In this document: one piece after another, positions 1 to 64,000 of the stretch | Layout: each line of letters opens with the position of its first letter | How positions within the stretch are numbered: the first letter of the stretch is position 1 | Origin: an uncultured Clostridia bacterium | Lineage (GTDB): Bacteria; Bacillota; Clostridia; TANB77; CAG-465 | Reading direction: 5' to 3' | Length of the DNA: 64,000 nucleotides | NCBI GenBank assembly: GCA_947628005.1 | Contig: CANQYI010000003.1 | Coordinates: 134,077-198,076, forward strand | Translations under genes and position numbers: made by a program | Notes under the pieces: model-generated | What the model was told of the DNA's origin: nothing | The model's database searches: none | The model's input: only the letters and a program-made list of their open reading frames with translations

Positions 1-10
1 AAGACAAGAG

Positions 11-1108
11 ATGTCAAAGATGTTAATGCAAACACGTGAAGAAATAGATAAAAATATAGGAAACAAAATAACTGAAAGTTCAAATATTCAGCAATTGCAA
101 CTTACTTCTCTTACATCTCTTAATGAAACTAAACTTGAAAATGTCAGAAAAACAGTAGAAGAAAAACTTACTTATATTCAAAAAGACAATAATGAAAAGT
201 TAGAAAAAATGCGTATAACTGTAGATGAAAATCTACATAGCACATTAGAGAAAAGATTAGGAGAATCATTTAAAATAGTAAATGATAGATTAGAATCTGT
301 CTACAAAGGCTTAGGAGAAATGCAAACTTTAGCACAAGGTGTTGGCGATTTAAAAAAAGTTTTCACTAACGTTAAATCACGTGGGTATTGGGGTGAAATT
401 CAACTTTCAAACATCCTTGAACAATTTTTAACTAAGGAACAATATTTAACAAATGTAAAAACTAGGCCTAATAGTAACGATTTAGTAGAATTTGCAATTA
501 AACTTCCTGGGAAAAATGATAACGAAATCGTTCTCCTTCCTGTTGATTCAAAGTTTCCTATTGAAGATTATTCAAGGCTTCTTGAAGCTGAAGAAAATTG
601 CGACACTGAATTAATATCAGAATGTAAAAAGAAACTTGAAAATTCAATTAAATCATTTGCTAAGGACATTCATGATAAATACATTGAAATTCCTTATACA
701 ACGGATTTTGCAATAATGTTTTTACCAACTGAAAGTCTATATTGTGAAGTTTTAAAAAATACTGGCCTAGCTGAATTTGTATCTCAAAAATACAGAATTA
801 TAATATCTGGTCCAACAACTTTTGTTGCACTACTTAATAGCTTGCAAATGGGATTTAAAACTCTTGCAATAGAAAAAAGAACTAGCGAAATATGGCAACT
901 TTTAGGAGTTGTAAAATCTGAATTTATGAAATTTGGAGATATACTAGATAAGACAAATAAAAAGCTTCTAGAAATTTCTAATACTATGGAACTTGCTACT
1001 AAAAAATCCAAAACAATAGAAAGAAAATTAAAAAATGTAGAAGCACTACCTGCTGATGATAGTTTCTTTGAAAATGATACAAAAGTAGATTATGATACAG
1101 AAGAATAA
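11..1108 (+). CDS. rmuC: DNA recombination protein RmuC family (probably N-terminally truncated by the window edge; frame is open back to position 2)
   Basis: 365-aa ORF with coiled-coil N-terminal part and an RmuC-type C-terminal region (GYWGEIQL motif). No in-frame stop between position 1 and the first ATG. Confidence 0.75.
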   Translation: MSKMLMQTREEIDKNIGNKITESSNIQQLQLTSLTSLNETKLENVRKTVEEKLTYIQKDNNEKLEKMRITVDENLHSTLEKRLGESFKIVNDRLESVYKGLGEMQTLAQGVGDLKKVFTNVKSRGYWGEIQLSNILEQFLTKEQYLTNVKTRPNSNDLVEFAIKLPGKNDNEIVLLPVDSKFPIEDYSRLLEAEENCDTELISECKKKLENSIKSFAKDIHDKYIEIPYTTDFAIMFLPTESLYCEVLKNTGLAEFVSQKYRIIISGPTTFVALLNSLQMGFKTLAIEKRTSEIWQLLGVVKSEFMKFGDILDKTNKKLLEISNTMELATKKSKTIERKLKNVEALPADDSFFENDTKVDYDTEE

Positions 1109-1114
1109 AAATAA

Positions 1115-1152
1115 AGCTTGAAAAATTTTCAAGCCTTATTTTTTATATTTTA
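1115..1152 (+). terminator. intrinsic terminator after rmuC
   Basis: gcttgaaaa/ttttcaagc perfect stem followed by a T-run (cttattttttatatttt). Confidence 0.6.
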
Positions 1153-1228
1153 TTTTCAATTATATAGACATTTTAATAAAATTATGGTAAAATATGTGTG
1201 GTTTTTTCTTTTTAAAGGAGTGATTTAT

Positions 1229-2599
1229 TTGAAAAAAATAAAGGCAGTTATACTTGCAGCAGGAAAAGGTACAAGAATGAAATCAGATCTTCATAAGGTA
1301 CTACACAAAGTTTATGATAGAGCTATAATAGATTATGTGTGTGATGCGTGTGAAGATGCTGATGCATCAGAAATATATATAATAACTGGTTATAAAGCAG
1401 AACAAGTTGAAGAACATGTAAAAGCTAGAAGACCAAATATAAAATTTTGTTTACAAAAAGAACAACTTGGAACTGGTCATGCTGTGATGCAAGCTGAAAA
1501 ATATATCGATGATGATGATTTAGTAGTAGTTATAAATGGGGATCAACCACTTATATCTTCTCAAACTATAAAATCATTAGTTGCTTTCTGTGATCAAGGT
1601 AACTACGGTGGTGCCGTATTATCTGGAATTGTTGATGAGCCAGGATCATTAGGAAGAGTTATTAGAGATAACAATGGAAATTTAAGTAGAATAGTTGAGA
1701 AAAAAGATTGTGACGAATTTGAAGAAAAAGTAAAAGAAGTAAACATTGGTGTTTATTGCTTTAATGGTAAACTTCTTAAGTCCTCTTTTTCAAAATTAGA
1801 TGATAATAATGCTCAAGGTGAATATTATATAACTGATATTCCATCTCACATAAAACAAGCAGGCTATAATTTTGGCGTTTACACTATGCCAGATATGTCA
1901 GAATTCCAAGGAGTAAATTCTAGAGAAGAACTTTCAATTGCTACTGAAACTTTACTAAATAAAACTAGAAAAATGCATATGGAAAATGGTGTAACATTAA
2001 TTGATCCCAATAATACTTACATTAGTTTAGATGCAAAAATTGGAAAAGATACTATAATTTACCCTGGAACTAATATACAAGGTGAAACTATTATAGGTGG
2101 AAATTGTATAATTGGTCCTAATTCTAATATAATAGCTTCTAACATTGGAAATAATGTTACTATTGAAATGAGTAAAGTTGTTGAAAGTACAATAGATGAT
2201 AACTGCATAATTGGTCCTTTTGCACACTTAAGACCTAATACAAATATTTCTTCTAAATGTAAAGTTGGAAGTTATGTAGAAACAAAAAATGTAAATGTTG
2301 GTGAAGGAACTAAAATTCCACATTTCATTTATGTTGGTGATGCAGATATTGGTAAAAATGTTGAAATTGCTTGTGGTACAATTACTGCTAACATGAATAT
2401 AAATTGGGAAAAAAATAGAACTACTATAAAAGATAATGCTTTCATTGGTGCAAATTCTACTCTACTTGCTCCAGTAACAGTAGAAGAAGATGCTATAATT
2501 GCTGCAGGTTCTGTTATAAATCAAGACGTTCCTAAAAAAGCATTAGCAATAGCTAGAGAAAGACAAGTAATAAAACATGATTATAAAACTAAAAAATAA
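1229..2599 (+). CDS. glmU: bifunctional UDP-N-acetylglucosamine pyrophosphorylase / glucosamine-1-phosphate N-acetyltransferase GlmU
   Basis: LKKIKAVILAAGKGTRMKS nucleotidyltransferase N-terminus and C-terminal left-handed beta-helix hexapeptide repeats. TTG start at 1229 is 8 nt after an AAAGGAG RBS. The N-terminal extension in the ORF track (from 1118) is not supported. Upstream TGnTAAAAT extended -10 with TAGACA -35 (about 1163-1192). Confidence 0.9.
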   Translation: MKKIKAVILAAGKGTRMKSDLHKVLHKVYDRAIIDYVCDACEDADASEIYIITGYKAEQVEEHVKARRPNIKFCLQKEQLGTGHAVMQAEKYIDDDDLVVVINGDQPLISSQTIKSLVAFCDQGNYGGAVLSGIVDEPGSLGRVIRDNNGNLSRIVEKKDCDEFEEKVKEVNIGVYCFNGKLLKSSFSKLDDNNAQGEYYITDIPSHIKQAGYNFGVYTMPDMSEFQGVNSREELSIATETLLNKTRKMHMENGVTLIDPNNTYISLDAKIGKDTIIYPGTNIQGETIIGGNCIIGPNSNIIASNIGNNVTIEMSKVVESTIDDNCIIGPFAHLRPNTNISSKCKVGSYVETKNVNVGEGTKIPHFIYVGDADIGKNVEIACGTITANMNINWEKNRTTIKDNAFIGANSTLLAPVTVEEDAIIAAGSVINQDVPKKALAIARERQVIKHDYKTKK

Positions 2600-2605
2600 C
2601 TACAT

Positions 2606-2652
2606 AAAAATATACAATATTTTTGAAAAAATATTGTATATTTTTTTTATTT
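2606..2652 (+). terminator. intrinsic terminator after glmU
   Basis: Long AT-rich perfect inverted repeat aaaatatacaatatttt / aaatattgtatatttt followed by a T8 run. Confidence 0.6.
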
Positions 2653-2701
2653 GATATAGAATATAAGTATTAATGGTTATATATAAACGGAGGATAAAAT
2701 A

Positions 2702-4423
2702 ATGAAAGACTATCTTAAAAAATTACAGAAGAAATGCGATATAGATGAAAATTTGATGGTAGTTATAAAAGACCTTATTGATAAATTAATAAAATTTGGG
2801 TATATTTCTTCTATGGAATATGGAAAAATTTCTAAAAAATTATTCGATAATATTGATACTGTAATAACTGGCGATATAAATGGACTTGACTATAAGACTG
2901 GTTATTATGATGCTATGAAAAAAGAGTTATATATAAAAGATACCTCAAATTTTGAATCTATATATTTGCGTATATTATATATATTATCTACTACTGAAAT
3001 TGACGATAAGAAATTTAATGTTGGTTACTCTATTACTTCCCTTGCTAAAAAAAGTTATAAAATAAACCATAAAAATTTTGGATTAAATAGAGCTGTTATT
3101 TCTAATTTAGTATGTAGATTACTTTATACTCTACCTACTACACTTAGTATTGTTCCAACATATAGAACTTATGAAAATGATTTTTTAGGAAATAAATTAA
3201 GTAGTGATAACGATATATATTTCTTAGAGGGAAAACTACTAAAAGAACTTTGTTATTGTTGTGATATATCAGAAGAAAGTCTATATTCAAATTTATTTAG
3301 TTCTTCACCTATAAAATTTTTAGATAAAGCTTTTGAAAAATCTGGCATAGATAATATTTCTGAAATTGAAGATTTATTCGATACAACTAGTAGAATGTAT
3401 TCAAATTACAATAAACTATGCTTCTTAAATAGAAAATTAAATGAAAACTATATAAATATTAGAAAAAATATATTAAATGATGATATTTCTGAACTTAATA
3501 AAGAACAAGATAGAATAAAACTAGCTATAAAAACTGCTATTCAAAAATTAGAATACAAAGAACTAAATATTGATGATGATGAATTTGATAATAAAATTGA
3601 ATCTAGTCTATCAGAAAAAATAAGTTTCTTAGAAGAGAATATTTTATTAAATATATATAAAATTCAAAATATACTTGTAAATGTCTTAATTAAAAATGAA
3701 AGCAAATATGAACCAATAGAATATGCTATAAAATTAAAAGAAATTAATTCTTTATTAATAGTTGAAAATGACGTATTAAAAGATGCTATATATACTACTA
3801 TTTCTACTAAATTACTTAGTACATCAGAATCTACTGCATCTAATTTAGTAGCCAAGATAAAATATAGCTTAGTTAATCAAATAATATCTTCTGATAAATA
3901 TATTAAAATCTATAAAAACTTATCATTTAAAAAACTAAATGATTTAAAACTAAAAACTAATTCATCTCTTGTTGTTCTTACATCTGAAAATAATTTTTTA
4001 AATTTAGTTGAGATAAGTAAATTAAATGAAAAATCAAAAAATTTAGATAATAATACTAAAATAATACATCTAGAGAATTTGAGATATTTATTGACTAATC
4101 CTTCTATAACTACTGATACTTATAAAATCGAAGAAATATTTTCAGCTATAAAGAACAAATATAAAAAATATGCAAAACTTCAAATAGAAAATGTATATTG
4201 GACATCTGTATACGAACCTGGTCTTTTATTCATAATGGACGATAATGGTTTTGATGTATTAAAAATAAAAATTAATGATGAAAATATAGAACTTAGCACA
4301 GTAAAATTATCTGAGAATTATAATGTCTTTGACGTACATGGAGAAAATCTTCCTGCACCATATTCTAAAAATAAGAAAACATCTATATTTCAAAAAATTG
4401 TTGCATTATTTGCATTAATATAA
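2702..4423 (+). CDS. hypothetical protein (573 aa, N/K/I-rich, no recognisable motif)
   Basis: Long ORF with native codon bias and good RBS (AACGGAGGAT, 8 nt before ATG). No signal peptide, TM or catalytic motif recognised. Confidence 0.5.
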   Translation: MKDYLKKLQKKCDIDENLMVVIKDLIDKLIKFGYISSMEYGKISKKLFDNIDTVITGDINGLDYKTGYYDAMKKELYIKDTSNFESIYLRILYILSTTEIDDKKFNVGYSITSLAKKSYKINHKNFGLNRAVISNLVCRLLYTLPTTLSIVPTYRTYENDFLGNKLSSDNDIYFLEGKLLKELCYCCDISEESLYSNLFSSSPIKFLDKAFEKSGIDNISEIEDLFDTTSRMYSNYNKLCFLNRKLNENYINIRKNILNDDISELNKEQDRIKLAIKTAIQKLEYKELNIDDDEFDNKIESSLSEKISFLEENILLNIYKIQNILVNVLIKNESKYEPIEYAIKLKEINSLLIVENDVLKDAIYTTISTKLLSTSESTASNLVAKIKYSLVNQIISSDKYIKIYKNLSFKKLNDLKLKTNSSLVVLTSENNFLNLVEISKLNEKSKNLDNNTKIIHLENLRYLLTNPSITTDTYKIEEIFSAIKNKYKKYAKLQIENVYWTSVYEPGLLFIMDDNGFDVLKIKINDENIELSTVKLSENYNVFDVHGENLPAPYSKNKKTSIFQKIVALFALI

Positions 4424-4515
4424 ATAAAAATATGTTTATACTTAGCTACTGAAATAATGATTTCGGTAGCTATTTTTTGCATAAAAAAAGAGGCAAACCT
4501 TTTATGGTCCACCTC

Positions 4516-5139
4516 TTAGATAATTTCTTCCACATCAAGTTCCTCGATGTCGCTTATTCTCCTCCTATTCAAGAATTTAAGCTTTTTGAGCTTTTTGCCA
4601 ACATATCTATAATCTATCCCGTGGAAATATGAAGGAATAATATCATCCATCAAATTATTTCCAACCATGAGTCTTATAAAGCAAGACTTCTGTAGATTTT
4701 CTAAAGCTAGAGTCTTACTTCTTGTACTATAAATTTCTACTGATTTAATAAGAATCCGATCAGTTATCTTATTATTAGAAATTATAATCACATGATAGCC
4801 TTTTTCTTCTAGGCTCTTAAAATATGGCAAACGCTTTAAAATTTCTTTCATAGTAAGCTCTGTGTACATCACTTTGTATTCTTCAAAAACAGCTTTGAAA
4901 TTTGAGCCTGATATCAAAGAATACAACAATAGCCTAAATTTTAGCATTAAAGTTGTATTTTTTATTATATCTTGTTCATTTATTTTCCACGCTATTTTAT
5001 CTAAAGCCAAAGTAAGCTTATGGTTTTTAAAAATGTGGTTTCTAATTATCTTATTATCGATTTTTCTAAAATCTGTTACTGTACCATCCAGGTCAAAAAC
5101 TATTACTGGAACTTTCCGTAAAATTTCAGAATTCATCAT
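4516..5139 (-). CDS. HAD-superfamily hydrolase
   Basis: Motif I VIVFDLDGTVTD (DxDGT) near the N-terminus, about 200 aa. AGGAGG RBS 8 nt upstream of the ATG. Confidence 0.7.
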   Translation of the reverse strand: MMNSEILRKVPVIVFDLDGTVTDFRKIDNKIIRNHIFKNHKLTLALDKIAWKINEQDIIKNTTLMLKFRLLLYSLISGSNFKAVFEEYKVMYTELTMKEILKRLPYFKSLEEKGYHVIIISNNKITDRILIKSVEIYSTRSKTLALENLQKSCFIRLMVGNNLMDDIIPSYFHGIDYRYVGKKLKKLKFLNRRRISDIEELDVEEII

Positions 5140-5171
5140 TAGATAAGCCTCCTTTTTTCACTTATGTCAAC

Positions 5172-6284
5172 TTATATTATAACATCTTTTTTTATATATT
5201 TCAAGTATTCATAAATAAAATCATCTATTTTGCCATCAAGTACAGCTTGAACATTACCAACTTCATAGTTTGTTCTATGATCTTTTACTAATGTATATGG
5301 ACAAAATACGTAGGATCTAATTTGGCTTCCCCAACCATTATCACTTGATTCTCCCTTTATACTATTCATCTTTTCCTTATAACTATTTCTTTCTAGATTA
5401 TATAATTTTGCCTTCAACATTTTCATAGCATAATCTCTGTTTTGAAATTGTGATCTTTCAGTTTGACATGTTACTACAATTCCTGTTGGAATGTGTTTAA
5501 GTCGCACAGCAGAAGATGTCTTGTTTACATGTTGTCCCCCTGCTCCACTAGCTCTAAATACATCCATCTGTATATCTTCATCTTTTATATCAACTTTGAT
5601 ACTATCATCAATTTCTGGCATTACTTCTACTGAAGCAAAAGAAGTATGTCTTCTGCTATTAGCATCAAAAGGAGAAATCCTTACAAGTCTATGAACTCCA
5701 TTTTCAGATTTTAAATACCCATAAGCATTACTTCCTTTTACTAAAAAAGATACACTTTTAATTCCTGCTTCTTCTGAGTCTTGATAATCTAATGTTTCTA
5801 CCTCAAACTCATTTTTTGCACACCATTTAAGATACATTCTATATAACATTAATGCCCAATCTTGTGATTCTGTACCACCAGCTCCTGGATGAATAGTAAC
5901 AATTGCATTATTTTCATCATATTCTTCTCCAAGTAAAGTGTCTATTTCTAATTTTTCTATAGATTCTTCTAATTCTTTTGATATTTTATTAGATTCTTTA
6001 AAACTCTCTATATCATTCATACTAATAGCAAGTTCTAAATACTCTTTAGCATCTCTTAGCTTGCTTACAAGTGTATCAATTTTTAAAACGCTTTTTTCAA
6101 GCCTTTTTTGTTCCTGTAAAATTTTAGAAGAATTATCTGTATCTTTAAAGAAATCTTCATTTAGTATCATTTTTTCTATTTCTTCAATTTTAGCTTTTTT
6201 ATCACTTATTTTTAAAGCTATAATAAGTTTATCTAAATTTTTTTCTAATTCTTCTAATTTTAATCTTATACTATCAAAATCCAT
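5172..6284 (-). CDS. prfB: peptide chain release factor 2
   Basis: GGQ motif (SGAGGQHVNKT) and SPF tripeptide-anticodon motif (RISPFD) typical of RF2. The ORF is continuous, so no programmed +1 frameshift site. Start overlaps the upstream stop as TAATG. Confidence 0.9.
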   Translation of the reverse strand: MDFDSIRLKLEELEKNLDKLIIALKISDKKAKIEEIEKMILNEDFFKDTDNSSKILQEQKRLEKSVLKIDTLVSKLRDAKEYLELAISMNDIESFKESNKISKELEESIEKLEIDTLLGEEYDENNAIVTIHPGAGGTESQDWALMLYRMYLKWCAKNEFEVETLDYQDSEEAGIKSVSFLVKGSNAYGYLKSENGVHRLVRISPFDANSRRHTSFASVEVMPEIDDSIKVDIKDEDIQMDVFRASGAGGQHVNKTSSAVRLKHIPTGIVVTCQTERSQFQNRDYAMKMLKAKLYNLERNSYKEKMNSIKGESSDNGWGSQIRSYVFCPYTLVKDHRTNYEVGNVQAVLDGKIDDFIYEYLKYIKKDVII

Positions 6285-6982
6285 TATTTTACCTCATTCC
6301 ATATTTTATCTTTATATTCATAATCCCAAGGATTAAAGGTAAATTCTAAATATTCATCTTTAGTAGGATGAAAAAAAGATAAATAATATGACCACAAAGC
6401 TAAATTTTGTCCTACCTTATTTTGCTTTTGACCATATTTTTGATCACCATATAGTGGATTTCCTATTGAAGAAAACTGTACTCTTATTTGATGATGTCTA
6501 CCAGTTTTTAAATCAATATCAACTAATGTATATTCCTTATCTCTTAATCTAATATTTTTAATTGGTGTATACTCTAATTGAGCATATTTTGCATTCTTTG
6601 TATTTGGGTCAACTACTCTACTCATATTCATTTTTTCATTTTTTACTAAATAATTTTCCAATATCACTTTTTTGTTAATTTCAAGTTTACCATTTACTAT
6701 TGCATAATATTTCTTTTTAAAGTTCTTTTCTCTTATATATTCACTAATTCTACTAGCTGCCTTTGAAGTCTTTGCAAATACCATTAATCCCCCAACCATT
6801 CTATCTAATCTGTGAACAAGACCTAAATATACGTTTCCCGGCTTATTATATTTTTCCTTTAAATATTCCTTTATTATCGTAATCATATCTTTATCGCCAG
6901 TTTTATCTTGTTGTACTGGAATACCTGCAGGTTTAATAACAACTATTATATGATTATCTTCATATATTACTTTTAAATTCAT
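6284..6982 (-). CDS. RluA-family pseudouridine synthase
   Basis: HRLDRMVGGLMVFAKT catalytic-Asp motif of the RluA family. 232 aa. RBS AAGGTGG. Confidence 0.8.
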   Translation of the reverse strand: MNLKVIYEDNHIIVVIKPAGIPVQQDKTGDKDMITIIKEYLKEKYNKPGNVYLGLVHRLDRMVGGLMVFAKTSKAASRISEYIREKNFKKKYYAIVNGKLEINKKVILENYLVKNEKMNMSRVVDPNTKNAKYAQLEYTPIKNIRLRDKEYTLVDIDLKTGRHHQIRVQFSSIGNPLYGDQKYGQKQNKVGQNLALWSYYLSFFHPTKDEYLEFTFNPWDYEYKDKIWNEVK

Positions 6983-7117
6983 TAAGTAACCACCTTTAGT
7001 ATTATTTTAGCACAGATTATATACATAAACAAGTTAAGATATTTATTTTTTTTGTAAACTGTGCTATAATCTGTGTAATAAGAAAATGTTCCAACTTAAA
7101 TTTAAGGAGGTAATTTT

Positions 7118-7801
7118 ATGATTAATTTTGATGATTTGTCATTTGAAGGTTTTGATATATCTTGCTATAAATTTATACTTGTTGAAGTTAATAAAAATGT
7201 ATCACTACACATTTTAAATTCTAAAAATGTATTAGAATATACTATACTGCCAAAACTTTCTAAGGCTGAAAAAGACAGATTATATAGTAATAAGTTAGAG
7301 AGTAATGTGTTTTCTTTTTTAGGTCAAAGTTACTTTTTATCTGTTGACAATTGTAATTTTGATGAAATTATGGTTCCATACTTTAAATTAGTGTCATCTA
7401 AGTATATTTTTAAAAAGTTTAAAAAAATAAAAATTCCAAATGATGCTACTAGAAAATTATCTTTTAAAGATTATGAAAATTTAGACAAATTTATTGAAAC
7501 CAAGGTTAAAAATAAGCTATTAGAAGATATAAAATCAACAGATTCTGTTTGCATTGAATTGATTTCTGGCCTACCAGCCTCAATGATTCCAAAGGAATAT
7601 ACAATTTTATATCATAATCTTTGTACTTATGTGCTCTTAGATACAAAAAAAGCAATATCGATGGCAAATGTACAAAATAATTGTTTAAGAATAAAAGTTG
7701 ATAAGCGGTATAAGGCAGCAATTATTGGATATAAAGGAGAAAATATAAAAAGAATTGCAAAAAAACTCAATATAAAAATAATTGTTGATATAAAAAAATA
7801 A
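7118..7801 (+). CDS. hypothetical protein with C-terminal KH-like RNA-binding segment
   Basis: C-terminus IIGYKGENIKRIAKKLNIKI resembles a KH-domain GXXG loop. AAGGAGG RBS. Rest of protein unrecognised. Confidence 0.45.
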   Translation: MINFDDLSFEGFDISCYKFILVEVNKNVSLHILNSKNVLEYTILPKLSKAEKDRLYSNKLESNVFSFLGQSYFLSVDNCNFDEIMVPYFKLVSSKYIFKKFKKIKIPNDATRKLSFKDYENLDKFIETKVKNKLLEDIKSTDSVCIELISGLPASMIPKEYTILYHNLCTYVLLDTKKAISMANVQNNCLRIKVDKRYKAAIIGYKGENIKRIAKKLNIKIIVDIKK

Positions 7802-7825
7802 CTGATTAAAAAATCAGTTATTTTT

Positions 7826-8023
7826 TTATGCGTTTTCTTGCTTTTTCTCTTTAATTTCAAGAACTTGTTTCTTATTATAATAACCACAGCTTGGACAAGC
7901 CTTATGTGATAAAATTGGTTCTGAACAATTTGGGCAAGTTGATAAATTTTTTTCTTCTAATTTCCAATTAGAACGTCTTAAATGTGTTCTTTCTTTTGAC
8001 CATCTTCTTTTTGGTTGTGCCAT
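7826..8023 (-). CDS. rpmF: 50S ribosomal protein L32
   Basis: MAQPKRRWSKERTHLRRSNWKL... with a CPNC...CPSC zinc ribbon. Matches the Firmicutes L32 pattern (MAVPKRRTSK...RRTH...CxxC). AAGGAGGG RBS. Confidence 0.85.
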   Translation of the reverse strand: MAQPKRRWSKERTHLRRSNWKLEEKNLSTCPNCSEPILSHKACPSCGYYNKKQVLEIKEKKQENA

Positions 8024-8211
8024 ATCGTGTATTCCCTCCTTAACAAGCTATATATCAAGATAACATAGCTTAGAATTTCTTAGTTACCTATATATTATAT
8101 ACTAGTAAGTTAAAAATGTCAATAACTAAACATAATTTTTTTCTTGACACATATGTTATAATGATATAGATTCTTATTTTAACTATTTTCAAATTTGAAA
8201 GGAGACAAAAA

Positions 8212-8748
8212 ATGCTAAATTCTACAGATATAAATACCATATTTAATGTCAGTGAAAAAATTGACAGAGCAATACTTGCTCAAGCAAAGACTAAAAGTTG
8301 CGTAAGTCTTATTAGAGATAAATTAATTCTGCGGTATCCATTTAATGAGGCAATACTAAATGTAAGAGAAGAAATAACCCATAAAATTTATTCTGAAAAT
8401 CCTTCATTGATAAAAGATACATTATCTGAATTATCTTGTTTAATTGATAATTTAAAAAGTTATAATTCAGAATATTTTGCAGATAAAGTGCCCTCTGATA
8501 TAATACCAAATTATATGTTGCTTTTAAGCTATATTGGTATAGCTCCAACTAAGTCAAAAATATTTAAGAGAATAAAAAATATTATTACGGTAACCTCACG
8601 ATTTGTATCAAATAAAATAACTTTAGAAAAGTTAAAAGCCGAATTTGAAATCCAACTTGTTTCGTTTGAAAGGAAAATTCAAATATACAAAAGTAGCGAT
8701 GAAGAAGATATAATAGTTTTTATTTTAAGGTATGATATAAAAAAATGA
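8212..8748 (+). CDS. hypothetical protein (178 aa)
   Basis: ORF with GAAAGGAG RBS and followed by a hairpin terminator (aaagcctgcttaataagcaggcttt). No motif recognised. Confidence 0.45.
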   Translation: MLNSTDINTIFNVSEKIDRAILAQAKTKSCVSLIRDKLILRYPFNEAILNVREEITHKIYSENPSLIKDTLSELSCLIDNLKSYNSEYFADKVPSDIIPNYMLLLSYIGIAPTKSKIFKRIKNIITVTSRFVSNKITLEKLKAEFEIQLVSFERKIQIYKSSDEEDIIVFILRYDIKK

Positions 8749-8868
8749 TTTAAAGCCTGCTTAATAAGCAGGCTTTATTTTATACACATTTAAAATATTA
8801 AAATATTAAAATATTAAAATATTTAATAAAAATATAAATTATGATATAATTATATTCGAGGTATTTTT

Positions 8869-9147
8869 ATGAATATTTATATTTACTTTATAATTTATAT
8901 AATAGCAATAAATTTATTAAGTTTTTACGTAATGTATTCTGACAAATCAAAAGCAATTAGAAATGCAAGAAGAATACCAGAAAAAAGTATATTTTTATTA
9001 TGCTTTTTAGGTGGCTCATTAGGAACTTATCTGGGAATGTATAAATTTAGACATAAGACTAAGCATATAAATTTTGTAGTTATGGTTCCTGTCATATTTT
9101 TATTAAACATTATAATGGCATATTTTATATTAAAATATATAAAATAA
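8869..9147 (+). CDS. DUF1294-family small membrane protein
   Basis: 92 aa with two TM segments and conserved ARRIPE...GGSLGTYLGMYKFRHKTKH block typical of DUF1294. Preceded by an extended -10 TGATATAAT. Confidence 0.6.
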   Translation: MNIYIYFIIYIIAINLLSFYVMYSDKSKAIRNARRIPEKSIFLLCFLGGSLGTYLGMYKFRHKTKHINFVVMVPVIFLLNIIMAYFILKYIK

Positions 9148-9150
9148 TAT

Positions 9151-10875
9151 TTACATTTTTTCTGGACATTCTATTCCCAATATATCAAGGCCATTTTTTA
9201 TAACTATTCCTGTAGCATAAACTAGTATTGATCTTGCTGTTTTTAACTGTTCATCTTCTAAATTTACTACATTACATTCATTGTAAAATCTAGAAAACTT
9301 AGTTGCTACATCGATTAAGTATCTTGAAAGTATTGCAGGTTCATATTCAATTGCTGCCCTCTTTATAGTTTCTTTAAACTTTTCTAGTGACTTTATTAAT
9401 TCTATTTCTTGATTTGTATTTAAAATATTAAAATTTACATTATCTAATGAGATTTTATCTAAATTAAAGTTTAACTTTTCAAGTATTGAATTAGTTCTTA
9501 CGTATGTATACTGTATATATGGTCCTGTTTCGCCATCAAATCTTAATGTTTCATCTAAATCAAATATTACATCTTTGCTTTTACTAGATTTTAAGTAATT
9601 AAACACCAATGCGCCTATTCCCACCTGTTTTGCAACTAAATCAATATTTTCTAATTTAGAATTTTTATTTCTTAATATTTCCTGTGACTTAGAAATTGCT
9701 TCATTAATTAAGTCATTTACATATATAACATTACCTTCTCTAGTTGACATTTTTCCACTCTTTAATCTAACCATTCCATAAGATACATGTACAAGTCCTT
9801 CTTGATATTTCTTATCAACTAAATGTTTTGCTACACTAAATATCTGTTTAAAATGCAATATTTGTTCTGTAGCAGTAACATATATACATTTATCGAAATT
9901 ATAAGTCCTTGCTCTATATAATATAGCAGCTAAATCACGTGTTGCATATATTGTAGATCCATTTGATTTTAATACTATACATGGTGGCATATCATCTCCA
10001 ACATCTACAACTTTTGCTCCTTGGCTTTCAATTAATACACCCTTTTTATCTAAAATGTCTATTACTTCATCCATTTTATCGTTATAAAAAGCCTCTCCAT
10101 TATAAGAGTCAAAGTGACAATTTAAAATTTCATAAATTCTATTATATTCTTTTAATGATACATCTTTAAAGAATTCCCACATCTTTATTAATTCTTTATC
10201 GCCACTTTCTAATTTTTTAAAGTTTTCTCTAGCTAAATTCATTATATTTTCGTCTTCTTTAGCAAGTTTTGATATTCTAACATAAATGTCTGAAAGTACA
10301 CCAAGTGGGTCCTTTGATAAGTCATATTCATCACTAAAGCGCCTATAACCTTCTATTAATAATCCAAACTGTCTTCCCCAATCTCCTAAATGATTTATTG
10401 AAATTACATTGTAGCCTAATTTTTTATATAAATTATATATTGCTTTTCCTAATACAGTATTTCTAAAATGTCCTAAATGAAACGGCTTTGCAATATTAGG
10501 AGAAGAATACTCCACAATTATATTAAGTTTTGAATTTTTGCTTTCATCTTGCATACCATAGTTATCTTTATTAATTACAATATCATTTAATGTACTAGAA
10601 ATAATATCTTCATTGTTAATGTAAAAATTTAAAAATCCATTAACAGGCTCTACTTTTTTTATATTTGAATCTAGTTTGATACTATTTTTTATATCATTTG
10701 CAATATTAATAGGAGAATTTCTTAAAATTTTTGCAAGACTAAAACATGGAAAAGAAAAGTCTCCATTTTTTTTATCTTTAGGGACTTCTATTTTATCGTA
10801 AATTTCATCATAATCCACATTTATATTTAAAGAATTTATTATACTGTTTGCTATTACCTCTTTAATATTTTTCAT
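9151..10875 (-). CDS. argS: arginine--tRNA ligase
   Basis: Class-I HIGH motif (PNIAKPFHLGHFRN), MSTR (KMSKS-equivalent) motif and an ArgRS-type anticodon-binding C-terminus. 574 aa. Confidence 0.95.
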   Translation of the reverse strand: MKNIKEVIANSIINSLNINVDYDEIYDKIEVPKDKKNGDFSFPCFSLAKILRNSPINIANDIKNSIKLDSNIKKVEPVNGFLNFYINNEDIISSTLNDIVINKDNYGMQDESKNSKLNIIVEYSSPNIAKPFHLGHFRNTVLGKAIYNLYKKLGYNVISINHLGDWGRQFGLLIEGYRRFSDEYDLSKDPLGVLSDIYVRISKLAKEDENIMNLARENFKKLESGDKELIKMWEFFKDVSLKEYNRIYEILNCHFDSYNGEAFYNDKMDEVIDILDKKGVLIESQGAKVVDVGDDMPPCIVLKSNGSTIYATRDLAAILYRARTYNFDKCIYVTATEQILHFKQIFSVAKHLVDKKYQEGLVHVSYGMVRLKSGKMSTREGNVIYVNDLINEAISKSQEILRNKNSKLENIDLVAKQVGIGALVFNYLKSSKSKDVIFDLDETLRFDGETGPYIQYTYVRTNSILEKLNFNLDKISLDNVNFNILNTNQEIELIKSLEKFKETIKRAAIEYEPAILSRYLIDVATKFSRFYNECNVVNLEDEQLKTARSILVYATGIVIKNGLDILGIECPEKM

Positions 10876-11195
10876 TAAACGTTTCCTCCTAGCTTTGCAT
10901 AATTTGATATTATCTCGTAAATCTTAGATAAGTTGTCATCTTTTGCAGATATGTTTTTAACAATACTTCCACATTTTTTACATTTATAAACTATTACTTT
11001 TCCTTTTTTAGATGTCTCAATTACATTTATTGGAACCAATATTCCCTTACATTTATTTTTTCTATCTCCTGGAGTCACATCTACATGCACAGAATATAAG
11101 CAGTTGTTACAGTGATCTCTGGAAGTATATTTTAATTTTTCAACTTTTTTACCACAATTAACGCAAAAAAATTCATCATCATTTTTTTTAAACAT
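10875..11195 (-). CDS. small zinc-ribbon protein (RNHCP-domain-like)
   Basis: 106 aa with CVNC...CNNC...CKKC cysteine pairs and an S-R-D-H-C-N block resembling the RNHCP domain signature. Translationally coupled to argS (TAATG overlap). Confidence 0.5.
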   Translation of the reverse strand: MFKKNDDEFFCVNCGKKVEKLKYTSRDHCNNCLYSVHVDVTPGDRKNKCKGILVPINVIETSKKGKVIVYKCKKCGSIVKNISAKDDNLSKIYEIISNYAKLGGNV

Positions 11196-11273
11196 ATTAA
11201 CTCCTAAAATTATGTTTATATTTTACAACAAAAGTGCATATTTTGCAAGAAAAAAGCCTAGATTAACTAGACT

Positions 11274-12920
11274 TTATCTATAAAAGCAACCATTTCCTAT
11301 AAATTCTCTTATTATTGAATCTATTGGAATATTAGCAGTTTCAATTGGCAAGAAATTATTTAAATACTCGTATAATCTTCTTGCTTCTGAATAAAATTTA
11401 CTAGATTTTTCAACTTGTAAAAGTAATGGCTGAGCAAAAGTTTTTATAACTCCTGGTTCATAAATTAAACTAGAATTATATATAAAATCAACTGTATCAA
11501 CAAATGGGAATATATATTTTTCTTCTCCTTTTTTTACATTAGTCCATAAATCAAATGTCTTTTCTACTCCATTACCACGTGTTGTATAATCTCTTACCAT
11601 TCTTCTTAATAACCTAGTATCTGTAGAAGAAACTTTAGTATATCCATCTATATTTAAAGTTGCTATTGGTGCGATATAAATTTTATACTTATTTTTATCT
11701 GGTGTAAACGTTGTAAGTATTGGATTTAATGCATGTATACCCTCTATTATTAAAATATCATTTTTCTGCAATTTTAAATAATTTTTTTCATATTTCTTAA
11801 CACCATATACAAAATCAAATTTTGGAAGTTCTACCTGTTTACCTTCAATTAAATCTCTCATTTGTGTATTAAACAAATCTATATCTAAAGCCTCAACACT
11901 TTCAAAGTCATATTTTCCGTCTGGTCCTAAAGGAGTATCTACTCTTTCTTTAAAGTAATTGTCCATTGAAATAGTTATTGGGTTATAACCTATTAATTGT
12001 AATTGAACTCCTAATTTTTGTGCAAAAGTAGTCTTTCCTGAAGAAGATGGACCTGCTATTAATATCATTTTTATATCTTTTTTCTTCTCTATATCAAGTA
12101 CTAGTTCAATTAGTTTTCTTTGATGTATAGCCTCTGATGCTTGGATTACAGATCCTATTTTATTTTTTAATACCTTATCATTTAATTTTCCTACTGTCTC
12201 AACGCCCAAAATTGTATTTAGCTTATTAAAATTAATAAAAGTATCGTATAATCTATTATCTTTTATATCTTTATTAATGTTCATATTTTCATCAGGTATT
12301 ATTAGTAAAGCTCCGTCTCTATATTTAATTAAATCAAAGCATTCAACTGCACCTGTACTTGGAGCAAGAGCGCCATAAAAATAATTATACGTTGAATCAC
12401 AAAAATACATACTCAAATATGAAACTAATTTATTTTCCAAATTAGTCAATTTGTCTATATTGTTTGATTCTTTATACAAATTTGTAGCTTCTTCTAAAGG
12501 AACAATCCTTTTAGTAATGGGATAATCTTTTTTTATGATAGTTTTCATCATATTTTTAATATCATTTATTTTATCTTCAGTTAGTTCCATATTATTTATT
12601 GTAAAATATTGATCCCTATTTATAGTAGTTATAAATTCAACATCTGCATCAGAATATAGTCTTACAAGTGCCATATATAGCACCATTTTTAAAGTTCTAG
12701 AATATATTCTATAACCATCTTGACTTGAAATATAAATCGGTTCAATTTCAGAATCAACTACAATTTCATATTCATAATTTCTTATTTCATTATTTACTCT
12801 AAATCCTAAAATAGATTTATCATTAATATTTAATTTTTTTAATATATCAGCTACTTTAGATTTATATTGAGCTGATATATTTTTTCCCTCATAACTTACA
12901 TTTACTTTTCTTTCAATCAT
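11274..12920 (-). CDS. uridine kinase-family P-loop protein with N-terminal ThrRS/TGS-like extension
   Basis: Walker A IAGPSSSGKTTFAQKLG and a PRK/uridine-kinase-like C-terminal half. N-terminal about 270 aa resembles the N-terminal domains of threonyl-tRNA synthetase. Confidence 0.65.
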   Translation of the reverse strand: MIERKVNVSYEGKNISAQYKSKVADILKKLNINDKSILGFRVNNEIRNYEYEIVVDSEIEPIYISSQDGYRIYSRTLKMVLYMALVRLYSDADVEFITTINRDQYFTINNMELTEDKINDIKNMMKTIIKKDYPITKRIVPLEEATNLYKESNNIDKLTNLENKLVSYLSMYFCDSTYNYFYGALAPSTGAVECFDLIKYRDGALLIIPDENMNINKDIKDNRLYDTFINFNKLNTILGVETVGKLNDKVLKNKIGSVIQASEAIHQRKLIELVLDIEKKKDIKMILIAGPSSSGKTTFAQKLGVQLQLIGYNPITISMDNYFKERVDTPLGPDGKYDFESVEALDIDLFNTQMRDLIEGKQVELPKFDFVYGVKKYEKNYLKLQKNDILIIEGIHALNPILTTFTPDKNKYKIYIAPIATLNIDGYTKVSSTDTRLLRRMVRDYTTRGNGVEKTFDLWTNVKKGEEKYIFPFVDTVDFIYNSSLIYEPGVIKTFAQPLLLQVEKSSKFYSEARRLYEYLNNFLPIETANIPIDSIIREFIGNGCFYR

Positions 12921-12975
12921 ATATTAAACCTCTTAACTTAACTATATAAATTTTACCATTAAATATAAAAATATT

Positions 12976-14292
12976 CTACTTATTCTTTATATTTTTTTTA
13001 AATATTTCCATAAACTCTTTATTAGTTTTAGTTTTTGAAATAATGTTAAAGATTTTCTCTACTATTTCCATATTGCTTAGAGTAGAATTTTGATTATTCA
13101 TAATCTTTCTTATATTTGTACTACATTCAATTTCTTCTTTTGAAAGAAGTAAATCATCTCTTCTAGTTCCAGATTTATAAATATCAATTGATGGAAATAT
13201 TCTTCTCTCTGACAATCTTCTATCTAGATGTACTTCCATATTACCAGTGCCTTTGAATTCTTCAAATATAATATCATCCATTCTACTACCAGTATCTACT
13301 AATACTGTTGCAAGTATTGTTAGGCTACCACCATTTTCAATATTCCTTGCAGAGCCAAAAAACTTTTTAGGAAAGTTTAGACATGCTGGATCAAGACCAC
13401 CTGATAAAGTTCTTCCACTAGGCTCTACTTGTAAATTATTTGCTCTTGTAAGTCTTGTTAAACTATCAAGTAATATTATAACATCTTTATTTTGTTCAAC
13501 TAATCTTTTTGCTCTCTCTAATACCATCTTTGAAACTTTTATGTGATTATCTGGAGATTCATCAAAAGTAGAATGAATTACTTCAGCATTTATTGAACGT
13601 TCTATATCTGTAACTTCTTCTGGTCTTTCATCAATAAGTAGTACCATTAAATTACATTCTGGATTATTTTTTAAAATGCTATTTGCTATTTGTTTTAATA
13701 TAGTAGTTTTACCTGCTTTAGGCTGAGCAACTATTAATCCACGTTGACCTTTTCCAATTGGTGCAAGTATATCTATTATTCTAGTTGAATACTCATTTGG
13801 ATTTGACTCAAGTTTTAACCTTTCTGTAGGATAAATTGGAATTAAACTTTCAAAAGGCTTTCTTTTTAATGCAACTTCTACTCTATCTGAATTTATTTCT
13901 TCTATATAGATTAAAGATGGAAATTTATTTTGTGGATCTGTAGTAAATCTTGCTATTCCTTTTAATTTATCACCTGTTGCGAGTTTAAATCTTCTAATTT
14001 GAACTTGAGATACATAGATATCTTTATTACCAGGTAAATAATTATCACTTCTTAAAAATCCATATCCATCATTCATAACTTCAAGTATACCTTCTGCAAT
14101 ATAGTCTGTTTCTGGATTTTCTATTTGCATATTTACTTTCTCATCTAAATTATCTGTATCTTGCAAAGCTTTTATTATTTCTTCTATTAAATACTCTTTT
14201 TTTAATCTTTCATAACCATCTAACTTCAAACTGTCTGCTATTTTTCTTAACTCAGTTAATGTAGATTTTTTTAAATCTTCCTTTGTGTACAT
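12976..14292 (-). CDS. rho: transcription termination factor Rho
   Basis: N-terminal RNA-binding domain followed by a RecA-type ATPase with GQRGLIVAQPKAGKTT Walker A. 438 aa. AGGAGG RBS. Confidence 0.95.
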   Translation of the reverse strand: MYTKEDLKKSTLTELRKIADSLKLDGYERLKKEYLIEEIIKALQDTDNLDEKVNMQIENPETDYIAEGILEVMNDGYGFLRSDNYLPGNKDIYVSQVQIRRFKLATGDKLKGIARFTTDPQNKFPSLIYIEEINSDRVEVALKRKPFESLIPIYPTERLKLESNPNEYSTRIIDILAPIGKGQRGLIVAQPKAGKTTILKQIANSILKNNPECNLMVLLIDERPEEVTDIERSINAEVIHSTFDESPDNHIKVSKMVLERAKRLVEQNKDVIILLDSLTRLTRANNLQVEPSGRTLSGGLDPACLNFPKKFFGSARNIENGGSLTILATVLVDTGSRMDDIIFEEFKGTGNMEVHLDRRLSERRIFPSIDIYKSGTRRDDLLLSKEEIECSTNIRKIMNNQNSTLSNMEIVEKIFNIISKTKTNKEFMEIFKKNIKNK

Positions 14293-14295
14293 TTT

Positions 14296-15615
14296 TTATT
14301 CCTCCTCTACTTTTGCAAATAGATCATATTCATTATAATCTATTATCTTAACCTTACAAAATTCACCAACTATAACTTTTTTTGAACTTGTTTCATCTAT
14401 CTTTACATATACTCTACCATCGACGTCGGGTGCATGCATATATGACCTACAAATAAAATATTTTTCATCTTCTGTCACACCTTCAACAATGACTTCATAT
14501 TTTTTCCCTACTTTTTGCTTATTACTTTCTTCAGATATATGTTTTTGAATATCAAATATCTCTTTTAATCTTCTGGTTTTTATATATTCTGGAATTTGAT
14601 TTTTCATACTATAAGCTTTCGTATCTTCTTCCTTTGAAAATGTAAATGCACCTAATCTGTCAAATTTTAATTCATAGATTCCACTTTTTAATTCCTCGAA
14701 ATCTTTTTCTGTCTCCCCAGGGAAGCCAGTAATTAAAGTTGTTCTAAGTATTGCTCCTGGTACATTTTTTCTAATCTTTTCTATATTATCATATATTAAT
14801 TTTTTGTTATCGTATCTATTCATATTTTTGAGCATTTTATCATTTAAATGTTGTATAGGAATATCAAAATATTTGCAAAGTTTATCATTATTTTTAAATT
14901 CATCAATCAGTTCATCTGTTATTTCATATAGGTACATGTATAGTACTCTAATCCACTTTACTCCTTCTATTTTGCTAATTTTGTTTAGTAATTCTGCAAG
15001 TTTTAACTTTCCATATATATCTAAACCATACTTTGTTGTATCTTGAGAAATTATACAAAATTCTTTTATTCCTTGACTTGCTAAGTTTTCTACTTCGTCT
15101 AAGATATCTTCCATTTTTCTACTTTTGAAACTTCCACGTATTAAAGGAATTGCACAATAACTGCACTTATTATCACAACCATCTGAAATTCTTATATAAG
15201 CTAAAGGAAAATTTGAAGATATAATACGATCATTAAAACTTAATTTATGATTGAAAAAATTCTTATTGAAAAAATTAGATAGAATAACATCTATTTGTGG
15301 GTATTCATCCACTCCTATTACTAAATCTACTTCTGGCATATACTTTAAAATATCTTGTTTATATCTTTTTGCAAGACAACCAGTTACAATTAAATATTTA
15401 CAATTTCCTGTCTGTTTAAAATCAGCCATATCAAGAATAGTATTTATAGCCTCTTGCTTAGCAGATTCTATAAATCCACAAGTATTTACTAGTATTATGT
15501 CTGCTATTTGTAGATCAGTTGTAATATTAAAATTTCTCTTTTTAAAAAATCCCAGTAGCATTTCGCTATCTACTTGATTTTTAGTACATCCTAAAGTAAT
15601 TACTGCTATATTCAT
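14296..15615 (-). CDS. rimO: radical-SAM methylthiotransferase, RimO/MiaB family (RimO-like)
   Basis: MTTase N-domain (NIAVITLGCTKNQVDSE), radical-SAM CSYCAIP motif and C-terminal TRAM domain. Start moved to the ATG at 15615 (MNIAV...). Confidence 0.8.
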   Translation of the reverse strand: MNIAVITLGCTKNQVDSEMLLGFFKKRNFNITTDLQIADIILVNTCGFIESAKQEAINTILDMADFKQTGNCKYLIVTGCLAKRYKQDILKYMPEVDLVIGVDEYPQIDVILSNFFNKNFFNHKLSFNDRIISSNFPLAYIRISDGCDNKCSYCAIPLIRGSFKSRKMEDILDEVENLASQGIKEFCIISQDTTKYGLDIYGKLKLAELLNKISKIEGVKWIRVLYMYLYEITDELIDEFKNNDKLCKYFDIPIQHLNDKMLKNMNRYDNKKLIYDNIEKIRKNVPGAILRTTLITGFPGETEKDFEELKSGIYELKFDRLGAFTFSKEEDTKAYSMKNQIPEYIKTRRLKEIFDIQKHISEESNKQKVGKKYEVIVEGVTEDEKYFICRSYMHAPDVDGRVYVKIDETSSKKVIVGEFCKVKIIDYNEYDLFAKVEEE

Positions 15616-15768
15616 ATATAGTCTCCTTTCAGTAAAAAAATTATACCACAAAATGTGAAAAAAAGATAGTATTTGATTAAAGTTCGACAAAATTGTATAT
15701 AAATCTATAAATTATGTCGAAATTTGTCCTAATTATGTAAAACTTTTTTCTAAATTTTAAATATAATA

Positions 15769-15797
15769 TTGACTTTTTCTTTTTTCTATGTTATAAT
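15769..15797 (+). promoter_or_regulatory. sigma-A-type promoter (TTGACT-17-TATAAT) driving the GC-rich element
   Basis: Perfect-spacing consensus hexamers read directly from the sequence. Predicted TSS about 15804-15806. Confidence 0.55.
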
Positions 15798-15803
15798 ATT
15801 GCT

Positions 15804-16303
15804 TAGTCTATTTTTTTTAATATGTAAAAAAATTTTTTTAACAGGAGGAAATGAAATTGGTTTATCTTACCGAAATCGGGTTCTCTGCTGGGGCCCTGCA
15901 ATTTATCAATGCCCCAGGTCAATTCGTTGACCTGAAGCCAGCAAAAAATAACAACAATGTTGACCTGCTACTTGCCGTCATCCATGACGAAAGTGGCGAG
16001 GTTGCAAACATGGAGCTGATCGCAACGTCTGATGATCAGCTCGAGGGAATTTGTCTTCTAGACAAACAGGCTCTAAGTAGAGCCTTTGAAAGGGCGAATC
16101 GAAAAGATTCACATTCACTAATAGAAGATATGCGAAACGGCAGTCTTCTGAAGTGGACAGAGTTTCTAGCGAGTATTTGGATGAATGTACGTCCGATAGC
16201 GCTAGAGAAAGTCTCTTAATCGCAACTACTGTTGCGGTTTGAGATTTATATAAATGTAGCCGGTAGACCTTTGGGGTCTGCCGGCTGCCTTTTATTTAAT
16301 TTT
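15804..16303 (+). ncRNA. candidate structured RNA, or a small foreign-codon ORF (122 aa, 15851..16219). GC-anomalous transcription unit
   Basis: About 47% GC body in a roughly 28% GC genome. Several perfect hairpins: ggtcaaTTCGttgacc, gagctgatc-N12-gatcagctc, aggctctAAGTagagcct, cgcaacTACTgttgcg. Ends in the gccggtagacc/ggtctgccggc hairpin plus T-run. AGGAGG sits only 2 nt before the ATG, or 8 nt before an in-frame TTG. Codons rare for clostridia (CTG, GCC, GGG, CCG). No match to tmRNA, RNase P or SRP conserved blocks. Confidence 0.35.
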
Positions 16304-16888
16304 ATCAAACCTTGATAAAATTGGTTGTATTTGCTTTTGATTCATAGCATCACTTATTGTATCAACTACATATGTATAATCTAAAACTAATGATTTTGGC
16401 TTTGCTATTGAATCATCTTGTCTAAAAGGTACAAAATAAAAATTTTTAGTATTTAATAAAAGTCCTATATTTTTCAAGCTGTTACCAAGTCCATCATTTG
16501 TAGAAACTCCAAGTACTACTGGTTTATTATTTCTAATGTGACTTTTTATTGCCATAGTAACAGTTGTATCTGTTATACCATTTGCAAGTTTTGCTAAAGT
16601 ATTTCCTGTACAAGGGCATACAACAATAATATCAACTATATTTTTTGGTCCAATTGGTTCAGCTTTTACAATTGTATCAATTATTTGATTTTTTGTAGTA
16701 TCTTCTAGCATTTTTACAAAGTCTGAGGCCTTATAAAACCTAGTATCAAAATTTTTAGAAGATTCTGATATTATAGGTAAAACATCTGCCCCCTCTTGTT
16801 TTATATTCTCTATTAAATTTTTTACTTCCTTAAAATTACAAAATGAGCCGGTTATACCTAGTCCTACTTTTAATCCTTCTAATTTCAT
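16292..16888 (-). CDS. HFCD-family flavoprotein, dipicolinate synthase subunit B (DpaB/SpoVFB)-like
   Basis: MKLEGLKVGLGITGSFCNF...CPCTGNTLAKLANGITDT...VVLGVSTNDGLGN... is collinear with B. subtilis SpoVFB. No dpaA partner gene is adjacent. Confidence 0.7.
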   Translation of the reverse strand: MKLEGLKVGLGITGSFCNFKEVKNLIENIKQEGADVLPIISESSKNFDTRFYKASDFVKMLEDTTKNQIIDTIVKAEPIGPKNIVDIIVVCPCTGNTLAKLANGITDTTVTMAIKSHIRNNKPVVLGVSTNDGLGNSLKNIGLLLNTKNFYFVPFRQDDSIAKPKSLVLDYTYVVDTISDAMNQKQIQPILSRFDKIK

Positions 16889-16940
16889 TAAAACACCCCC
16901 GACATATTACATTCTATGCCGGGGATTTTTTTTTGTTAAA

Positions 16941-17552
16941 CTATTGCCAAATTTTTCTAACTAGTCCAACTACTTTTCCAAGTATCTTTACATCTTTTAC
17001 TATAATAGGATCCATAGTATCATTTTCAGGTTGTAATCTAATATGATCTTTTTCTTTGTAAAAAGTTTTAACTGTAGCTTCATTATCTATCAAAGCTACT
17101 ACTATTTGGCCATTTCTAGCTGTATCTTGTTTTGAAACTATGATATAATCGCCATCATTTATTCCAACATTTATCATACTTTGACCTTGGACTCTTAAAA
17201 TAAAATTATCATTTTTTAATGCATCTTTAGTAAAGAAACTTTCACCTATTGAGAAATAGTCTTCTATATTTTCTTGTGCAAGAATAGGAGCGCCTGCTGC
17301 TACCTTTCCTACTACAGGTATAGAAATTGTTGATTCTGTTCCTACAACTCTTATTGCTCTTGTTTTTAAATCTTTTTTAGATATATAGCCTTTATCTGCT
17401 AATCTTTGTATGTATTGATGTACAGAAGAAGTTGATTTAAATCCAACTGCAGCACATATTTCTCTAATAGAAGGTGGATAACCAGTGTCTTTTATTTGCT
17501 CCTTAATATAATTTAAAATTTTTTCCTCTTGAGGTTTTAAACTAGTATTCAT
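16941..17552 (-). CDS. lexA: LexA repressor
   Basis: N-terminal wHTH (IREICAAVGFKSTSSVHQYIQRLADKGYI) and C-terminal S24 peptidase with Ser/Lys dyad (GQSM...VKDVKILGKVVGLVRK). Start at MNTSLK with GGGGAG RBS. Confidence 0.9.
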   Translation of the reverse strand: MNTSLKPQEEKILNYIKEQIKDTGYPPSIREICAAVGFKSTSSVHQYIQRLADKGYISKKDLKTRAIRVVGTESTISIPVVGKVAAGAPILAQENIEDYFSIGESFFTKDALKNDNFILRVQGQSMINVGINDGDYIIVSKQDTARNGQIVVALIDNEATVKTFYKEKDHIRLQPENDTMDPIIVKDVKILGKVVGLVRKIWQ

Positions 17553-17577
17553 ATATACTCCCCTTTCATTTTTTAAC

Positions 17578-17616
17578 ATTATATCATGCAAATATATGTT
17601 TGTCAAACAAAAGTTC
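17578..17616 (-). promoter_or_regulatory. lexA promoter (TTGACA-17-TATAAT) with overlapping putative LexA (Cheo-like) box GAACttttGTTT
   Basis: On the minus strand: aaatGAACttttGTTTGACAaacatatatttgcatgaTATAATg. The dyad GAAC-N4-GTTT overlaps the -35. Confidence 0.4.
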
Positions 17617-17633
17617 ATTTTTTTATAATTTTA

Positions 17634-18047
17634 TTATTCTATTTTTTGCACACCACTTTCTTCAAGCCATTTAGCCTCTTCTTCAGAAAAATCAATTTCT
17701 CTATATACTAACTGTCCATCTTTTAGACCAAGTCTATCAACATATTCCTCAGTGATAGAAGGTATATATTCTTCTATTTCATATTTATCATCATCAGTTT
17801 TTCTTCCGATAGTTGCATCCATATCAGTAAAATTATATTTCAAATTTTCTGTCTTCTTATTAGTATATGTGATAGAAATTTCATTAATAAAATTGTCAAT
17901 ATCATTTTTAAATCTTACTTCTTTTGCTGAATCTATTGGATTGTTTCTTTCTATGTTTAATAATACAACTGATAGCAATATTACACTTACAATTATAGTA
18001 ATTATTAAAACTATCATACTTATTCCGCTTTTTTTCTTTGAAAGCAT
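17634..18047 (-). CDS. hypothetical membrane-anchored protein (single N-terminal TM, acidic C-terminal domain)
   Basis: ATG at 18047 preceded by GAGGTG. One TM (MIVLIITIIVSVILLSVVLL) then a soluble domain. Lies upstream of lexA on the same strand. Confidence 0.5.
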   Translation of the reverse strand: MLSKKKSGISMIVLIITIIVSVILLSVVLLNIERNNPIDSAKEVRFKNDIDNFINEISITYTNKKTENLKYNFTDMDATIGRKTDDDKYEIEEYIPSITEEYVDRLGLKDGQLVYREIDFSEEEAKWLEESGVQKIE

Positions 18048-18166
18048 GTATATCACCTCTTTAACTATTTATAATAATACTACATTTTTATAAAATTAGT
18101 CAATATTTATACTTAGTTTTACATATTTTTATAATAATTATTAAAAATATTATTAGGTGAAATAAC

Positions 18167-18961
18167 ATGAAAAAAACTGTTTTTATAACAGGAGCTGGTT
18201 CTGGTCTTGGAAATCAAGCAGCTATATTATTAGCAAAAAGAGGTCATAAAGTTATAGCTACAACTAGATATCAAGTTCAAGCCGATGAATTAAATAATTT
18301 AGCAAAAGAAAAGAACTTGCCTATTGAATCATTTAAATTAGACATTTTACTAGAAGAAGATAGAAACAAAGTTTTAGATTATAATTTCGATGTACTAATA
18401 AATAATGCTGCTATATCAGATTCTGGCTCTGTGGCAGAAATTAGAGTAGATAGATTTGAAAATGTCTTTGAAACTAACGTATTTTCTAATATAAAATTTA
18501 CACAAATTGCTTTAAAAAAGATGATTTTTAATGGTCATGGTAGAATTGTTTTTCTGTCCTCTTTAGCAGGTAAAATATCTATACCATTTTTGGCACCTTA
18601 CTGTGCCTCAAAATTTGCTATAGAAGGATTTTGTGAAGCATTAAGATATGAAATGAAAATACTAAAAGAGCCTAAAATAGAAATTGTTTTAATTGAACCT
18701 GGTGCATATGCTACTGGATTTAACAAAGATAGTTATGAAAGAAAATATACATGGATGAAAGAAGGCTCTTATTTTCAGTCTAAATTAGAAAAAATACGTA
18801 ATATAGAAGAAAAATTATGGAACTTTGGCGAATACAAAAAATTTGACTCAATAGTAAAACAATATGTAAAAGCTGTAGAATCTAAGAAGCCTAAATTTAG
18901 GTACAAAGCTCCCAAATCTCAAGCTATATTGATTCAAATTGGAAGAATTTTTGGTATGTAA
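18167..18961 (+). CDS. SDR-family NAD(P)-dependent oxidoreductase
   Basis: TGAGSGLGNQAA Rossmann glycine motif, NNAA, and catalytic YxxxK (YCASK). 264 aa. Confidence 0.85.
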   Translation: MKKTVFITGAGSGLGNQAAILLAKRGHKVIATTRYQVQADELNNLAKEKNLPIESFKLDILLEEDRNKVLDYNFDVLINNAAISDSGSVAEIRVDRFENVFETNVFSNIKFTQIALKKMIFNGHGRIVFLSSLAGKISIPFLAPYCASKFAIEGFCEALRYEMKILKEPKIEIVLIEPGAYATGFNKDSYERKYTWMKEGSYFQSKLEKIRNIEEKLWNFGEYKKFDSIVKQYVKAVESKKPKFRYKAPKSQAILIQIGRIFGM

Positions 18962-18990
18962 GAGGCAAAACTAAAATTTAGTTTTGCCTC
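18962..18990. terminator. strong hairpin downstream of the SDR gene and of the convergent small Cys-rich ORF
   Basis: gaggcaaaact/agttttgcctc 11-bp perfect stem. Weak or absent T-run on either strand. Confidence 0.45.
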
Positions 18991-18996
18991 AATAAA

Positions 18997-19176
18997 TTAA
19001 TATTGCATATATTGGTTATACCCACTCATACAATAAGAATTGTTGATATTTTGTTCACAGCAATTTTGATTTTGATAATTTGTATTATAACAACATGGAT
19101 TTACAGATTGCTGACATATACATTTGCAACAACAAATATAATTTGATGAATTTTGATTACAACAACAATTTTGCAT
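18997..19176 (-). CDS. small cysteine/asparagine/glutamine-rich protein (59 aa). Possible spore-coat or exosporium-type protein or metal-binding peptide
   Basis: Not in the ORF track (under 60 aa). ATG 5 nt after GGAGGA. Sequence MQNCCCNQNSSNYICCCKCICQQSVNPCCYNTNYQNQNCCEQNINNSYCMSGYNQYMQY with 14 Cys. Upstream AC-17-CATATAGTA resembles a sigma-K promoter. Confidence 0.45.
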   Translation of the reverse strand: MQNCCCNQNSSNYICCCKCICQQSVNPCCYNTNYQNQNCCEQNINNSYCMSGYNQYMQY

Positions 19177-19240
19177 AATATCCTCCTATATCTATTAGCG
19201 TATGCTAATAATATACTATATGTACAAGCTATAAAATTTG

Positions 19241-19275
19241 TTCCAAAAAAAATAGGATACCTAAATTTAAAGGTA
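19241..19275 (-). terminator. intrinsic terminator of the histidine-kinase operon
   Basis: ggatacc-N10-ggtatcc stem followed on the minus strand by a T8 run. Confidence 0.55.
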
Positions 19276-19415
19276 TCCTTGGTATATTATGTATGTTTTT
19301 ATTTTTTACTAACTTCTAATAGTTGCTCTTAATTATCATTTATCACCCCCATTTGACATTATTATATATATCATATGTGATAATAACATGATAAAGTTGT
19401 ATTAATTACATGAAA

Positions 19416-20843
19416 TCACTTTTTTTGAGGTTTTTCAAGTTCAAACCAAAAATCAGAGCCTTTCCCAACTTGACTTTCTACTCCAAAATCCACTCCATGA
19501 GTTTCTAATATATTTTTTACTATTGAAAGTCCTAGGCCTGTTCCATTAGAAGAGCGCTTATAAGTTTTATCTACTTTATAATATCTTTCAAATATATGAC
19601 CTAACTCTTCTTTTGGAATTCCTACTCCGTTATCTATAATATGAACTTTTACTTTCTTTGAATTGCAATTAACCCTTACTATTATTTTTCCATCTTCTTT
19701 CATATTACTATGATTAATTGCATTAGTTAGCAAATTATAGCATACTTGTTCAATTTTTACTTTATCTGCAAAAACAGATATATTATCATCTGGGCAGTCT
19801 ATTTCGATTAAATTTGGATTTTCAACATTAAGTGGTTTTACTATATCATTTAACGTTTCTTTTAAATCAAATACTTCTTTTTTAAGCTTTATATTTCCAC
19901 TCTCTATTCTTGATAAATCTAACATATCATTAACAAGCCTTGTTAATCTATCAGTTTCTTCTATTATGACATTTAAATGTTCCTGTCTCTTTTCTTTGTT
20001 TTCTCCAGATAGATCACGTATCATTTCAGCATATGCTTTTATCATTGTAAGTGGTGTTTTTAAATCATGAGAAACATTGGCAATTAATTCTTTCCTTATT
20101 TTATCTGTCTTTGCAAGTTCGCTAGTAGCATAATTTAATGTTTCTGCCAAATTATCCATTTCATAATAGCCAGATTTTTTAAATTCAATATTATAATTTC
20201 CCTTAGCAAGTTCTTTTGCTGTTTCATTCATTTTAACTATAGGATTCGATAATTTTTTAGATAAAAATATAGATATTATTGAAGATATTATTACAGACAA
20301 TATTGTAACCATCTCTAATTGGCTCTGTAATACATTAGTCGTCGCATCTATTGGATCTATTGGGGTAATCATAGCCAAATAAAGTTGTGTTTGAGGTATA
20401 TTTACACAATATACAAATATTTGTGCCTTAAGCTTACTATGAGTTATAGTTTTACTATATTTTTTTGAATTACTATCTAGTATTTTTTTTATTAACTCAT
20501 TTACATCTATTAAATTTTGTCTAGTCGGAGTAATTTGTGTTTGCTCATTTTTATAAAAAGTATTATAAGTTACATTACCAAATTCATCAAATATCAATAT
20601 ACTAGAAGAATTTTTATATGCCATTTTGTCGACAGAGTCAAAAAATTCTTGTGAATTTTCTCCATATTGTAATGAAAGTTTTGAAACAATATTTACAACT
20701 TCTGTTTTCTTCATAGTAGAATAATAACTTTGAAAAAATATAACTTGCATAAACCACAATATAACAAAAATTGAAATTGCAAACGTAACAAAATACAACC
20801 AAAATTTAAATGTAAGCTTAGCAGTTACTTTTTTATTACTCAA
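19416..20843 (-). CDS. sensor histidine kinase (HisKA + HATPase_c, two TM segments flanking an extracellular domain)
   Basis: H-box ANVSHDLKTPLT, N-box and G-boxes (IIDNGVGIP, GTGLGLSIV). Overlaps the response regulator gene by 8 nt. Confidence 0.9.
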   Translation of the reverse strand: MSNKKVTAKLTFKFWLYFVTFAISIFVILWFMQVIFFQSYYSTMKKTEVVNIVSKLSLQYGENSQEFFDSVDKMAYKNSSSILIFDEFGNVTYNTFYKNEQTQITPTRQNLIDVNELIKKILDSNSKKYSKTITHSKLKAQIFVYCVNIPQTQLYLAMITPIDPIDATTNVLQSQLEMVTILSVIISSIISIFLSKKLSNPIVKMNETAKELAKGNYNIEFKKSGYYEMDNLAETLNYATSELAKTDKIRKELIANVSHDLKTPLTMIKAYAEMIRDLSGENKEKRQEHLNVIIEETDRLTRLVNDMLDLSRIESGNIKLKKEVFDLKETLNDIVKPLNVENPNLIEIDCPDDNISVFADKVKIEQVCYNLLTNAINHSNMKEDGKIIVRVNCNSKKVKVHIIDNGVGIPKEELGHIFERYYKVDKTYKRSSNGTGLGLSIVKNILETHGVDFGVESQVGKGSDFWFELEKPQKK

Positions 20844-21504
20844 ATTTGTACCCCACTGCTCTTACTGTAACAATTCTGTCTCTATATTTACCTATACTAT
20901 TTCTTAACATTTTAATGTGTGTGTCCACTGTTCTATCATCTCCAAAGAAGTCATAGCCCCAAACTTCTGATAAAATTTTCTCTCTTGACAATGCAATATC
21001 TTTATTTACCACTAAATATAATAGCAAATCAAATTCTTTTGGTGTAACTTCAATCTTTTTTCCATCTATAAATACTGTTCTACCTAATTTGTCTATTTGT
21101 AATCCATCAAAATTATACTTTCCATCTTCTGGTTCATTTTCTTTTTTATTTGTTCTTGAAAGTACAGCATTTACTCTTGCCATAAGTTCCTTTGGGCTAA
21201 AAGGTTTTACTACATAATCATCAATTCCTATTTCAAATCCAAACAATTTGTCGTATTCCTCAGACCTTGCAGATAACATTATTATAGGAATATCTTTTAC
21301 TTTTTTTATTTCTTTTATAGTTGAATACCCATCAAGTTTTGGCATCATTATATCCATAATTACAATGTTATAATCTTTTTCTTTACATTTTTCTATAGCT
21401 TCTATTCCATCCTTTGCCTCATCAACATTATACCCACTAAATTTTGCATATTCTTTTATAACATTTCTAATATTTGGTTCATCATCTACTATTAAAATAT
21501 CCAT
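20836..21504 (-). CDS. OmpR-family response regulator
   Basis: Receiver domain (ILIVDDEP...D51 region IMDIMMPKLDG) plus C-terminal winged-helix (RTVDTHIKMLRNSIG...VRAVGYKFE). Confidence 0.9.
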   Translation of the reverse strand: MDILIVDDEPNIRNVIKEYAKFSGYNVDEAKDGIEAIEKCKEKDYNIVIMDIMMPKLDGYSTIKEIKKVKDIPIIMLSARSEEYDKLFGFEIGIDDYVVKPFSPKELMARVNAVLSRTNKKENEPEDGKYNFDGLQIDKLGRTVFIDGKKIEVTPKEFDLLLYLVVNKDIALSREKILSEVWGYDFFGDDRTVDTHIKMLRNSIGKYRDRIVTVRAVGYKFE

Positions 21505-21671
21505 AAAATCTATTCCCCCTAAGTTAAAAAAATTTTAACAAATATATGTGAAATTTTAGTGATAAAAAGAAAAAATATTAAGCTTATATTACATTATCAC
21601 AAATTTTAATTAAAATAAAGCTATATTTGACATTTTTAAGTAAATATACTAAAATTGTATTGAGGTTTATT

Positions 21672-22151
21672 ATGGAAAATTATTATGAAATCTTAGAAGT
21701 TGACAAAAATGCTTCTTTAGACACTATAAAAAAAATATATAAATATAAAATTAAGCAAAATCATCCTGATCTGTTTACAGGTAAGGAAAGACAAAATGCT
21801 GAAAAATTAACAAAGAAATTAAATGAGGCTTATGAAGTACTATCTGATAGCAATTCAAGGAAAATTTATGATGAACAATTATCTAGTAATGACCTAGAAA
21901 AAGAAAATAAAATGTTAAAAGATGAAATTGAACTTTTAAATAATTATATAAATGACCAAAAATTTAAAGAAATATATGATGAAATACCAGAAAATGAAAA
22001 CAAAACAGAAGAATTAAAATATGATAATCAGCTACCATTTTATAAAAATTTATTTTCTTTATTATCTTTTACATTTAAGAATGTATTTTTAAAGCCTATA
22101 ATTTTTGTATTAATTCTACTTCTAATACTATTGATACTTAAACACATATAA
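21672..22151 (+). CDS. J-domain (DnaJ-like) protein with C-terminal TM anchor
   Basis: NYYEILEV...HPD motif (KQNHPDLF) of a J-domain. Coiled-coil region. C-terminal hydrophobic segment IIFVLILLLILLIL. Start at MENYY with GAGG RBS. Promoter TTGACA-17-TAAAAT upstream. Confidence 0.7.
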   Translation: MENYYEILEVDKNASLDTIKKIYKYKIKQNHPDLFTGKERQNAEKLTKKLNEAYEVLSDSNSRKIYDEQLSSNDLEKENKMLKDEIELLNNYINDQKFKEIYDEIPENENKTEELKYDNQLPFYKNLFSLLSFTFKNVFLKPIIFVLILLLILLILKHI

Positions 22152-22176
22152 AGGGAGGCATTATACGCCTCCCTCT

Positions 22177-23337
22177 TTATTTTCCTTTAACATAAGATGT
22201 AGTTTCATTATATGTACCAAATTTAATTAAATAATTTGTACATCCTATAGGTAAAGTAGTTGCTATTTTATTACTAGAATTTTTTGTTTTTACATATTCT
22301 GAAGAACTAACCTTATCTACTAAAATAACATAAGTTTTATTATTATATTTTACTGAGCTATATGTTCCTGTTCCAACAATGCTTACATCAACATCAGGAG
22401 ATGTTCCATGGCTTGGAATATCAAAATTTTGCATATCAACATCATAATCAATTACAACCCATTCCATATCAGTTTCAGGATCTTTATAATTATAATTGCT
22501 ATTATTATTTGCATAATCCTTTACTATATTTGCTGCTTCTTCTCCTCTTACAATATTAGTAACCTTTACTTTTACATTTTGATATTCATGTATGTTAGGA
22601 TTATATTTTGAAGCAACGCACCATTCATTGATATCGGCAGGACTATCTTTAGTATTTCCCTTTTTATTTGATAAATTGCTAGATTCTTCTGATTCATTTA
22701 TAAATTCAAAGCTATTAAATATTTTATCGCCTACACTTTCATCAAAATTTTCTTCCTTTGCACTGTAAGTAAGTACATATTCTGTAATATCTTTTAAAGT
22801 TGCACACTGATAAATACCTACGCCTGAATAACTGTAATAGTCCTTAAATGCTTTCTGCATTCCCATATATACATTATCTTTATCTATTTTTATATCTTCA
22901 TCTGATAAATTATAACTCTTCTTTAATGAATTAATACTTGCATTTATATAGCTGTCAAAATCTTTAATTCCAATTGTATCTCCTACTACTATATTTACTC
23001 CTGTTCCAGTATTTGGATTATAAAATAATATTGTTTTATAACCATCTTCTTCAGTTTCCTCAGTCTTACTAAACTCTTTTGGGTATTTAAATTTTACTCC
23101 TAATTCAGTATTTTCATAGGTTTTATAATCACTATAATCTTGTGTATTTTTATCAGTTTCATTATTTGAATAATCGTAAAAATCATTAGTGATTGAATCA
23201 TTCATATCTGAAATAATATTTTTTGATGTTACAAGAGCCGTTGTAACAAAAATTGTTCCCCATTCTAGAGCCAATACTAAAAATGCACACACAGCAATTA
23301 TAATTGCACCCTTAATAGATACACTTCTATTTTTCAT
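22177..23337 (-). CDS. hypothetical membrane-anchored or secreted protein (N/Y/D-rich)
   Basis: Start at MKNRSVSIKGAIIIAVCAFLV (TM/signal anchor) 7 nt after GGAGG. Remainder unrecognised. The longer track ORF start lies upstream of the RBS. Confidence 0.5.
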   Translation of the reverse strand: MKNRSVSIKGAIIIAVCAFLVLALEWGTIFVTTALVTSKNIISDMNDSITNDFYDYSNNETDKNTQDYSDYKTYENTELGVKFKYPKEFSKTEETEEDGYKTILFYNPNTGTGVNIVVGDTIGIKDFDSYINASINSLKKSYNLSDEDIKIDKDNVYMGMQKAFKDYYSYSGVGIYQCATLKDITEYVLTYSAKEENFDESVGDKIFNSFEFINESEESSNLSNKKGNTKDSPADINEWCVASKYNPNIHEYQNVKVKVTNIVRGEEAANIVKDYANNNSNYNYKDPETDMEWVVIDYDVDMQNFDIPSHGTSPDVDVSIVGTGTYSSVKYNNKTYVILVDKVSSSEYVKTKNSSNKIATTLPIGCTNYLIKFGTYNETTSYVKGK

Positions 23338-23444
23338 TGATATACCTCCACAATTAATACAATTAGAGTATATCAAATAAATAGTAAAAAGTAAATATAG
23401 AATAATAAAAACATAAAAAAGGAACTAATTCCTTAGTTCCTTTA

Positions 23445-24926
23445 CTATAATATAATACAAATCAATCCTCCACTACCCTCGTTTATTATTCTTTGTAGTG
23501 TTTCTTGTAATTTCATTTGTGCTTCATCCGGCATTCTATACAATTTATTGTGTAAACCTTCATTTACCAGTTCATGTAAAGATTTGCCAAATATATTAGA
23601 TTGCCAAATTTGTTTTGGATCATTTTCAAATTCTGACAATAGATATTTTACTAAATCTTCAGATTGTTTTTCACTTCCAACTATAGGTGAAACCTCTGTT
23701 TCTATATCTGCTCTAATCATGTGTATAGATGGTGCTGAAGCTTTTAGTTTTACGCCATATTTATTACCCTGCTTTACAATTTCTGGTTCTTCTAAAGTTA
23801 ATTCATCAATTTGTGGAGTAACAATTCCATAACCTTTTACTCTAACTTCTTCTAAAGCCATTGATATCTTATCATATTCCATTTTAGTAGTTGCAAATTC
23901 TTTCATTAATTTAAATATATCGCCATCTGAATTTACATTGAAGTTAGATACTTCACTTAATACTTTATAGAATAATTTTGGATTAACATTCATTTGAATT
24001 TTTATGCTTCCGTCTTCCATTTTAGCTTCTTCAACATTTATTGATTCAAATAAATCATTATCTTGTTTTAATTTTTCTATTAATTCATTTATTTGTCTGA
24101 TTGAATAATCATTATTAAAATTATTTTTTACTATATTTATAATATCTTGTTTTAGCCAGTTATCAAAATCTAAGATGTTAAACCAATCTGGAAGTCTAAA
24201 ACCTATTTCTGTAATTGGGAACTCATCTAATACCCTTTCAAAAATTTCGCCTAGATCCTTTTCTGATAAATTTGCAATATCTACTGGTATTACTTGAACT
24301 GAATGTTTTTTAGACAGTTCTAAAGCAAGGTCTCTTGTTTCTTGATTTTCTGGATGCACTGAATTTAATAATACAACAAAAGGTTTATTTATTTCTTTTA
24401 ATTCATGTATTACCTTATTTTCTGCTTCAACATAGTCTCTTCTATCTATATCTGTAATAGTACCGTCAGTTGTAACTACAAGTCCTATTGTGGAATGATC
24501 TGTTATTACTTTCTTTGTTCCTATTTCAGCGGCCTTTGCAAATGGTATTGCATCATCGTACCAAGGTGTCTTTACCATTCTTGGCATATCGTCTTCCATG
24601 TGTCCTACTGCTGAATCTACCAAATAGCCAACACAGTCAACAAGTCTAGTTTTCATGTGCACGTTATTTGCAAGTGTAATATCAACTGATTCATTTGGAA
24701 CAAATTTAGGCTCTGTAGTCATTATAGTTTTTCCTGACGCACTCTGTGGAAGTTCATCTTTTGCTCTATCTTGTCTATACTCATTTTCTATATTTGGAAT
24801 GACAAACATTTCCATAAAGTTTTTAATAAATGTAGATTTACCCGTTCTAACTGGTCCAACCACACCGATATATATATCTCCATTAGTTCTTGATGATATA
24901 TCTTTATAAATACTATCTCTTTTCAT
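23445..24926 (-). CDS. spoIVA: stage IV sporulation protein A
   Basis: N-terminus DIYIGVVGPVRTGKSTFIKNFME...DELPQSASGKTIMTTEPKFVP is near-identical in pattern to B. subtilis SpoIVA. 493 aa. Confidence 0.92.
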   Translation of the reverse strand: MKRDSIYKDISSRTNGDIYIGVVGPVRTGKSTFIKNFMEMFVIPNIENEYRQDRAKDELPQSASGKTIMTTEPKFVPNESVDITLANNVHMKTRLVDCVGYLVDSAVGHMEDDMPRMVKTPWYDDAIPFAKAAEIGTKKVITDHSTIGLVVTTDGTITDIDRRDYVEAENKVIHELKEINKPFVVLLNSVHPENQETRDLALELSKKHSVQVIPVDIANLSEKDLGEIFERVLDEFPITEIGFRLPDWFNILDFDNWLKQDIINIVKNNFNNDYSIRQINELIEKLKQDNDLFESINVEEAKMEDGSIKIQMNVNPKLFYKVLSEVSNFNVNSDGDIFKLMKEFATTKMEYDKISMALEEVRVKGYGIVTPQIDELTLEEPEIVKQGNKYGVKLKASAPSIHMIRADIETEVSPIVGSEKQSEDLVKYLLSEFENDPKQIWQSNIFGKSLHELVNEGLHNKLYRMPDEAQMKLQETLQRIINEGSGGLICIIL

Positions 24927-25182
24927 TTTTTACCTCCAAGTTTAAATTCTTACTACAAATATATTATATAAAAAAAAATATATGCATTTTTTTTTGAAAA
25001 AAGGAACATTTTTATAATTTAAGCATATAAACATTATGTATTAACTTTTACATATTAACATTTGACATTTTTTAACAATTTTTGTTGACTTTTTTTAAAA
25101 TAAAAGGTATACTAATATATGCTATATGCAAAATATACTTAGTGTATGTTTTAAAAATATTTATAAGGAGATGGAAATTTTT

Positions 25183-26655
25183 ATGAAAAAAACTAAAATT
25201 GTTTGTACAATTGGTCCAGCCAGTGAAGCACCAGAAATATTAGAACAATTAATAAAATCTGGAATGAATGTTATGAGACTTAATTTTTCTCATGGTGATC
25301 ATGAAGAACATTTAGCTAAAGTAAAGACTTTAAGAGCTCTAAATGAAAAATTAGGTACTAATGTTGGATTTATGCTTGATACAAAAGGACCTGAAATAAG
25401 AACTGGTTCTTTCGGTACTGACCAAAATATAAAATTAGATTTCACAAAAGGAGATAAAATAACTTTAACAACTAAAGAAGTTGAAGGAACAAAAGACCTT
25501 TTGTCTATATCTTATAAAGGTTTACCACACGATGTTGAAGTTGGTGGACATATATTAATTGATGACGGATTAGTTGACCTTTTAATTGATGAAATAAACG
25601 GAACTGAAATAAATTGTACTTTCCAAAATTCTGCTACTTTAAAAGGTAGACGTGGTGTAAATGTTCCAGGAGCTAAATTAAAATTAAGTGCAATGACAGA
25701 AAAAGATAAATCAGATTTAATATTTGCTTGTCAAAATGATTTTGATTTTATTGCTGCTTCATTTATTAGAAAACCTCAAGATGTTATAGATATGAGAAAT
25801 TTCTTAAATGAAAATGGCGGTGAAAGAATAAAGATTATCTCTAAGATAGAAAATCAAGAAGGATTAGATAATTTTGACGAAATTCTAAAAGTTACTGATG
25901 GAATAATGGTAGCACGTGGTGATTTAGGTGTTGAAATACCAATAGAACAATTACCTTCTGTTCAAAAAATGATGATAAGAAAGACTGTTGCTGCTGGTAA
26001 ACCTGTTATAACTGCAACTCAAATGTTAGAATCTATGCAAAAGAATCCTAGACCTACAAGAGCTGAAGTTTCTGATGTTGCTAATGCCGTATATGACGGA
26101 ACTAGTGCAGTTATGCTTTCAGGAGAATCTGCTCAAGGTGATTATCCTATTGAAGCTGTTAAAGTAATGAATTCTGTTGTTACTAATGCAGAAGAACACA
26201 TAGATTATTGGAGAAGATTTAAAAAGAAAAATTTAGAGCAATTAACTATTAACTCTGCTCCTATTGTACTTGATGATTCATATGAATTTAAGAAACAATC
26301 TAACTTTGCTGTATGTTGTTCTGCTATGTTCTCTGATGCAGATGCAATTATTGCAGTATCAGAACATGCAATAACACCATCAATGCTTTCTAGCTTTAAA
26401 CCTGCTTGTCCTATATATGTTATTACTGCAAATCATACAACATATAGACAAATGTCAGTAGAAAATGGAGTTAGTGCTGTATATATTCCTGATGAATATA
26501 ATTTTGAAAAAATACTTTCTAAAGGAATTGAACAATTAAAGGAAAAAGGACTATTATTAGATGGAGACACTGTTGTATTAAGTGGTGGTTTCCCTAACAA
26601 AAATAAATCTAACTTCTTAGCAAATGAAGCTACAGGAACAATATTAAAGATTTAA
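25183..26655 (+). CDS. pyk: pyruvate kinase
   Basis: MKKTKIVCTIGPAS, MNVMRLNFSHG and MVARGDLGVEIP signature blocks. Start at the ATG at 25183 rather than the track start. Upstream TTGACT-17-TATACT promoter. Confidence 0.9.
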   Translation: MKKTKIVCTIGPASEAPEILEQLIKSGMNVMRLNFSHGDHEEHLAKVKTLRALNEKLGTNVGFMLDTKGPEIRTGSFGTDQNIKLDFTKGDKITLTTKEVEGTKDLLSISYKGLPHDVEVGGHILIDDGLVDLLIDEINGTEINCTFQNSATLKGRRGVNVPGAKLKLSAMTEKDKSDLIFACQNDFDFIAASFIRKPQDVIDMRNFLNENGGERIKIISKIENQEGLDNFDEILKVTDGIMVARGDLGVEIPIEQLPSVQKMMIRKTVAAGKPVITATQMLESMQKNPRPTRAEVSDVANAVYDGTSAVMLSGESAQGDYPIEAVKVMNSVVTNAEEHIDYWRRFKKKNLEQLTINSAPIVLDDSYEFKKQSNFAVCCSAMFSDADAIIAVSEHAITPSMLSSFKPACPIYVITANHTTYRQMSVENGVSAVYIPDEYNFEKILSKGIEQLKEKGLLLDGDTVVLSGGFPNKNKSNFLANEATGTILKI

Positions 26656-26662
26656 ATAAATT

Positions 26663-26710
26663 AGAATGCTTAAATAAAATTTAGGCATTCTATATTTCTT
26701 TTTTGGTTTT
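26663..26710 (+). terminator. intrinsic terminator after pyk
   Basis: agaatgcttaaa...tttaggcattct hairpin then a T-rich run. Confidence 0.55.
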
Positions 26711-26795
26711 TTTACTATTTTGCTTGATTATTTAAACTAAATATGTTAAAATAAATGGGTAATTAATTATTTTCTATAAAAAGGAGGGTTATGTT

Positions 26796-26984
26796 ATGGC
26801 AAAATGTGATATATGTGAAAAAGAAGTTGTATTCTCTCAACAAGTAAGTCACTCACACAGAAGAACTGCTAGAACTTATAAACCAAATGTTCAAACTGTA
26901 AAAGCTAATATAAATGGAAGTACAAAAAAAATCAATGTTTGTACTAGATGTTTAAAAAGTGGAAAAGTTGAAAGAGCTATGTAA
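26796..26984 (+). CDS. rpmB: 50S ribosomal protein L28
   Basis: MAKCDICEK...SHSHRRT...ARALKSGKVER pattern of Firmicutes L28. AAAGGAGGG RBS. Hairpin terminator just downstream. Confidence 0.85.
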   Translation: MAKCDICEKEVVFSQQVSHSHRRTARTYKPNVQTVKANINGSTKKINVCTRCLKSGKVERAM

Positions 26985-27110
26985 AAACTGATGAACTATA
27001 TGTTCACCAGTTTTTTTAATATATCTATACTTTAAATATTGTTTTAAGTATCATTCTCATAAACTTTCCAGGTTTATATACAACTATTTTCATAACTGTT
27101 CCCCCTTTAT

Positions 27111-27263
27111 TTAGCAAAATAGCCAAACTAAGCCTAGTATAATTACTGCTATTGCAACTATTGCTATCCAACACCAAAAAGGAAGTATTATACTAAGTCC
27201 AATTCCTACACCAAGCGCTAATAAAAATAATCCCATTGTCTTTCTAAATGCTCCTAAAAACAT
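27111..27263 (-). CDS. small hydrophobic membrane protein (50 aa)
   Basis: Not in the ORF track. ATG after GGGGAGA RBS. MFLGAFRKTMGLFLLALGVGIGLSIILPFWCWIAIVAIAVIILGLVWLFC gives two predicted TM helices. Confidence 0.4.
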   Translation of the reverse strand: MFLGAFRKTMGLFLLALGVGIGLSIILPFWCWIAIVAIAVIILGLVWLFC

Positions 27264-27356
27264 TTTTTATCTCCCCTTCCTTTTTGACAAATGTATTAAA
27301 ATATTGTAAAATATCTAATATATACTATGACAGCAATAAAGATATGGTGATAAAAA

Positions 27357-28010
27357 ATGAAAAAATCTGAAGAATATAAAAATTCAACCAAAAAAGATTC
27401 TGAACAAATTATCAAAGCACTTATAGATTTCTATCCTGAAGCTACTTGTAGCCTAAATTATAAAGATCCATTTGAATTATTAGTAGCTCTTATTCTTGCT
27501 GCGCAATGTACAGACGAAAGAGTAAATAAAATAATTCCTATTTTATTTGATAAATATAAAACTGTAAATGATATTGCAAATGCATCATACGAAGATATAG
27601 AAAAGATTATTAAGCCTTGTGGCTTTTATAAAAACAAAGCTAAAAACATAGTTGACACTGCAAATATTATTGTTGACAAGTTTAATTCAAATGTACCTGA
27701 TACAATGGAAGAATTATGTACCTTAAAGGGTATTGGTAGAAAATCTAGTAATATAATTTTACAAGAATGTTTTTCTAAAATTGAAGGAATTGCAGTTGAT
27801 ACGCACGTCACTAGAATATCTAGAAAAATTGGGCTTTCAAATGGTAAAAGTCAACAAGAAATAGAAAAAGATTTAATGAGCATGTTTGATAAAAAATATT
27901 GGAACAAAATAAACCACGTTTTAGTATATCACGGAAGAGCTATATGTATTGCTAATAGGCCAAAATGTAGTCAATGTCCTATTTCTAAATTCTGTAAAAA
28001 AAATAAATAA
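27357..28010 (+). CDS. nth: endonuclease III
   Basis: HhH-GPD fold (LKGIGRKSSNIIL, catalytic K and D) and C-terminal 4Fe-4S cluster loop C-X6-C-X2-C-X5-C (CSQCPISKFC). Upstream TTGACA-17-TAAAAT. Confidence 0.9.
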   Translation: MKKSEEYKNSTKKDSEQIIKALIDFYPEATCSLNYKDPFELLVALILAAQCTDERVNKIIPILFDKYKTVNDIANASYEDIEKIIKPCGFYKNKAKNIVDTANIIVDKFNSNVPDTMEELCTLKGIGRKSSNIILQECFSKIEGIAVDTHVTRISRKIGLSNGKSQQEIEKDLMSMFDKKYWNKINHVLVYHGRAICIANRPKCSQCPISKFCKKNK

Positions 28011-28025
28011 AGCACATCTTGTGCT

Positions 28026-29825
28026 TTATTTATTTTCATTATTTGTCTTTTTGGTTTTAGCTATTGGTATTGTAATATAAAAAGTTGTGCCTTCGCCTGT
28101 TTGAGAATCAAAAGTTATATCACCATTAAAATTACCTTTAATAACAGAGTATGCTAAATATAATCCTAGACCTGTTCCTGCTATTCCCTTAGTTGTTAAA
28201 ATAGACTTAAATATATATGGCTTTACACTCTCGTCAAGTCCATCGCCAAAGTCCATTATTTTAATTAATGCCTGTCTCTTTGGTGCTTTTGTAATAATAA
28301 GGCTTATTTTTCCACCCTCTTTATCTTTATATGCTTGAGCAGAATTTACTACCATATTAGTTAATACTTGTCCTAATTTTGCTGGATCTCCTTCAACATA
28401 TAAATCATCTTCTACAGTTATTTCTAATTTAGCATTATATTTATTTACCTCATGCAAAGTTAAACATTTAACATCATCTAATACATCGCTAATTTTAAAT
28501 TTAACATTTATATTACTGCCTAAGTTTCTTATTTGATTTCTCATACTGTTTACAATGTTTATTATTTTATCAGCGCAATTGTCCATTCTATTTAATATTT
28601 CTTTTTCTTCATCACTAGAATCTTTTATGCTTAAATCTTTTAGCATTACTATTCCAGTTTTGATTGCAGATATTGGAGTATTTATATCATGTGCTACACC
28701 ACCAGCTACCTCACCTATTGATACTAGCTGTCCTTGTTTAACTATTATTTCCTGTTGCTCTTTTAGTTCTTTTAAGTTCTTCTTGTGCTCTGTTACATTC
28801 TTTATAAGTAATAAAACTCCTATACATTCTTGGGCTCTGTTTTTAGTCTTTATACTATTTATATCTACTTCATAATATTCTTCTATCTCTAAATTTTCAT
28901 CTATAAGGTCTAAATTATATTTTGAACTTTCATTAGCCACTATAGTTTCCAATATTTTAAGTGACAATTTGTTTAATTCTATATTACTGCTATTAGATAA
29001 AATATCTAATAGATTATCTTTATCATCTACATTTATCTTATCTAAAAATGAATTTTTGAACATCTTATTATAGTCTACAATTGTACCGTCATTTGATATT
29101 ACAACGAACGCATCTGTCATCGTATCAATAACTGCTTTTAAAGCTATTGGTGTTATTTTTAAAGAATTATATTTAAATATTGATATTGATACCAATATTG
29201 AAAATGATATAAATAATATTGGAATCAAATATACTGTTATAGATTGTATTTGGAAAATAGCTATTACATTTCCAGATATTAATGCAATTATTCCAAATAG
29301 AAGTAGTAATGTTGACTTAGAAAATAGCCCTGAACGTTTAATAACTCCTGATATCATTATTACTATAGAAATAGCAAACATTGTATAGGTATAAAATGCA
29401 TATAAGTAATATATTGGTCCATACACTATTTGATCTAAATTTATAGAGTATTTTATAAAAAATAAATTGTGAATATCATTTGTAAATATAATTATTAAAA
29501 ATAAAATTGGTATAATGTATAATATTTTTAATTTATTTATATATTTTTCCTCTTTTACATAACTCAATGCTACAAATAATAAGCATATTGGAGTAAAAGT
29601 TGCTCCGATGTATGTTATATATTCAAAATATATGTCCGGGACACTGGTATTTATAAATAAAATTTGAAAAATAAGAGCTAATGTGTGAACTATCAAAGTT
29701 ATATTTAGCCACGTAAAATATTTATATACTTTTGTTTTTTTATCTGATTTATTAAGAAAAAATGTCATTAATACAATTGCAAATAAAGAAATTAAAAGTA
29801 TAATAAGTCTTACATTAATCACCAT
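28026..29825 (-). CDS. orphan membrane sensor histidine kinase (about 6-TM N-domain, PAS-like segment, HisKA, HATPase_c)
   Basis: H-box AHDINTPISAIK, G-boxes (DFGDGL, GTGLGLYLAYSV). No cognate response regulator adjacent. ATG at 29825 after AAGGAGAG. Confidence 0.8.
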   Translation of the reverse strand: MVINVRLIILLISLFAIVLMTFFLNKSDKKTKVYKYFTWLNITLIVHTLALIFQILFINTSVPDIYFEYITYIGATFTPICLLFVALSYVKEEKYINKLKILYIIPILFLIIIFTNDIHNLFFIKYSINLDQIVYGPIYYLYAFYTYTMFAISIVIMISGVIKRSGLFSKSTLLLLFGIIALISGNVIAIFQIQSITVYLIPILFISFSILVSISIFKYNSLKITPIALKAVIDTMTDAFVVISNDGTIVDYNKMFKNSFLDKINVDDKDNLLDILSNSSNIELNKLSLKILETIVANESSKYNLDLIDENLEIEEYYEVDINSIKTKNRAQECIGVLLLIKNVTEHKKNLKELKEQQEIIVKQGQLVSIGEVAGGVAHDINTPISAIKTGIVMLKDLSIKDSSDEEKEILNRMDNCADKIINIVNSMRNQIRNLGSNINVKFKISDVLDDVKCLTLHEVNKYNAKLEITVEDDLYVEGDPAKLGQVLTNMVVNSAQAYKDKEGGKISLIITKAPKRQALIKIMDFGDGLDESVKPYIFKSILTTKGIAGTGLGLYLAYSVIKGNFNGDITFDSQTGEGTTFYITIPIAKTKKTNNENK

Positions 29826-29904
29826 TATCTCTCCTTTCACTATTAAAATTTAACTAATCTTTATATATATTTTATTCTAAAAGACATAATATTTCAACTT
29901 TTTT

Positions 29905-30609
29905 TTAAATAATGTCAAAATATCTTATATTATCTTTTAAGTACTTCTTACATTCATTATAGTCTGGAATGTATTTTTCTACTAGATTCCAAAACTTTTG
30001 ACTATGGTTAGGTTCTTTAAAGTGGCATAACTCATGTACAATTATATAGTCAGCTACATGAGATGGCAACATTGCAAGTTTTAAATTAAAATTTAAGCTT
30101 CTCTTTGATTTTACGGCACTTCCCCAAACTGTTTTTTGACATTTAATTGAGAGGCTGTTATATCTTTCATTCATAATATTACACCAATAAATAAGTCTTT
30201 TTTCAAGCAATATTTTGGTATTTTCTTTGAGGAAACTTTTTAAATTGCTTATAAAATAAGAGTAGCATTCACTATCGTTTACAGAGTTTGGAATATAAAA
30301 TAAAATTTCATCATCATTTAAATCTAACATAAATTGACTGAAATTCCAATATACATAATTTAATTTTCTCAAAGTTCCAAATATAAGTATTTCTTCTTTA
30401 TTATCTACTTGAATTTTTCTATAAATTTCATAAATCTTTTCCTTATTTTCAAGTAAAAATTCATTTGCCCTATTTTTAGATATTCTTTCAGGCTTAGATA
30501 ATCTTATATAATTTTTATTAACAGATATACTAATTCTTTTATAATTTCTACTAGAAACAATTTTTATTGGAAGTTTTACATCTTTATAGTCGAAATATTC
30601 ATGATTCAT
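29905..30609 (-). CDS. DUF45/YgjP-like (M48-type) metal-dependent hydrolase
   Basis: HELCHF HExxH motif near the C-terminus and overall about 230-aa architecture typical of DUF45/SprT-like proteins. Confidence 0.65.
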   Translation of the reverse strand: MNHEYFDYKDVKLPIKIVSSRNYKRISISVNKNYIRLSKPERISKNRANEFLLENKEKIYEIYRKIQVDNKEEILIFGTLRKLNYVYWNFSQFMLDLNDDEILFYIPNSVNDSECYSYFISNLKSFLKENTKILLEKRLIYWCNIMNERYNSLSIKCQKTVWGSAVKSKRSLNFNLKLAMLPSHVADYIIVHELCHFKEPNHSQKFWNLVEKYIPDYNECKKYLKDNIRYFDII

Positions 30610-30727
30610 ATTGTACCTCTAACGTTTTTAGATTATCATATTTACTTGCTTTTTTCAATAGCTTGAGAGGCAATTATTTTAACTAATACTAAGTACTGAA
30701 AAAGTATAAATATTTATAAAAAAAGTG

Positions 30728-30756
30728 TTGACAAAAATATTATTTTCGGTTATAAT
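30728..30756 (+). promoter_or_regulatory. sigma-A promoter of the tRNA operon (TTGACA-17-TATAAT)
   Basis: Consensus hexamers with 17-nt spacer, 20 nt upstream of tRNA-Val. Confidence 0.6.
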
Positions 30757-30775
30757 TGTATATGTCAACGAAAGT

Positions 30776-30851
30776 GGGCGCTTAGCTCAGTTGGGAGAGC
30801 ATCTGCCTTACAAGCAGGGGGTCACAGGTTCGAGCCCTGTAGTGCCCACCA
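30776..30851 (+). tRNA. tRNA-Val (anticodon TAC), CCA encoded
   Basis: Cloverleaf folds by hand: acceptor gggcgct/agtgccc, anticodon loop cTTACAa, T-loop GGTTCGAGC. Confidence 0.85.
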
Positions 30852-30871
30852 CTTTTTTTATTATTGTTTTT

Positions 30872-30948
30872 GGCCTGGTAGTTCAGTTGGTTAGAACGCT
30901 AGCCTGTCACGCTAGAGGTCGTGGGTTCGAGCCCCATTCAGGTCGCCA
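30872..30948 (+). tRNA. tRNA-Asp (anticodon GTC), CCA encoded
   Basis: Acceptor ggcctgg/tcaggtc, anticodon loop cTGTCAc, T-loop GGTTCGAGC. Confidence 0.85.
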
Positions 30949-30961
30949 TTTTTTTATAAGT

Positions 30962-31037
<76 letters not shown>

Positions 31038-31047
31038 TTATTTTTTT

Positions 31048-31123
31048 GCGGGAGTAGCTCAGTTGATAGAGCGCCGCCTTGCCAAGGCGGAGGTCGCGGG
31101 TTTGAGCCCCGTCTCCCGCTCCA
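31048..31123 (+). tRNA. tRNA-Gly (anticodon GCC), CCA encoded
   Basis: Acceptor gcgggag/ctcccgc, anticodon loop tTGCCAa, T-loop GGTTTGAGC. Confidence 0.85.
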
Positions 31124-31173
31124 TTTGTTTTATAAGTTCTATTTATTTTATTTATGAATATACTTTATTAAAT

Positions 31174-31247
31174 GGCGCCATAGCCAAGTGGTAAGGCACG
31201 GCTCTGCAAAAGCCTGATCATCAGTTCAAATCTGATTGGCGCCTCCA
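31174..31247 (+). tRNA. tRNA-Cys (anticodon GCA), CCA encoded
   Basis: Acceptor ggcgcca/tggcgcc, anticodon loop cTGCAAa, T-loop AGTTCAAATCT. Confidence 0.85.
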
Positions 31248-31251
31248 AACG

Positions 31252-31306
31252 ACAAAAAATGACAAATTTCTAACATTAAGTTAAAATTTTGTCATTTTTT
31301 TATTCT
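31252..31306. terminator. bidirectional terminator-like hairpin after the tRNA cluster (left copy of a duplicated hairpin)
   Basis: acaaaaaatgacaaa ... tttgtcattttttt. Near-identical arms recur at 35601-35645. Confidence 0.5.
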
Positions 31307-31398
31307 CTTAGAGCTATCTGCATTTTACATTAAAACTCTCTTTTTGTTTTTCATTGAAATATATTGTAATTTTTTGTATTTTTATATAATCTTCCAGT

Positions 31399-31423
31399 AG
31401 TTACATTAAAATTACATTAAAAA
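31399..31423. repeat. 25-bp direct repeat AGTTACATTAAAATTACATTAAAAA, left copy
   Basis: Perfect identity with 32798-32822. Internal tandem TTACATTAAA x2. Additional single TTACATTAAA copies at about 31328 and 31435. Confidence 0.8.
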
Positions 31424-31498
31424 AACGCTTTTATTACATTAAAGATTGAAAAAACATTCAATTTTGGGTTTACTCATTTGACTTATACATATTATAAT

Positions 31499-32128
31499 TT
31501 ATCTTTCCTCTCCATACTCATATTCTTCATATTTATTAATTGCTCTTTTTAGACCTGCTTCTTTTGCTATTCTCAAATAGTGTTCTGATAATCTATAATT
31601 TCTATCTGTTCCTTTCCCATTATAGTAAAAGTTCGCACCCAAATCATATATGGCTGCAATGTGTCCTTTATTTGCACATTCTTTAATTATTTCAAATGCT
31701 TTTTTATAATCTTTTTCTATTCCACCTAGTCCAAAATAATAATATGCACCTGTAACAAATTGAGCATAAATTCTTTCAATTTCACCTATGTCTTGTGAAT
31801 TTATTAAACTTATTATTTGTGGATAAGCTTGTTGTAACAATTTGTTTCCCTTTTCTTCATCTATTGGTAGTGCATTCCCTAAACCTAATTCATAAGAAAT
31901 TCCTAAAGAATATTTGCATAATGGATAATCTAAATGATAACCTTTTTTATAGTATTCCAACGCAATATCATAATCTTGCTCAGCTCCATTTTCTTCTAAG
32001 TCATAACTTCGACCTAAAATATAATAAGAAAACCCATCTTGTTCTTTTTTCAATTTATCTAAATCAAATTTAATTATATCCATATATTTTCTCCTTAAAT
32101 TGCTATATTTTATAATAATGTTATCCAA
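31499..32128 (-). CDS. Sel1-like (TPR-family) repeat protein
   Basis: Repeated A-x-x-Y-Y-x-x-G / GLG / NKGHIAAIYDLGANFYYNGKG Sel1 repeat signatures. Start overlaps the 3' end of the upstream toxin gene by 19 nt. Confidence 0.65.
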   Translation of the reverse strand: MDNIIIKYSNLRRKYMDIIKFDLDKLKKEQDGFSYYILGRSYDLEENGAEQDYDIALEYYKKGYHLDYPLCKYSLGISYELGLGNALPIDEEKGNKLLQQAYPQIISLINSQDIGEIERIYAQFVTGAYYYFGLGGIEKDYKKAFEIIKECANKGHIAAIYDLGANFYYNGKGTDRNYRLSEHYLRIAKEAGLKRAINKYEEYEYGEER

Positions 32129-32424
32129 TTTCTTCTTCCATACATAACTCTTACAATTTGTATATTTTCATCATTTATTCTATAAAAAACAATATAATTA
32201 TCAACTACTAGTTTCCTAATTTTAAATCTTTTGATTATATCATCATCTATAACAGAATACATTTCTGGATTATCTTTTAAACTATCTATTTCATTTTTTA
32301 TGTTTGTAATTAATTTTTGAGCAGTATTAGGTTCTTGTAAATTATATTTAATGTATCGTTTTATATCTATTAAATCTTGTTTTGCTTCCATTGAATATTC
32401 TATATTATATTTTTTCAAAGGCAA
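32110..32424 (-). CDS. type II toxin, RelE/ParE family
   Basis: About 100-aa basic protein with RelE/ParE-like C-terminus (IVFYRINDENIQIVRVMYGRRN), immediately downstream of a Phd/YefM antitoxin gene. Confidence 0.7.
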   Translation of the reverse strand: MPLKKYNIEYSMEAKQDLIDIKRYIKYNLQEPNTAQKLITNIKNEIDSLKDNPEMYSVIDDDIIKRFKIRKLVVDNYIVFYRINDENIQIVRVMYGRRNWITLL

Positions 32425-32438
32425 ATCCTCTTTCTTTT

Positions 32439-32693
32439 TTAAATTTTATCTAACTCGTCAAAAACTTCTTTTGATGAATATTTTTTGCCATTTTCTAATG
32501 ACTTAATTCCTTTTTCTAATTCTTTATATAAAGCATACTTATCTGTTAAAAGTTCGTATAACTCAATACTCATTACTGCTAAATCTCCTGCACCATTTTT
32601 AGTAATATATACTGGACTATTTGTTTGATGGCAAATTGTAGAAATTTCATTATAATTATTTCTTAAATCAGAACTTGGTCTAATAATTGGCAT
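32439..32693 (-). CDS. type II antitoxin, Phd/YefM family
   Basis: MPIIRPSSDLRNNYNEIS...PVYITKNG...AVMSIELYE is a classic Phd/YefM N-terminus. ATG at 32693 7 nt after GGAGGTG. TTGACT-17-TAAAAT promoter at about 32725-32760 (minus). Confidence 0.75.
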   Translation of the reverse strand: MPIIRPSSDLRNNYNEISTICHQTNSPVYITKNGAGDLAVMSIELYELLTDKYALYKELEKGIKSLENGKKYSSKEVFDELDKI

Positions 32694-32797
32694 ACTAAAC
32701 ACCTCCATAAATATTATATACATATTTTATCAAAATATTGATATATAGTCAATGCTTTTCAATTAATTTTATTTTTAAAATTTACAAACGCAATCCT

Positions 32798-32822
32798 AGT
32801 TACATTAAAATTACATTAAAAA
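32798..32822. repeat. 25-bp direct repeat AGTTACATTAAAATTACATTAAAAA, right copy
   Basis: Identical to 31399-31423. Lies about 105 nt upstream of the antitoxin start. Confidence 0.8.
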
Positions 32823-33196
32823 TTGCTTTCTGTATCTTAAAAGTGTTGATATTACTATAACTTCAAAAATATTAAACCGGAGTACGCCTCCAAAGTATTT
32901 TTTAAATTTCACAGATTTTTAAGAATTCTGTGAAATTTTCATATCTGTCCAAAGCTTTTTATATCAAGCATTTCAATTTTTTATAATTTTCCCAAACTAC
33001 ATTAACATTTTTACAAATATTAACAAATAATGATTTTTATATATAAAAATACTCCTCCAGTTAGAATACTTGGTTTTGATTTTAATATTTTTTATGAAAT
33101 ATATAATATAATTTATTTGTATAAATATATTGGCTTTTACAAACGTTCGCTTTATGATGTAAGCAACTTTTACACAAGGAAGGAATTAAGTTATTT

Positions 33197-34159
33197 ATGA
33201 ATAATCTCACTAATATTGAGCCAGTAAATAAAGAATTAAATTTAGTAAAATATGAAACAGTTGATATTAAGAATTTAATTTATTGCATTAGAGGAAAACA
33301 AGTTATGCTAGATAGCGACGTAGCAATGTTATATCATTATCAAACTAAAAGAATAAATGAAACAGTTATTAGAAATAAGGAAAGATTTCCAGAAAATTTT
33401 TGTTTTCAGTTAACAGAAGATGAGTTTTCATGTTTAAGGTCGCAATTTGCGACTTCAAACGATAAAGAAAATAACTGGTCGCAATTTGCGACCAGTTCAA
33501 AAAATGATAATAGCAAGCATAGAGGAAAAAAATATTTGCCATATGTCTTTACAGAGCAAGGTATAGCAATGCTTTCTGGTCTATTAAAAAATGAAATTGC
33601 AGTTCAAGTAAGTATAAACATAATGAATGCATTTGTTGAAATGAGAAAATTTATTTCCATAAATGGACAAGTTTTTGAAAGATTAACAAATGTTGAATAT
33701 AGATTATTAGAACATGATAATAAATTCAATCAAATATTTAATGAATTACAAAAGAATAAAGAACAAGAATTTAAACAAAAAATATTTTTTAAGGGACAAA
33801 TATGGGATAGCTATGAACTAATAATTGATATTATAAAAACAGCACAAAGTAAAATAGTAATAATAGATAATTATATAGACGATACTATTCTTAAAATGAT
33901 TCAAAAGAAAAATAAAAATGTTGAAGTAATTATTTTAACTTCACAAAATTGTAATATAACAAAGCTAGATATTAAGAAGTTTAATGAACAATATGGAGTA
34001 TTAAAAATAGAACTAACAGATAAATTTCATGATAGATTTATTATTATAGATAATAAAGAGCTTTATCATTGTGGAGCATCACTCAAAGATTTGGGTAAAA
34101 AATGTTTTGGAATTAACAAAATAGAAGAAATAGAATTTATAGAAAATATAATTAAATAA
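33197..34159 (+). CDS. ORF6N/ORF6C-domain protein (phage antirepressor-like DNA-binding protein)
   Basis: N-terminus IYCIRGKQVMLDSDVAMLYHYQTKRINETVIRNKERFPENFCFQLTEDEF...LRSQFATS...KYLPYVFTEQGIAMLSGLLKN matches the ORF6N domain. The C-terminal about 170 aa resembles the ORF6C partner domain. The SQFATS segment is internally duplicated. Confidence 0.7.
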   Translation: MNNLTNIEPVNKELNLVKYETVDIKNLIYCIRGKQVMLDSDVAMLYHYQTKRINETVIRNKERFPENFCFQLTEDEFSCLRSQFATSNDKENNWSQFATSSKNDNSKHRGKKYLPYVFTEQGIAMLSGLLKNEIAVQVSINIMNAFVEMRKFISINGQVFERLTNVEYRLLEHDNKFNQIFNELQKNKEQEFKQKIFFKGQIWDSYELIIDIIKTAQSKIVIIDNYIDDTILKMIQKKNKNVEVIILTSQNCNITKLDIKKFNEQYGVLKIELTDKFHDRFIIIDNKELYHCGASLKDLGKKCFGINKIEEIEFIENIIK

Positions 34160-34359
34160 GTGGCTTAAAATACGTTGAAAAAATCAACAATATATGCTAT
34201 AATAATATCGTTATCTGTATCATGAACTACTATGATTATAGTAACTATTTAGTAATGATTGAAACTATATTTTTTGTTTCTATTAAAACTAAACAAAACC
34301 TTAATACAAGCATACTGCCATAGTGCTTGTAAAAAAATAATTTTATGGAGGTGTTAATT

Positions 34360-35106
34360 ATGGCAGAAAGAGTATCAAAAGAAGTTCCAATTGCGGAACG
34401 GTTAATCGAGTTTGGAAAGGATGATTTCAATGAGAATTTTTCACTTTCTGAAATTTCTGAAAGTTTAATTACTCAGAAAATACTTGAAGAGTTTGCAGAA
34501 AATGCTTTAGTTCTTATTGACGGTACAGACATTCTGCAGTACGCAAATGAATATCCTATTGTTGTATATCAGTGCAACGAAAATATTTGCTATGAAAGTA
34601 TAACACCTGAACCTCGTCTCAACAGCTTTGTACTGAGCATTGCGGTATCAACAGGTGTGAGTGGCAAAAGATTTTCGGTTAGCTCTGGAAAAATGAAAGC
34701 TGACATTAACGATTTCGATACCATTGCTTACTATGAAGATTCAGTTGGCATCAAGCATAAGATTATTCAGTATGACATTTGCAAGTTCTTGCTGAAAAAG
34801 CCTAAGCTTGTTGTCTCTGAGGAAGGTGTTCTTGTTTTCTTTACTGAAGACCAAATTTTAGCAACAATTGACTGTCAGCAGTATGTATGGGTTCGTTGGG
34901 ACGACATCATTAAAAATTGCACAAGCATTGAAAACATTACCGCATATCACGAGTATTGTGAAGTAACTCTTGTTGAGGGCGAAGATGTTTATGATAATTT
35001 AGGTAAAATTTTTAAAAAAGCCCCCAGACACGTTTTAAATCTGAACTTCAATTTGAAGGTAGCAGACCATAACATGATAAATCCTGAATTTACGAAAAAA
35101 TCGTAA
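34360..35106 (+). CDS. hypothetical protein (249 aa), GC-atypical (about 37-38% GC) cargo gene
   Basis: ATG 6 nt after GGAGGTG. Own TTGAAA-17-TATAAT promoter at 34175-34203 with a roughly 150-nt leader. No motif recognised. Codon usage differs from the flanks. Confidence 0.5.
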   Translation: MAERVSKEVPIAERLIEFGKDDFNENFSLSEISESLITQKILEEFAENALVLIDGTDILQYANEYPIVVYQCNENICYESITPEPRLNSFVLSIAVSTGVSGKRFSVSSGKMKADINDFDTIAYYEDSVGIKHKIIQYDICKFLLKKPKLVVSEEGVLVFFTEDQILATIDCQQYVWVRWDDIIKNCTSIENITAYHEYCEVTLVEGEDVYDNLGKIFKKAPRHVLNLNFNLKVADHNMINPEFTKKS

Positions 35107-35179
35107 TCAAAAAAGCTCTAAGATACTACAAACTCCTCAATCACAATATGTGGTTGGGGATGTTTGCATTTAATTATTT

Positions 35180-35464
35180 TTATATTAGTGTATCAGTTTG
35201 TCTAAGTTTACCATCTTTTGCTCTCATTTTTAACTGTACGATATTTTCGTACAGTTGACTACATTTTGTAATCAACTCAGATCCTTCTTTTTTCAATCTT
35301 AACTTTAATACAGGCCAATATTTTCTTGGTTTATTACTATCTGTTAATGCTGATATAACATCAACAACACTAAAATAATAATCTTCTTTTGTAGAATCCC
35401 AAATACTCCTAATTTCCTTACCTTCAAATAAATTTGAAATTGTATCTAACTTATTGCTTTCCAA
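35180..35464 (-). CDS. Bro-N/DinD-like domain protein (short, possibly a remnant)
   Basis: LFEGKEIRSIWDSTKEDYYFSVVDVISALTDSNKPRKYW matches the Bro-N / KilA-N-like pattern (F.G..IR.i..dge.wF...DV..aL). Best start is the TTG at 35464, 7 nt after AGGAGG. Confidence 0.5.
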   Translation of the reverse strand: MESNKLDTISNLFEGKEIRSIWDSTKEDYYFSVVDVISALTDSNKPRKYWPVLKLRLKKEGSELITKCSQLYENIVQLKMRAKDGKLRQTDTLI

Positions 35465-35597
35465 TATACATCCTCCTTTATTAAAAATATAAATCACTAA
35501 TAACTGTAGATATTATGCAAAATATCTGTTCCGTTTTCAATATTTTCATATAACTTTTTAATAATTTATTTTTTTATTAGGAAATAGTGCACACTCA

Positions 35598-35645
35598 CAA
35601 ACAAAAAATGACAAAACTACAACTCAGTGTGTTTTGTCATTTTTT
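35598..35645. terminator. terminator hairpin of the GGDEF-EAL gene (right copy of the duplicated hairpin)
   Basis: acaaaaaatgacaaaac-N13-gttttgtcatttttt. Arms nearly identical to those of 31252-31306. Confidence 0.55.
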
Positions 35646-37079
35646 CTATTTTATATTTTTTACTTTACTATTAAATTTTTCATAATTTTCTAATAATTCT
35701 TCTAATCTATCAATGTCAACTGGATCTGCTATTAATCTTCCTTGTATTTTTGAAATATTACTTTTTAAAATTTCTCTTAATTCAACGTCATTTTCAATAT
35801 TTGTAACTACTACGTGATATCTTAAATCTCTTGCAAGTTTTATTATATCTTTTAATAAATTCTTTTCATTTTCATTATTTTCTGATATATAATTTGCTGA
35901 TACTCTAAACTCATCTATTGGTAAACCTCTAAATAGTGTTAGATTTTCATATCTTAATTCTATATTATTTATTCCTATATCAGCACCGCAAGTTTTTAAT
36001 CTCTCTGTTAAAACTTTAAAATCATCTATTTCTTTTACATTAATATTATTAGTAAGTTGTAAACAAATTTCTCCACTATTTATTTGATATTCATCTAATA
36101 TACTGCACAATTTATCTACAAAATCTTTTCTTTTTGCATGCTTATTTGATATATTCATTGCAAAAGATACATTATTATAACCCTTAAATTTCATTTCATC
36201 TAGTTTTTTGCAAATCGTATCTAATACCAATTGATCTAACTTTATTATAAGTCCCATCTCTTCTGCTTGCTTTATAAAGTATTCTGATTGAATAATTCCT
36301 AGTACAGGGTGTTTCCAGTATAAAAGTGCCTCAAATGATATATTAGTTTTGTCTAAGACATTTATTCTTGGCTGTAATAAAACGCCAAATTCATTATTAT
36401 CATAAGCCTGTTTTAAGTCTTTTTCCATTTTAGTTTTATTTTCAAGTTTTGCCTTTAAAACTTTGTTATGAAAATAATAATTATTTTTTCCATGTTCTTT
36501 TATATAGTACATTGCGTCATCTGCATAATTAATTAAATCTTTCTTATTATTGGCATCTTCTGGATAAATTGCTATTCCAAGGCTATACTCAAGATTAATA
36601 CTATTATTTTCAATTATAAGGGGAATTTCAAATTCTTTTTTCAAGTCATTTAAAATACTAGTTATATCTTCAGTAGTTTTTATATTTTCCATTACAACTG
36701 CAAACTCGTCTCCACCCAATCTATATGATTTTGCATTTTGTGGAAGACTTCTTTCAAATATATTAGATAGCTCAATCAAAACTTTATCGCCTGCATCATG
36801 TCCCATTGTATCATTAATTTGTTTAAATCCATCTAAATCCATAAAACATACAGCAAACTTTTCCTTCTTAGATATAAGTTTATCTAATACATCTAAAAAT
36901 AAATGTCTATTTCCTCTTCCTGTAAGTGGATCAGTATATGCTTGTCTTTTTGTTAATTTATTTTCCTTTAGAGTACCTGATACATAAATTCTATATATTA
37001 ACATACCTAAAGCAACTAAAACTACGCCTTTAATAATACCATATATTATTTCTATATTCACTATTATCCCCCTTATCAT
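35646..37079 (-). CDS. membrane-anchored GGDEF-EAL protein (diguanylate cyclase/phosphodiesterase)
   Basis: N-terminal TM, GGDEF motif (RLGGDEFAVV) and EAL motif (FEALLYWKHP) with conserved downstream blocks. Start may be the ATG at 37079 or the GTG 18 nt downstream that follows GGGGGA. Confidence 0.85.
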   Translation of the reverse strand: MIRGIIVNIEIIYGIIKGVVLVALGMLIYRIYVSGTLKENKLTKRQAYTDPLTGRGNRHLFLDVLDKLISKKEKFAVCFMDLDGFKQINDTMGHDAGDKVLIELSNIFERSLPQNAKSYRLGGDEFAVVMENIKTTEDITSILNDLKKEFEIPLIIENNSINLEYSLGIAIYPEDANNKKDLINYADDAMYYIKEHGKNNYYFHNKVLKAKLENKTKMEKDLKQAYDNNEFGVLLQPRINVLDKTNISFEALLYWKHPVLGIIQSEYFIKQAEEMGLIIKLDQLVLDTICKKLDEMKFKGYNNVSFAMNISNKHAKRKDFVDKLCSILDEYQINSGEICLQLTNNINVKEIDDFKVLTERLKTCGADIGINNIELRYENLTLFRGLPIDEFRVSANYISENNENEKNLLKDIIKLARDLRYHVVVTNIENDVELREILKSNISKIQGRLIADPVDIDRLEELLENYEKFNSKVKNIK

Positions 37080-37082
37080 TTG

Positions 37083-39491
37083 TTATTTTACTACAATATT
37101 GATGATTTTTGATTTAATATTTATTACTTTTACAATATTTTTTCCTCTTGTGTAATTTTCAAGTTTTGGCTCTGCCAAAGCAATTTTTTCTACTTCTTGT
37201 TGTTCTAAATCTTTAGAAACATTTATTTTATACCTTAATACTCCATTTACCTGAACTGGAATTTCCACCATATCAGCAACTGTCTTTGTTTCATCAAATT
37301 GAGGCCATTTTGACTCAAATATATGACCTTCAAGTCCTAAATCTTCCCAAAGTTGCTCTGTTACATGTGGTGCAACTGGATTTAATAATATTAATAATGG
37401 TTTTACATAATTTACAGAAACTTTTTCTTCTTTATAAAGTAAATTTACATATGACATCATACATGCAATAGCAGTATTAAATTTCATATCTGTATAATCA
37501 GATGTTACTTTTTTTATCATAGAATGTAAATTAGATTCTAACTCTTTATTTTCAATATATTCATTAGTCGTAAAATCTTTTATTCTTGCAACTCTATCTA
37601 AGAATTTTTTAGCTCCCTTTACTCCATTATCAGACCAAGCAGCACTAAGAGAAAAATCTCCTATAAACATTACATATGTTCTTAGCGTATCTGCTCCATA
37701 TTCTTTTACAATTTCATCTGGATTTACTACATTACCTTTAGATTTGCTCATCTTATTTCCATCTGGTCCAAGTATAAGTCCATGAGTAGTTCTCTTCTTA
37801 TATGGCTCTTTAGTTGGAACAACTCCTATATCATATAAAAATCTATGCCAAAATCTAGAATAAATCAAATGCCTTGTAACGTGTTCCATTCCTCCATTAT
37901 ATTGATCTACTGGTAACCAATACTTTAATTTATCCATACTTGCTAATTCTTTGTCATTGAAAGGATCTGCGTATCTTAAGAAATACCATGATGACCCTGC
38001 CCACTGAGGCATTGTATCTGTTTCTCTTACTGCGTGTCCTGAACATTTAGGACATTTAGTATTAACCCATTCATCAACATTAACAAGTGGTGATTTTCCA
38101 TCTTCACCTGGAATGAAGTTTTCTATTTTAGGAAGTGTTAATGGTAATTCTTCTTCCGGTATAGGAACTAATCCACACTTTTCACATTTTACTATTGGAA
38201 GTGGTTCACCCCAATATCTTTGTCTAGCAAAAGCCCAATCTTTCATATGGTACTGTGATTTTCTCACTCCTATTTTATTTTCTTCCATATATTGAGTCAT
38301 TTTTTCTTTTGCTTCTTTTACATTTAAACCATTTAAGAAATCAGAATTAATAGCTATACCTTCATCTGATGTATATGCCTTATCTTCAGGAAGTTCTCCA
38401 TTAACTGGTTTTACAACAGGTATAATATCTAGATTAAATTTTTTTGCAAATTCATAATCTCTATCATCATGTGCAGGAACTGCCATAATTGCCCCTGTTC
38501 CATAATTTACCATAACGTAATCTGTTACAAGTAATGGTATCAATTTATTAGTAATTGGATTAATTACTTCAATTCCTTCTACTTTTACACCTGTTTTTTC
38601 TTTAACAATCTGAGTTCTTTCAAATTCAGATTTTTTCATTGCTTCTTTTCTATACTCTTGTATTTTATCAAAGTTCTTTATTTTATCTTTTAGTTTATCT
38701 AACAATTCGTGTTCTGGAGCTATAGCCATATATGTAACTCCATATATTGTGTCAGGTCTAGTTGTATAAATTTCTAGTATTTCATCTGTGTCTTTTATTT
38801 TAAATTTTACTTGTGCACCTGTAGACTTGCCTATCCAGTTAATTTGTTCTGTCTTTACTCTATCTGGAAAATCAAGATTATTAAGTTCTTCTAATAGTTT
38901 ATCTGCGTAATCTGTAATTTTTAACATCCAAACTTCTTTTTCCATCTGAACAATTTGACTATCGCATCTATCACATACTCCACCTTGAGATTCTTCATTT
39001 GCAAGAACAACTCTACATTTTGGGCAATAATTTACATATGTTTTATCTTTGTAAGCTAGTCCCTTTTTAAATAATTGTAAAAAAATCCATTGTGTCCATT
39101 TAACGTAATCATCTTTTGTAGTATCTATTACTCTGTCCCAATCAAAAGAGAAACCAACTGATTTTAACTGATTTGTAAAATTCTTTATATTATCATCAGT
39201 TACTTTTCTTGGATGAATTCCTGTTTTCATAGCATAATTTTCTGTTGGAAGACCAAATGCATCAAATCCAATAGGATATAATACATTATAGCCCTGTAAT
39301 CTTTTCATTCTTGCTATTACATCCATACCAGTATAAGGTCTTATATGTCCTACATGAAGTCCTGCACCAGATGGATATGGAAATTCAATTAATGCATAAA
39401 ATTTTTCTTTAGAAAAATCATCAACTGCACTAAAACATTTGCTATCTTCCCAAACTTTTTGCCATTTTTTATCTATATTTTTATCGTACAT
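37083..39491 (-). CDS. leuS: leucine--tRNA ligase
   Basis: HIGH motif (GAGLHVGHIRPYT), CP1 editing domain, KMSKS (KMSKSKGN) and LeuRS C-terminal domain. 802 aa. Confidence 0.95.
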   Translation of the reverse strand: MYDKNIDKKWQKVWEDSKCFSAVDDFSKEKFYALIEFPYPSGAGLHVGHIRPYTGMDVIARMKRLQGYNVLYPIGFDAFGLPTENYAMKTGIHPRKVTDDNIKNFTNQLKSVGFSFDWDRVIDTTKDDYVKWTQWIFLQLFKKGLAYKDKTYVNYCPKCRVVLANEESQGGVCDRCDSQIVQMEKEVWMLKITDYADKLLEELNNLDFPDRVKTEQINWIGKSTGAQVKFKIKDTDEILEIYTTRPDTIYGVTYMAIAPEHELLDKLKDKIKNFDKIQEYRKEAMKKSEFERTQIVKEKTGVKVEGIEVINPITNKLIPLLVTDYVMVNYGTGAIMAVPAHDDRDYEFAKKFNLDIIPVVKPVNGELPEDKAYTSDEGIAINSDFLNGLNVKEAKEKMTQYMEENKIGVRKSQYHMKDWAFARQRYWGEPLPIVKCEKCGLVPIPEEELPLTLPKIENFIPGEDGKSPLVNVDEWVNTKCPKCSGHAVRETDTMPQWAGSSWYFLRYADPFNDKELASMDKLKYWLPVDQYNGGMEHVTRHLIYSRFWHRFLYDIGVVPTKEPYKKRTTHGLILGPDGNKMSKSKGNVVNPDEIVKEYGADTLRTYVMFIGDFSLSAAWSDNGVKGAKKFLDRVARIKDFTTNEYIENKELESNLHSMIKKVTSDYTDMKFNTAIACMMSYVNLLYKEEKVSVNYVKPLLILLNPVAPHVTEQLWEDLGLEGHIFESKWPQFDETKTVADMVEIPVQVNGVLRYKINVSKDLEQQEVEKIALAEPKLENYTRGKNIVKVINIKSKIINIVVK

Positions 39492-39503
39492 AAAAGCCTC
39501 CTC

Positions 39504-40628
39504 TTAACTATATTTAATATATTGTGATTCAAAAAAATTGTCTGTCATACCCGAAATAAAATCTACAATTTTTACTCCATCTACGGTATTCTTGTTATAA
39601 TTTTCATTCATTGAATTTAAAAACATTCCATAAATATCATTACTTGTATCATTATTTTTCAAGGCTTCTTCATAGACATTAAATAAATGATAAAATTTAT
39701 TTTTATACTGTTCTAATCGTTCATCAGTACATGCTTTATCATATATGTATTCATAATTAAACTTTTTCAGTTTTACCACTGCATCATTAACTTTTTTTGA
39801 CATCTTTATATATGGTTTATCAAAACTTTCATTTATTATATCTAAAATTATAGAATTCATTATTTCATTATTTTTTGTACCCAAAGTAGTTCTAATATCT
39901 TGTGGAATATCTTCTAATTTTAGCATTTTCAGTCTTATTGCATCGTCAATATCTTTACCTATGTATCCAATTATGTCAGAAATTCTAACAATACATCCTT
40001 CTAGAGTCATAGGTCTTAATTTTTTTATATTTTCAGAATTTTTATAACAATCATTATATTCTTTTAAAAATTTGTCATAATCTTTTTCTTCGGGATAGTA
40101 TTTATCGCTTAACATTTCTCCATTATGACACAATATTCCATCTAAAACTTGTAGAGTTAAATTTAAGCCATTACCATTCTTTTCTATATTAGTAAATGTT
40201 CTAACACTTTGAACATTATGTGCAAATGTTATACCTAATTTTTCTTTGCATATATCAGATAATATTCTTTCACCAACATGTCCGTATGGAACATGTCCAA
40301 TATCATGACCTAGTGCTATTGCCTCACATAAATCTTCATTTAAATTTAACGCTCTAGCTATAGTTCTTGCAGCTCTACTCACAAATTGTACATGTGTCAT
40401 TCTAGTAGATATGTTATCATTTTCTGCACACGTATATACTTGTGTTTTATTACTATATCTAGTATATGGTAACGTATGAATTATTTTATCTATATCTCTT
40501 TCAAAATCTGTCCTAATATCTAAATTTTCTTTTTTTAATCTAATTGCATCTTTAGATAGGCAAGCATACTTACTTAAGTTTTGCTCACTTTTTTCCATAT
40601 TAGATTTTATTAACTCAAACTTTTCCAA
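39504..40628 (-). CDS. dGTP triphosphohydrolase-like HD-domain protein
   Basis: HD motif ALGHDIGHVPYGHVGE and overall dGTPase-family layout. 374 aa. Confidence 0.75.
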   Translation of the reverse strand: MEKFELIKSNMEKSEQNLSKYACLSKDAIRLKKENLDIRTDFERDIDKIIHTLPYTRYSNKTQVYTCAENDNISTRMTHVQFVSRAARTIARALNLNEDLCEAIALGHDIGHVPYGHVGERILSDICKEKLGITFAHNVQSVRTFTNIEKNGNGLNLTLQVLDGILCHNGEMLSDKYYPEEKDYDKFLKEYNDCYKNSENIKKLRPMTLEGCIVRISDIIGYIGKDIDDAIRLKMLKLEDIPQDIRTTLGTKNNEIMNSIILDIINESFDKPYIKMSKKVNDAVVKLKKFNYEYIYDKACTDERLEQYKNKFYHLFNVYEEALKNNDTSNDIYGMFLNSMNENYNKNTVDGVKIVDFISGMTDNFFESQYIKYS

Positions 40629-40649
40629 TCTATGTGCACCTCTTAAATA

Positions 40650-41534
40650 TTACAAAAACATTTTTAGTCCTTTTTCAATACATTTTACCTCTATAGGGAA
40701 CTTTACTCCTGATTCTCCATCTACATCTGGATCATCAATTTTTCCCTTAATTTTATTAACTTTAAGCCATCTTTCTTTTAAATATATAACATTTTTATCT
40801 TCAAAATGGTTTCCTGTAAGTACTTTTGGAAGTAAAACACTAGCTTCTGGCAAAGTACATTCTTTTATTATTACTACGTCTAAAAGACCATCTTGTATAC
40901 TTGCTCCATCAGTAAATTTATCCATTCCACCACAACTACTACCATTAAATATTAAAAATAGCATAATGTTTTCAATTATTATATCTTTTTCTGTTTCTAT
41001 TTTTACACTAAAAGGTTTAAATTCTAGAACTTGCTCAACTCCAGTTATAAAATAAGAAAGCTTACCTATTGCATTTTTTAAATTTGCATCTGTCTTTTGG
41101 GGAGCATTAGTAAATACGCCTGCTGAGCATATATTTATAAAGTATTTATCATTTGCAAGTCCTACATCAACTTTTTGAACGTTTCCTGTAAGGATTTTAT
41201 CTATACACTCTATAAAATTTTGTGGCATATTTATGTGCTTAGCAAAATCATTAGATGTACCAGCTGGTATTATACCTATTGGGACATCAATATTTTCTTT
41301 CATCATAATATTGACAACTCTATTAACTGTACCGTCTCCTCCAGCAACTACTATTCCGTATAAATCCTCATCATTTCCTTCTTTTAGAAATTCATATAAA
41401 TTAGTAGTAGCATCAGCTCTAAATACGGTTACTGCAAAATCATTTTGCATGAATTTTTCAATTATAGGATCTAAAAAATACTTAAATTTACTTTGCCCTG
41501 CTCCAGAGTTATATATAAGCTTTATTTTTTTCAT
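40650..41534 (-). CDS. diacylglycerol/lipid kinase family protein (DagK/YegS-like)
   Basis: GGDGT motif (VVAGGDGTVNRVVN) and about 290-aa DAGK_cat plus accessory-domain layout. Confidence 0.8.
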   Translation of the reverse strand: MKKIKLIYNSGAGQSKFKYFLDPIIEKFMQNDFAVTVFRADATTNLYEFLKEGNDEDLYGIVVAGGDGTVNRVVNIMMKENIDVPIGIIPAGTSNDFAKHINMPQNFIECIDKILTGNVQKVDVGLANDKYFINICSAGVFTNAPQKTDANLKNAIGKLSYFITGVEQVLEFKPFSVKIETEKDIIIENIMLFLIFNGSSCGGMDKFTDGASIQDGLLDVVIIKECTLPEASVLLPKVLTGNHFEDKNVIYLKERWLKVNKIKGKIDDPDVDGESGVKFPIEVKCIEKGLKMFL

Positions 41535-41675
41535 ATTTACTTCCTTTCAATGTAAAGGTAAAATTTCACACATATATTATATTATATATTTACTCTAAAT
41601 TCAAGAAAAATAGTATAAATAATGAAATAAAAGAATAAACAATTGCTAACTAATTTTAGCATTGTTTATTCTCTA

Positions 41676-42884
41676 TTATCTATCTATTTTAAATATATTC
41701 ATATCTTTTGTATAAAATCCTTTTATGGCATTTTTTAACATATTTGCTCCTATGACAGAATGAACAATTCCGTTAGTTCCAAATCCTATATTACAAAAGC
41801 AATTTGGCATATTAGGAATTTCATCAACTATTGGTAAGCTATCTTTAGTATTACATACAGATGCATTAAATGCATATTCTAGTGTAAAATCGTCTATTCC
41901 ATATAAAATCTTTTCGATACTTGATTTTAATCTTTTATATCTATCATTTGCAACCATCATAAAATATTTATTATCATAAAATCTATCGGTAATTTTCGTA
42001 TCTTCTCCGCCAAAAATTAATCTACCTGTTGGTGTAAATCTTATATAGTGATGTGGAGCCATAGTATCTCTTGCTGTAAAATTTAAATTCATATTCTTAT
42101 AATTATCTATTGGTTTTGTTACAACTGTATATGTTTTTGCAATTTCTAAAGGTACTTGCCCTATATACTTTAATGCCTCTAATCCAGAAGTAAGTATCAG
42201 GCTATCACAATATATTTTAAAGTTGTTATTAGTAGTGCACTTTATACTTTCATATTCTGTATCAATTTTTTCAGCATTAGTATTTTCAAAAATTCTTACA
42301 TTACTCATTTTATTTAAATAATCAAATATAGATTGTGTTAACATATATGGATTTACAGTAGCACTTGCTCTTCTAATCAATATACCATTTTGCATATCAA
42401 TTATATCGTGAGAATCTAAAAAAAATGACTCTAATCCTGTCTTTTTTCTATTTTCAAATTCCTTTTGCATCTGTGACTTTTGCATATATCTATTAGTAAA
42501 ATATATTAAATCTTTTCTTTCAAATCCAGTATTAAGTTCTACTTCATTGCAAATTTCTTCTATTTCATCTATAGCATTATATGCCATTTTATATATTTTT
42601 TTTGCATGATTATTTCCAATTATTTTTTCCAATTTTAATATATCTAAATCCATTTGTGCTTCTAATATTGCCGAAGATGCTAAAGTTTGCCCGTATCCTA
42701 CTATATTTTTTTCAACTACTACAACATCTGCTCCCTCTTTTGCCAAATAATAAGCAGTTATTGCGCCACTTATTCCTCCTCCAATGACTAAGACATCGCA
42801 ATTTATATCAGAAGTAAGATATGGATATATATTTTTTATATTACTTTTTTTTGGCCAATAAAAATTTCCACTCATTAATTGCAT
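41676..42884 (-). CDS. FAD-dependent oxidoreductase (DAO family)
   Basis: N-terminal dinucleotide-binding motif VLVIGGGISGAITAYYLAKEGADVVVVEK. About 400 aa. Confidence 0.75.
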   Translation of the reverse strand: MQLMSGNFYWPKKSNIKNIYPYLTSDINCDVLVIGGGISGAITAYYLAKEGADVVVVEKNIVGYGQTLASSAILEAQMDLDILKLEKIIGNNHAKKIYKMAYNAIDEIEEICNEVELNTGFERKDLIYFTNRYMQKSQMQKEFENRKKTGLESFFLDSHDIIDMQNGILIRRASATVNPYMLTQSIFDYLNKMSNVRIFENTNAEKIDTEYESIKCTTNNNFKIYCDSLILTSGLEALKYIGQVPLEIAKTYTVVTKPIDNYKNMNLNFTARDTMAPHHYIRFTPTGRLIFGGEDTKITDRFYDNKYFMMVANDRYKRLKSSIEKILYGIDDFTLEYAFNASVCNTKDSLPIVDEIPNMPNCFCNIGFGTNGIVHSVIGANMLKNAIKGFYTKDMNIFKIDR

Positions 42885-43020
42885 AACTTCACACCTCTAT
42901 AAATATTTTTACTTTTTTTGGAATATTTATACAATTTTTGTTATTAATAATTCTATTATTTCAATTAGTTAATAAATATATAATATATTTCTACACAAAA
43001 TATACATATGAGGTGATTTT

Positions 43021-43938
43021 ATGAACTTAAATAAAAAACATTGTTTTATAATTTGTACTACTTTACTTGTGATACTGCTACTTTCTAATATTTTCGGATA
43101 TTCAACAACTAATACAAATCCTACATACGGTATTACAACAGAAAACGTAAATTTGAGATTTAATCCCAATATTTCATCAGCTTCAAAAGTTAAAACAGTT
43201 CCTAAAAATACTAGTGTAAAAATTGTTGGCTCTATTGATTCTTTTGATATAGTTCAACTTGCTTCAAATGAAGTAGGTCTAATTTCAAAGGACTATATAA
43301 AATCTAGTCCTAATGCTCCAGAAGGAGCTAAAACTTACGAAAATATAAATAAATTTTTTGCTAATGTAAATGAAAATAACGTTGCACTCAGAGGTGGACC
43401 ATCTACGAGTTTTAGAGTATACAAAAGATTAAATCCTTCTGATAAAGTTGAAGTTATAGGAAAAATTGATGATTTTTATATGGTAGTAACAGAAGACAAC
43501 AATGTTGGTATGATTAGAAATGATTTAATAAGTCAAAGTGGTACAATTTCTTCTGATGAAACAGAAGTAGAAGCAATTTTAAGATTAATAAATGAGGCAA
43601 GAGAAAAAGAAGGTAGACCTAATTTAATACTTGATACAAATCTTAGTAAAGTTGCTCAAACAAAAGCTGATGATATGGCAAAAAATAATTATTTCTCTCA
43701 TAATTCACCAACTTACGGTTCACCATTTAAAATGATTCAAGATTTTGGAATTTCTTACAAAGTTGCGGGAGAAAATATTGCAGGAAATCCAAGTATTAAA
43801 GATGCTGTCGACTCATGGTTACAATCCGAAACTCATAGAAAAAATATATTATCTAACACTTATAATTATGTTGGTATAGGTATTGCAAATAGCAAAACTT
43901 ACGGAAATATTATAGTATTAATGTTTATTGGAAAATAA
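43021..43938 (+). CDS. secreted protein with two SH3b-like domains and a C-terminal CAP (SCP/PR-1, YkwD-like) domain
   Basis: Signal-anchor N-terminus. Two repeats (VNLRFNPNISS... / VALRGGPSTSF...). The C-terminus AQTKADDMAKNNYFSHNSP...GENIA...WLQSETHRKNIL is a CAP-domain signature. Confidence 0.7.
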   Translation: MNLNKKHCFIICTTLLVILLLSNIFGYSTTNTNPTYGITTENVNLRFNPNISSASKVKTVPKNTSVKIVGSIDSFDIVQLASNEVGLISKDYIKSSPNAPEGAKTYENINKFFANVNENNVALRGGPSTSFRVYKRLNPSDKVEVIGKIDDFYMVVTEDNNVGMIRNDLISQSGTISSDETEVEAILRLINEAREKEGRPNLILDTNLSKVAQTKADDMAKNNYFSHNSPTYGSPFKMIQDFGISYKVAGENIAGNPSIKDAVDSWLQSETHRKNILSNTYNYVGIGIANSKTYGNIIVLMFIGK

Positions 43939-43963
43939 AAAATGGGACTTTAAGTTCCATTTT

Positions 43964-44842
43964 TTATATTATTAATTTTTTTATATCATCAATTATTTCT
44001 TTAGTCTTTATATATCCTGCATTTGCTATCATTTGAGTTTTATCACATTCCAGTAGTGATATTTTTGAAAGTTTCGGAGTTATAATTAAATCAGCATCAT
44101 TTATTTCTAATCTATTTAACTCCTTTGTCATTATATCAAATGACTTCATGGCAACTGATACTATATTTACCTGTAAGGCTGTATTTTGTGTATCAAATGA
44201 CACCGCTATAACCTTATTTGCTCCCATCTTTTTTAAAATATTTACAGGAGTATTTACTCTTACTCCTCCATCAACTAAAACCCTTCTATTTAATATTTTG
44301 GGTTCAAATACTCCCGGGAAACTCGAACTAGCTCTAACTATTGAAGCCAAATTTCCTGTGTAATTTATTGAGTAATTATTGTCTAGTTCATGTGCCATAT
44401 TGTTCAAATTGTTACCTATTCTCTTACTTAGATAATATATAATTTCTCCAGTTGCAAGATCTACTGTAGGTATTGCAAGTGGGACTTTTATATCTGATAT
44501 ATCATGTACATTTTTATACTCACAATATTTATAAATAGTACTTTCCAATCTATTTCCTTTAGCAAATCCTTTTATTTTAACTTTTCCAGTGAATAACATT
44601 CCCGCTAATTTCAAAGGTATTGTTTTATCATAATCTGCTATATATTTACAATATGTAGAAAACATTTTTAAAATTTCTTTTGGTGTATAACCACATGCAT
44701 ATAAAGCGGCAATTATACTCCCACTACTGGTTCCAGATATAAATTGTACATCTATGTTTTCTTCTTTTAATGCTTGAAGTACCCCTATATGTGCTGCTCC
44801 CTTTGCTCCACCACCGCTTAATGCAATTCCTAATTTAGACAT
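43964..44842 (-). CDS. patatin-like phospholipase
   Basis: Oxyanion-hole GGGAKGAAHIG and nucleophile elbow GTSSG. C-terminal DGG catalytic Asp block (VDGGVRVN). Confidence 0.85.
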   Translation of the reverse strand: MSKLGIALSGGGAKGAAHIGVLQALKEENIDVQFISGTSSGSIIAALYACGYTPKEILKMFSTYCKYIADYDKTIPLKLAGMLFTGKVKIKGFAKGNRLESTIYKYCEYKNVHDISDIKVPLAIPTVDLATGEIIYYLSKRIGNNLNNMAHELDNNYSINYTGNLASIVRASSSFPGVFEPKILNRRVLVDGGVRVNTPVNILKKMGANKVIAVSFDTQNTALQVNIVSVAMKSFDIMTKELNRLEINDADLIITPKLSKISLLECDKTQMIANAGYIKTKEIIDDIKKLII

Positions 44843-44905
44843 AAAAAATACACCTCCATAAAAATTATGTTAGTGTATTATATGAAATCTATATTATTTT
44901 GTGAT

Positions 44906-46723
44906 CTATGTAAGCATATTATAAAGTCTTATTAACTCAGAATTAGTAAGTATATCGTAGCATAAATTATCTACTAATACTCCCTTTTCACTATAAATTT
45001 TTCTTACCCCACCATTTATATATTTTGATATATCTTGTAATAGTTCTTTTACCAAATTGTACGCTAATTTTTGTGATGCTCTAGTAACTCCATTTTGTCT
45101 CAAATTTGCCTTAACAAAATGTGCCATATATTTAGGGTATATAAGCCCATTACTTGCCTTACTAAACTTTGAATATTCTCTTAGACCGTATGGCGTATAT
45201 AATTCTTTAAATATAGTGTCTAATAGCTTTATTCCAATTTCATTTGTTAAAACAGGATAAGATAAACTTAAAGTATAAATCATACTTATTTTAGCAAAGT
45301 GTTCATTATCATCTAAATTTTCTTTTAATATTCTTTTTTCTTCTATCCAAAACTTATGATTTACAATATCTTGTATCTCTTCTTGTAAATCATAAGTTGT
45401 AGAATCTTCCTGCTTTTTATTTGATAAAATATTTTGATATATTTTTATAGCATTGTACAATAATGATATAAGTTCAATATTATTTAAAACACATTTTTTT
45501 ATTTTTTCATCTTTTATTATTTTATATATACTATCTCTTATAAAATCAAAAAATTCAGTTTCATCATTATCAACTTGTATAAGTCTATTTATGCTTTCAA
45601 TTGTCCATAACATAAGTAATAGACACTCTTTTTGAATTTTATTATTATCGCATGCATTTAAGTCAAAACTTTCTATACATTCTTCTATTTTATGTAAAAA
45701 GCTCTTTGCTTCATTTAATTTGCCAAAGTTTAGATATCTACCCTCTATTGATCTTACCAAATTAGTAAGATTTATTAGTAATTCATCTGTTATTTTATTA
45801 GTCTTAAATAAGTCTAGAAAATCATCATAACTAATAGAATATGGCACACTATCTGCTATAGCACTGTCAAGATAAGAATTTTTCATAGTAATTGCTAGCG
45901 ATTTAAGTTCAACAAATTCATCTTGTATTTGTTCGGTTATCTTTATATTATCTTTCTCATATTTTTCAAAGATTTTCAAATAGTCTATTTTTGTTATATC
46001 AAACTCTGACGTGCTTATATAAAAATGTACTTTTTTACTTTCCTTTGATTTTAACTTGACAGCAAAACTTCCTGGTATATCTAAATCTTCACTAAATACT
46101 TTTCTTTCTAGGTTCTTATCTATAAATTCATGCTGTACATTACTTAAATATTTATTATCAGCCTTCCACTGTAAGTAATCAGAGGCTAAAAACAAATTGC
46201 TATTATTTGTAACACTTAAATTTAGATAAGCACTATTTTTAGTGTCTTTAATATTAAATTTTAATGCATTTGAATTTTTAATCGATAACAAATCTCTATA
46301 AGTTATAAGTGGAAGCACAAAAAATTTAACTTCATTATTTGTATCATTTGCTAAATCATATTCAATAACTAAGACATCTGAATTACCTGTGTCAAATGCA
46401 ATTCTTTTTTTATATTTAAAATTAGATACATCATATTCAAATACATTGTTTTCTAAATCTACAGAGGTTATGTATTCATCACTACTAATTTTTTCGCTAC
46501 CTACTACAACTTGTCCTATTCTATATACGCTATCTTTGATTTGTATCTTTTCAAATACATTTTCTACTAAAATTTTTGCGTTTTTAATATAAAGGCCATT
46601 ATATATTTTCTTTGAATCAAGTCCTGCTGATAAATTTAGGCATGTATCTATCCCATTTGTAAGAATAAATTGTAAATTTTTTAAACTATTTATATCATTT
46701 ATTCCTCTTTTGTATTTAAACAC
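44906..46723 (-). CDS. hypothetical protein, possibly (alpha/alpha)6-barrel glycoside-hydrolase-like (amylo-alpha-1,6-glucosidase/GDE_C-like)
   Basis: C-terminal block YTPYGLREYS...NGLIYPKYMAHFVKA resembles the GDE_C signature (YGLRSL...G.VWPWL.G.FV.A). Otherwise unrecognised. Confidence 0.4.
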   Translation of the reverse strand: MFKYKRGINDINSLKNLQFILTNGIDTCLNLSAGLDSKKIYNGLYIKNAKILVENVFEKIQIKDSVYRIGQVVVGSEKISSDEYITSVDLENNVFEYDVSNFKYKKRIAFDTGNSDVLVIEYDLANDTNNEVKFFVLPLITYRDLLSIKNSNALKFNIKDTKNSAYLNLSVTNNSNLFLASDYLQWKADNKYLSNVQHEFIDKNLERKVFSEDLDIPGSFAVKLKSKESKKVHFYISTSEFDITKIDYLKIFEKYEKDNIKITEQIQDEFVELKSLAITMKNSYLDSAIADSVPYSISYDDFLDLFKTNKITDELLINLTNLVRSIEGRYLNFGKLNEAKSFLHKIEECIESFDLNACDNNKIQKECLLLMLWTIESINRLIQVDNDETEFFDFIRDSIYKIIKDEKIKKCVLNNIELISLLYNAIKIYQNILSNKKQEDSTTYDLQEEIQDIVNHKFWIEEKRILKENLDDNEHFAKISMIYTLSLSYPVLTNEIGIKLLDTIFKELYTPYGLREYSKFSKASNGLIYPKYMAHFVKANLRQNGVTRASQKLAYNLVKELLQDISKYINGGVRKIYSEKGVLVDNLCYDILTNSELIRLYNMLT

Positions 46724-46730
46724 TTATAAA

Positions 46731-48218
46731 CTACCCTTTCTTTGTAATTTTCATCACTTTCTCTGCTGGTGATATAGCTTTTTTATTACCAGTACGAGCT
46801 GTATTTGATTTTACTTTAGCTTTAGCTCTTTTCATCTTTTTAGTTTTATCTGATTTATTTTTCAATTTTGAAATTACATACTTGAAATTTTCTTTAAACA
46901 TAAGAATTTTTGCTTGTTTATTATGCTTTTTCTTAATTTTTACTATATTTAAATCACCAATTTTCTTAGATTTAGCAATTTTTAATATAATATCTGCAAT
47001 TTTATCACTATCATGAATAATAGCTCCTGGAGCAGTTAAAACAAGATCTCCCTTTACTACAGATATAGCTCTATTTTGAATATTCTCCAAATCTATCTTT
47101 ACTGGAGTTGAAGCTTCTTGATTAAAATCTTTTATCATTTCCTCTGTAATCTCGCCACTATTTACAATTGCATAATCTAGCACGTGTTTTCCTATATATC
47201 TTTCTATTTCATTTATGTACATTGCTAAAGTATAGCCATCTGTCTCTCCCGGTTGATTCATAATGTTAGATATATATACTTTTTTTGCTCTTGATTTTAT
47301 AATTGCTTTTGATACCTCTTCAAGCAATAAATTAGAACATATAGAAGTATACAAAGAACCTGGTCCCAATATAATAACATTTGCTGTTTTTATTGCGTCA
47401 ATTACTTCTGGGTATGTCTTTATATTTCCTTCTTTTAAAAATATTTGTTTTATTCTGCTCTTATCTTCTTTTGTCCTTAATGTTATATTTTCTTTACCTA
47501 CTACTACATCACCATTATCAAGGCCTGCGCAAAGTACTAATTCATCTGTAGTAACAGGATATATTTTCCCTTGCATATTAAAAATCTCTGATAATTTATA
47601 TGTAGCTTTTGCAAAACTTCCAGTAATATTTATTAAACCTGATATAATATGATTTCCTAGTGAATGATTTTTGCCAGTAAGTGAAGCAGATTCATAAGTA
47701 AGAAGTTTAGACATATCAGTTTCAGAAGTAGATAATGCAGCCACACATTTTCTAATATCACCTGGTGTTAATCTTTCTTCATCACTCATAATACTAGTAA
47801 GTGTTAAATCATCATCAGATACATTAACAATTGCTGTTATATTTGCTGTGTACTCTTTAAGTCCTTTTAAAAGATTTGGAAGTCCACTTCCGCCTCCTAT
47901 AACAACAACTTTAGGTCCTTTTCTTAGTCTAGGATCTTGATACAATAATTTTCTAACTTTTATACTTTTGTTTTTTCTTGCTATATTTTTAAGAGATATA
48001 TAAAGTATATTTCTCTGTGCAAATACGAAAGAAAAAATTATACAAAATGCAGATATTGTAAGTAATATAATGTATGCTATTAATCTTGTTTTAGATATAT
48101 CTAATGTAGACTTTAAGCTGATAAATCCAAATATAAATGCTGCAATAGATACAACTTGTAAAAATATATATCTTTTTACTCTTGCACCTGGTTTAAACCA
48201 CTCCAATAATGTTCTCAT
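46731..48218 (-). CDS. YvcK/CofD-family gluconeogenesis factor-like protein with N-terminal TM segments and Lys-rich C-terminal tail
   Basis: VVVIGGGSGLPNLLKGLK glycine loop and overall UPF0052 layout. Overlaps murB by 4 nt. Confidence 0.7.
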   Translation of the reverse strand: MRTLLEWFKPGARVKRYIFLQVVSIAAFIFGFISLKSTLDISKTRLIAYIILLTISAFCIIFSFVFAQRNILYISLKNIARKNKSIKVRKLLYQDPRLRKGPKVVVIGGGSGLPNLLKGLKEYTANITAIVNVSDDDLTLTSIMSDEERLTPGDIRKCVAALSTSETDMSKLLTYESASLTGKNHSLGNHIISGLINITGSFAKATYKLSEIFNMQGKIYPVTTDELVLCAGLDNGDVVVGKENITLRTKEDKSRIKQIFLKEGNIKTYPEVIDAIKTANVIILGPGSLYTSICSNLLLEEVSKAIIKSRAKKVYISNIMNQPGETDGYTLAMYINEIERYIGKHVLDYAIVNSGEITEEMIKDFNQEASTPVKIDLENIQNRAISVVKGDLVLTAPGAIIHDSDKIADIILKIAKSKKIGDLNIVKIKKKHNKQAKILMFKENFKYVISKLKNKSDKTKKMKRAKAKVKSNTARTGNKKAISPAEKVMKITKKG

Positions 48219-49138
48219 TTTTTATTTCCTCCAATAAATTCAACTTCTGTTTCCAATTTAACTGAGAATTTTTCGTAAACAGTATCTTGTATAAACTTTA
48301 TAAGATTCTTTATGTCACTACATGTTGCATTTCCTATATTTACAATAAATCCTGTATGCTTTGTTGATACTTGAGCACCACCTATAGTTTTTCCCCTAAG
48401 ACCTGCATCTTGAACTAATTTTCCTACGAAATAACCTTCAGGTCTTTTAAATATACTACCAGAATTTGGATAATCTAAAGGTTGTTTATTTATTCTAGCC
48501 TCTCTAAATTCTTTCATCTTATTCTCTATATTTTCTATTTTATCTTCAGTTAATTTAAATTCTACTTCAAGTATTACAAAATTTTTATTATCTCTAAATA
48601 TGCTATGCCTATATGAAAAGTCACAATCTTTATTATAAATTTCTTTTATGTTTAATTCATCATCTAAATAAGTAACTTTATTTATAATATTCGCCATTTC
48701 TGAGCCATATGCCCCTGCATTCATTTTAGTCCCGCCACCTATTGTTCCAGGGATTCCACAAGCAAATTCAAAACCTGAAAGGCAATTATTCTTAGCTGTT
48801 TGTGATACAAGTGGCATTGATGCTCCAGCAAGAGCTTTAATAAAGTTACCGTTAACACTAATATCAGAAAATTTATTACTAATTTTTATAACAAGCCCAT
48901 CAATTCCTGAATCATCTACAATAATATTACTTCCATTACCTATAACATAAGTTAAAATATCATTATCTTTACTATATTTTAAAATAGATTTAATTTGTTC
49001 AATATTTGTTGGGACTACAAGACACTTGGCCGGGCCACCAACTTTCATAGTGGTATGTTTTTTCATAGATTCATTATAATATATAATATCTTTAGGCAGT
49101 ATTTTTTCTAACCCTTTATAAATTTCCAAAATAATCAC
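48215..49138 (-). CDS. murB: UDP-N-acetylenolpyruvoylglucosamine reductase
   Basis: FAD-binding PCMH domain (MKVGGPAK...VIGNGSN) and MurB C-terminal domain with catalytic S/E (GSIFKRP). Confidence 0.9.
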   Translation of the reverse strand: MIILEIYKGLEKILPKDIIYYNESMKKHTTMKVGGPAKCLVVPTNIEQIKSILKYSKDNDILTYVIGNGSNIIVDDSGIDGLVIKISNKFSDISVNGNFIKALAGASMPLVSQTAKNNCLSGFEFACGIPGTIGGGTKMNAGAYGSEMANIINKVTYLDDELNIKEIYNKDCDFSYRHSIFRDNKNFVILEVEFKLTEDKIENIENKMKEFREARINKQPLDYPNSGSIFKRPEGYFVGKLVQDAGLRGKTIGGAQVSTKHTGFIVNIGNATCSDIKNLIKFIQDTVYEKFSVKLETEVEFIGGNKK

Positions 49139-49164
49139 ATCCTCAATTTATTATATGTCCATGC

Positions 49165-50067
49165 CTATATTATTGCCTCTACAAACTCTTTTGCATCAAA
49201 AATTTCTATATCATCTATTCCTTCACCAGTTCCAACATATTTTATTGGAATGTTCATATTTTCAACTATATTAAATACTACTCCACCTTTAGCAGTAGAA
49301 TCTAATTTAGTTAATATAATTGAATCAACATTTGCTTTTTCAAAGAAGCTCTTTACTTGTGACATACCATTTTGTCCTGTTGTAGCATCTAAAACTATTA
49401 CAGTTTCTTTTTCTACATCTGGTAAATTTTTATCTAGTATTTTTTTCATCTTCTGCAATTCATCCATAAGATTTTTATTATTATGCAATCTTCCAGCTGT
49501 ATCACAAATTAATACATCATAATCTTCTGCTAAAAATTGTTTAGTTGCATCATATATTACAGATGATGGATCTTGCATATTTTTTCCAACACAAATTTTT
49601 GTATTACTCCTTTTAGCCCAAATTTCTAATTGTTCTACAGCTCCAGCTCTAAAAGTATCAGCAGCAGCAAGCAACACTCTCTTAGAATTTTTCTGATATA
49701 AATTAGCTAACTTTCCAATAGAAGTAGTTTTTCCTACACCATTGACACCAACTACTAATATTACTTTCTTTTTACTGAATTCATCTTGATTTGTATTAGT
49801 AGAATTTAGTGTCAAAATTTTTTCCATTTCTTGTTTTAATAATTCTCTTATAGAATCTGCATCTTTTTCAACTTGTAATTTTAATTTTTCTCTTAGATTT
49901 TCACATATTTTTGCACTTGTATCTGCTCCAACATCTGATAATATTAAAGTTTCTTCTAATTCTTCAATTATTTCATCTATATCTTTTTTATTTGCAAATA
50001 CGTTACTTAATTTTATATCAATTGCACTCTTAGTTTTTGTAAGTTTTTCTTTTAACTTAGAGAACAT
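49165..50067 (-). CDS. ftsY: signal recognition particle receptor FtsY
   Basis: SRP54-type NG domain: VVGVNGVGKTTSIGKLA (G1), DTAGR (G3), TKLD (G4). ATG at 50067 with GGAGG RBS. Confidence 0.9.
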   Translation of the reverse strand: MFSKLKEKLTKTKSAIDIKLSNVFANKKDIDEIIEELEETLILSDVGADTSAKICENLREKLKLQVEKDADSIRELLKQEMEKILTLNSTNTNQDEFSKKKVILVVGVNGVGKTTSIGKLANLYQKNSKRVLLAAADTFRAGAVEQLEIWAKRSNTKICVGKNMQDPSSVIYDATKQFLAEDYDVLICDTAGRLHNNKNLMDELQKMKKILDKNLPDVEKETVIVLDATTGQNGMSQVKSFFEKANVDSIILTKLDSTAKGGVVFNIVENMNIPIKYVGTGEGIDDIEIFDAKEFVEAII

Positions 50068-50236
50068 AAATACCTCCATTTTAAAGAATTTATAAGTTTA
50101 TTTCAAACCTGTTACAATTATATCATATTTTGTTTTTTTTTCAACACAAACTGTTAAAGTTTAGCAAGTTTTAGATATTTATTTTTTCACATTAAAAATA
50201 TCAAATTCATACTATATCTTAGGATGGTGAAAATAT

Positions 50237-51238
50237 ATGAATATTGTCGTTCAAAAATATGGTGGAAGTTCTGTAGACTCCAAAGAAAAATTAGAAAAAA
50301 TCTGTGATAGAATAATTGAATATAAACAAAAAGGTTATAAAGTTGTTATAGTTGTATCTGCACAAGGTAAAACTACTGATAACTTACTAAATAAAGCTTA
50401 CGAATATTCATCTAATCCTAGTAAAAGAGAACTTGATCTTTTGCTTTCAACAGGGGAATTACAAACTGTTTCATTGCTTACTATGATGTTAAACGATAAA
50501 GGTCATTTGGCTGTTGGGCTTACTGGTGAGCAAGCAGGTATTATATCTACTTCCACGTATGGTGAAGCTAGAATAAAACAAATTTGTGAACAAAATATTT
50601 TAAACTATTTAAAAGAAGATAATATAGTAGTTGTTGCCGGATTTCAAGCCGTAGACAGATTTGGAAATATAACAACTCTTGGAAGAGGTGGCAGTGATTT
50701 AAGTGCTGTTGCTATAGCTTCCTCAATACATGCGGACAAATGCGAAATATATAGTGATATAGATGGTATATTTACTGCCGATCCAAAAATAATAACTAAA
50801 GCAAAATTAATCAAAAAAATTAGTTATGACGAGATGTTAGAAGCTTCATCTTCTGGTGCAAAAGTAATGCATAATAGATCCATTTTAGTTGGTAAAAAAT
50901 ATAAAATGCCAATTAAAGTAAAAAACTCACTAACCAGATTTAGAGGCAGTATTATAAAAGAAAAATCTAATCAAAATGAAGTTTGTGATTACATAGAGAA
51001 AAGTAAAGTAAAACTTATTACAAAACGTGATAATGTAACAGAAATTAGCATTATTGGTGAAATGATAATGTCTAATAAACAAGTTATACATTCAATATAT
51101 AAAATTGCATATAAAGAAAATGTGCAAATATATATGATAACATTTAGTGAACTAGCAATACATATATTAGTAGATTCAAAAAATGCAGAAAGCTTCATGA
51201 AATTAGTACATAATGAATTAATAGAAAAAACTAAATAA
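50237..51238 (+). CDS. aspartate kinase (short, lysC-type)
   Basis: N-terminal VQKYGGSSV amino-acid-kinase motif and C-terminal ACT-like region. 333 aa. Confidence 0.7.
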   Translation: MNIVVQKYGGSSVDSKEKLEKICDRIIEYKQKGYKVVIVVSAQGKTTDNLLNKAYEYSSNPSKRELDLLLSTGELQTVSLLTMMLNDKGHLAVGLTGEQAGIISTSTYGEARIKQICEQNILNYLKEDNIVVVAGFQAVDRFGNITTLGRGGSDLSAVAIASSIHADKCEIYSDIDGIFTADPKIITKAKLIKKISYDEMLEASSSGAKVMHNRSILVGKKYKMPIKVKNSLTRFRGSIIKEKSNQNEVCDYIEKSKVKLITKRDNVTEISIIGEMIMSNKQVIHSIYKIAYKENVQIYMITFSELAIHILVDSKNAESFMKLVHNELIEKTK

Positions 51239-51330
51239 TTTATGTAAACCTATTTACTTTTTTTGCTAAATATGTTATAATATATTCAGTTGATTATTTG
51301 TCAACAATATAATTATTGGAGGACGTAAAC

Positions 51331-51588
51331 ATGTTTTTTACCAAGGAAAATTTTGTCGATTTTCTAAATAAGATGGAAATGGACAATCAAATTGAAGAAA
51401 GGGTAAACGTAAGAGGAAACTCTATATACCCCTCTTCCAATCCAAAAGAAAGGAAGAGAGTTGAACGCAAAAAGGCTGCAAGAAAAAGAAGCCAGCGGAA
51501 TGTGCCTAAGTATAACAGAAAAAGGCTCTCAGCTGATGGAAAGCATCCACACTGGAAGCTTTCCGGTAGAAAGTATTTAGCTTCTTAA
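51331..51588 (+). CDS. small highly basic hypothetical protein (85 aa)
   Basis: ATG at 51331 8 nt after GGAGG. K/R-rich C-terminal half. Followed by a strong bidirectional terminator. Local GC is higher than the flanks. Confidence 0.45.
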   Translation: MFFTKENFVDFLNKMEMDNQIEERVNVRGNSIYPSSNPKERKRVERKKAARKRSQRNVPKYNRKRLSADGKHPHWKLSGRKYLAS

Positions 51589-51596
51589 TATAAAAC

Positions 51597-51640
51597 TTCC
51601 CAAAGAAAATATCTTTGGGAAGTCTTTTTATTTTTTATCA
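51597..51640. terminator. bidirectional intrinsic terminator
   Basis: cttcccaaaga-N5-tctttgggaag stem then T-run. Lies between convergent genes. Confidence 0.6.
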
Positions 51641-52761
51641 TCTGTAATATTAGTTGTTTTTACTTGTTCTTTATCAATTTGTTCAACAAAATCTGAACTA
51701 TATTTATATTTTAAATATATTTTTATTAATGCTATTACTGGGACAGCAATTATCATTCCTACAATTCCAAATAACAAATCAAATATAATTAAACCTGACA
51801 ATACTACTACTGGATGTAAATCCACTGATTTAGCAACGATTTTAGGTTGCAATATATTTGCATCTATAAGTTGAACTCCTAAAAGGCATGCAAAAGTTAT
51901 AATTGCAAATATAGGTCCTTCGACAGTTAAGGCATATATAGCTATTATTAATTCTGATAATAGTGCTCCAATATATGGAATAAAATTTAAAACAAATATC
52001 AAAATACCAAATATAACTGCATAATCGATTCCAAGTACAAGGCAAACAATTGTAGTAAGAACACCAACAACAAAACTATCAATAACCATTCCTTTTATGT
52101 AAGATGTAACTGTTTGGTCCATTTCATTTATCATTCTATATTTAACTTTTCCTTTATCATTTTTAGAAAAGAATGTTATTATTCCAGATTTAAATTTATC
52201 TATATCTTGAACCATAAAGAATGATATTACTATAACTGTAAATATACTTACTATTATGTTTTTTAGACTTAAAACTGTATTTATTGAATAGTTCAAAATG
52301 TTATCCATATTATTTTTAAATATGTCTAAATTTTTTATATTCTCAGTTATATTTATTTCCTGTTCTAATCCAAACTTATTAACTGCTATATCATTAATTT
52401 TTGTTATGGCCTTATCATATAAGTCAGGCAGTTCTTTTACCAAATTTGTTAACTGTTCTACAAATATTGGAATTACTAAAGAAAATACAGCAATAATAAA
52501 TCCAAATACTATTATAAGCGAAATAATAGCGGCAATTTTTTTGTTAATTCCTAATTTTCTTAATCTTCTTACTAGTGGCATAGTAATCCAACATATAAAT
52601 ATACCTATATATACTGGAACTAAAGCTACTACAGCCTCATATATTTTATCAGTAAGTCCAATTGATTTAAGAAAAAAGAATATACCTATAATAGCTCCAA
52701 CATACATTATCTTATTCAAAAATCTAAAATCAAATTCTTGTTTTTTTGCAGTCATAATCAA
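51628..52761 (-). CDS. AI-2E family transporter (PerM/UPF0118)
   Basis: About 8 TM helices with the characteristic central cytoplasmic loop and conserved C-terminal TM block of the AI-2E family. Confidence 0.75.
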   Translation of the reverse strand: MIMTAKKQEFDFRFLNKIMYVGAIIGIFFFLKSIGLTDKIYEAVVALVPVYIGIFICWITMPLVRRLRKLGINKKIAAIISLIIVFGFIIAVFSLVIPIFVEQLTNLVKELPDLYDKAITKINDIAVNKFGLEQEINITENIKNLDIFKNNMDNILNYSINTVLSLKNIIVSIFTVIVISFFMVQDIDKFKSGIITFFSKNDKGKVKYRMINEMDQTVTSYIKGMVIDSFVVGVLTTIVCLVLGIDYAVIFGILIFVLNFIPYIGALLSELIIAIYALTVEGPIFAIITFACLLGVQLIDANILQPKIVAKSVDLHPVVVLSGLIIFDLLFGIVGMIIAVPVIALIKIYLKYKYSSDFVEQIDKEQVKTTNITDDKK

Positions 52762-52833
52762 CCTCCAAGTTTTAAATAATTATATTCTATCTATAAAAAA
52801 TTGTCAAGGAATAAAAGAACTTAAAACTTATTT

Positions 52834-54837
52834 TTAAATAGTTTGCTCACTAAACTGACTGTTATATAATTTAGCATAAAAGCCATTTTTATTTAATAAA
52901 CTTTCGTGAGTACCTCTTTCAACTATTTTTCCATGTTGCATTACAAGTATAATATCTGCATTTTTAATTGTAGAAAGTCTATGTGCAATTACAAAGCTTG
53001 TTCTACCTTCCATAAGTTTGTTCATTGCTTTTTGAATTAATTCTTCTGTTCTAGTATCAACGTTACTTGTAGCTTCATCAAGTATTAAAATTGGTGAATC
53101 AGCAAGTATAGCTCTTGCTATTGTTAATAATTGTTTTTGCCCACTTGATATATTAGATGCTTCTTCATTAAGTTCAAATTCATATCCTCCTGGTAATGCA
53201 CGTATAAAATGATCAGCATAAGCAAGTTTTGCTGCCATTTCTACTTCTTCATCAGTTGCATCCTGTCTTGCATATCTTAAATTTTCTCTTATAGTGCCAT
53301 TAAACAACCATGTGTCTTGTAAAACCATAGCAAACATCTGGCGCAAATCTTTTCTTGTCATGTCTTTTGTTGATACACCGTCTATTTTTATATCTCCCTT
53401 ATCTATCTCATAAAATCTCATAAGTAAATTAACTATTGTTGTTTTTCCAGCACCTGTTGGACCAACTATTGCAACCATTTGTCCAGGTTCAACTTTTAGT
53501 GACCAATCTTTTATTAATTCCTCATCTTTTTCATAATTAAAGCATATATTATCACATTCTACCTTACCTAAAACATTATTAATTTTTACTGGATTATCTG
53601 TTTCTTTTACTTCTTCTTCCTCATCCAATATTTCAAATACTCTTTCAGCAGAGGCAACAGTTCCTTGTATCATATTTAACATATTAGCAGTCTGTGATAT
53701 TGGTTCAGTAAATTGTCTTGTATATTGTAAAAATGCTTGTATATCACCTATTTTCATTCTATTTTCAATAGCAAATTTTGCCCCTAACATACATATTACT
53801 ACATACCCTAAATTATTTATAAGATTAACTATTGGCATCATTAGTCCTGATAAAAATTGTGCCTTCCATCCTACTGTATACAACTCTTTATTTTTCTCAT
53901 CAAATTTTTCAGTTTCAACTTTTTGCATATTAAATGCTTTTACTATTAAATCCCCAGAATATGTTTCTTCAATATGAGAATTTAACTCTCCTAATACCCT
54001 TTGTTGCCCAATAAAATATTTTTGAGATAATTTTACTATACATGCTACTAACATTAAAGTAACTGGGATTATTAAAACAGTTACGCCTGACATACTAAAA
54101 CTTATTGTAAGCATCATTATTAATGTACCAAATATTGTAAATATAGATTGTAGTATCTGTATTAAGCTTTGTTGTAGCATTGTACTTATATTATCTATAT
54201 CATTAGTAATACGGCTTAAAATTTCTCCATGAGTGTGCTTATCAAAAAATTTTAATGGCAATTTTCCTAGTTTTTCATCTACATCTTTTCTAAGCTTATA
54301 TGAAACTTTTTGAGAAACATATGTCATAGTTTTATGTGCAATATATGTAAAAATTAAACTTATTATATAAAGAATTGATATTATTATAAGAATTTTTCCT
54401 ATATAATAGAAATTTATTTTTGGTTCTACCGAAAGGCTAACCCTCTTTGCAACATCTGGTATATTTTCTGCCATATCTTGTGATATAAATCCATTATCTA
54501 TTAAAGTTTGTACTGTTGCATCCTGTGGTATCATGTTTTTTGCCACTTCTGGGAGTTTATCAATTGTTTCAGTCACAGTTTTATATACAACTTTTTCTAT
54601 CACATTATTTCCAAGTTCTGTAGTAGCCTTTCCAAGAATTTTAGGCGACAATACAGATAAAACAGTTTCAATAAGTAATACCACAAATACTACTGCAATA
54701 GCTCCTTTATAACCTCCAATATATTTTATTAATCTCTTTAATGAGCCTTTAAAATCTTTTGCTTTGTCAACTGGTCCTCTTGCTCTATGTCTGATGCCTG
54801 CAGGCATAGCAGATTTTTTAGTAGATTTATTTTCCAC
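52834..54837 (-). CDS. ABC transporter permease/ATP-binding protein (exporter half-transporter)
   Basis: 6-TM ABC exporter domain followed by NBD with Walker A GPTGAGKTT, signature LSGGQKQ and Walker B ILILDEATS. Confidence 0.9.
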   Translation of the reverse strand: MENKSTKKSAMPAGIRHRARGPVDKAKDFKGSLKRLIKYIGGYKGAIAVVFVVLLIETVLSVLSPKILGKATTELGNNVIEKVVYKTVTETIDKLPEVAKNMIPQDATVQTLIDNGFISQDMAENIPDVAKRVSLSVEPKINFYYIGKILIIISILYIISLIFTYIAHKTMTYVSQKVSYKLRKDVDEKLGKLPLKFFDKHTHGEILSRITNDIDNISTMLQQSLIQILQSIFTIFGTLIMMLTISFSMSGVTVLIIPVTLMLVACIVKLSQKYFIGQQRVLGELNSHIEETYSGDLIVKAFNMQKVETEKFDEKNKELYTVGWKAQFLSGLMMPIVNLINNLGYVVICMLGAKFAIENRMKIGDIQAFLQYTRQFTEPISQTANMLNMIQGTVASAERVFEILDEEEEVKETDNPVKINNVLGKVECDNICFNYEKDEELIKDWSLKVEPGQMVAIVGPTGAGKTTIVNLLMRFYEIDKGDIKIDGVSTKDMTRKDLRQMFAMVLQDTWLFNGTIRENLRYARQDATDEEVEMAAKLAYADHFIRALPGGYEFELNEEASNISSGQKQLLTIARAILADSPILILDEATSNVDTRTEELIQKAMNKLMEGRTSFVIAHRLSTIKNADIILVMQHGKIVERGTHESLLNKNGFYAKLYNSQFSEQTI

Positions 54838-56572
54838 TCTGCATCGCCTCCTCTTCTGTAATCTGAGATAATACTAATTCTTTGTACTCTTTACAATTAT
54901 TAAATAATTCTTTATGTGTTCCTTGAGCTAGTATTTTCCCATCATCTATAAGCAAAATCTTATCAGCATTCATTACAGTACTTACTCTTTGTGCAACTAT
55001 TACTTTAGTAGCACCCTTAGCATACTTATTTAGTTCTTCTCTTAGAACTCTATCTGTTTTGTAATCTAATGCTGAAAAGCTGTCATCAAAAATATATATA
55101 TCTGGTTTTCTTATTATTGCTCTTGCAATCGCAATTCTTTGCTTTTGACCTCCTGAATAATTTGTTCCACCTTGTGACACTCGTGAATCAAATTTATCTT
55201 CTAACTCAGATATAAATTCATAACTTTGTGATACTTTAGCTGCATCTAATACTTCATCTTCTGTTGCATCCTGCTTTCCATATTTAATATTTTCAGCTAT
55301 AGTTCCAGAAAACAAAACTGATTTTTGTGGTACATAAGCTATCATTTCCCTTAATGTATTTATTTTTATATCTTTAATGTCTTCTCCACCAATTTTTATA
55401 TTTCCAGCAGTTGCTTCATAAAATCTTAGAATAAGATTTACTAATGTAGTTTTTCCACTTCCTGTTCCACCTATAATTGCAAGTGTTTCGCCTTTATTTA
55501 CCTTAAATGTTATATGTTTTAATACTGGTTCATTACTACCATAGTATGAAAATTCAACGTTATCAAATTCAATTTCACCTTTTGCCTTTACATCATCTTT
55601 GTTAGAGATTTTTCCATCGTCTTTTATACTTGGCTCTATTTCTAATACTTCATTTATTCTTTTTACTGAAACAATTGCTCTAGGAATTAAAACAAACATC
55701 ATTGATACCATAAGTACAGAGAATAAGACCTGCATTGCATATTGAATAAATGCCATCATTTCTCCTATTTGTAGTGTTCCTAAATCAATTTGATTTGCTC
55801 CTATCCATACAATAATAACTGAAGAAATATTTATGCAGAAAAATATTAGTGGCATAAGTAAAGCCATTATATAACCTGCTTTTAAAGAAATTTCATATAT
55901 ATTTTTATTTGCCACATCAAATCTTTCTTTTTCATAATCCTGTGTACCAAATGCTCTAATAACCCTTACCCCTGTTAATTTTTCTCTTACTACTTGATTT
56001 AATCTATCTGTTCTCTTTTGAGCTATAGAAAATAAAGGCAATACTTTTTTTGCAAGTAACACTATCAATACAAGTAATATTGGTATTGCTACTGTAAATA
56101 TTATAGATAATTTTTTATTAGTACTAATTGCCATTATCATTCCACCGATACACATCATTGGTGCCATTATCATCATCCTCATTGTCATTAATACTAGATG
56201 TTGTATCTGTGTAACGTCGTTAGTTGTACGAGTAATAAGCGAAGATGTTGGAATTTTATTAAACTCATTTAATGAAAATTCTTCTACTTTTTCATATATA
56301 GAATGTCTTGCTTTTTTAGCAAATCCAGCAGATACTCTTGATGCTATAAATGTAGCACAAACTGCACATAGAGCTGATATACTACTTACAATTAACATCT
56401 TTTTACCATAATTTAATACTTGTTCTATACTTTGACCAACTATTCCATTATCAACAATATCAGACATATAATCTGGCAATTTTAAATTTAAATAAGATTG
56501 AACGAATGAAAAAGCCATTGCAACTATTATAAAAAAAGTATATGGCTTTAAAAATTTAAGTACTCTTTTCAT
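54827..56572 (-). CDS. ABC transporter permease/ATP-binding protein (partner half-transporter)
   Basis: TMD plus NBD with GGTGSGKTT, YSGGQKQR and IYIFDDSFSALD. Start at the ATG at 56572 after AAGGAGA. Overlaps the partner by 11 nt. Confidence 0.9.
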   Translation of the reverse strand: MKRVLKFLKPYTFFIIVAMAFSFVQSYLNLKLPDYMSDIVDNGIVGQSIEQVLNYGKKMLIVSSISALCAVCATFIASRVSAGFAKKARHSIYEKVEEFSLNEFNKIPTSSLITRTTNDVTQIQHLVLMTMRMMIMAPMMCIGGMIMAISTNKKLSIIFTVAIPILLVLIVLLAKKVLPLFSIAQKRTDRLNQVVREKLTGVRVIRAFGTQDYEKERFDVANKNIYEISLKAGYIMALLMPLIFFCINISSVIIVWIGANQIDLGTLQIGEMMAFIQYAMQVLFSVLMVSMMFVLIPRAIVSVKRINEVLEIEPSIKDDGKISNKDDVKAKGEIEFDNVEFSYYGSNEPVLKHITFKVNKGETLAIIGGTGSGKTTLVNLILRFYEATAGNIKIGGEDIKDIKINTLREMIAYVPQKSVLFSGTIAENIKYGKQDATEDEVLDAAKVSQSYEFISELEDKFDSRVSQGGTNYSGGQKQRIAIARAIIRKPDIYIFDDSFSALDYKTDRVLREELNKYAKGATKVIVAQRVSTVMNADKILLIDDGKILAQGTHKELFNNCKEYKELVLSQITEEEAMQSGK

Positions 56573-56673
56573 AATTCTCCTTTCTATTAAATTAGATTTT
56601 AACCGGTACATTTTATCATACAAATATATTAAAGTAAAGTAATTTTTATGATGATTTTGTGAAATATTAAATA

Positions 56674-57531
56674 CTAGATTATATCATTTATATCACTTTT
56701 AGATAATATGGTATTTGCTCCAAGTTTTATTAGATAGTTAGAAAAATAGCAATTACTACTCATTATATCACCTGGTACTACGAATATTTCCTTGCCACAT
56801 TCTAGTACAAAATCTATAAACTTTACATTTTTTTCTTCATATCTTGCTTCTAGAACTATCAATTTATTTAATATACTACTTGCAAGTATCTTACTTAAAT
56901 TTTCATTTTTAATATTAAAATTATACGGGCAAAATAATATAAGTTTATCTGTTAAATCTATGTTATTTATATATTCTAAAGTATATTTATCAATCTTAAA
57001 ATTTAATATGCATATTTCATTCTCACGCATTAATTCTATATCTTCTAGCTTTTCTATAATTTTAATCTGCACTTTAAATTTTTCCATTATTTTTTTATTT
57101 ATATACCCTTCAATATTATTTGAATATTCACTGCTATTAATTTCATTTTTATATATCATAATTTTATCATTTTTAAGCAATAAATCAGTATTTCCTATGG
57201 AAAAAATAACTAATTCATAATTTTTGAAGCAGAAAAAAATATCATTAAATTTATTATTATCATAAGTTAATAAATCTACGCCATATTTTTGAAGTTTATT
57301 ATAAAAATTCTCACACTTTTCTTTTAAACTTGGATTTGTTAATTTGGAATAAATATTTTCTGAAATAAAAACTTTATTTTCTAATAAATATTGTTTGAAT
57401 AAAAATTTTACTTTTGAAATTTTATATATAGTTTCTAAATTATTAAAGACCTTTAATAATTGTTTAAACATTTCATAATTTACATTGCAAAACATGGATA
57501 ACCATAAATAATATTTTATTATCAATATCAC
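56674..57531 (-). CDS. DprA/Smf-like protein (divergent, Rossmann glycine motifs degenerate)
   Basis: C-terminal region LIVLEARYEEKNVKFIDFVLECGKEIFVVPGDIMS...GANTI is collinear with the DprA C-terminal block (VVEA...GSLITAR.ALEQGREVFAVPGSI). The canonical GxARGID motif is not evident. Start ambiguous. Confidence 0.45.
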   Translation of the reverse strand: MILIIKYYLWLSMFCNVNYEMFKQLLKVFNNLETIYKISKVKFLFKQYLLENKVFISENIYSKLTNPSLKEKCENFYNKLQKYGVDLLTYDNNKFNDIFFCFKNYELVIFSIGNTDLLLKNDKIMIYKNEINSSEYSNNIEGYINKKIMEKFKVQIKIIEKLEDIELMRENEICILNFKIDKYTLEYINNIDLTDKLILFCPYNFNIKNENLSKILASSILNKLIVLEARYEEKNVKFIDFVLECGKEIFVVPGDIMSSNCYFSNYLIKLGANTILSKSDINDII

Positions 57532-57576
57532 CCCTTTTAATAATTTGGATATGCACTAAAAAATAGTACATATCCT

Positions 57577-58404
57577 CTATTCTAGACTTATATTTCCTAT
57601 CTTTCCTGATTTTAAGTCATCTAAGAAAATTTTAGAAGTCCTTACCATATCAACTTTTCCACCTGATACTAAGCATCCTCTTTTTTTACCTATTAACTCT
57701 AACAGTTCATATGTATCAAGATTTAAACTCGAATCATCTAATTTATATTTACTAATTAGCATACTAGAATATTTTGGAACGTTAAGTAACATCTTAAGAC
57801 CTTCACATGCTAATTCTTCAACATCTAAAATTTCTTGCTTTATATTCCCCGTAAGTGCTAATTTTAATCCTGCATCATTATCTGAAATTCTTGGCCATAA
57901 CAGTCCAGGTGTGTCTAAAATATCTATATTATCTGCCACTCTAATCCATTGCTTTTTTAAGGTTACCCCTGGTTTATTTCCGACATTTGCTACTTCTTTT
58001 CCTGCTATTTTATTTATAATTGTAGATTTGCCTACATTTGGAATTCCTACTATTAAAACTCTATAAATTGGCTTAATCTTGACAGACTTATCTAGATATT
58101 TTTGGTTATATATCTTTTTTCCTATTATTTTTATTTTTTCTATTATATTTGAAATATTTTCTGATATATTAGCATTAGTTGATATACATGTATAGCCTTC
58201 TTTTTCAAATTTTTTAATCCACACTTCTAAATTTTCTTTATCTGCAAGATCAGACTTATTTAAGACAATTATTCTTTGCTTTCCTTTTGTGAGTTCATGT
58301 ATATTTGGATTAGAGCTAGAAACTGGAATTCTTGCATCTAATACTTCGACCACTATATCAATCAATTTTAATGTATCTTTTATCTCATTTTGCGCTTTTA
58401 CCAT
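57577..58404 (-). CDS. rbgA: ribosome biogenesis GTPase A (YlqF/RbgA)
   Basis: Circularly permuted GTPase order: NKSDL (G4) ... GIPNVGKST (G1) ... DTPG (G3). Confidence 0.85.
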   Translation of the reverse strand: MVKAQNEIKDTLKLIDIVVEVLDARIPVSSSNPNIHELTKGKQRIIVLNKSDLADKENLEVWIKKFEKEGYTCISTNANISENISNIIEKIKIIGKKIYNQKYLDKSVKIKPIYRVLIVGIPNVGKSTIINKIAGKEVANVGNKPGVTLKKQWIRVADNIDILDTPGLLWPRISDNDAGLKLALTGNIKQEILDVEELACEGLKMLLNVPKYSSMLISKYKLDDSSLNLDTYELLELIGKKRGCLVSGGKVDMVRTSKIFLDDLKSGKIGNISLE

Positions 58405-58520
58405 ATGCCCGTGGATACCAAACCACTGAAATTTTAGAATTTTCTTTGTTATTATCTAAATTTTCATTATTTTTATTTCTTTTATTTTTCAATTTTACTC
58501 ACCCACCTTTTCTAAATAAA

Positions 58521-58618
58521 ATTTGATTTATAAATTTCTATAGGTCAATTTTTTTGATTTTTTTGACTTATAGATTTTTATAGGTCAATTTTTTTGATTT
58601 TTTTGACTTATAAACTTT
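58521..58618. repeat. about 2.5 tandem copies of a 40-bp AT-rich repeat (tataggtcaatttttttgatttttttgacttata...)
   Basis: Copies at 58539-58578 and 58579-58618 differ at 3 positions. A partial degenerate copy precedes them. Each unit contains TTGATT/TTGACT hexamers. Confidence 0.8.
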
Positions 58619-58638
58619 TGTAATTTAATTCCAAAAAA

Positions 58639-59775
58639 TTATTTAAATAATTCAATATATTTATCAAAAGTAAAAACTTGATTCCTTGAATATCCTGTTT
58701 TTTCAGTAATTATATCATTATCAAGTAATATATTGATTATATTCTTAATCGTACCTGATTTAATTCCTGTTTTTTGTATTAAATAATTTCTATTAACTGT
58801 TGGTTCATCATACAAAACCTCTATAACCTTTTTTAAATTTTCCGTTTTTGCTGGTAATTTCATAATTAAATCATTAATTTCATTTGTAAACTTAATGACT
58901 TTTTCAAATTTTACTCTCGCTGTTTTTGCTGTTTCTATCATTGCTTCTAAGAAAAATTTTATCCAAGAAATCATATCATTATTAGTCCTTACTCTACTTA
59001 AGAAATCGTAATAAGCCTCTTTATTTTTTTCAATATAATCTGATATATAAAAACAAGGCTTATTTATTATTCCCTTACTTAATAAATAAATTGGAATTAA
59101 AATTCTTCCAGTTCTTCCATTTCCATCTAAAAATGGATGTATTGATTCGAACTGATAATGAATCATTGCAATCTTTATTAATTCAGGCACATTTATATTA
59201 TCATTATTTATAAATTTTTCTAAATCACTAAGACAATTTCCTATTTCACTTGGTATTGGTGGTACATATACTGCATTATCTGGTCTTGTCCCGCCAATCC
59301 AATTTTGAGAAATTCTATATTCTCCTGGATTTTTATGCTTTCCTCTAACATCTTTTAATAAAATTGCATGTATTTCTTTTATCAGTCTTGTACATACAGG
59401 TAATTCTTTTATTCTTTCAATTCCATAGTTCATAGCTTCTACATAATTTTGAACTTCTTGCCAATCATCTCTTTTTTCAGGATCAACATCCAACTTTTCT
59501 AATAAATCTTCATCAATTGTAGTTCTAGTTCCTTCAATTCTGCTAGATTTATTGGCTTCAACTTTTACATGCATTTTAATATAAATATCTATATTTGGAA
59601 TCTGCTCAGCAAAACCATTTAATGCTCCAAGTTGCAAGCTAGCTTCAGATAATAATTTATTAAGTTTACTATCATTCCATATCCATTCATCATTTATTTT
59701 ACTTGGCATAAATGCTTTATAATCATTTACTTTTAGATAACTTCCTGATTGATATTCTTCTAACTTTTGCATCAA
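58639..59775 (-). CDS. Fic-family protein
   Basis: Canonical Fic motif HPFLDGNGRTGRIL in a 378-aa protein with a C-terminal wHTH-like tail. Confidence 0.85.
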   Translation of the reverse strand: MMQKLEEYQSGSYLKVNDYKAFMPSKINDEWIWNDSKLNKLLSEASLQLGALNGFAEQIPNIDIYIKMHVKVEANKSSRIEGTRTTIDEDLLEKLDVDPEKRDDWQEVQNYVEAMNYGIERIKELPVCTRLIKEIHAILLKDVRGKHKNPGEYRISQNWIGGTRPDNAVYVPPIPSEIGNCLSDLEKFINNDNINVPELIKIAMIHYQFESIHPFLDGNGRTGRILIPIYLLSKGIINKPCFYISDYIEKNKEAYYDFLSRVRTNNDMISWIKFFLEAMIETAKTARVKFEKVIKFTNEINDLIMKLPAKTENLKKVIEVLYDEPTVNRNYLIQKTGIKSGTIKNIINILLDNDIITEKTGYSRNQVFTFDKYIELFK

Positions 59776-59927
59776 TTATCCCTCCTTTTTATCAAATATA
59801 TTTTTAAATAATCCTCTTTTATTAAAAAATGTAAAAATCTCAATATATAAAAAGCCAGTATTTTCAACGGCTTGAGCGAGTGTTTCTATAAATTAGTTTA
59901 TCGCAGTTGATGTTTGTTTTGTTTTCA

Positions 59928-60818
59928 TTATTCATTTTCTTCACCTTCTTCTTTGGCTAATTCATATAATTCTTTCTCGTCTTTGACTATTTTAATTAAT
60001 TCTTCTTTAGAAGGTAAATATGTTAAGTATTTTGATGCATATACATTTTTTACTTCATCTCCTAAAGTCATCTCAACAACAGCATCATCTTTGTCGGCAC
60101 ATAATAGTATTCCAATTGGCTCATTTTCTCCTTCTATCATTTGAGTCTTTTTATAATAATTCACATACATTTGCATTTGTCCTATATCTTGATGTGTTAA
60201 TTTTCCAATTTTTAAATCTATTATAACAAAACATTTAGCTAATCTGTTATAAAATACCAAATCTGGATAATAATATTCTGAGCCTATTTTTATTCTCTGT
60301 TGGCTAGCAACAAAAGAAAATCCTCTACCTAATTCAAGTAAAAATTCAGTTAAATGACTTAATAATGCTTTTTCTAAATCCGTTTCTAAATAATTTCTAT
60401 TTTCCTTTAATCCTGCAAATTCAAATATATATGGTGTTTTTAACAATTCTTCTGGCTGTTTTTCTATTAATCCTTTTTTAGCATCTTCTATTATTAAATT
60501 TTTATCTGGTGATATTAAATATCTATCATATAATTTAATGTTGATTTGCCTACGAAGTTCTCTACATCCCCAATTCGATTTAATGGATTCAGCTTTATAA
60601 AATTCCCTTTCTTCTTTTCTCTCTATTCTAATTAACTCTTGAAAATGTGCCAAACTTAATTCGGTCGACACTGTCGACCATATTGGATACATCTCATAAA
60701 ATCTTCTCATTCTTCTAATACTTACAGAAGAAAATCCACTTTCAAATTCCTTTGTAAGTTTATTCGATAATGATTCTACTATTTTTTTTACCATATGATT
60801 TATCTGTGGCATTATCAA
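59928..60818 (-). CDS. YhcG/DUF1016-family PD-(D/E)xK nuclease-like protein, apparently N-terminally truncated
   Basis: YYPDLVFYNRLAKCFVIIDLKIGKLTHQDIGQMQMYVNYY is the DUF1016 restriction-endonuclease-like core. Aligns to family members starting around residue 60. The frame closes 4 codons upstream of a TTG start. Confidence 0.6.
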   Translation of the reverse strand: MIMPQINHMVKKIVESLSNKLTKEFESGFSSVSIRRMRRFYEMYPIWSTVSTELSLAHFQELIRIERKEEREFYKAESIKSNWGCRELRRQINIKLYDRYLISPDKNLIIEDAKKGLIEKQPEELLKTPYIFEFAGLKENRNYLETDLEKALLSHLTEFLLELGRGFSFVASQQRIKIGSEYYYPDLVFYNRLAKCFVIIDLKIGKLTHQDIGQMQMYVNYYKKTQMIEGENEPIGILLCADKDDAVVEMTLGDEVKNVYASKYLTYLPSKEELIKIVKDEKELYELAKEEGEENE

Positions 60819-61003
60819 ATAATTCAGAAGTTATTTTACCAACATACCATGATAGTACGAATTTTCTAAACACCTTTTATGACTTATTACCTTTTTTCTA
60901 TTCTATCAGATAATTTATTTACTCCGTTTCTTTATTTATACAACTTCTTTTAACATTGTATCATACTTTTCATTTTTATTATTAGTTTAATATTTAATTG
61001 AAT

Positions 61004-61489
61004 TTATTTGTTAATATGTTTTTCCATTTCTGCATCATCAGCAATACTTTCCATGTACTTAATTACTTCTTCTAATTTTTTTGGCATATCTTCATAACCT
61101 TCAATTTTATATGTTTTATTATCTAATTTTATGAAGAAACTCCAACATAACCCATCTAAAACTTCTTCGTCATTGTATTCAGTTTTAGACATTTTTTCGA
61201 GATTTATATTTTTTACTAACTCTATAAGTTTATTTATTTTTAAATTTTCTTTTATATAAATACTTATAAGTCTAGGATCATCATCTTCTATAAAATGAAA
61301 TCCTTCTTTTTCTTTAAAAGAAATTTTATCATGAATTTTAATATATTTTTCTCCATTAGGAATATAATTTGGAACCGCTGAATGTATTCTTTCAATTTTA
61401 AAATCTTCAATCTCTTTTTTTGAAAGTTTTATATATGTACCACCTTCAAAAAAAGCAGCACCATAATAACCTATAATTAAATCATCCAT
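61004..61489 (-). CDS. hypothetical protein (161 aa), third gene of an uncharacterised operon
   Basis: ATG at 61489 overlaps the upstream gene's stop by 8 nt (ATGGATGA). No recognisable motif. Confidence 0.5.
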   Translation of the reverse strand: MDDLIIGYYGAAFFEGGTYIKLSKKEIEDFKIERIHSAVPNYIPNGEKYIKIHDKISFKEKEGFHFIEDDDPRLISIYIKENLKINKLIELVKNINLEKMSKTEYNDEEVLDGLCWSFFIKLDNKTYKIEGYEDMPKKLEEVIKYMESIADDAEMEKHINK

Positions 61490-63116
61490 TGTTATTACTC
61501 CAATCATAATTTAATATATCTAATCCAATATTTAACCATCTACTATATATTTCAACAGGTTGCAATCCTTTTATTTTTTCTTGAAATAGATTATTTATAG
61601 AATCATTTATAAATAAATGATTTCCAACTCCTATATCAACATGTATGAATCCATTTTGAACTCCAGTAACTGTTTCAAAGATTCCGCAATTTAGAGTTTT
61701 TAATGTACTAAATTTTGAATATAATTTTTTAACATCAAAGTTTAAAATATTTGTACGATAGAGTTTTATATCATTTTCCTTTTTAGTAATAATTTCAATG
61801 CCATTTGGTTCGCCCATAGCTCCACCTTCTGCAAGAGAAAAAAACATTACATCTTTTTCTTCGAAATCATTTAAATTATTATCATCAATTTCAATAAATG
61901 CAATTAAATATGAAAACAGTTTTTTCTCTAGTAATTCTATTGTTCCATTTTCTAAATTCGTAGCTATCATTCCATCACAAAATCTCTCTCCTCTAATAAT
62001 ATGAGTTAAGTATGAGAGTATTTCATCAAAGTTTAAATCTTCAATATTTTTATCTTTTATATAATCAAAGTTTTCAAGATGATTATGGTCTAATAATTTC
62101 AAGTTATAAAATGCTTCAATCCAATCATATATAGTTTTGTCATATTTAGGAAAAGGCATAGTAAATGAGCCATCTTCATTTTCTTTTGAACTTTGCCACT
62201 CTACCATTTGACTTTTTATAAAAGGTAGTTTTTTTGCTCTATCTTTTATATTTTTATAATCTTCAAATTCAAAATCATCATCAAGATAATCATATTCTTC
62301 CTTAAATAGATTTATATTTTTACTATTATATTCTTCATACTCCTCTTTTGAGCTTCTTCTAATTATTCTTTTTGTTCTATTTATAGGAAAAGGAACATTT
62401 CTATAAGAAAATGTTTCAATATTTTTAACAATAGCAGGACAAGATGATTCTTTTACTGGAACATAAACATAATCTCCAACATTCAAATTTTCTATATTTG
62501 AAATATAATAAAATGTTTTATCTTGATCTTCCTTATATTTTACTGAAACATAAGTATATAGAGTATTATAGATATCTAAAACTTTTAACTTTATTCTTTT
62601 TGCAGAAATATAGATTCCGTTATCATCAATTTCTAAAGATATTTTTTTACCTATTTTATTTACAGTAATACTGTCTATATAGGTTTCATTAGTAAAATAA
62701 GCCATAGTAAAATCATCTACATCATAAAGATAAAATTCTATTTCTTGTTCTCCATCCTTTAAAAAGACTTCTGCATTACCATCTTTATTAAATATTTTAT
62801 ATATTTCAGCTCCATCAAAGAAATCGTTTTTTTGTAAATAAATATCTATTTTTTCATAGTCAGTTAATTCAATATATTTCTTTTCTGTTATATTAACTCT
62901 TTCTTTTTTTTCAATTAAAATATTTAATTCAATTAAATAGTCTTCATATACGCTAGCTATAACTTCAGGAGAAGGATTTACAAAATATTCTTCCTCTTTT
63001 ATTTTACCTTGTTTATAGTCGCTTATATATTGCTCTAAATGTTCTTTTTCTTTATATAATTTATCTAAATCCCAATTTTGTTTTTCTTCAATATATGAAG
63101 CTGGACTAATCATCAT
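61482..63116 (-). CDS. hypothetical protein (544 aa), second gene of an uncharacterised operon
   Basis: ATGATG start at 63116 6 nt after AGGAAG. No Walker, HxH, HNH or other catalytic signature recognised. Acidic, D/E/N/Y-rich. Confidence 0.5.
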   Translation of the reverse strand: MMISPASYIEEKQNWDLDKLYKEKEHLEQYISDYKQGKIKEEEYFVNPSPEVIASVYEDYLIELNILIEKKERVNITEKKYIELTDYEKIDIYLQKNDFFDGAEIYKIFNKDGNAEVFLKDGEQEIEFYLYDVDDFTMAYFTNETYIDSITVNKIGKKISLEIDDNGIYISAKRIKLKVLDIYNTLYTYVSVKYKEDQDKTFYYISNIENLNVGDYVYVPVKESSCPAIVKNIETFSYRNVPFPINRTKRIIRRSSKEEYEEYNSKNINLFKEEYDYLDDDFEFEDYKNIKDRAKKLPFIKSQMVEWQSSKENEDGSFTMPFPKYDKTIYDWIEAFYNLKLLDHNHLENFDYIKDKNIEDLNFDEILSYLTHIIRGERFCDGMIATNLENGTIELLEKKLFSYLIAFIEIDDNNLNDFEEKDVMFFSLAEGGAMGEPNGIEIITKKENDIKLYRTNILNFDVKKLYSKFSTLKTLNCGIFETVTGVQNGFIHVDIGVGNHLFINDSINNLFQEKIKGLQPVEIYSRWLNIGLDILNYDWSNNNG

Positions 63117-63128
63117 ATTTAACACTTC

Positions 63129-63575
63129 CTACTTTTTTATTTCTTCAATATCTCTGTATATATTTTCATTTTGTTTATCCCATCTAATCCCACAATTTAA
63201 GCATAGATAATCTCTAGTATAGTAATCTCCACATGCCCATGGATTACTATATAAGCCTATTTTTTCAAATTTCTTTTTTTCAGCCTCTTTTTGTTCTTTT
63301 GTGCCATTAAATAGTCTATAATATAAATCTCCTGCATAAGTTCTTGCAACATATCTACCATTACAATTAGGACATTTTAAATCATTAGAATTATATTTAA
63401 TTTTGCCTCCTATACCAATAACATTATTAAGAATAAATTGAGATTTTTTAGAATTTTTTAAATCAAAATCTTTGAATTCATTTTGCAGTTTATCAATAGC
63501 TTCTCCTAAATTATTAAATTCAAGATTAAGAATTGTTTCAACTTCCTTATCAGTTAATATAATATTATATTTCAT
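63129..63575 (-). CDS. hypothetical zinc-ribbon protein (148 aa), first gene of an uncharacterised operon
   Basis: Start at MKYNIILTD after AGAGGT. CPNC...(46 aa)...CLNC cysteine pairs suggest a zinc ribbon. Confidence 0.5.
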   Translation of the reverse strand: MKYNIILTDKEVETILNLEFNNLGEAIDKLQNEFKDFDLKNSKKSQFILNNVIGIGGKIKYNSNDLKCPNCNGRYVARTYAGDLYYRLFNGTKEQKEAEKKKFEKIGLYSNPWACGDYYTRDYLCLNCGIRWDKQNENIYRDIEEIKK

Positions 63576-63622
63576 AAATATACCTCTTTTTATAATCAAA
63601 AAGCAAAACTTTAATTGTTTGT

Positions 63623-63651
63623 ATTATATCAAAAAATCCCGATTTTTACAA
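63623..63651 (-). promoter_or_regulatory. promoter of the three-gene operon (TTGTAA-17-TGaTATAAT, extended -10)
   Basis: Read on the minus strand: ttgtaaaaatcgggattttttgatataat, about 45 nt upstream of the first gene's RBS. Confidence 0.5.
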
Positions 63652-63730
63652 GCCACGAAAACTCTTTATGACCGACTATATTTTCTTTGCTACTACAATC
63701 ATTCTTCCATTTTTCTCACTTTCTCGGAGG

Positions 63731-63766
63731 CATAAAAAAGAAGATAAATTTTTTAAATTATCTTCT
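63731..63766 (-). terminator. intrinsic terminator downstream of rmlC
   Basis: gaagataa-N10-ttatcttc stem followed on the minus strand by TTTTTTATG. Confidence 0.55.
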
Positions 63767-63843
63767 ATATTTGTGATATTTACTTTAATATTTTGAACTT
63801 CTATTATTTATACAACGTTTTTAACATTATATCTTATATATTT

Positions 63844-64000
63844 TTAAATAAATCTGTTTCCTTTAATTCTTTTAATGTTGGCCATTTTGCATCCTTCTCA
63901 GATGTAATTAAATCCTCTTTCTTTAAATTTCCCATTGGCCACACAATTCCAACATCTGGATCATCGAATTTAAGTCCGCCTTCAGCTTCATGATTATATA
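63844..64000 (-). CDS. rfbC: dTDP-4-dehydrorhamnose 3,5-epimerase, 3' end only (gene continues beyond the window)
   Basis: C-terminal translation ...YNHEAEGGLKFDDPDVGIVWPMGNLKKEDLITSEKDAKWPTLKEL... matches the RmlC C-terminal pattern (...GIRWDDPxLGIDWP...ILSEKD...). Confidence 0.7.

Follow-up and report, generated by a model that had tools for sequence, protein, structure and literature searches.

The DNA analysed here, which we call the window, is a 64,000-nt stretch of a contig from an uncultured Clostridia bacterium. In it, rimO (14296-15615, minus strand; Pfam UPF0004, Radical_SAM and TRAM_2 in the homologous calls) and a dpaB-like flavoprotein gene (16292-16888, minus strand; PF02441, E = 1.2e-31) together delimit a conserved slot holding an ORF on the plus strand, which is divergent from the former and convergent with the latter. 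The unit opens with a sigma-70/sigmaA-type promoter (15769-15797, plus strand), already recognised in the preliminary description, in which a -35 box TTGACT (15769-15774) and a -10 box TATAAT (15792-15797) are separated by a 17-nt spacer ending in TG. It matches the consensus at 11 of 12 positions, with the TG extension present, and is identical across all 12 alleles; the sister species L058 has the same arrangement (TTGACT-17-TGTTATAAT), and L061 an equivalent promoter. The AT-rich 5′ leader that follows (15798-15856, plus strand; 18.6% GC) would be about 52 nt long if transcription starts near 15804, and contains the Shine-Dalgarno box AGGAGG (15843-15848). The coding sequence (15857-16219, plus strand) runs from a TTG start at 15857 to a TAA stop (16217-16219) and encodes a 120-aa acidic (pI 4.8) orphan protein.

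The unit ends at an intrinsic terminator (16256-16298), to which we assign no strand, and the GC-rich hairpin with T-run reported before is indeed there: a 15-pair stem (16256-16288) with 9 G-C pairs precedes the T-run. The terminator is near-invariant over the 12 alleles, the sole substitution being a G>A, in L009 and L010, that converts a G-U pair into an A-U pair. It probably serves both transcription directions, since the T-run contains the stop codon (16292-16294, minus strand) of the convergent dpaB-like gene. The 3′ end of the segment as first delimited (16292-16303) overlaps the final codons of that gene.

The unit was initially singled out for its composition, as an island of about 47% GC in a genome of about 28%. 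Our measurements agree, with 45.2% GC for 15851-16290, 44.9% for the coding sequence and 26.6% for the whole 64-kb window, within which this is the sole 300-nt island of at least 0.40 GC besides the tRNA cluster at 30.7-31.3 kb. The GC content of the ORF at the three codon positions is 0.58, 0.34 and 0.43, against a GC3 of 0.11-0.15 in the window's own neighbouring genes. The use of codons rare in clostridia, also remarked upon earlier, is equally clear: host-rare codons make up 26% of the ORF versus a mean of 4.9% in host ORFs, and none of its 16 Leu codons is TTA. Only the coding sequence is GC-rich; in the leader GC is down at the level of the host, and it is 19% in the intergenic region upstream.

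The preliminary description also reported a 122-aa ORF starting at 15851. This ORF is a real coding sequence, but of 120 aa: almost certainly it is not the ATG at 15851 that serves as its functional start but the in-frame TTG at 15857, 8 nt after AGGAGG, which had been mentioned as the alternative. The ATG at 15851 lies only 2 nt from the Shine-Dalgarno box; other alleles lack it or have it in another frame, and the TTG aligns with an ATG in the L004 and L007 alleles. A GGAGG box is kept in L058 and L061, 7-9 nt 5′ of the aligned start, and the leader and start region are unstructured in every lineage (z from -0.1 to +1.6).

The reading frame is open in all alleles and species, the homologs having lengths of 114-120 aa. 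Four independent indels within the coding sequence (3, 3+3 and 6 nt) are all multiples of 3 and keep the frame; the leader is hypervariable among alleles, with 3 distinct haplotypes and indels that are not multiples of 3. Variable sites are distributed 13/4/17 over the three codon positions, second positions being depleted, and dN/dS is 0.14-0.17, with a value of 0.16 between the window and L007 (19 synonymous and 12 non-synonymous changes). In the L007-L011 comparison all 8 of the 8 nucleotide differences in the coding sequence are synonymous, and the protein (P0003) is identical. Because the frame is open in homologs, the indels are in frame, dN/dS is about 0.16, the relatives are syntenic, and conservation extends to the Shine-Dalgarno box and the open start region though not to the hairpins, the unit reads as a protein-coding gene with purifying selection on the protein.

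What, then, of the hairpins? All those listed in the preliminary description are present. Within the coding sequence, on the plus strand, are a perfect hairpin with a UUCG loop, caggtcaaTTCGttgacctg (15915-15934), whose stem of 8 bp is longer than first noted; a perfect 9-bp hairpin, gagctgatc/gatcagctc (16013-16042); and two adjoining perfect 7-bp hairpins (16050-16085), tttgtctTCTagacaaa at 16050-16066 and aggctctAAGTagagcct at 16068-16085. The first of this pair had gone unlisted, as had another 7-bp hairpin (15888-15894/15911-15917). A further hairpin lies in the 3′-UTR, right after the stop (16218-16239, plus strand), with a 6-bp core cgcaacTACTgttgcg (16221-16236). The hairpins are in excess of chance: the perfect ones number 8, whereas codon shuffles (1000) give about 0.85 and mononucleotide shuffles (1000) 0.9, and 0 of 1000 attain that count. 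The transcript 15804-16300 has a minimum free energy of -189.9 kcal/mol versus -125.7 +/- 5.5 kcal/mol for shuffled sequences (z = -11.8). With protein and codon usage fixed, the coding sequence still stands at z = -5.5 to -7.4 relative to synonymous-codon shuffles, a test in which the values for 11 segments of host genes lie between z = -1.1 and z = +2.9. The folding excess is stronger on the sense strand, which forms 13 G-U pairs, than on the antisense strand (z = -3.7).

Taken together with native-looking promoter and terminator sequences around a GC-rich body in an AT-rich genome, such figures speak for a non-coding structured RNA gene, the interpretation preferred at first, in which the hairpins would be functional and the ORF a by-product of GC-rich sequence. 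By the criterion that the preliminary description itself had set, this interpretation is refuted, which leaves it highly improbable. The frame is kept through the four independent indels and in homologs only 35-42% identical, so that conservation is at the amino-acid level with a coding pattern of substitution, and the Shine-Dalgarno box, the start codon and the open start region are conserved with it. As had been found initially for tmRNA, RNase P, SRP RNA, T-box and glmS, a search of Rfam 15 (E <= 10) returned no family, with chance-level matches only (the best at 21.2 bits for a gathering threshold of 100 and 20.3 bits for one of 34, on the minus strand or at the terminator), and ARAGORN detected neither tRNA nor tmRNA at the locus. 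L061 has no excess structure (z = +0.35), and the pairs are not kept between species: of the window's 114 pairs, 48 of 108 are kept in L058 and 46 of 106 in L061, no different from slid controls (30-47). Compensatory changes in the hairpins, proposed as the mark by which an RNA gene could be told from an ORF changing at synonymous sites, amount to 0 within the species, where the L007 substitutions produce 11 broken and 6 wobble-kept pairs, and the covariation term of RNAalifold is -2.4 of -147.7 kcal/mol, covariation tests having little power with only three diverged lineages.

Three other candidates were rejected or found no support. As for a MITE- or REP-like repeat, there is no second copy in the window. 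The XhoI, XbaI, ApaI, BclI and NaeI palindromes could have pointed to a synthetic construct, but the number of 6-bp palindromes is about as expected and natural alleles occur in many independent metagenomes. No LexA box was found at the promoter, the single 2-mismatch match within the ORF being at chance frequency.

The hairpin-dense body of this protein-coding transcript could still have a role of its own at the RNA level, at least in the window species, for instance by making the RNA very stable, as a protein or RNase sponge, as a helicase- or temperature-dependent throttle on translation, or as a read-through barrier between the lexA/flavoprotein and rimO/rho genes. The structure excess that persists with protein and codon usage fixed, and the preference for the sense strand with its G-U pairs, agree with such a dual function. 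Furthermore, the four alleles of the window species all keep significantly more perfect hairpins than shuffles, with alternative stems in some: in L004 the 3′ arm of the 9-bp hairpin is partly deleted, in L007 four synonymous changes leave 2 of its pairs mismatched and reduce 2 to G-U, and both alleles form instead an alternative 7-bp stem, GTTGCAA/TTGCAAC. In the 3′-UTR hairpin, whose loop bases vary, the 5′ arm of L004 reads cgTGac, and both changes pair only as G-U, that is, in the sense RNA and not in the antisense. L058 shows a folding excess too, in its ORF1 and ORF2 (z = -3.5 and -3.9), and the last third of the coding sequence and the terminator are invariant among alleles, which a recombination breakpoint explains equally well.

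Against this dual role, no particular helix is kept between species (the caggtcaaTTCGttgacctg hairpin is missing at the homologous position in L058 and L061), and L061 has no excess at all. Within the window species the substitutions hit stems as often as loops, 17 of those in L007 falling in paired and 14 in unpaired columns, with 63% of columns paired. In this same allele a G>A (Asp>Asn) breaks an inner pair of the caggtcaaTTCGttgacctg hairpin while an A>G (Lys>Glu) adds an outer one, and a synonymous G>A breaks the terminal pair of the aggctctAAGTagagcct hairpin. Overall, L007 has lost 23 kcal/mol, exactly what random mutation predicts, and its stability does not exceed that of window alleles given matched random substitutions (z = -0.4). 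We give the dual function little credence, although a role of the RNA itself, or selection on it, may exist in some lineages. The extreme hairpin density appears to be confined to the window species, where it shows no detectable constraint and seems to be decaying in L007.

Another possibility is a mutational by-product, to which both the density of hairpins and some of the local hyperdivergence would be due: where transcription is heavy, template switching (quasi-palindrome mutation) would keep perfecting imperfect inverted repeats, with selection filtering the protein only. The stems are perfect Watson-Crick inverted repeats, the antisense strand is also in excess, and the feature is species-specific and unconstrained, all of which favours this process. 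The clustered differences between alleles all perfect one arm versus the other, as in the 9-nt arm GAACTAATT/GAGCTGATC with its 3 changes, and non-synonymous changes (Ile>Val, Lys>Glu) lengthen stems in particular alleles. However, every one of the clustered differences is also a synonymous GC>AT change, along the host mutation bias (20 against 7), so that decay of an ancestral hairpin accounts for them equally well, and the GC-richness of the hairpin-free L061 is left unaccounted for. This mutational origin, too, seems to us quite unlikely.

The relatives of the gene are few. The family comprises five clusters among 5.8 billion proteins, and its distant members, found by exhaustive HMMER searches (P0004, E = 2e-21, and P0005, E = 3.5e-15), both belong to sister species, in a rho-rimO-ORF-flavoprotein-lexA context. 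Another product of the exhaustive search, P0006 (473 aa, 5 repeats), was dismissed as a spurious low-complexity Ala/Glu/Pro repeat protein. Between species the amino-acid identity is 35-42% and the synonymous sites are fully saturated (pS 0.78-0.93), the flanking genes having a dS of 0.9-2.9 across the three species that share the slot; the dN of the ORF is 4-10 times that of the neighbouring genes. In the sister species a second orphan gene (ORF2) lies behind ORF1. Paralogy of the two was considered and is not established, a C-terminal motif alone being in common (hhalign E = 0.044-0.052).

The two outgroups (L012 and L013, RimO 71% identical) have neither ORF nor GC island, and in L013 the flavoprotein gene is located upstream of rimO, from which an empty interval of 112 nt separates it. 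No homolog beyond the clade was found in 5.8 billion clustered proteins, in an exhaustive scan of 1.84 billion representatives, in 185,579 GTDB species genomes or in the JGI metagenomes. ORF1 and ORF2 gave no phage or plasmid match, either by tblastn against INPHARED phages and PLSDB plasmids or in IMG/VR scans, and no domain was matched in Pfam, NCBIfam, PHROGs or PADLOC by the ORF, its homologs or ORF2. These comparisons identify a taxonomically restricted, very fast-evolving orphan family of a few uncultured, spore-forming gut Clostridia, apparently a gain of one narrow clade at the site bounded by the flavoprotein gene and rimO.

As for the protein itself, a conserved C-terminal helical motif, G-x-L...PE-x-L-x-S-x-W-x-x-V-K/R-P-x-A-x-E, follows N-terminal two thirds that are variable, a conservation pattern which suggests that it may bind a partner through this motif. 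The structure model is weak (pLDDT 58) and fold searches were uninformative; it predicts, with low confidence, six beta strands followed by three helices.

Is the gene foreign? A horizontally acquired small protein had been the second suggestion, of which the small protein stands and the foreign label is not well supported. The gene might be recently acquired and unameliorated, or a cassette re-imported repeatedly from GC-richer donors into the same slot. Its composition is like that of genes in a genome with about 44% GC, its codon usage is not that of the host, and it is missing from the two nearest outgroup genomes. Moreover, strains whose flanking genes are less than 1% apart (0.1-0.8% for rimO) differ by 8.8% in the ORF, and the L009 and L010 alleles are mosaics, from which it follows that alleles are imported by recombination. 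The label nevertheless fares poorly, because the slot is shared at synonymous saturation, there is no donor, phage or plasmid homolog in the collections searched, and only the coding sequence is GC-rich. Nor are there mobility genes, repeats or extra copies. Slot, promoter and AT-rich leader are the same in the three species although flanking dS is saturated, which implies an old single gain, after which the synonymous sites should have equilibrated. We regard a foreign gene or recurrent cassette as unlikely, if slightly less so than the two preceding alternatives.

The composition of this gene is an anomaly, GC-richness in a very AT-rich genome. GC3 is 0.43, 0.47 and 0.45 in the three species and 0.11-0.23 in the neighbouring or flanking genes. 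Regional GC-biased gene conversion is disfavoured, as the leader, which recombines equally, stays at 19% GC and there is a GC dip between ORF1 and ORF2, which reaches the host level in L061 and only about 0.35 in L058. By elimination of the alternatives, we infer that the GC-rich synonymous composition (GC3 of about 0.45) is upheld by a persistent force on the coding sequence or mRNA, which is most likely selection on mRNA compaction or stability, or on codon choice, rather than the trace of a recent foreign origin. A more specific proposal is that the gene, with ORF2 in the sister species, has been held at a GC3 of about 0.45 and about twice the host mRNA folding energy per nucleotide, opposing AT-biased mutation for longer than the synonymous saturation time, by gene-specific selection on composition or mRNA compaction, to which the hairpin array of the window species would add a second, RNA-level role. 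We consider this proposal doubtful, though less so than any of the alternatives above.

The reading we prefer, with fairly good confidence, is that the unit is a monocistronic protein-coding gene of an orphan family, whose GC composition is kept by a persistent force and whose hairpin array is species-specific. The strong sigmaA-type promoter at 15769-15797 would give a transcript of about 495 nt; ribosomes would load on AGGAGG in the open AT-rich leader and start at the TTG at 15857, making a 120-aa acidic, presumably cytoplasmic, protein; and transcription would stop at the strong, probably bidirectional terminator common to the convergent dpaB-like gene. As the expression signals are close to consensus, the product is probably abundant. 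For annotation purposes, a candidate novel structured RNA is thus settled as a protein-coding orphan gene with its start codon fixed, and a previously undescribed small-protein family is added, confined to a few uncultured, spore-forming gut Clostridia. Three oddities of the locus, namely synonymous GC undecayed at saturated divergence, a hyper-structured mRNA in one species, and a hot spot of allelic divergence and mosaicism, bear on the question whether the composition or folding of a single bacterial mRNA can come under selection, and make this residual anomaly a compact natural test case.

Several known systems invite comparison. The CarD/CdnL RNA-polymerase-binding regulators are likewise small, pairing a beta domain at the N terminus with a helical, C-terminal one that has an invariant Trp, and the best PDB profile matches are CdnL structures (2lwj and 2lt3), at E = 0.24 and over the C-terminal part only; the CarD_CdnL_TRCF N-terminal domain PF02559 gave no Pfam match at E <= 10, and this is a weak lead only. 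Staphylococcus aureus RNAIII/hld and Bacillus subtilis SR1/SR1P are dual-function RNAs. Our locus shares with them a highly structured, protein-encoding transcript, about 0.5 kb long and served by a promoter and terminator of its own. In those RNAs, however, the ORF takes up little of the transcript and the helices that regulate are conserved, whereas our transcript is filled by the ORF and keeps no helix between species.

The gene resembles ORFan small-protein genes in its narrow clade, its lack of domain or fold, its fast dN and its slot between housekeeping genes. Bacterial orphan genes are usually AT-richer than the host genome, whereas this one is 18 points GC-richer and remains so across species. 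In the model of Lawrence and Ochman, compositionally atypical genes acquired horizontally ameliorate. The locus is like such genes in its atypical GC and codon usage, which respect the gene boundaries, and in its absence from the outgroups; it differs in having no donor and no mobility signature, and in an anomaly undecayed where host synonymous sites are saturated.

Finally, the GC-IGR pipeline of the Breaker laboratory screens AT-rich bacteria for structured RNAs and has 'sORF' as one outcome class (PMC6429828, PMC11109978). These screens follow the same logic as the preliminary description, looking in AT-rich genomes for 'intergenic' islands that are long and GC-rich, and the locus fits this category. 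It differs from it in encoding 120 aa, the size of an ordinary unannotated or hypothetical gene and not of a micro-ORF, in having its GC excess at synonymous sites, and in a folding z far past that of normal mRNAs, and it shows that equating a GC-rich island in an AT-rich genome with an RNA gene can mislead even at a folding z of -11.8.

The small gene between rimO and the dpaB-like flavoprotein gene (ORF1; CDS 15857-16219, plus strand, 120 aa) forms a sharp compositional island. Across the unit the GC content, in 200-nt windows, rises from 0.19-0.25 to 0.39-0.455 and returns to 0.25. The GC-rich body in an AT-rich genome pointed out in the preliminary description is indeed present: GC is 45.2% at 15851-16290 (440 nt) and 44.9% in the CDS, against 26.6% for the whole window; the 5′ leader has 18.6% and the upstream intergenic region 19%. 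Elsewhere in the 64 kb, a similar GC island occurs solely at the tRNA cluster (30.7-31.3 kb). The third-highest GC rise of the window (about 0.40 in 300 nt) coincides with a 253-aa ORF without Pfam match (34345-35106, plus strand). Consensus scans recovered both framing signals that had been described, the promoter TTGACT-17-TATAAT with a TG extension (15769-15797, 11/12) and a terminator stem of 15 pairs followed by a T-run (16256-16288). The stop codon of the flavoprotein gene, which is convergent and on the minus strand, falls inside this T-run (16292-16294), and one hairpin at 16256-16298 probably ends both transcription units.

The preliminary description preferred a structured RNA gene, with a foreign small protein as the alternative. 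No Rfam 15 family came near its gathering score at the unit, even at E <= 10, and ARAGORN detected no tRNA or tmRNA there, in agreement with the lack of a tmRNA match reported before. A query of 5.8 billion clustered proteins with the 122-aa ORF returned three close relatives, carried on eleven metagenome contigs with the uniform gene order rho, rimO, ORF, flavoprotein, lexA. We consider the whole-unit DNA alignment, from 12 sources, to be decisive. In this alignment the indels of the ORF are all multiples of three (3 nt, 3+3 nt, 6 nt); those of the 5′ leader are of 1, 2 and 3 nt. Variable CDS sites at codon positions 1/2/3 number 13/4/17, and the window differs from the diverged allele L007 by 19 synonymous and 12 non-synonymous changes (dN/dS 0.16). 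Eight positions differ among the CDSs of L007-L011, yet the encoded protein, P0003, is exactly identical in all. Judged from the alignment, the substitutions are distributed as in a coding sequence. Of the two starts proposed earlier, the in-frame TTG at 15857, 8 nt from the AGGAGG, is retained and the ATG at 15851, at only 2 nt, is not: the TTG aligns with the ATG of the diverged alleles L004 and L007, which have no in-frame upstream ATG, so that the start codon is almost certainly TTG 15857.

Two further proteins, P0004 (E 2e-21) and P0005 (E 3.5e-15), emerged when 1.84 billion representatives were scanned exhaustively with HMMER; the scan also matched P0006, which was discarded as a low-complexity repeat. 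P0004 (locus L058) and a P0005-type gene (locus L061, found by a metagenome scan) occupy the identical slot in two other species. Protein identity across the three species is 35-42% and synonymous sites are fully randomised (pS 0.78-0.93), hence conservation is confined to the amino-acid level. The other species keep the promoter (TTGACT-17-TGTTATAAT) and, 7-9 nt 5′ of the start, a GGAGG box, and the leader and start region lack structure in all lineages (z -0.1 to +1.6), which is the layout expected of a translated mRNA.

The hairpin density of the unit is far above chance. All four hairpins named earlier are present, and we found two more of 7 bp. One counting rule gives 8 perfect-stem hits; shuffles, 1000 of synonymous codons and 1000 of mononucleotides, give about 0.85 and 0.9, and not one of them reaches 8. 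For the putative transcript (15804-16300) the folding energy is -189.9 kcal/mol, compared to -125.7 +/- 5.5 in dinucleotide shuffles (z = -11.8), and the CDS retains a z of -5.5 to -7.4 when protein and codon usage are kept constant. Eleven host-gene segments of 363 nt each gave z values between -1.1 and +2.9, and per nt they have half the folding energy (-0.13 to -0.18 vs -0.36 kcal/mol). The codon-shuffle z is -5.5 in the window, -4.75 in L004, -3.7 in L007, -3.5 in L058 and +0.35 in L061, and the excess of perfect hairpins is found in all four window-species alleles (p <= 0.006) and in neither L058 nor L061.

These hairpins are not a conserved RNA device. The 114 pairs predicted for the window, placed on a codon-aware alignment, are formable in 48/108 cases in L058 and 46/106 in L061, against 30-47 in a control where the 3′ partner was shifted by 1-3 columns. 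Compensatory changes, proposed earlier as the check on an RNA gene, were sought: paired columns, which make up 63% of the total, take 17 of the 31 substitutions in L007 and unpaired columns 14; together these changes break 11 pairs and keep 6 as wobble, with 0 compensatory double changes. Over 12 alleles RNAalifold gained just -2.4 kcal/mol from covariation, and its consensus loses the UUCG and 9-bp hairpins. In a matched-mutation simulation, the window allele was mutated at random sites with as many substitutions, of the same kinds, as L007 carries; the actual L007 allele (-107 kcal/mol) resembles such mutants (-104.9 +/- 5.4, z -0.4), and the opposite path, from L007 to the window, would need structure-building changes (z -3.5). 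Given this outcome and the excess of GC>AT over AT>GC differences from window to L007 (20 vs 7), the simplest history is a hyper-structured state decaying without constraint. There are small signs of RNA-level effects, which leave an RNA-level role in some lineages conceivable, namely the strand asymmetry of the CDS (sense z -7.4, with 13 G-U pairs, vs antisense -3.7), a hairpin 3′ of the stop codon (16221-16236) kept in L004 solely via G-U pairs, and an own structure excess in L058 (z -3.5 for ORF1, -3.9 for ORF2, a second orphan ORF). The hairpin density, seen in the window species only, would result either from lineage-specific selection for compact mRNA or from mutation, for instance by quasi-palindrome template switching; the differences are clustered and perfect one stem arm against the other, which fits both.

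The coding pattern with its dN/dS of 0.16, the lack of an Rfam match and the non-conservation of the hairpins thus speak against the RNA gene. The in-frame indels, the same dN/dS and the amino-acid-level homologs in two other species favor the small protein, and support the assignment of the ORF as an uncharacterised small-protein gene with an unusual compositional and structural signature.

Why does this gene stay GC-rich? Its GC3 is 0.43, 0.47 and 0.45 in the three species; that of rho, rimO, the flavoprotein gene and lexA is 0.11-0.23, with a dS across the same species of 0.9-2.9. The use of rare codons, as described before, is pronounced: host-rare codons make up 26% of the total, compared with 4.9% on average and 13% at most among 36 host ORFs, and of the 16 Leu codons none is TTA (57% in the host) and five are CTG (1%). 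An old gain should have ameliorated by now. Recent or repeated import requires a GC-richer donor pool, and none was found in any collection searched. A regional mutational or gene-conversion bias should neither spare the leader, at 18.6% GC, nor permit the GC dip of the ORF1-ORF2 spacer, which reaches host level in L061 and is weaker in L058. By elimination rather than by demonstration, we therefore favor selection on the coding sequence or mRNA, for stability, compaction or codon choice.

The locus is also hyperdivergent. Strains whose rho, rimO, flavoprotein and lexA genes diverge by 0-0.8% differ by 8.8% in the ORF, with a dS of 0.29 vs about 0.015 in the flanking genes. Three very different leader haplotypes exist (window 15800-16120 compared to L001-L011), two alleles, L009 and L010, are mosaics that combine the L007 and L001 types, and the terminator is invariant, like the last third of the CDS. 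The locus swaps diverged alleles through recombination, a pattern common in genes under frequency-dependent selection; dN/dS gave no sign of positive selection on the ORF.

No family member has a Pfam, PHROG, NCBIfam or PADLOC match, and the best PDB profile matches, to CarD/CdnL, are not significant (E = 0.24-0.44). The AlphaFold2 model, from a six-sequence alignment (pLDDT 58, pTM 0.54), places six strands at residues 4-69 and, after them, three helices at 70-108. With a pI of 4.8 the protein is acidic, and reading the sequence by eye revealed no obvious signal peptide or membrane segment. Conserved are 'TE-G', 'L-FIN', 'V-H-[DN]-E-x-G' and the C-terminal 'G-x-L...PE-x-L-x-S-x-W-x-x-V-[KR]-P-x-A-x-E'; within-species polymorphism is confined to the leader and to the CDS upstream of its last third. 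From the conserved C-terminal motif and the variable N-terminal part, we infer that it may be a small binding protein whose interaction surface, at the C-terminus, is conserved and whose N-terminal domain varies.

The host belongs to an uncultured Clostridia lineage that forms spores, as judged from SpoIVA (23445-24926), and its closest GTDB representatives are gut MAGs (RimO identity 71%). Neither the ORF nor the GC island occurs in the two outgroup MAGs, L012 (CANAIR01) and L013 (CAKOYA01), which indicates that the cassette was gained in a narrow clade. The flavoprotein gene of L013 lies 112 nt upstream of rimO, adjacent and co-oriented, without lexA; in L012 rimO is transcribed divergently from lexA and the flavoprotein gene. 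These rearrangements suggest that recombination activity extends past the ORF. The ORF2 found behind ORF1 in L058 (5455-5772) and L061 (3488-3811), an orphan of 105-107 aa (GC 0.37, GC3 0.35-0.37), is absent from the window species; its two copies are homologous (25% identity, E 3e-7), and its likeness to ORF1 is limited to the C-terminal 'G-x-L..PE..(V/A)ASW' motif (hhalign E 0.044).

Mechanical calling starts rimO at TTG 15690 (14296-15690, minus strand, 464 aa). The alignment and the gene calls of all related contigs place the start at ATG 15615 (439 aa, MNIAVITLGC...), so that the rimO-ORF intergenic region is 75 nt longer than the ORF list suggests. This region holds an imperfect 16-nt inverted repeat (15679-15694 / 15710-15725; AAAGTTCGACAAAATT / AATTATGTCGAAATTT), whose core TTCGACAAAAT(T)ATAC is kept in L058 and L061 and which overlaps a minus-strand site resembling a promoter for rimO (TCGACA-17-TACAAT); it may represent an operator or else the promoter of rimO. 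Directly upstream of lexA lies a gene, conserved in all related loci, for a 137-aa protein with an N-terminal membrane segment (17634-18047, minus strand) and just weak SLATT_5 similarity (E 0.011); it is apparently cotranscribed with both lexA and the flavoprotein gene. A 59-aa ORF at 18997-19176 (minus strand), extremely Cys/Asn/Gln-rich (MQNCCCNQNSSNYICCCKCICQQ...) and without Pfam match, could be a spore-coat-like or RiPP-like small protein; in L058 the corresponding position (9018-9188) carries a called gene of 56 aa.

In our estimate it is rather unlikely that the composition and folding of the ORF are under gene-specific selection, or that its transcript has a second RNA-level role. The nearest precedent of the locus is methodological, namely the sORFs that turn up in screens of GC-rich intergenic regions for structured RNAs in AT-rich bacteria (PMC6429828, PMC11109978). 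The likeness of the transcript to dual-function RNAs is superficial, since no helix is conserved. The ORF is a taxonomically restricted orphan gene. Neither typical orphans nor typical horizontally acquired genes share its GC content above that of the host, or the persistence of that excess.

Follow-up and report, generated by a model that had tools for sequence, protein, structure and literature searches.

In an uncultured Clostridia bacterium of the gut, the 4.4 kb of DNA between a tRNA operon and a GGDEF-EAL signalling gene probably represents a small, mosaic, strain-variable accessory islet (probability about 0.65). It occupies a slot prone to recombination, with a conserved transcription unit converging on it from each side. 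The locus is a variable hot spot of an ordinary kind and not a recognisable mobile element. The initial annotation had proposed a single decayed integrative element or prophage remnant, a reading not sustained by our analysis: the islet consists of at least three independently bounded modules, one of them variable between strains, and shows no phage or integrase signal. The features of the locus are listed in Table 1, with positions counted within the analysed stretch of 64 kb (the window).

Table 1 Features of the islet and its flanks
Feature	Position	Strand	Remarks
tRNA-operon promoter TTGACA-17-TATAAT	30725-30770	+	Within inverted repeat GTGTTGACA...TGTCAAC
tRNA operon Val(tac)-Asp(gtc)-Phe(gaa)-Gly(gcc)-Cys(gca)	30776-31247	+	Conserved left flank
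Hairpin H1	31252-31302		4 nt past tRNA-Cys; bidirectional terminator-like stem-loop
26-nt direct repeat TAGTTACATTAAAATTACATTAAAAA, left copy	31398-31423	+	Two tandem TTACATTAAAA units
Sel1-repeat protein, third gene of TA operon	31499-32086	-	PF08238, E 5e-16
ParE/RelE-family toxin	32110-32424	-	PF05016, 62.9 bits (cut-off 23)
Phd/YefM antitoxin	32439-32696	-	PF02604, 36.5 bits (cut-off 29.8)
Promoter-like site of antitoxin gene	32724-32752
26-nt direct repeat, right copy	32797-32822	+	Left edge of strain-variable segment
Strain-variable segment, ~2.8 kb	32797-35582		ORF6N gene, orphan gene, Bro-N fragment; from comparison with L053 and L054
Small GC hairpin, then 15-bp palindrome H3 (32904-32938)	32877-32938		GC hairpin holds CGCCTCCAAA
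ORF6N-domain protein with uncharacterised C-terminal domain	33197-34159	+	Full-length PDC-S05 match
GC-atypical cassette, ~1.03 kb	34153-35186	+	Promoter-like site, orphan gene, terminator-like hairpin
Promoter-like site of orphan cassette	34175-34203
Orphan gene, protein of no assigned family, 249 aa	34357-35106	+	35.4% GC vs 26.6% in window
Terminator-like hairpin of orphan cassette	35134-35160
Truncated Bro-N-domain gene, 105-aa ORF	35180-35497	-	N-terminal third of PDC-S13-type protein
Hairpin H2	35601-35647		Paralogue of H1; outer pairs overlap GGDEF-EAL stop codon
GGDEF-EAL gene	35646-37079	-	Conserved right flank

Gene content of the islet

The flanks are formed by the tRNA Val-Asp-Phe-Gly-Cys operon on the left, whose promoter-in-inverted-repeat design is repeated across the clade, and by the LeuRS/GGDEF-EAL unit on the right. 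All genes of the initial annotation were confirmed between them, except that the ORF6C domain assigned to the ORF6N protein is absent: residues 161-320 gave no Pfam match to it, even at E<=10.

The Phd/YefM and ParE genes are adjacent and both families score above their curated cut-offs, which places the pair among type II toxin-antitoxin (TA) systems; TIGR01552 and TIGR02385 are likewise matched. Together with the Sel1-repeat gene they make up an operon flanked on both sides by a perfect 26-nt direct repeat.

The ORF6N protein matches the PADLOC PDC-S05 profile PDLC04869 almost from end to end (E 1.2e-114; residues 15-319 on positions 8-297 of 306), and its C-terminal half is weakly matched by the NCBIfam VPA1262 N-terminal domain model. 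Judged by its sequence, it is a candidate single-gene phage defence protein, with PDC-S05 being a heterogeneous label whose phage-tested member is of RhuM type and not of ORF6N type. With that RhuM-type representative, plating was reduced about 1000-fold for phages T7 and T5 (10.1101/2024.09.26.614923). A RhuM-type PDC-S05 gene is also found in the tRNA-Cys flank of a sister lineage (L119); its protein has no pairwise similarity to the ORF6N protein of the islet.

The GC-atypical cassette, including its non-coding ends, recurs at 84-90% nucleotide identity in unrelated contexts, and the ends are kept in four other contigs (L109, L110, L111 and L114). The protein of the orphan gene is predicted to be confidently folded and beta-rich, with no known structural relative. 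The 105-aa ORF on the opposite strand aligns at 61% identity with residues 9-81 of a Bro-N protein of 281 aa and was on this ground identified as a Bro-N fragment. It is cut at residue ~102 of 281, where the orphan cassette has its right end, which suggests that arrival of the GC-rich cassette truncated the Bro-N gene. Among the islet genes, only ORF6N and Bro-N had plasmid matches.

Comparison with strains and sister species

Two contigs of the same species (L053 and L054), obtained from independent samples with different assemblers and 100% identical to the window in the GGDEF-EAL gene, lack the strain-variable segment and carry ~165 nt of unrelated sequence in its place. The segment does not reach H2 but ends 18 nt before it, and both strain alleles retain H2 together with these 18 nt.

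The sister species L121 is collinear with the window (LeuRS 84% and GGDEF-EAL 88% identical), and its slot contains only a single, unrelated gene (DUF5052), with two hairpins unlike H1 and H2. Three further sisters (L115, L117 and L118) each diverge immediately past the GGDEF-EAL stop codon, the point where synteny with all relatives ends. None of the six islet proteins was found at the same locus in at least 20 related genomes. Where the relationship is more distant (LeuRS 70-82% identical), the tRNA promoter directly follows the GGDEF-EAL stop, and the arrangement A-run-CTGTTGACAAAT...TATAAT...TTGTCAACAG was present there in all 12 relatives examined.

The proposed check against related genomes gave a divided answer. 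The DNA between the hairpins is indeed accessory and lineage-specific, as seen in L121 and across the at least 20 loci; a true empty site, with tRNA-Cys, a single hairpin and GGDEF-EAL, was not found in any same-species or sister genome, so that how many insertions took place, and in which sequence, can only be inferred.

The paired hairpins

The sequence ACAAAAAATGACAAA occurs exactly twice in the 64-kb window, at 31252 and 35601, where shuffled sequences predict 0.00 copies; the complementary arms lie at 31288-31302 (H1) and 35633-35647 (H2). The identical 15-nt and 14-nt arms with unlike loops described previously are thus real, and the arms are absent elsewhere in the 64 kb. The AT-rich stems enclose loops of 5-13 nt. 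Folding energy is -14.3 kcal/mol for H1 (z -4.2 against shuffles), and -17.4 and -17.0 kcal/mol for the two strands of H2 (z -3.6 and -4.3).

Each hairpin is preceded by an A6 run and followed by a run of six to seven T, and both lie where convergent units have their 3' ends. With this combination of A-run, stem and T-run they would be able to halt transcription from both sides and thereby insulate the islet. The bidirectional terminator function is a prediction from this layout; a standard terminator scan called neither hairpin. The design itself is seen in many of the 57 long hairpins in the window, and the TGACAAA stem of H1 and H2 in none of the other 55.

H1 has an orthologue directly after tRNA-Cys in L077 and a diverged homologue in L119 with one compensatory T-A to C-G change. 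H2 was seen in this species only; it begins at the stop codon of GGDEF-EAL, the point of divergence for all sister sequences. H1 is an ancestral feature beside tRNA-Cys and H2 a species-specific second copy, which makes duplication of the target hairpin plausible.

Origin of the islet

We infer that the islet was built stepwise rather than arriving as one element. The Phd-ParE-Sel1 addiction operon, today within the 26-nt direct repeat, would have come first, followed by two genes in convergent orientation, each a candidate single-gene system against phages (ORF6N/PDC-S05 and Bro-N/PDC-S13-like). The 1.03-kb orphan cassette would then have inserted between these two, removing two thirds of the Bro-N gene. 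H1 would be the old tRNA-Cys terminator region and H2 its copy by descent, today terminating GGDEF-EAL; the duplication may have arrived together with the first insertion. The gene identities, the mosaic boundaries, the polymorphism between strains, the absence from sister species, the conservation of H1 and the restriction of H2 to one species are direct observations.

An alternative, which we consider unlikely, is that one integrative element or prophage inserted site-specifically into the tRNA terminator hairpin, making H1 and H2 its attL and attR, and later lost its integrase and decayed. Direct copies of a hairpin at the borders of lineage-specific DNA, one ancestral and one new, would be expected in that case, and the retention of H2 with its left-hand 18 nt in both strain alleles would fit as well. 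These 18 nt align loosely with the 3' end of tRNA-Cys (p ~0.015-0.08), and the 10-nt CGCCTCCAAA, which consists of the final 8 nt of tRNA-Cys and AA, recurs at 32885-32894 (p ~0.02 for the alignment). The similarity of this tRNA fragment is weak, and other islet regions score equally. Furthermore, integrase, excisionase and phage genes are all absent. The lack of an integrase had been noted before and was borne out: no recombinase family is represented among the islet proteins, recombinase and transposase families are missing from precomputed Pfam lists for ~10 kb to the left and 11 kb to the right of the islet, and tblastn of the window, with one integrase and one ISL3 transposase as queries, returned no match. 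The islet DNA had no match in a phage collection, no viral-contig relatives were found for three islet proteins or for the hairpin, and no attP-like partner was detected. The content is mosaic, with internal boundaries of its own. Moreover, L119 has a PNP gene before the H1 homologue and L077 an ISL3 insertion after it, a difference in insertion side that speaks against one fixed att site.

The hairpins might instead be independent terminators of an AT-rich genome, alike by chance or convergence and unrelated to the islet borders. Their layout is a common terminator style in the window, and hairpins with the same arms exist in unrelated organisms, e.g., on a ~34% GC contig with a nitrite-reductase-type operon. 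We regard this as improbable, given the zero expectation for the exact 15-mer, the absence of the stem from the remaining hairpins of the window and the position of both copies exactly at the ends of lineage-specific DNA; in a metagenome set of 241 million records the arm pattern is very rare, with only 52 matches, all single and never paired. Also improbable is vertical descent of H2 from the palindromic tRNA promoter, with H1 also a relic promoter and tRNA operons lost without any insertion. The promoter palindrome right past the GGDEF-EAL stop in all 12 examined relatives speaks for it, as does the reading of H1 as ATGACA-17-TAAAAT-TTTGTCA, with ACATTA.GT.TA.AAT shared between H1 and second-cluster promoters. 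Nevertheless, nothing similar is present past the stop in the sisters, which are much closer (GGDEF-EAL 81-88% identical), H2 is devoid of a -10 element and the -10-like element of H1 is not kept in L077.

Similarly doubtful is a new kind of cassette-capture site, where promoter-bearing modules (the orphan cassette of 1.03 kb, whose ends are conserved, and the TA-Sel1 operon together with the 26-nt TTACATTAAAA repeats) would be inserted and exchanged beside the tRNA-Cys hairpin by a recombination activity encoded elsewhere, with the hairpin being copied. A hairpin-bounded transposable or cassette system of IS200/IS605 type, a PATE or an integron-like array is hardly credible. It would account for similar, directly oriented hairpins at the two ends, for a TA cassette as in chromosomal integrons and for repeats containing TTAC, but TnpA, TnpB and IntI are absent and the hairpin ends have no attC R''/R' cores (RYYYAAC/GTTRRRY). 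Subterminal cleavage sites would have no room, as H2 borders directly on a conserved stop codon and 4 nt separate H1 from tRNA-Cys. Promoters of their own are present in the cassettes, which do not share one orientation.

Relation to known systems

On the preferred reading, as an accessory islet in a variable slot, addiction genes and candidate anti-phage genes use the terminator region of the tRNA operon as a landing pad; they are acquired there, exchanged and disrupted, and this is visible even between strains. The analysis also yielded a PDC-S05 gene of ORF6N type, a 1-kb orphan cassette that travels widely and a three-gene Phd-ParE-Sel1 operon. It leaves current concepts unchanged, and its chief value is the correction that the region is not a prophage remnant.

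Like tRNA-associated genomic islands and integrative elements, the islet lies directly downstream of a tRNA gene, is bordered by direct repeats and has relatives without the cargo. It differs in its size of only 4.4 kb, the missing integrase and the mosaic content; its repeat is a terminator hairpin and not a clear tRNA 3' end, and neighbouring lineages carry insertions on one side or the other of the hairpin. Chromosomal integron arrays resemble it in having small gene modules, including a TA pair, with hairpin-forming repeats between them, whereas the islet possesses no IntI, attI or attC consensus and its modules have their own promoters and both orientations. Integrons and the cassette-capture site considered above would be alike in outcome and unrelated in parts.

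The TA module shares with type II Phd/YefM-ParE modules the antitoxin-first two-gene operon and the above-cut-off scores of both Pfam families, but differs by a third co-transcribed gene for a Sel1-repeat protein and by the perfect 26-nt direct repeat that brackets it. Compared with defence islands and variable hot spots, the islet is very small, contains candidate systems only and no validated one, and includes one truncated gene and one orphan with no assigned function. It shares with them conserved flanks and a cargo varying by lineage and strain, composed of TA and candidate anti-phage genes (PDC-S05 and PDC-S13-like), and a sister lineage holds another PDC-S05-type gene in its tRNA-Cys flank.

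Gene content of the islet

The source organism is a spore-forming member of the Clostridia with very low GC content (26.6%), known from gut metagenomes only; a SpoIVA gene lies nearby, and in a search of species-representative genomes the nearest LeuRS was 82% identical. The islet separates two conserved blocks, a tRNA operon with a perfect promoter (TTGACA-17-TATAAT) on the left and the convergent LeuRS and GGDEF-EAL genes on the right. The Rfam search gave no match beyond the five tRNAs.

Pfam matches were obtained for a Sel1 protein, a ParE toxin, a Phd/YefM antitoxin and an ORF6N domain which, together with a Bro-N fragment, agree with the gene list of the initial annotation except for its ORF6C domain: none was found in the C-terminal half of the ORF6N protein, even at E<=10. 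The whole ORF6N protein matches PADLOC PDLC04869, the candidate phage-defence gene PDC-S05 (E 1e-114), and no solved-structure relatives of it were found. A 105-aa ORF shares 61% identity with part (residues 9-81) of a Bro-N protein from Parabacteroides distasonis; that protein, 281 aa long, belongs to the candidate defence family PDC-S13, and of its C-terminal two thirds no trace remains here. Within the ORF6N gene a nearly palindromic 16-mer (GGTCGCAATTTGCGAC) is duplicated, with SQFATS encoded twice, and the terminator scan places a hairpin in this coding repeat. Strain differences in the ParE gene are clustered (5-7 SNPs in 54 nt), and the YgjP and histidine kinase proteins flanking the islet are 100% identical across contigs differing in ParE.

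The remaining gene, an orphan with 35.4% GC, has its most likely start at 34357, which agrees with its homologues and gives 249 aa. Four libraries gave no family assignment for its protein; the AlphaFold model is confident (pLDDT 82) and mostly beta, without a match in the PDB or BFVD. The gene travels as a discrete GC-rich 1.03-kb cassette with no recombinase of its own, and the 170-nt upstream region and terminator of this cassette show 84-90% nucleotide identity to copies in unrelated contexts (PemK-type and Abi genes; a large unknown gene; tRNA-Gly and a prophage integrase). The last codon and stop of the ORF6N gene are supplied by its left end, and the Bro-N homology ends at its right end, so insertion of the cassette evidently truncated the Bro-N gene. 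TTAGTGT stands to the right of the cassette in the window and to the left of the copy in contig L114; this placement might hint at a circular intermediate. Strain L048 carries the orphan gene broken into two ORFs.

Coordinates of features in the window and in related contigs
Feature	Locus	Positions	Strand	Remark
tRNA-operon promoter	window	30728-30756	+	
tRNA Val-Asp-Phe-Gly-Cys operon	window	30776-31247	+	conserved left block
Inverted-repeat tRNA promoter	window	30725-30770		
Inverted-repeat tRNA promoter	L121	8838-8895		
Inverted-repeat tRNA promoters	L006-L042			first and second tRNA clusters
H1, arm ACAAAAAATGACAAA	window	31252		complementary arm 31288-31302
H2, arm ACAAAAAATGACAAA	window	35601		complementary arm 35633-35647
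26-nt direct repeat	window	31398; 32797		start positions
TTACATTAAAA units and variants	window	31325-31444; 32800-32821; 32999-33010		
Clustered ParE differences	window	32260-32313		
Segment variable among strains	window	32797-35582		ORF6N, orphan, Bro-N fragment
15-bp palindrome	window	32904-32938		
SQFATS-coding repeat	window	33438-33493		within ORF6N gene
Orphan cassette	window	34153-35186		
Cassette copy	L109	653-1644		
Cassette copy	L110	5024-6015		
Cassette copy	L114	250-1251		
LeuRS and GGDEF-EAL	window	35646-39491	-	conserved right block
tRNA-Cys flank cargo	L077	394-1569		
tRNA-Cys flank cargo	L119	175-2494		
Tandem hairpins	window	58537-58614		

Hairpins at the islet edges

The hairpin after tRNA-Cys (H1) and that at the GGDEF-EAL stop (H2) indeed share arms around unlike loops, as noted at the outset. 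H1 has an arm pair of 21 nt, 90% complementary, with a 5-nt loop, H2 a stem of 15-17 bp with a 13-nt loop, and both folding energies lie about 4 standard deviations below shuffles. Each is preceded by an A-run and trailed by a T-run, so that both strands present a terminator-like structure. Many of the window's 57 long hairpins have this layout, yet the TGACAAA stem is absent from all of them other than H1 and H2; the arm itself occurs exactly twice in the 64 kb (0.00 expected from shuffles). From this, and from the rarity of the arm pattern elsewhere, we infer that the hairpins are related by descent rather than by chance. In a metagenome collection of 241 million records the arm pattern gave 52 matches, always single and mostly in unrelated organisms, and in viral contigs none, on which grounds a dispersed or viral att site was rejected. 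A look-alike hairpin of 84% identity, in an unrelated contig with a nitrite-reductase-type operon, was judged coincidental. Elsewhere in the window, two near-identical hairpins (TCTATAGGTCAA, 14-nt T-rich loop, TTGACTTATAGA) stand in tandem, 40 nt apart.

Repeats and strain variation

A perfect 26-nt direct repeat (TAGTTACATTAAAATTACATTAAAAA) brackets the Phd-ParE-Sel1 operon; both copies are kept in every same-species contig spanning them, and none was found in viral contigs. The unit TTACATTAAAA has five copies in the window, all at the islet. Clusters of these units and their variants flank the toxin-antitoxin operon and also closely precede the ORF6N promoter; they could be operator or recombination sites. 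The stretch from the toxin-antitoxin promoter to the ORF6N gene contains a strong 15-bp palindrome (AAATTTCACAGATTT / AATTCTGTGAAATTT, 5-nt loop) with a T-run on neither side, hence probably not a terminator.

Contigs L053 and L054, independent of one another in sample and assembler, encode a GGDEF-EAL protein 100% identical to that of the window and match the window through H2 and 18 nt further; about 165 nt of unrelated sequence follow, after which the match resumes at the right-hand copy of the 26-nt repeat and the Phd promoter. Strains thus differ in whether they have the segment with the ORF6N gene, orphan and Bro-N fragment, and several further contigs break at its junctions. Homology of the 165 nt to the window allele was considered, and the comparison was not convincing.

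The slot in related lineages

In distant relatives (LeuRS 70-82% identical) the tRNA-operon promoter and tRNA cluster come immediately after the GGDEF-EAL stop, oriented as that gene, and none of the islet proteins is found. Of the sister lineages, whose GGDEF-EAL is 81-88% identical, L121 keeps the gene order of the window to the left and right of the slot (FAD, DAGK, HD, LeuRS, GGDEF-EAL, slot, inverted tRNA cluster, YgjP, HK, HhH-GPD, L28); its slot contains a single 208-aa DUF5052 gene and two hairpins, unlike each other and unlike H1 and H2. The accessory character first proposed for the islet is borne out by these comparisons. The GGDEF-EAL C-terminus (...NIK*) is retained in L115, L117 and L118, with divergence starting at the first base past the stop codon; all three lack H2, which is evidently a duplicate of H1 specific to the source species.

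At the tRNA-Cys flank, L077 has an H1 orthologue at identical spacing, followed by an ISL3-type transposase. L119 has a more diverged homologue, its stem preserved by one compensatory T-A to C-G change, 1.1 kb from tRNA-Cys behind a PNP_UDP_1 gene, and a RhuM-type PDC-S05 gene comes after it. The PNP_UDP_1 gene has a weak PADLOC effector match. H1 is ancestral to this flank and, since L077 and L119 both carry accessory cargo there, the flank is evidently a hot spot that recurs across lineages; its accessory genes vary with the lineage and may lie before or behind the hairpin.

The HK/HhH-GPD/pyruvate kinase block is rearranged relative to the LeuRS block between lineages (L036 and L119/L115 versus window 20000-40000), and in the L115/L119 lineage over 30 kb of a single contig separates the two; the slot thus coincides with a synteny breakpoint. 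Duplicated tRNA clusters of relatives were rejected as island borders because the intervening DNA contains housekeeping genes, prs among them, leaving two ordinary operons. Throughout the clade, the tRNA-operon promoters are embedded in an inverted repeat that is conserved (A-run, CTG, TTGACA, about 17 nt, TATAAT, TTGTCAACAG), so that the -35 box is mirrored downstream of the -10 box. Such an arrangement could serve as an operator, or as terminator and promoter at once.

Origin of the islet

The best reading is that small modules would have been accreted and exchanged stepwise within the hot spot, the paralogous H1 and H2 bordering it as putative bidirectional terminators. One site-specific integration event may have duplicated the hairpin as a first step: H2 and the adjoining 18 nt are the only islet-side sequence common to both alleles, and these 18 nt show a loose alignment to the 3' end of tRNA-Cys (p 0.015-0.08). 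Against this, no integrase occurs in the roughly 10 kb to the left and 11 kb to the right, there is no attP-like partner, islet DNA has no match in the phage collection and three islet proteins have no viral-contig relative. The hairpin duplication proposed in the initial annotation holds in that H2 is a duplicate of H1. Derivation of H2 from the palindromic tRNA promoter of the clade is attractive by position but at odds with the closest sisters, which lack H2. A tRNA-Cys 3' fragment as att scar was discarded, its similarity being weak and equalled by other regions, as were integron and IS200/IS605 readings, for which enzymes and site features are lacking.

With its mosaic make-up, and neither phage-collection match, integrase nor attP-like partner, the islet is not the recognisable decayed element or prophage remnant that had been suggested. 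It adds one more case to a known type, the tRNA-adjacent variable islet with defence and toxin-antitoxin genes.

Follow-up and report, generated by a model that had tools for sequence, protein, structure and literature searches.

The window, as we call the whole 64,000-nt (64 kb) stretch of DNA that was analysed, comes from an uncultured gut Clostridium whose genome has a G+C content of 26.6%. A distance of 153 nt separates the end of a tRNA cluster (Val-Asp-Phe-Gly-Cys, 30776-31247) from the first of two box doublets, each of which lies within an exact copy of the 26-mer TAGTTACATTAAAATTACATTAAAAA (31398-31423 and 32797-32822). The earlier note had reported two identical direct repeats of 25 bp, 1.4 kb apart (31399-31423 and 32798-32822); the identity runs one base further and then stops sharply on both sides. 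As had also been stated, the repeats flank an antitoxin-toxin-Sel1 module, whose genes Pfam assigns to a Sel1-repeat protein, a ParE-family toxin and a Phd/YefM antitoxin. The features of the locus are as follows, with loci of other genomes given as L-numbers and alignments as A-numbers:

31174 to 31247, plus strand: tRNA-Cys(GCA), last gene of the cluster and putative integration target (ARAGORN; Rfam tRNA, 63 bits)
31240 to 31249, plus strand: left core CGCCTCCAAA, the tRNA-Cys 3' end plus 2 nt, putative crossover region of attL (its sole other copy in the 64 kb is at 32885-32894)
31254 to 31301, plus strand: T1, hairpin terminator after the tRNA, putatively part of an element-derived P' arm (from sequence)
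31325 to 31334, plus strand: box 1 of the putative P' arm, TTACATTAAA (the sole box kept in L021)
31398 to 31423, plus strand: left 26-mer with the doublet of boxes 2 and 3 (31401-31421), putative P' arm (153 nt past the tRNA-Cys end)
31434 to 31443, plus strand: box 4, inner end of the putative P' arm (two cargo types split directly after it in relatives, A3)
31499 to 32083, minus strand: Sel1-repeat protein gene, variable cargo (Pfam PF08238, E 5e-16)
32110 to 32424, minus strand: ParE-family toxin gene (Pfam PF05016, E 4e-17; phrog_2455)
32439 to 32693, minus strand: Phd/YefM antitoxin gene (Pfam PF02604, E 4e-9)
32724 to 32752, minus strand: predicted promoter-like site of the toxin-antitoxin (TA) operon, TTGACT, 17 nt, TG-TAAAAT (consensus scan)
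32797 to 32822, plus strand: right 26-mer with a box doublet (32800-32820), putative P arm of attR (the homologous doublet directly follows the integrase stop in L066/L068)
32846 to 32857, plus strand: TTGATATTACTA, second invariant motif of tRNA-Cys-type P arms (invariant in 9/9 sequences of A1, where neighbouring columns vary)
32885 to 32894, plus strand: right core CGCCTCCAAA, a partial tRNA-Cys 3' end, putative crossover region of attR (65 nt after the doublet)
32904 to 32943, plus strand: T2, hairpin terminator that directly follows tRNA-Cys in unoccupied genomes (A5)
32997 to 33006, plus strand: variant box CTACATTAAC, putative arm left over from the following island (ORF6N island, 32895 to ~35600; from sequence)

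The 26-mer is a tandem direct repeat with neither an inverted partner nor a palindrome, and its two TTACATTAAA boxes form a doublet with a period of 11 nt. The six copies of the 10-mer counted previously were all recovered, the single ones being placed at 31325 and 31434; the starts are 31325, 31401, 31412, 31434, 32800 and 32811, all on the plus strand and inside 31325-32820, against an expectation of 1.9 copies in the whole window. An assignment of the repeats to the ends of a MITE or insertion sequence was rejected, as inverted repeats are absent. An Rfam search of 30600-35800 returned no RNA families besides the five tRNAs. The earlier note had overlooked both the tRNA cluster left of the repeats and the recurrence of the core 65 nt after the right doublet.

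This core, CGCCTCCAAA, is present just twice in the 64 kb, and the boxes are arranged around its two copies: four lie 78-196 nt to the right of the left core and the second doublet lies 65 nt to the left of the right core. An empty site was found in L086 and L088, two related genomes of species other than that of the window, where the whole tRNA-Cys runs directly into T2 and the ORF6N region, which in the window come after 32894 (A5). Contigs of the window's own species that reach the region, traced via an identical YgjP protein, all carry the intervening segment. The two cores and the empty site together identify the 1645-bp segment as an att-flanked island, which encodes just Sel1, ParE and Phd. 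The earlier note's suggestion of an attL/attR-like scar holds in that the repeats appear to belong to a left and a right attachment site, but not in that the 26-mers would be the crossover: judged by the empty sites and by the points where relatives diverge, the junctions sit beyond the 26-mers, by 150 nt on the left and by 65 nt on the right. As expected of attachment sites, the sequences show a shared core at which occupied and unoccupied sites differ and repeated non-core motifs on both arms within ~200 bp of it.

Relatives repeat this architecture. The spacing of 65 nt between doublet and right core is identical in L020, L021, L022 and L027, and the flanks beyond the right core diverge into at least five types (A1). 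The right arm of the window is homologous to the integrase-adjacent arm of L066/L068, with the doublet, TTGATATTAYTA and GCCTCCA invariant (A1). On the left, T1 is kept together with the arm in L028, L042, L052, L015 and L021 (A3); it follows the P-arm core in L022, and L015 has just the terminal ~20 nt of the tRNA in front of the same downstream arm. The octamer ccggagta just left of the right core mismatches the acceptor stem of the present tRNA, so that a simple Campbell reading needs a crossover inside CGCCTCCA.

The cargo is variable. Sel1 is missing in L021/L084 and a short-chain dehydrogenase gene is found instead in L015/L088/L089, which contradicts the idea of an exactly three-gene cassette as a fixed unit. 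A Phd identical to that of the window is encoded in at least 10 distinct genomic settings. Searches with tblastn using three members of the integrase family described below as queries detected no homologue in the 64-kb window, and in 10 further contexts of the identical Phd gene none was found at 8 kb or less from it. With no integrase in the island or the window, the window appears to hold the sites of a heterobivalent-integrase system and not the complete system; a cognate integrase beside the site was found only in relatives.

The island is the first of two integrase-less remnants in tandem at tRNA-Cys. Where the window has its single CTACATTAAC box, L086/L088 have two boxes of this type at the same place, and in L089 doublets of the CTACATTAAC variant stand 66 nt before the cores. 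Tandem arrays were seen in L015, L088 and L089, and the order of islands in L088 differs from that in the window. A search for the outer right att site of the composite island near 35600 yielded only a T1-like hairpin and a weak, unconvincing resemblance (cacactcacaaac versus cgcctccaaac).

In other genomes the doublet keeps company with tRNA genes. About 42 occurrences were found in low-GC genomes, of which about 35, in Clostridia, stand in one of two tRNA contexts, always in tRNA orientation: either a complete tRNA-Gly, -Thr or -Cys precedes the doublet by 69-187 nt (mostly 143-154), or a partial tRNA 3' end follows it at 59-88 nt; these counts carry a collection bias, since most loci were collected by an exact doublet match, the exception being a search by integrase alone. 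The left doublet of the window (153 nt) belongs to the first context and the right one (65 nt) to the second, and in nine other loci, at tRNA-Gly, -Thr and -Cys, the distance from tRNA to doublet is 143-154 nt. The identical 21-mer is thus found in elements aimed at three different tRNAs. On contig USIO01000002, boxes lie at both ends of a ~37-kb segment, the size of a full prophage, between tRNA-Gly and a partial tRNA-Gly end. A metagenome scan for attR of the tRNA-Cys type led to L066-L068, whereas viral contigs contained none. The tRNA-Gly elements carry an extra inverted doublet and a pseudo-core beside the integrase gene, which the simple model does not account for.

The doublet is often found right behind the gene of a ~465-aa tyrosine integrase (Pfam PF00589), whose end is separated from it by 4-13 nt in L029, L045 and L049; the integrase adjoins boxes in L019, L024, L014, L035, L037, L063, L065, L066 and L068, the last two being relatives of the tRNA-Cys type. 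The search by integrase alone, which involved no selection for the doublet, returned the same layout (loci including L074-L082): the first 650 nt past the integrase gene contain 2-6 boxes, the remaining 3-13 kb per locus 0-2. There are 197 clusters of such integrases. A predicted model of the integrase body resembles Tn1549 Int in its fold (target-normalised TM-score 0.77). The N-terminus has ~120 extra residues, predicted as a strand, a Cys-rich insert and a strand-strand-helix unit, with eight invariant cysteines outside all Pfam models; the model of this domain is of low confidence (pLDDT 35-75) and does not establish an arm-binding fold. Among GenBank phages, the only matches to this integrase were below 28% identity.

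Box sequence and integrase change together. TTGCATTAAA stands at every position of both arms in L076 and L079 (tRNA-Gly) and in L080 and L082 (tRNA-Cys), and the doublets of L089 read CTACATTAAY, again at 66 nt from the core, so that the TTAC, TTGC and CTAC variants each replace all copies within a given element. Between TTAC and TTGC lineages, the central strand of the integrase N-domain switches from K to S/G and from Q to R at the same positions in two independent pairs. Arm-type sites that are recognised by a protein of the element itself would be expected to change jointly in this way, and the motif co-varies with the element or integrase lineage, as attachment-site motifs would.

The six TTACATTAAA boxes are probably arm-type sites to which a protein binds in both attachment sites of a small element integrated at tRNA-Cys, and the 26-mers are most likely binding sites of a phage-type integrase in both att sites of a 1.6-kb integrase-less TA island. 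The element would have been inserted when its own attP recombined site-specifically with the tRNA-Cys 3' end, the enzyme being a heterobivalent tyrosine integrase from a Clostridial family akin to Tn916/Tn1549 Int. Its putative attL comprises the tRNA-Cys end with the core (31240-31249), then T1 and four boxes (one, a doublet and one), and its putative attR the box doublet, 65 nt with TTGATATTACTA and the second core (32885-32894). The domain logic of such integrases, with arm-binding, core-binding and catalytic domains, has been described (bioRxiv 10.1101/2023.11.06.565760); in the intact relatives the N-terminal domain would sit on the boxes and the core-binding and catalytic domains on the core, and by analogy with lambda and Tn916 biology this bridging would bend each arm into the recombination complex. 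The identity of the 26-mers would then stem from strong family-wide conservation of the site and not from a recent duplication. As the window element has no integrase, any mobility would depend on a related element that provides one in trans; the predicted junctions of excision are ...ctgattggCGCCTCCAAAgtatttttt... for the empty site and ...aaccggagtaCGCCTCCAAAcgacaaaaaatgac... for the circle.

We infer that the boxes are read by the integrase rather than by an excisionase (recombination directionality factor) or another accessory protein encoded by the element, which would equally place them in attL and attR. Co-variation points only to some element-encoded reader and an excisionase would co-vary alike; direct repeats with an 11-nt period are, moreover, typical of excisionase sites. 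In lambda, however, excisionase sites are usually limited to one arm, whereas the boxes here occupy both (two and four copies), like the P and P' arm-type sites. Given also that the extra N-terminal domain of the integrase carries the residue switch matching TTAC versus TTGC, and that no excisionase gene was identified beside the boxes, a reader of this kind is unlikely.

It is highly improbable that the doublets are sites of a host response regulator of the OmpR/WalR type. WalR binds, upstream of regulated promoters, a direct hexamer repeat with the consensus TGTWAH-N5-TGTWAH, which is fitted by the reverse complement of the doublet (TGTAAT-N5-TGTAAC, with an 11-nt period), and cell-wall hydrolase genes stand beside the doublet in L008, L016, L050 and L054. 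These hydrolases, however, resemble prophage lysins, and the doublet follows their stop codon and precedes a partial tRNA end; a host regulator would explain neither why certain elements have TTGC or CTAC in all of their boxes nor why the spacing to tRNA ends is constant.

The earlier note's own proposal, that the 26-mers are themselves the recombination sites or scar of a cassette spanning 31424-32822, deserves very little credence. The repeats are indeed perfect, direct and sharply bounded around three genes, and a 109-bp segment by which L021 differs from the window is bounded by two single boxes, which indicates that boxes can mediate small deletions. Against this, homology with other elements extends 65-75 nt past the right 26-mer and so reaches the core (A1), the empty sites are joined at CGCCTCCAAA rather than at the 26-mer (A5), the same 21-mer serves elements targeting three different tRNAs, and Sel1 is gained and lost independently of the repeats. 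The first two observations also led us to reject the 26-mer as a target-site duplication or crossover site.

The alternative of direct-repeat binding sites for the antitoxin or another regulator was right as to the kind of site, but operator sites for Phd or the Phd-ParE complex are scarcely credible, as boxes occur in dozens of loci without this TA pair (beside integrase, lysin or methylase genes) and track the integrase lineage. The right copy does lie upstream of the best predicted TA promoter (minus strand, -35 at 32752-32747, -10 at 32729-32724), at 45 nt from the -35 and not at about 65 nt from the promoter as had been estimated, and does not overlap it. The left copy lies downstream of Sel1 at a distance of 1.3 kb, and the identical Phd is encoded in L086, L090 and L092 without any box nearby; type II TA operators would be palindromes that overlap the promoter and occur only with that pair, and the boxes are direct repeats. 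Finally, a coincidental low-complexity AT repeat, which the low G+C content of the genome might suggest, has a negligible probability in view of 0 matches to the 25-mer in 100 shuffles, even at up to three mismatches, and of conservation across genera at fixed positions.

The integrated element with arm-type sites read by an integrase is most likely a known kind of mobile-element remnant and involves no new mechanism. A bolder and rather doubtful extension is that the 1.6-kb Phd-ParE island is a minimal integrase-less hitchhiker with a full set of arm sites and a core, excised and re-integrated in trans by tRNA-Cys-specific integrases of resident or incoming phages, and that the integrase N-terminus is a new arm-binding domain containing a zinc ribbon, with box specificity (TTAC/TTGC/CTAC) uncoupled from core (tRNA) specificity. 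The identical antitoxin gene at tRNA-Cys arrays of many non-syntenic genomes would fit such a hitchhiker, as would the different island order in L088 and the perfectly conserved boxes.

A perfect repeat that lacked an explanation has thereby become part of an element with a defined layout of attL, cargo and attR, situated at a hotspot next to tRNA-Cys. Characterised att sites are very scarce in this phylum (bioRxiv 10.1101/2023.11.06.565760), and the doublet offers a boundary rule for prophages and their remnants in low-GC Clostridia, as it stands ~150 nt behind a tRNA or 60-90 nt ahead of a partial tRNA end. The TTAC, TTGC and CTAC variants that exist in nature, together with their matching integrases, are material to study or re-engineer arm-site specificity. 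For the window itself the outcome is ordinary: a TA pair kept on a decayed integrative element.

Compared with known systems, the island is similar to pdif/Xer modules and integron TA cassettes in being a small module with short recombination sites and no recombinase of its own. The sites of those systems are imperfect inverted repeats (dif-like 11-6-11, attC hairpins) at which crossover occurs, whereas the repeats in the window are direct, lack an inverted partner, lie off the junctions and are tied to an integrase of the lambda/Tn916 type and a tRNA end. Arm-type sites are a closer match: as in lambda (P1, P2, P'1-3), Tn916 (DR2), mv4, L5 and HP1, non-core repeats of ~10 bp lie on both arms within less than ~200 bp of a short core, and as in heterobivalent integrase systems the target is a tRNA 3' end and, in intact relatives, the integrase gene stands beside the att site. 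By predicted structure, the closest integrase body is that of Tn1549/Tn916. The TTACATTAAA doublet with its 11-nt period and its 143-154 / 59-88 nt geometry differs from described arm-type systems, a full-text literature search for the box motif having returned nothing relevant, as do the eight invariant N-terminal cysteines without a Pfam model and the use of one box, by putative binding, by integrases for three different tRNAs. CIMEs, cis-mobilizable elements which derive from an ICE or IME and are mobilised in cis by an element accreting beside them, are known, like tandem accretion at tRNA genes, from the ICE/IME systems of Streptococcus (PMC5704250). Like a CIME, the island has lost its integration genes and kept attL and attR, with both arms and cores intact by sequence, stands in tandem with further decayed elements at a tRNA 3' end and has internal att sites that are partial tRNA ends (32885-32894 in the window, L015, and six cores in L089). 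Unlike a CIME, it is very small (1.6 kb), with a TA pair and one variable gene as cargo and mobilisation that is only putative, and its parent elements look like prophages (lysin, anti-repressor and Dam-like genes) rather than conjugative elements or ICEs. The Sel1-ParE-Phd segment may accordingly be described as an integrase-less, att-flanked island resembling a CIME.

The direct repeat that the earlier note placed around the antitoxin, toxin and Sel1 genes is real, and one base longer than the 25 bp described there: the 26-mer TAGTTACATTAAAATTACATTAAAAA was found in perfect copies at 31398-31423 and 32797-32822, similarity ended at both edges, and no copy with up to three mismatches occurred in any shuffle of the window. 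Each 26-mer contains a doublet, i.e. two 10-mer boxes with an 11-nt period. The six copies of the box TTACATTAAA counted previously are the only ones in the 64 kb, all on the plus strand and all within 31325-32820. Two features had been overlooked, namely a tRNA cluster and a second copy of the core 10-mer CGCCTCCAAA. The core lies at the tRNA-Cys end (31240-31249), and its single other copy in the window (32885-32894, same strand) lies 65 nt past the right doublet.

Ending at 31247: tRNA cluster (Val, Asp, Phe, Gly, Cys), 153 nt before the left doublet
31499-32083, minus strand: Sel1, between the 26-mers
32110-32424, minus strand: ParE, between the 26-mers
32439-32693, minus strand: Phd/YefM, between the 26-mers

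Judged from its sequence, the stretch 31240-32885 (1645 bp) is most likely an integrated element with attL at one end and attR at the other; it carries Sel1-ParE-Phd as cargo and has no integrase. The boxes are most likely arm-type sites within the attachment sites of this integrase-less island at a tRNA gene, a known kind of element.

Putative attL: tRNA-Cys core, then the hairpin terminator T1, then four boxes
Putative attR: box doublet, then TTGATATTACTA, then core

Two comparison loci from other genomes (L086 and L088), both encoding a Phd protein identical to the window's, lack the island at this site: their tRNA-Cys is complete and runs straight into a T2 hairpin and an ORF6N region, as found after window position 32894 (alignment A5). 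Left of CGCCTCCAAA these loci have the tRNA body and the window has the right arm, whereas the right side is identical. The earlier suggestion of an attL/attR-like scar stands as far as an inserted segment with putative attL and attR is concerned; the crossover was misplaced, since the presence/absence comparison that the note proposed puts the empty-site junction at the core instead of the 26-mers. Within the window's own species no island-free contig was found, every contig reaching the region carrying the island. The islands have no fixed order: in L088 the toxin-antitoxin island comes behind the ORF6N island.

Dozens of genomes share the doublet part, which makes up 23 of the 26 nt (21 in exact match). 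It is this conservation throughout the element family that accounts for the identity of the two 26-mers; the leftover TAG reflects either chance or a preference at this locus. Scanning one genome per species for the exact 21-mer TTACATTAAAATTACATTAAA gave 55 stretches; low-GC uncultured Clostridia, many of rabbit gut origin, supplied about 40, and in these the contexts sorted into two classes. Higher-GC matches outside the Clostridia showed neither tRNA context and look like chance.

Contexts of the doublet in low-GC Clostridia
Class a: doublet downstream of a complete tRNA-Gly(TCC), tRNA-Thr(GGT) or tRNA-Cys, same orientation, at 69-187 nt (mostly 143-154), usually with 1-3 more boxes next; L011, L012, L014, L019, L024, L028, L035, L036, L042, L050, L052
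Class b: doublet upstream of a partial tRNA 3' end, same orientation, at 59-88 nt; L007, L008, L016, L019, L020-L023, L027, L029, L037-L039, L045, L048, L049

The window holds one site per class, with spacings of 153 nt (a) and 65 nt (b). On contig USIO01000002 the two classes lie at opposite ends of a ~37-kb segment flanked by tRNA-Gly and, on the other side, by a partial tRNA-Gly end, the layout of an integrated prophage with attL and attR.

On the left arm, an alignment (A3) revealed one conserved module common to the window, L028, L042, L052 and L015: tRNA-Cys end, T1 hairpin, box, 66 nt, doublet, 12 nt, box. Directly past the fourth box (31443) the sequences part into two cargo types. In L015 no more than the final ~20 nt of tRNA-Cys stand before the module, which marks it as an att site inside a tandem array, and in L022 right arm, core and T1 are contiguous, the order expected in attP. 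L021 lacks Sel1 and also 31335-31443 (109 bp), left 26-mer included; this gap runs exactly between two single TTACATTAAA boxes, indicating that the 10-bp boxes can be substrates for small deletions.

On the right arm, a metagenome scan for the doublet followed after 50-78 nt by GCCTCCA gave L066 and L068, in which a family integrase (39% identical to that of L045) ends right before the doublet. When window 32797-32895 was aligned with these two, L015, L020, L021, L022, L027 and L067 (A1), the doublet, TTGATATTAYTA (window 32846-32857) and the core GCCTCCA were invariant and the spacers varied; past the core the sequences diverged into at least five unrelated flanks. L066 and L080, with TTAC and TTGC boxes, respectively, have unrelated arms but are identical from ccgattgtcgcctcca on: the same chromosomal site is occupied by a different element in each, and the junction lies at the tRNA-Cys end. 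TTGATATTAYTA lies 25 nt past the doublet in every tRNA-Cys-type right arm, is missing from tRNA-Gly-type arms and may bind an accessory factor or a bending protein of the host. At right arms the partial tRNA end is preceded by a complementary stretch (window 32877-32893, ccGGAG...CTCCaa; GCGGGT...ACCCGC in the tRNA-Gly elements L037, L059 and L062), the two forming a small acceptor-stem-like hairpin; the window copy scored as terminator-like on the minus strand.

In class b, the gene ending right before the doublet (stop codon 4-13 nt away in L029, L045 and L049) often encodes a ~465-aa tyrosine recombinase (Pfam PF00589, E 4.5e-21; phrog_1 integrase), whose residues 120-465 have a Tn1549 Int-like fold in the predicted structure (target-normalised TM-score 0.77). 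The ~120 extra N-terminal residues, covered by no Pfam model, contain eight invariant cysteines (L014, L019, L024, L029, L035, L045, L063, L068 and protein sequences P0001-P0120) and are possibly a zinc-ribbon-containing arm-binding domain. In the L045 protein the cysteines occupy positions 32-69, inserted between predicted strands of the N-terminal domain, whose model is of low confidence. The family comprises 197 clusters at E <=1e-20, all with generic names only, and no close relative was found among GenBank phages. Other class-b neighbours were a phage-type amidase or lysin (L016, L054) and a Dam-like methylase (L009, L039); class-a box arrays are succeeded by an opposite-strand integrase (L014, L024, L035, L036) or phage-like genes.

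Since the first loci had all been found via the doublet, searches were begun from other features. Scanning viral contigs with the integrase alignment A2 gave nine loci with matching architecture, having 2-6 boxes in the 650 nt past the integrase gene versus 0-2 in the other 3-13 kb. In L076 and L079 (integrase 73-75% identical, tRNA-Gly) all boxes read TTGCATTAAA, both in the integrase-adjacent doublet and in the array on the other arm, and the same held for all boxes of L080 and L082 (38-39% identical, tRNA-Cys). Yet another variant, CTACATTAAC-A-CTACATTAAT, lies ~66 nt before the tRNA-Cys-type cores of L089. Within an element every copy changes at once, which means that one element-encoded protein reads the boxes, as expected of arm-type sites. 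That reader is probably the integrase and less probably an excisionase-type protein. The N-terminal domain of the integrase would bind the boxes and the rest of the protein act at the core, contacts through which the arms would assemble the recombination complex, by analogy with lambda and Tn916-type integrases (summarised in bioRxiv 10.1101/2023.11.06.565760). In both independent TTGC lineages the central strand predicted for this domain, which follows the cysteine insert, has S/G-R in place of K-Q; this is only suggestive, and L045 is an exception.

The identical 84-aa Phd protein was encoded in at least ten otherwise non-syntenic contexts (L083-L092), mostly downstream of tRNA-Gly and tRNA-Cys; none of them has an integrase within 8 kb. 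Several assemblies end at this toxin-antitoxin pair (L017, L020, L022, L071), and together with the many contexts this fits a multi-copy module that spread recently. The third gene next to Phd-ParE is Sel1, a dehydrogenase or none: Sel1 behaves as an indel of its own in the slot behind ParE, missing in L021/L084 and giving way to a short-chain dehydrogenase gene in L015, L088 and L089, so the three genes do not form a single fixed module.

Directly after the first remnant lies a second one, also integrase-less, from 32895 to about 35600-35650.

32904-32943: T2 hairpin
32997-33006: variant box CTACATTAAC, single copy
33197-34159: ORF6N/anti-repressor-like gene (phrog_4792)
34345-35106: gene without family match
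35180-35497, minus strand: phrog_15286 gene

A phrog_15286 homologue lies directly left of the doublet in L027 and L047. No clear right-hand core of the second island was found; its right-end hairpin (35602-35645) and T1 (31253-31265) have CAAAAAATGACAA in common. Tandem accretion is extreme in the 9.7-kb contig L089, which has six tRNA-Cys-end cores (GCCTCCA) and two box types in its arms but no integrase. In L042 a ParE remnant separates two tRNA-Cys genes, both complete and unlike each other, that lie 720 nt apart. tRNA-Gly elements carry an extra doublet and pseudo-core (ccgactacccgc, without tcca), inverted relative to the tRNA and adjoining the integrase gene or a 47-aa ORF (L019, L023, L029, L045, L059/L077, L062, L063, L076, L079; contigs USIO01000002 and CANSJQ010000001). 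L077 and L078 differ exactly at the pseudo-core, which would itself be recombinogenic. In the two long contigs the integrase gene and the 47-aa ORF are at exchanged ends; these features suggest two inverted cores or integrase-mediated inversion.

No tRNA-Cys-specific integrase was found in the window, and the present mobility of its island would depend on such an enzyme elsewhere in the genome. The box motif and the integrase subfamily are previously undescribed, a modest gain beyond the known element type. Tandem integrase-less remnants at a tRNA gene resemble the cis-mobilizable elements (CIMEs) and tandem accretion described at tRNA genes (PMC5704250); unlike in CIMEs, the parent elements of the window island look like prophages.
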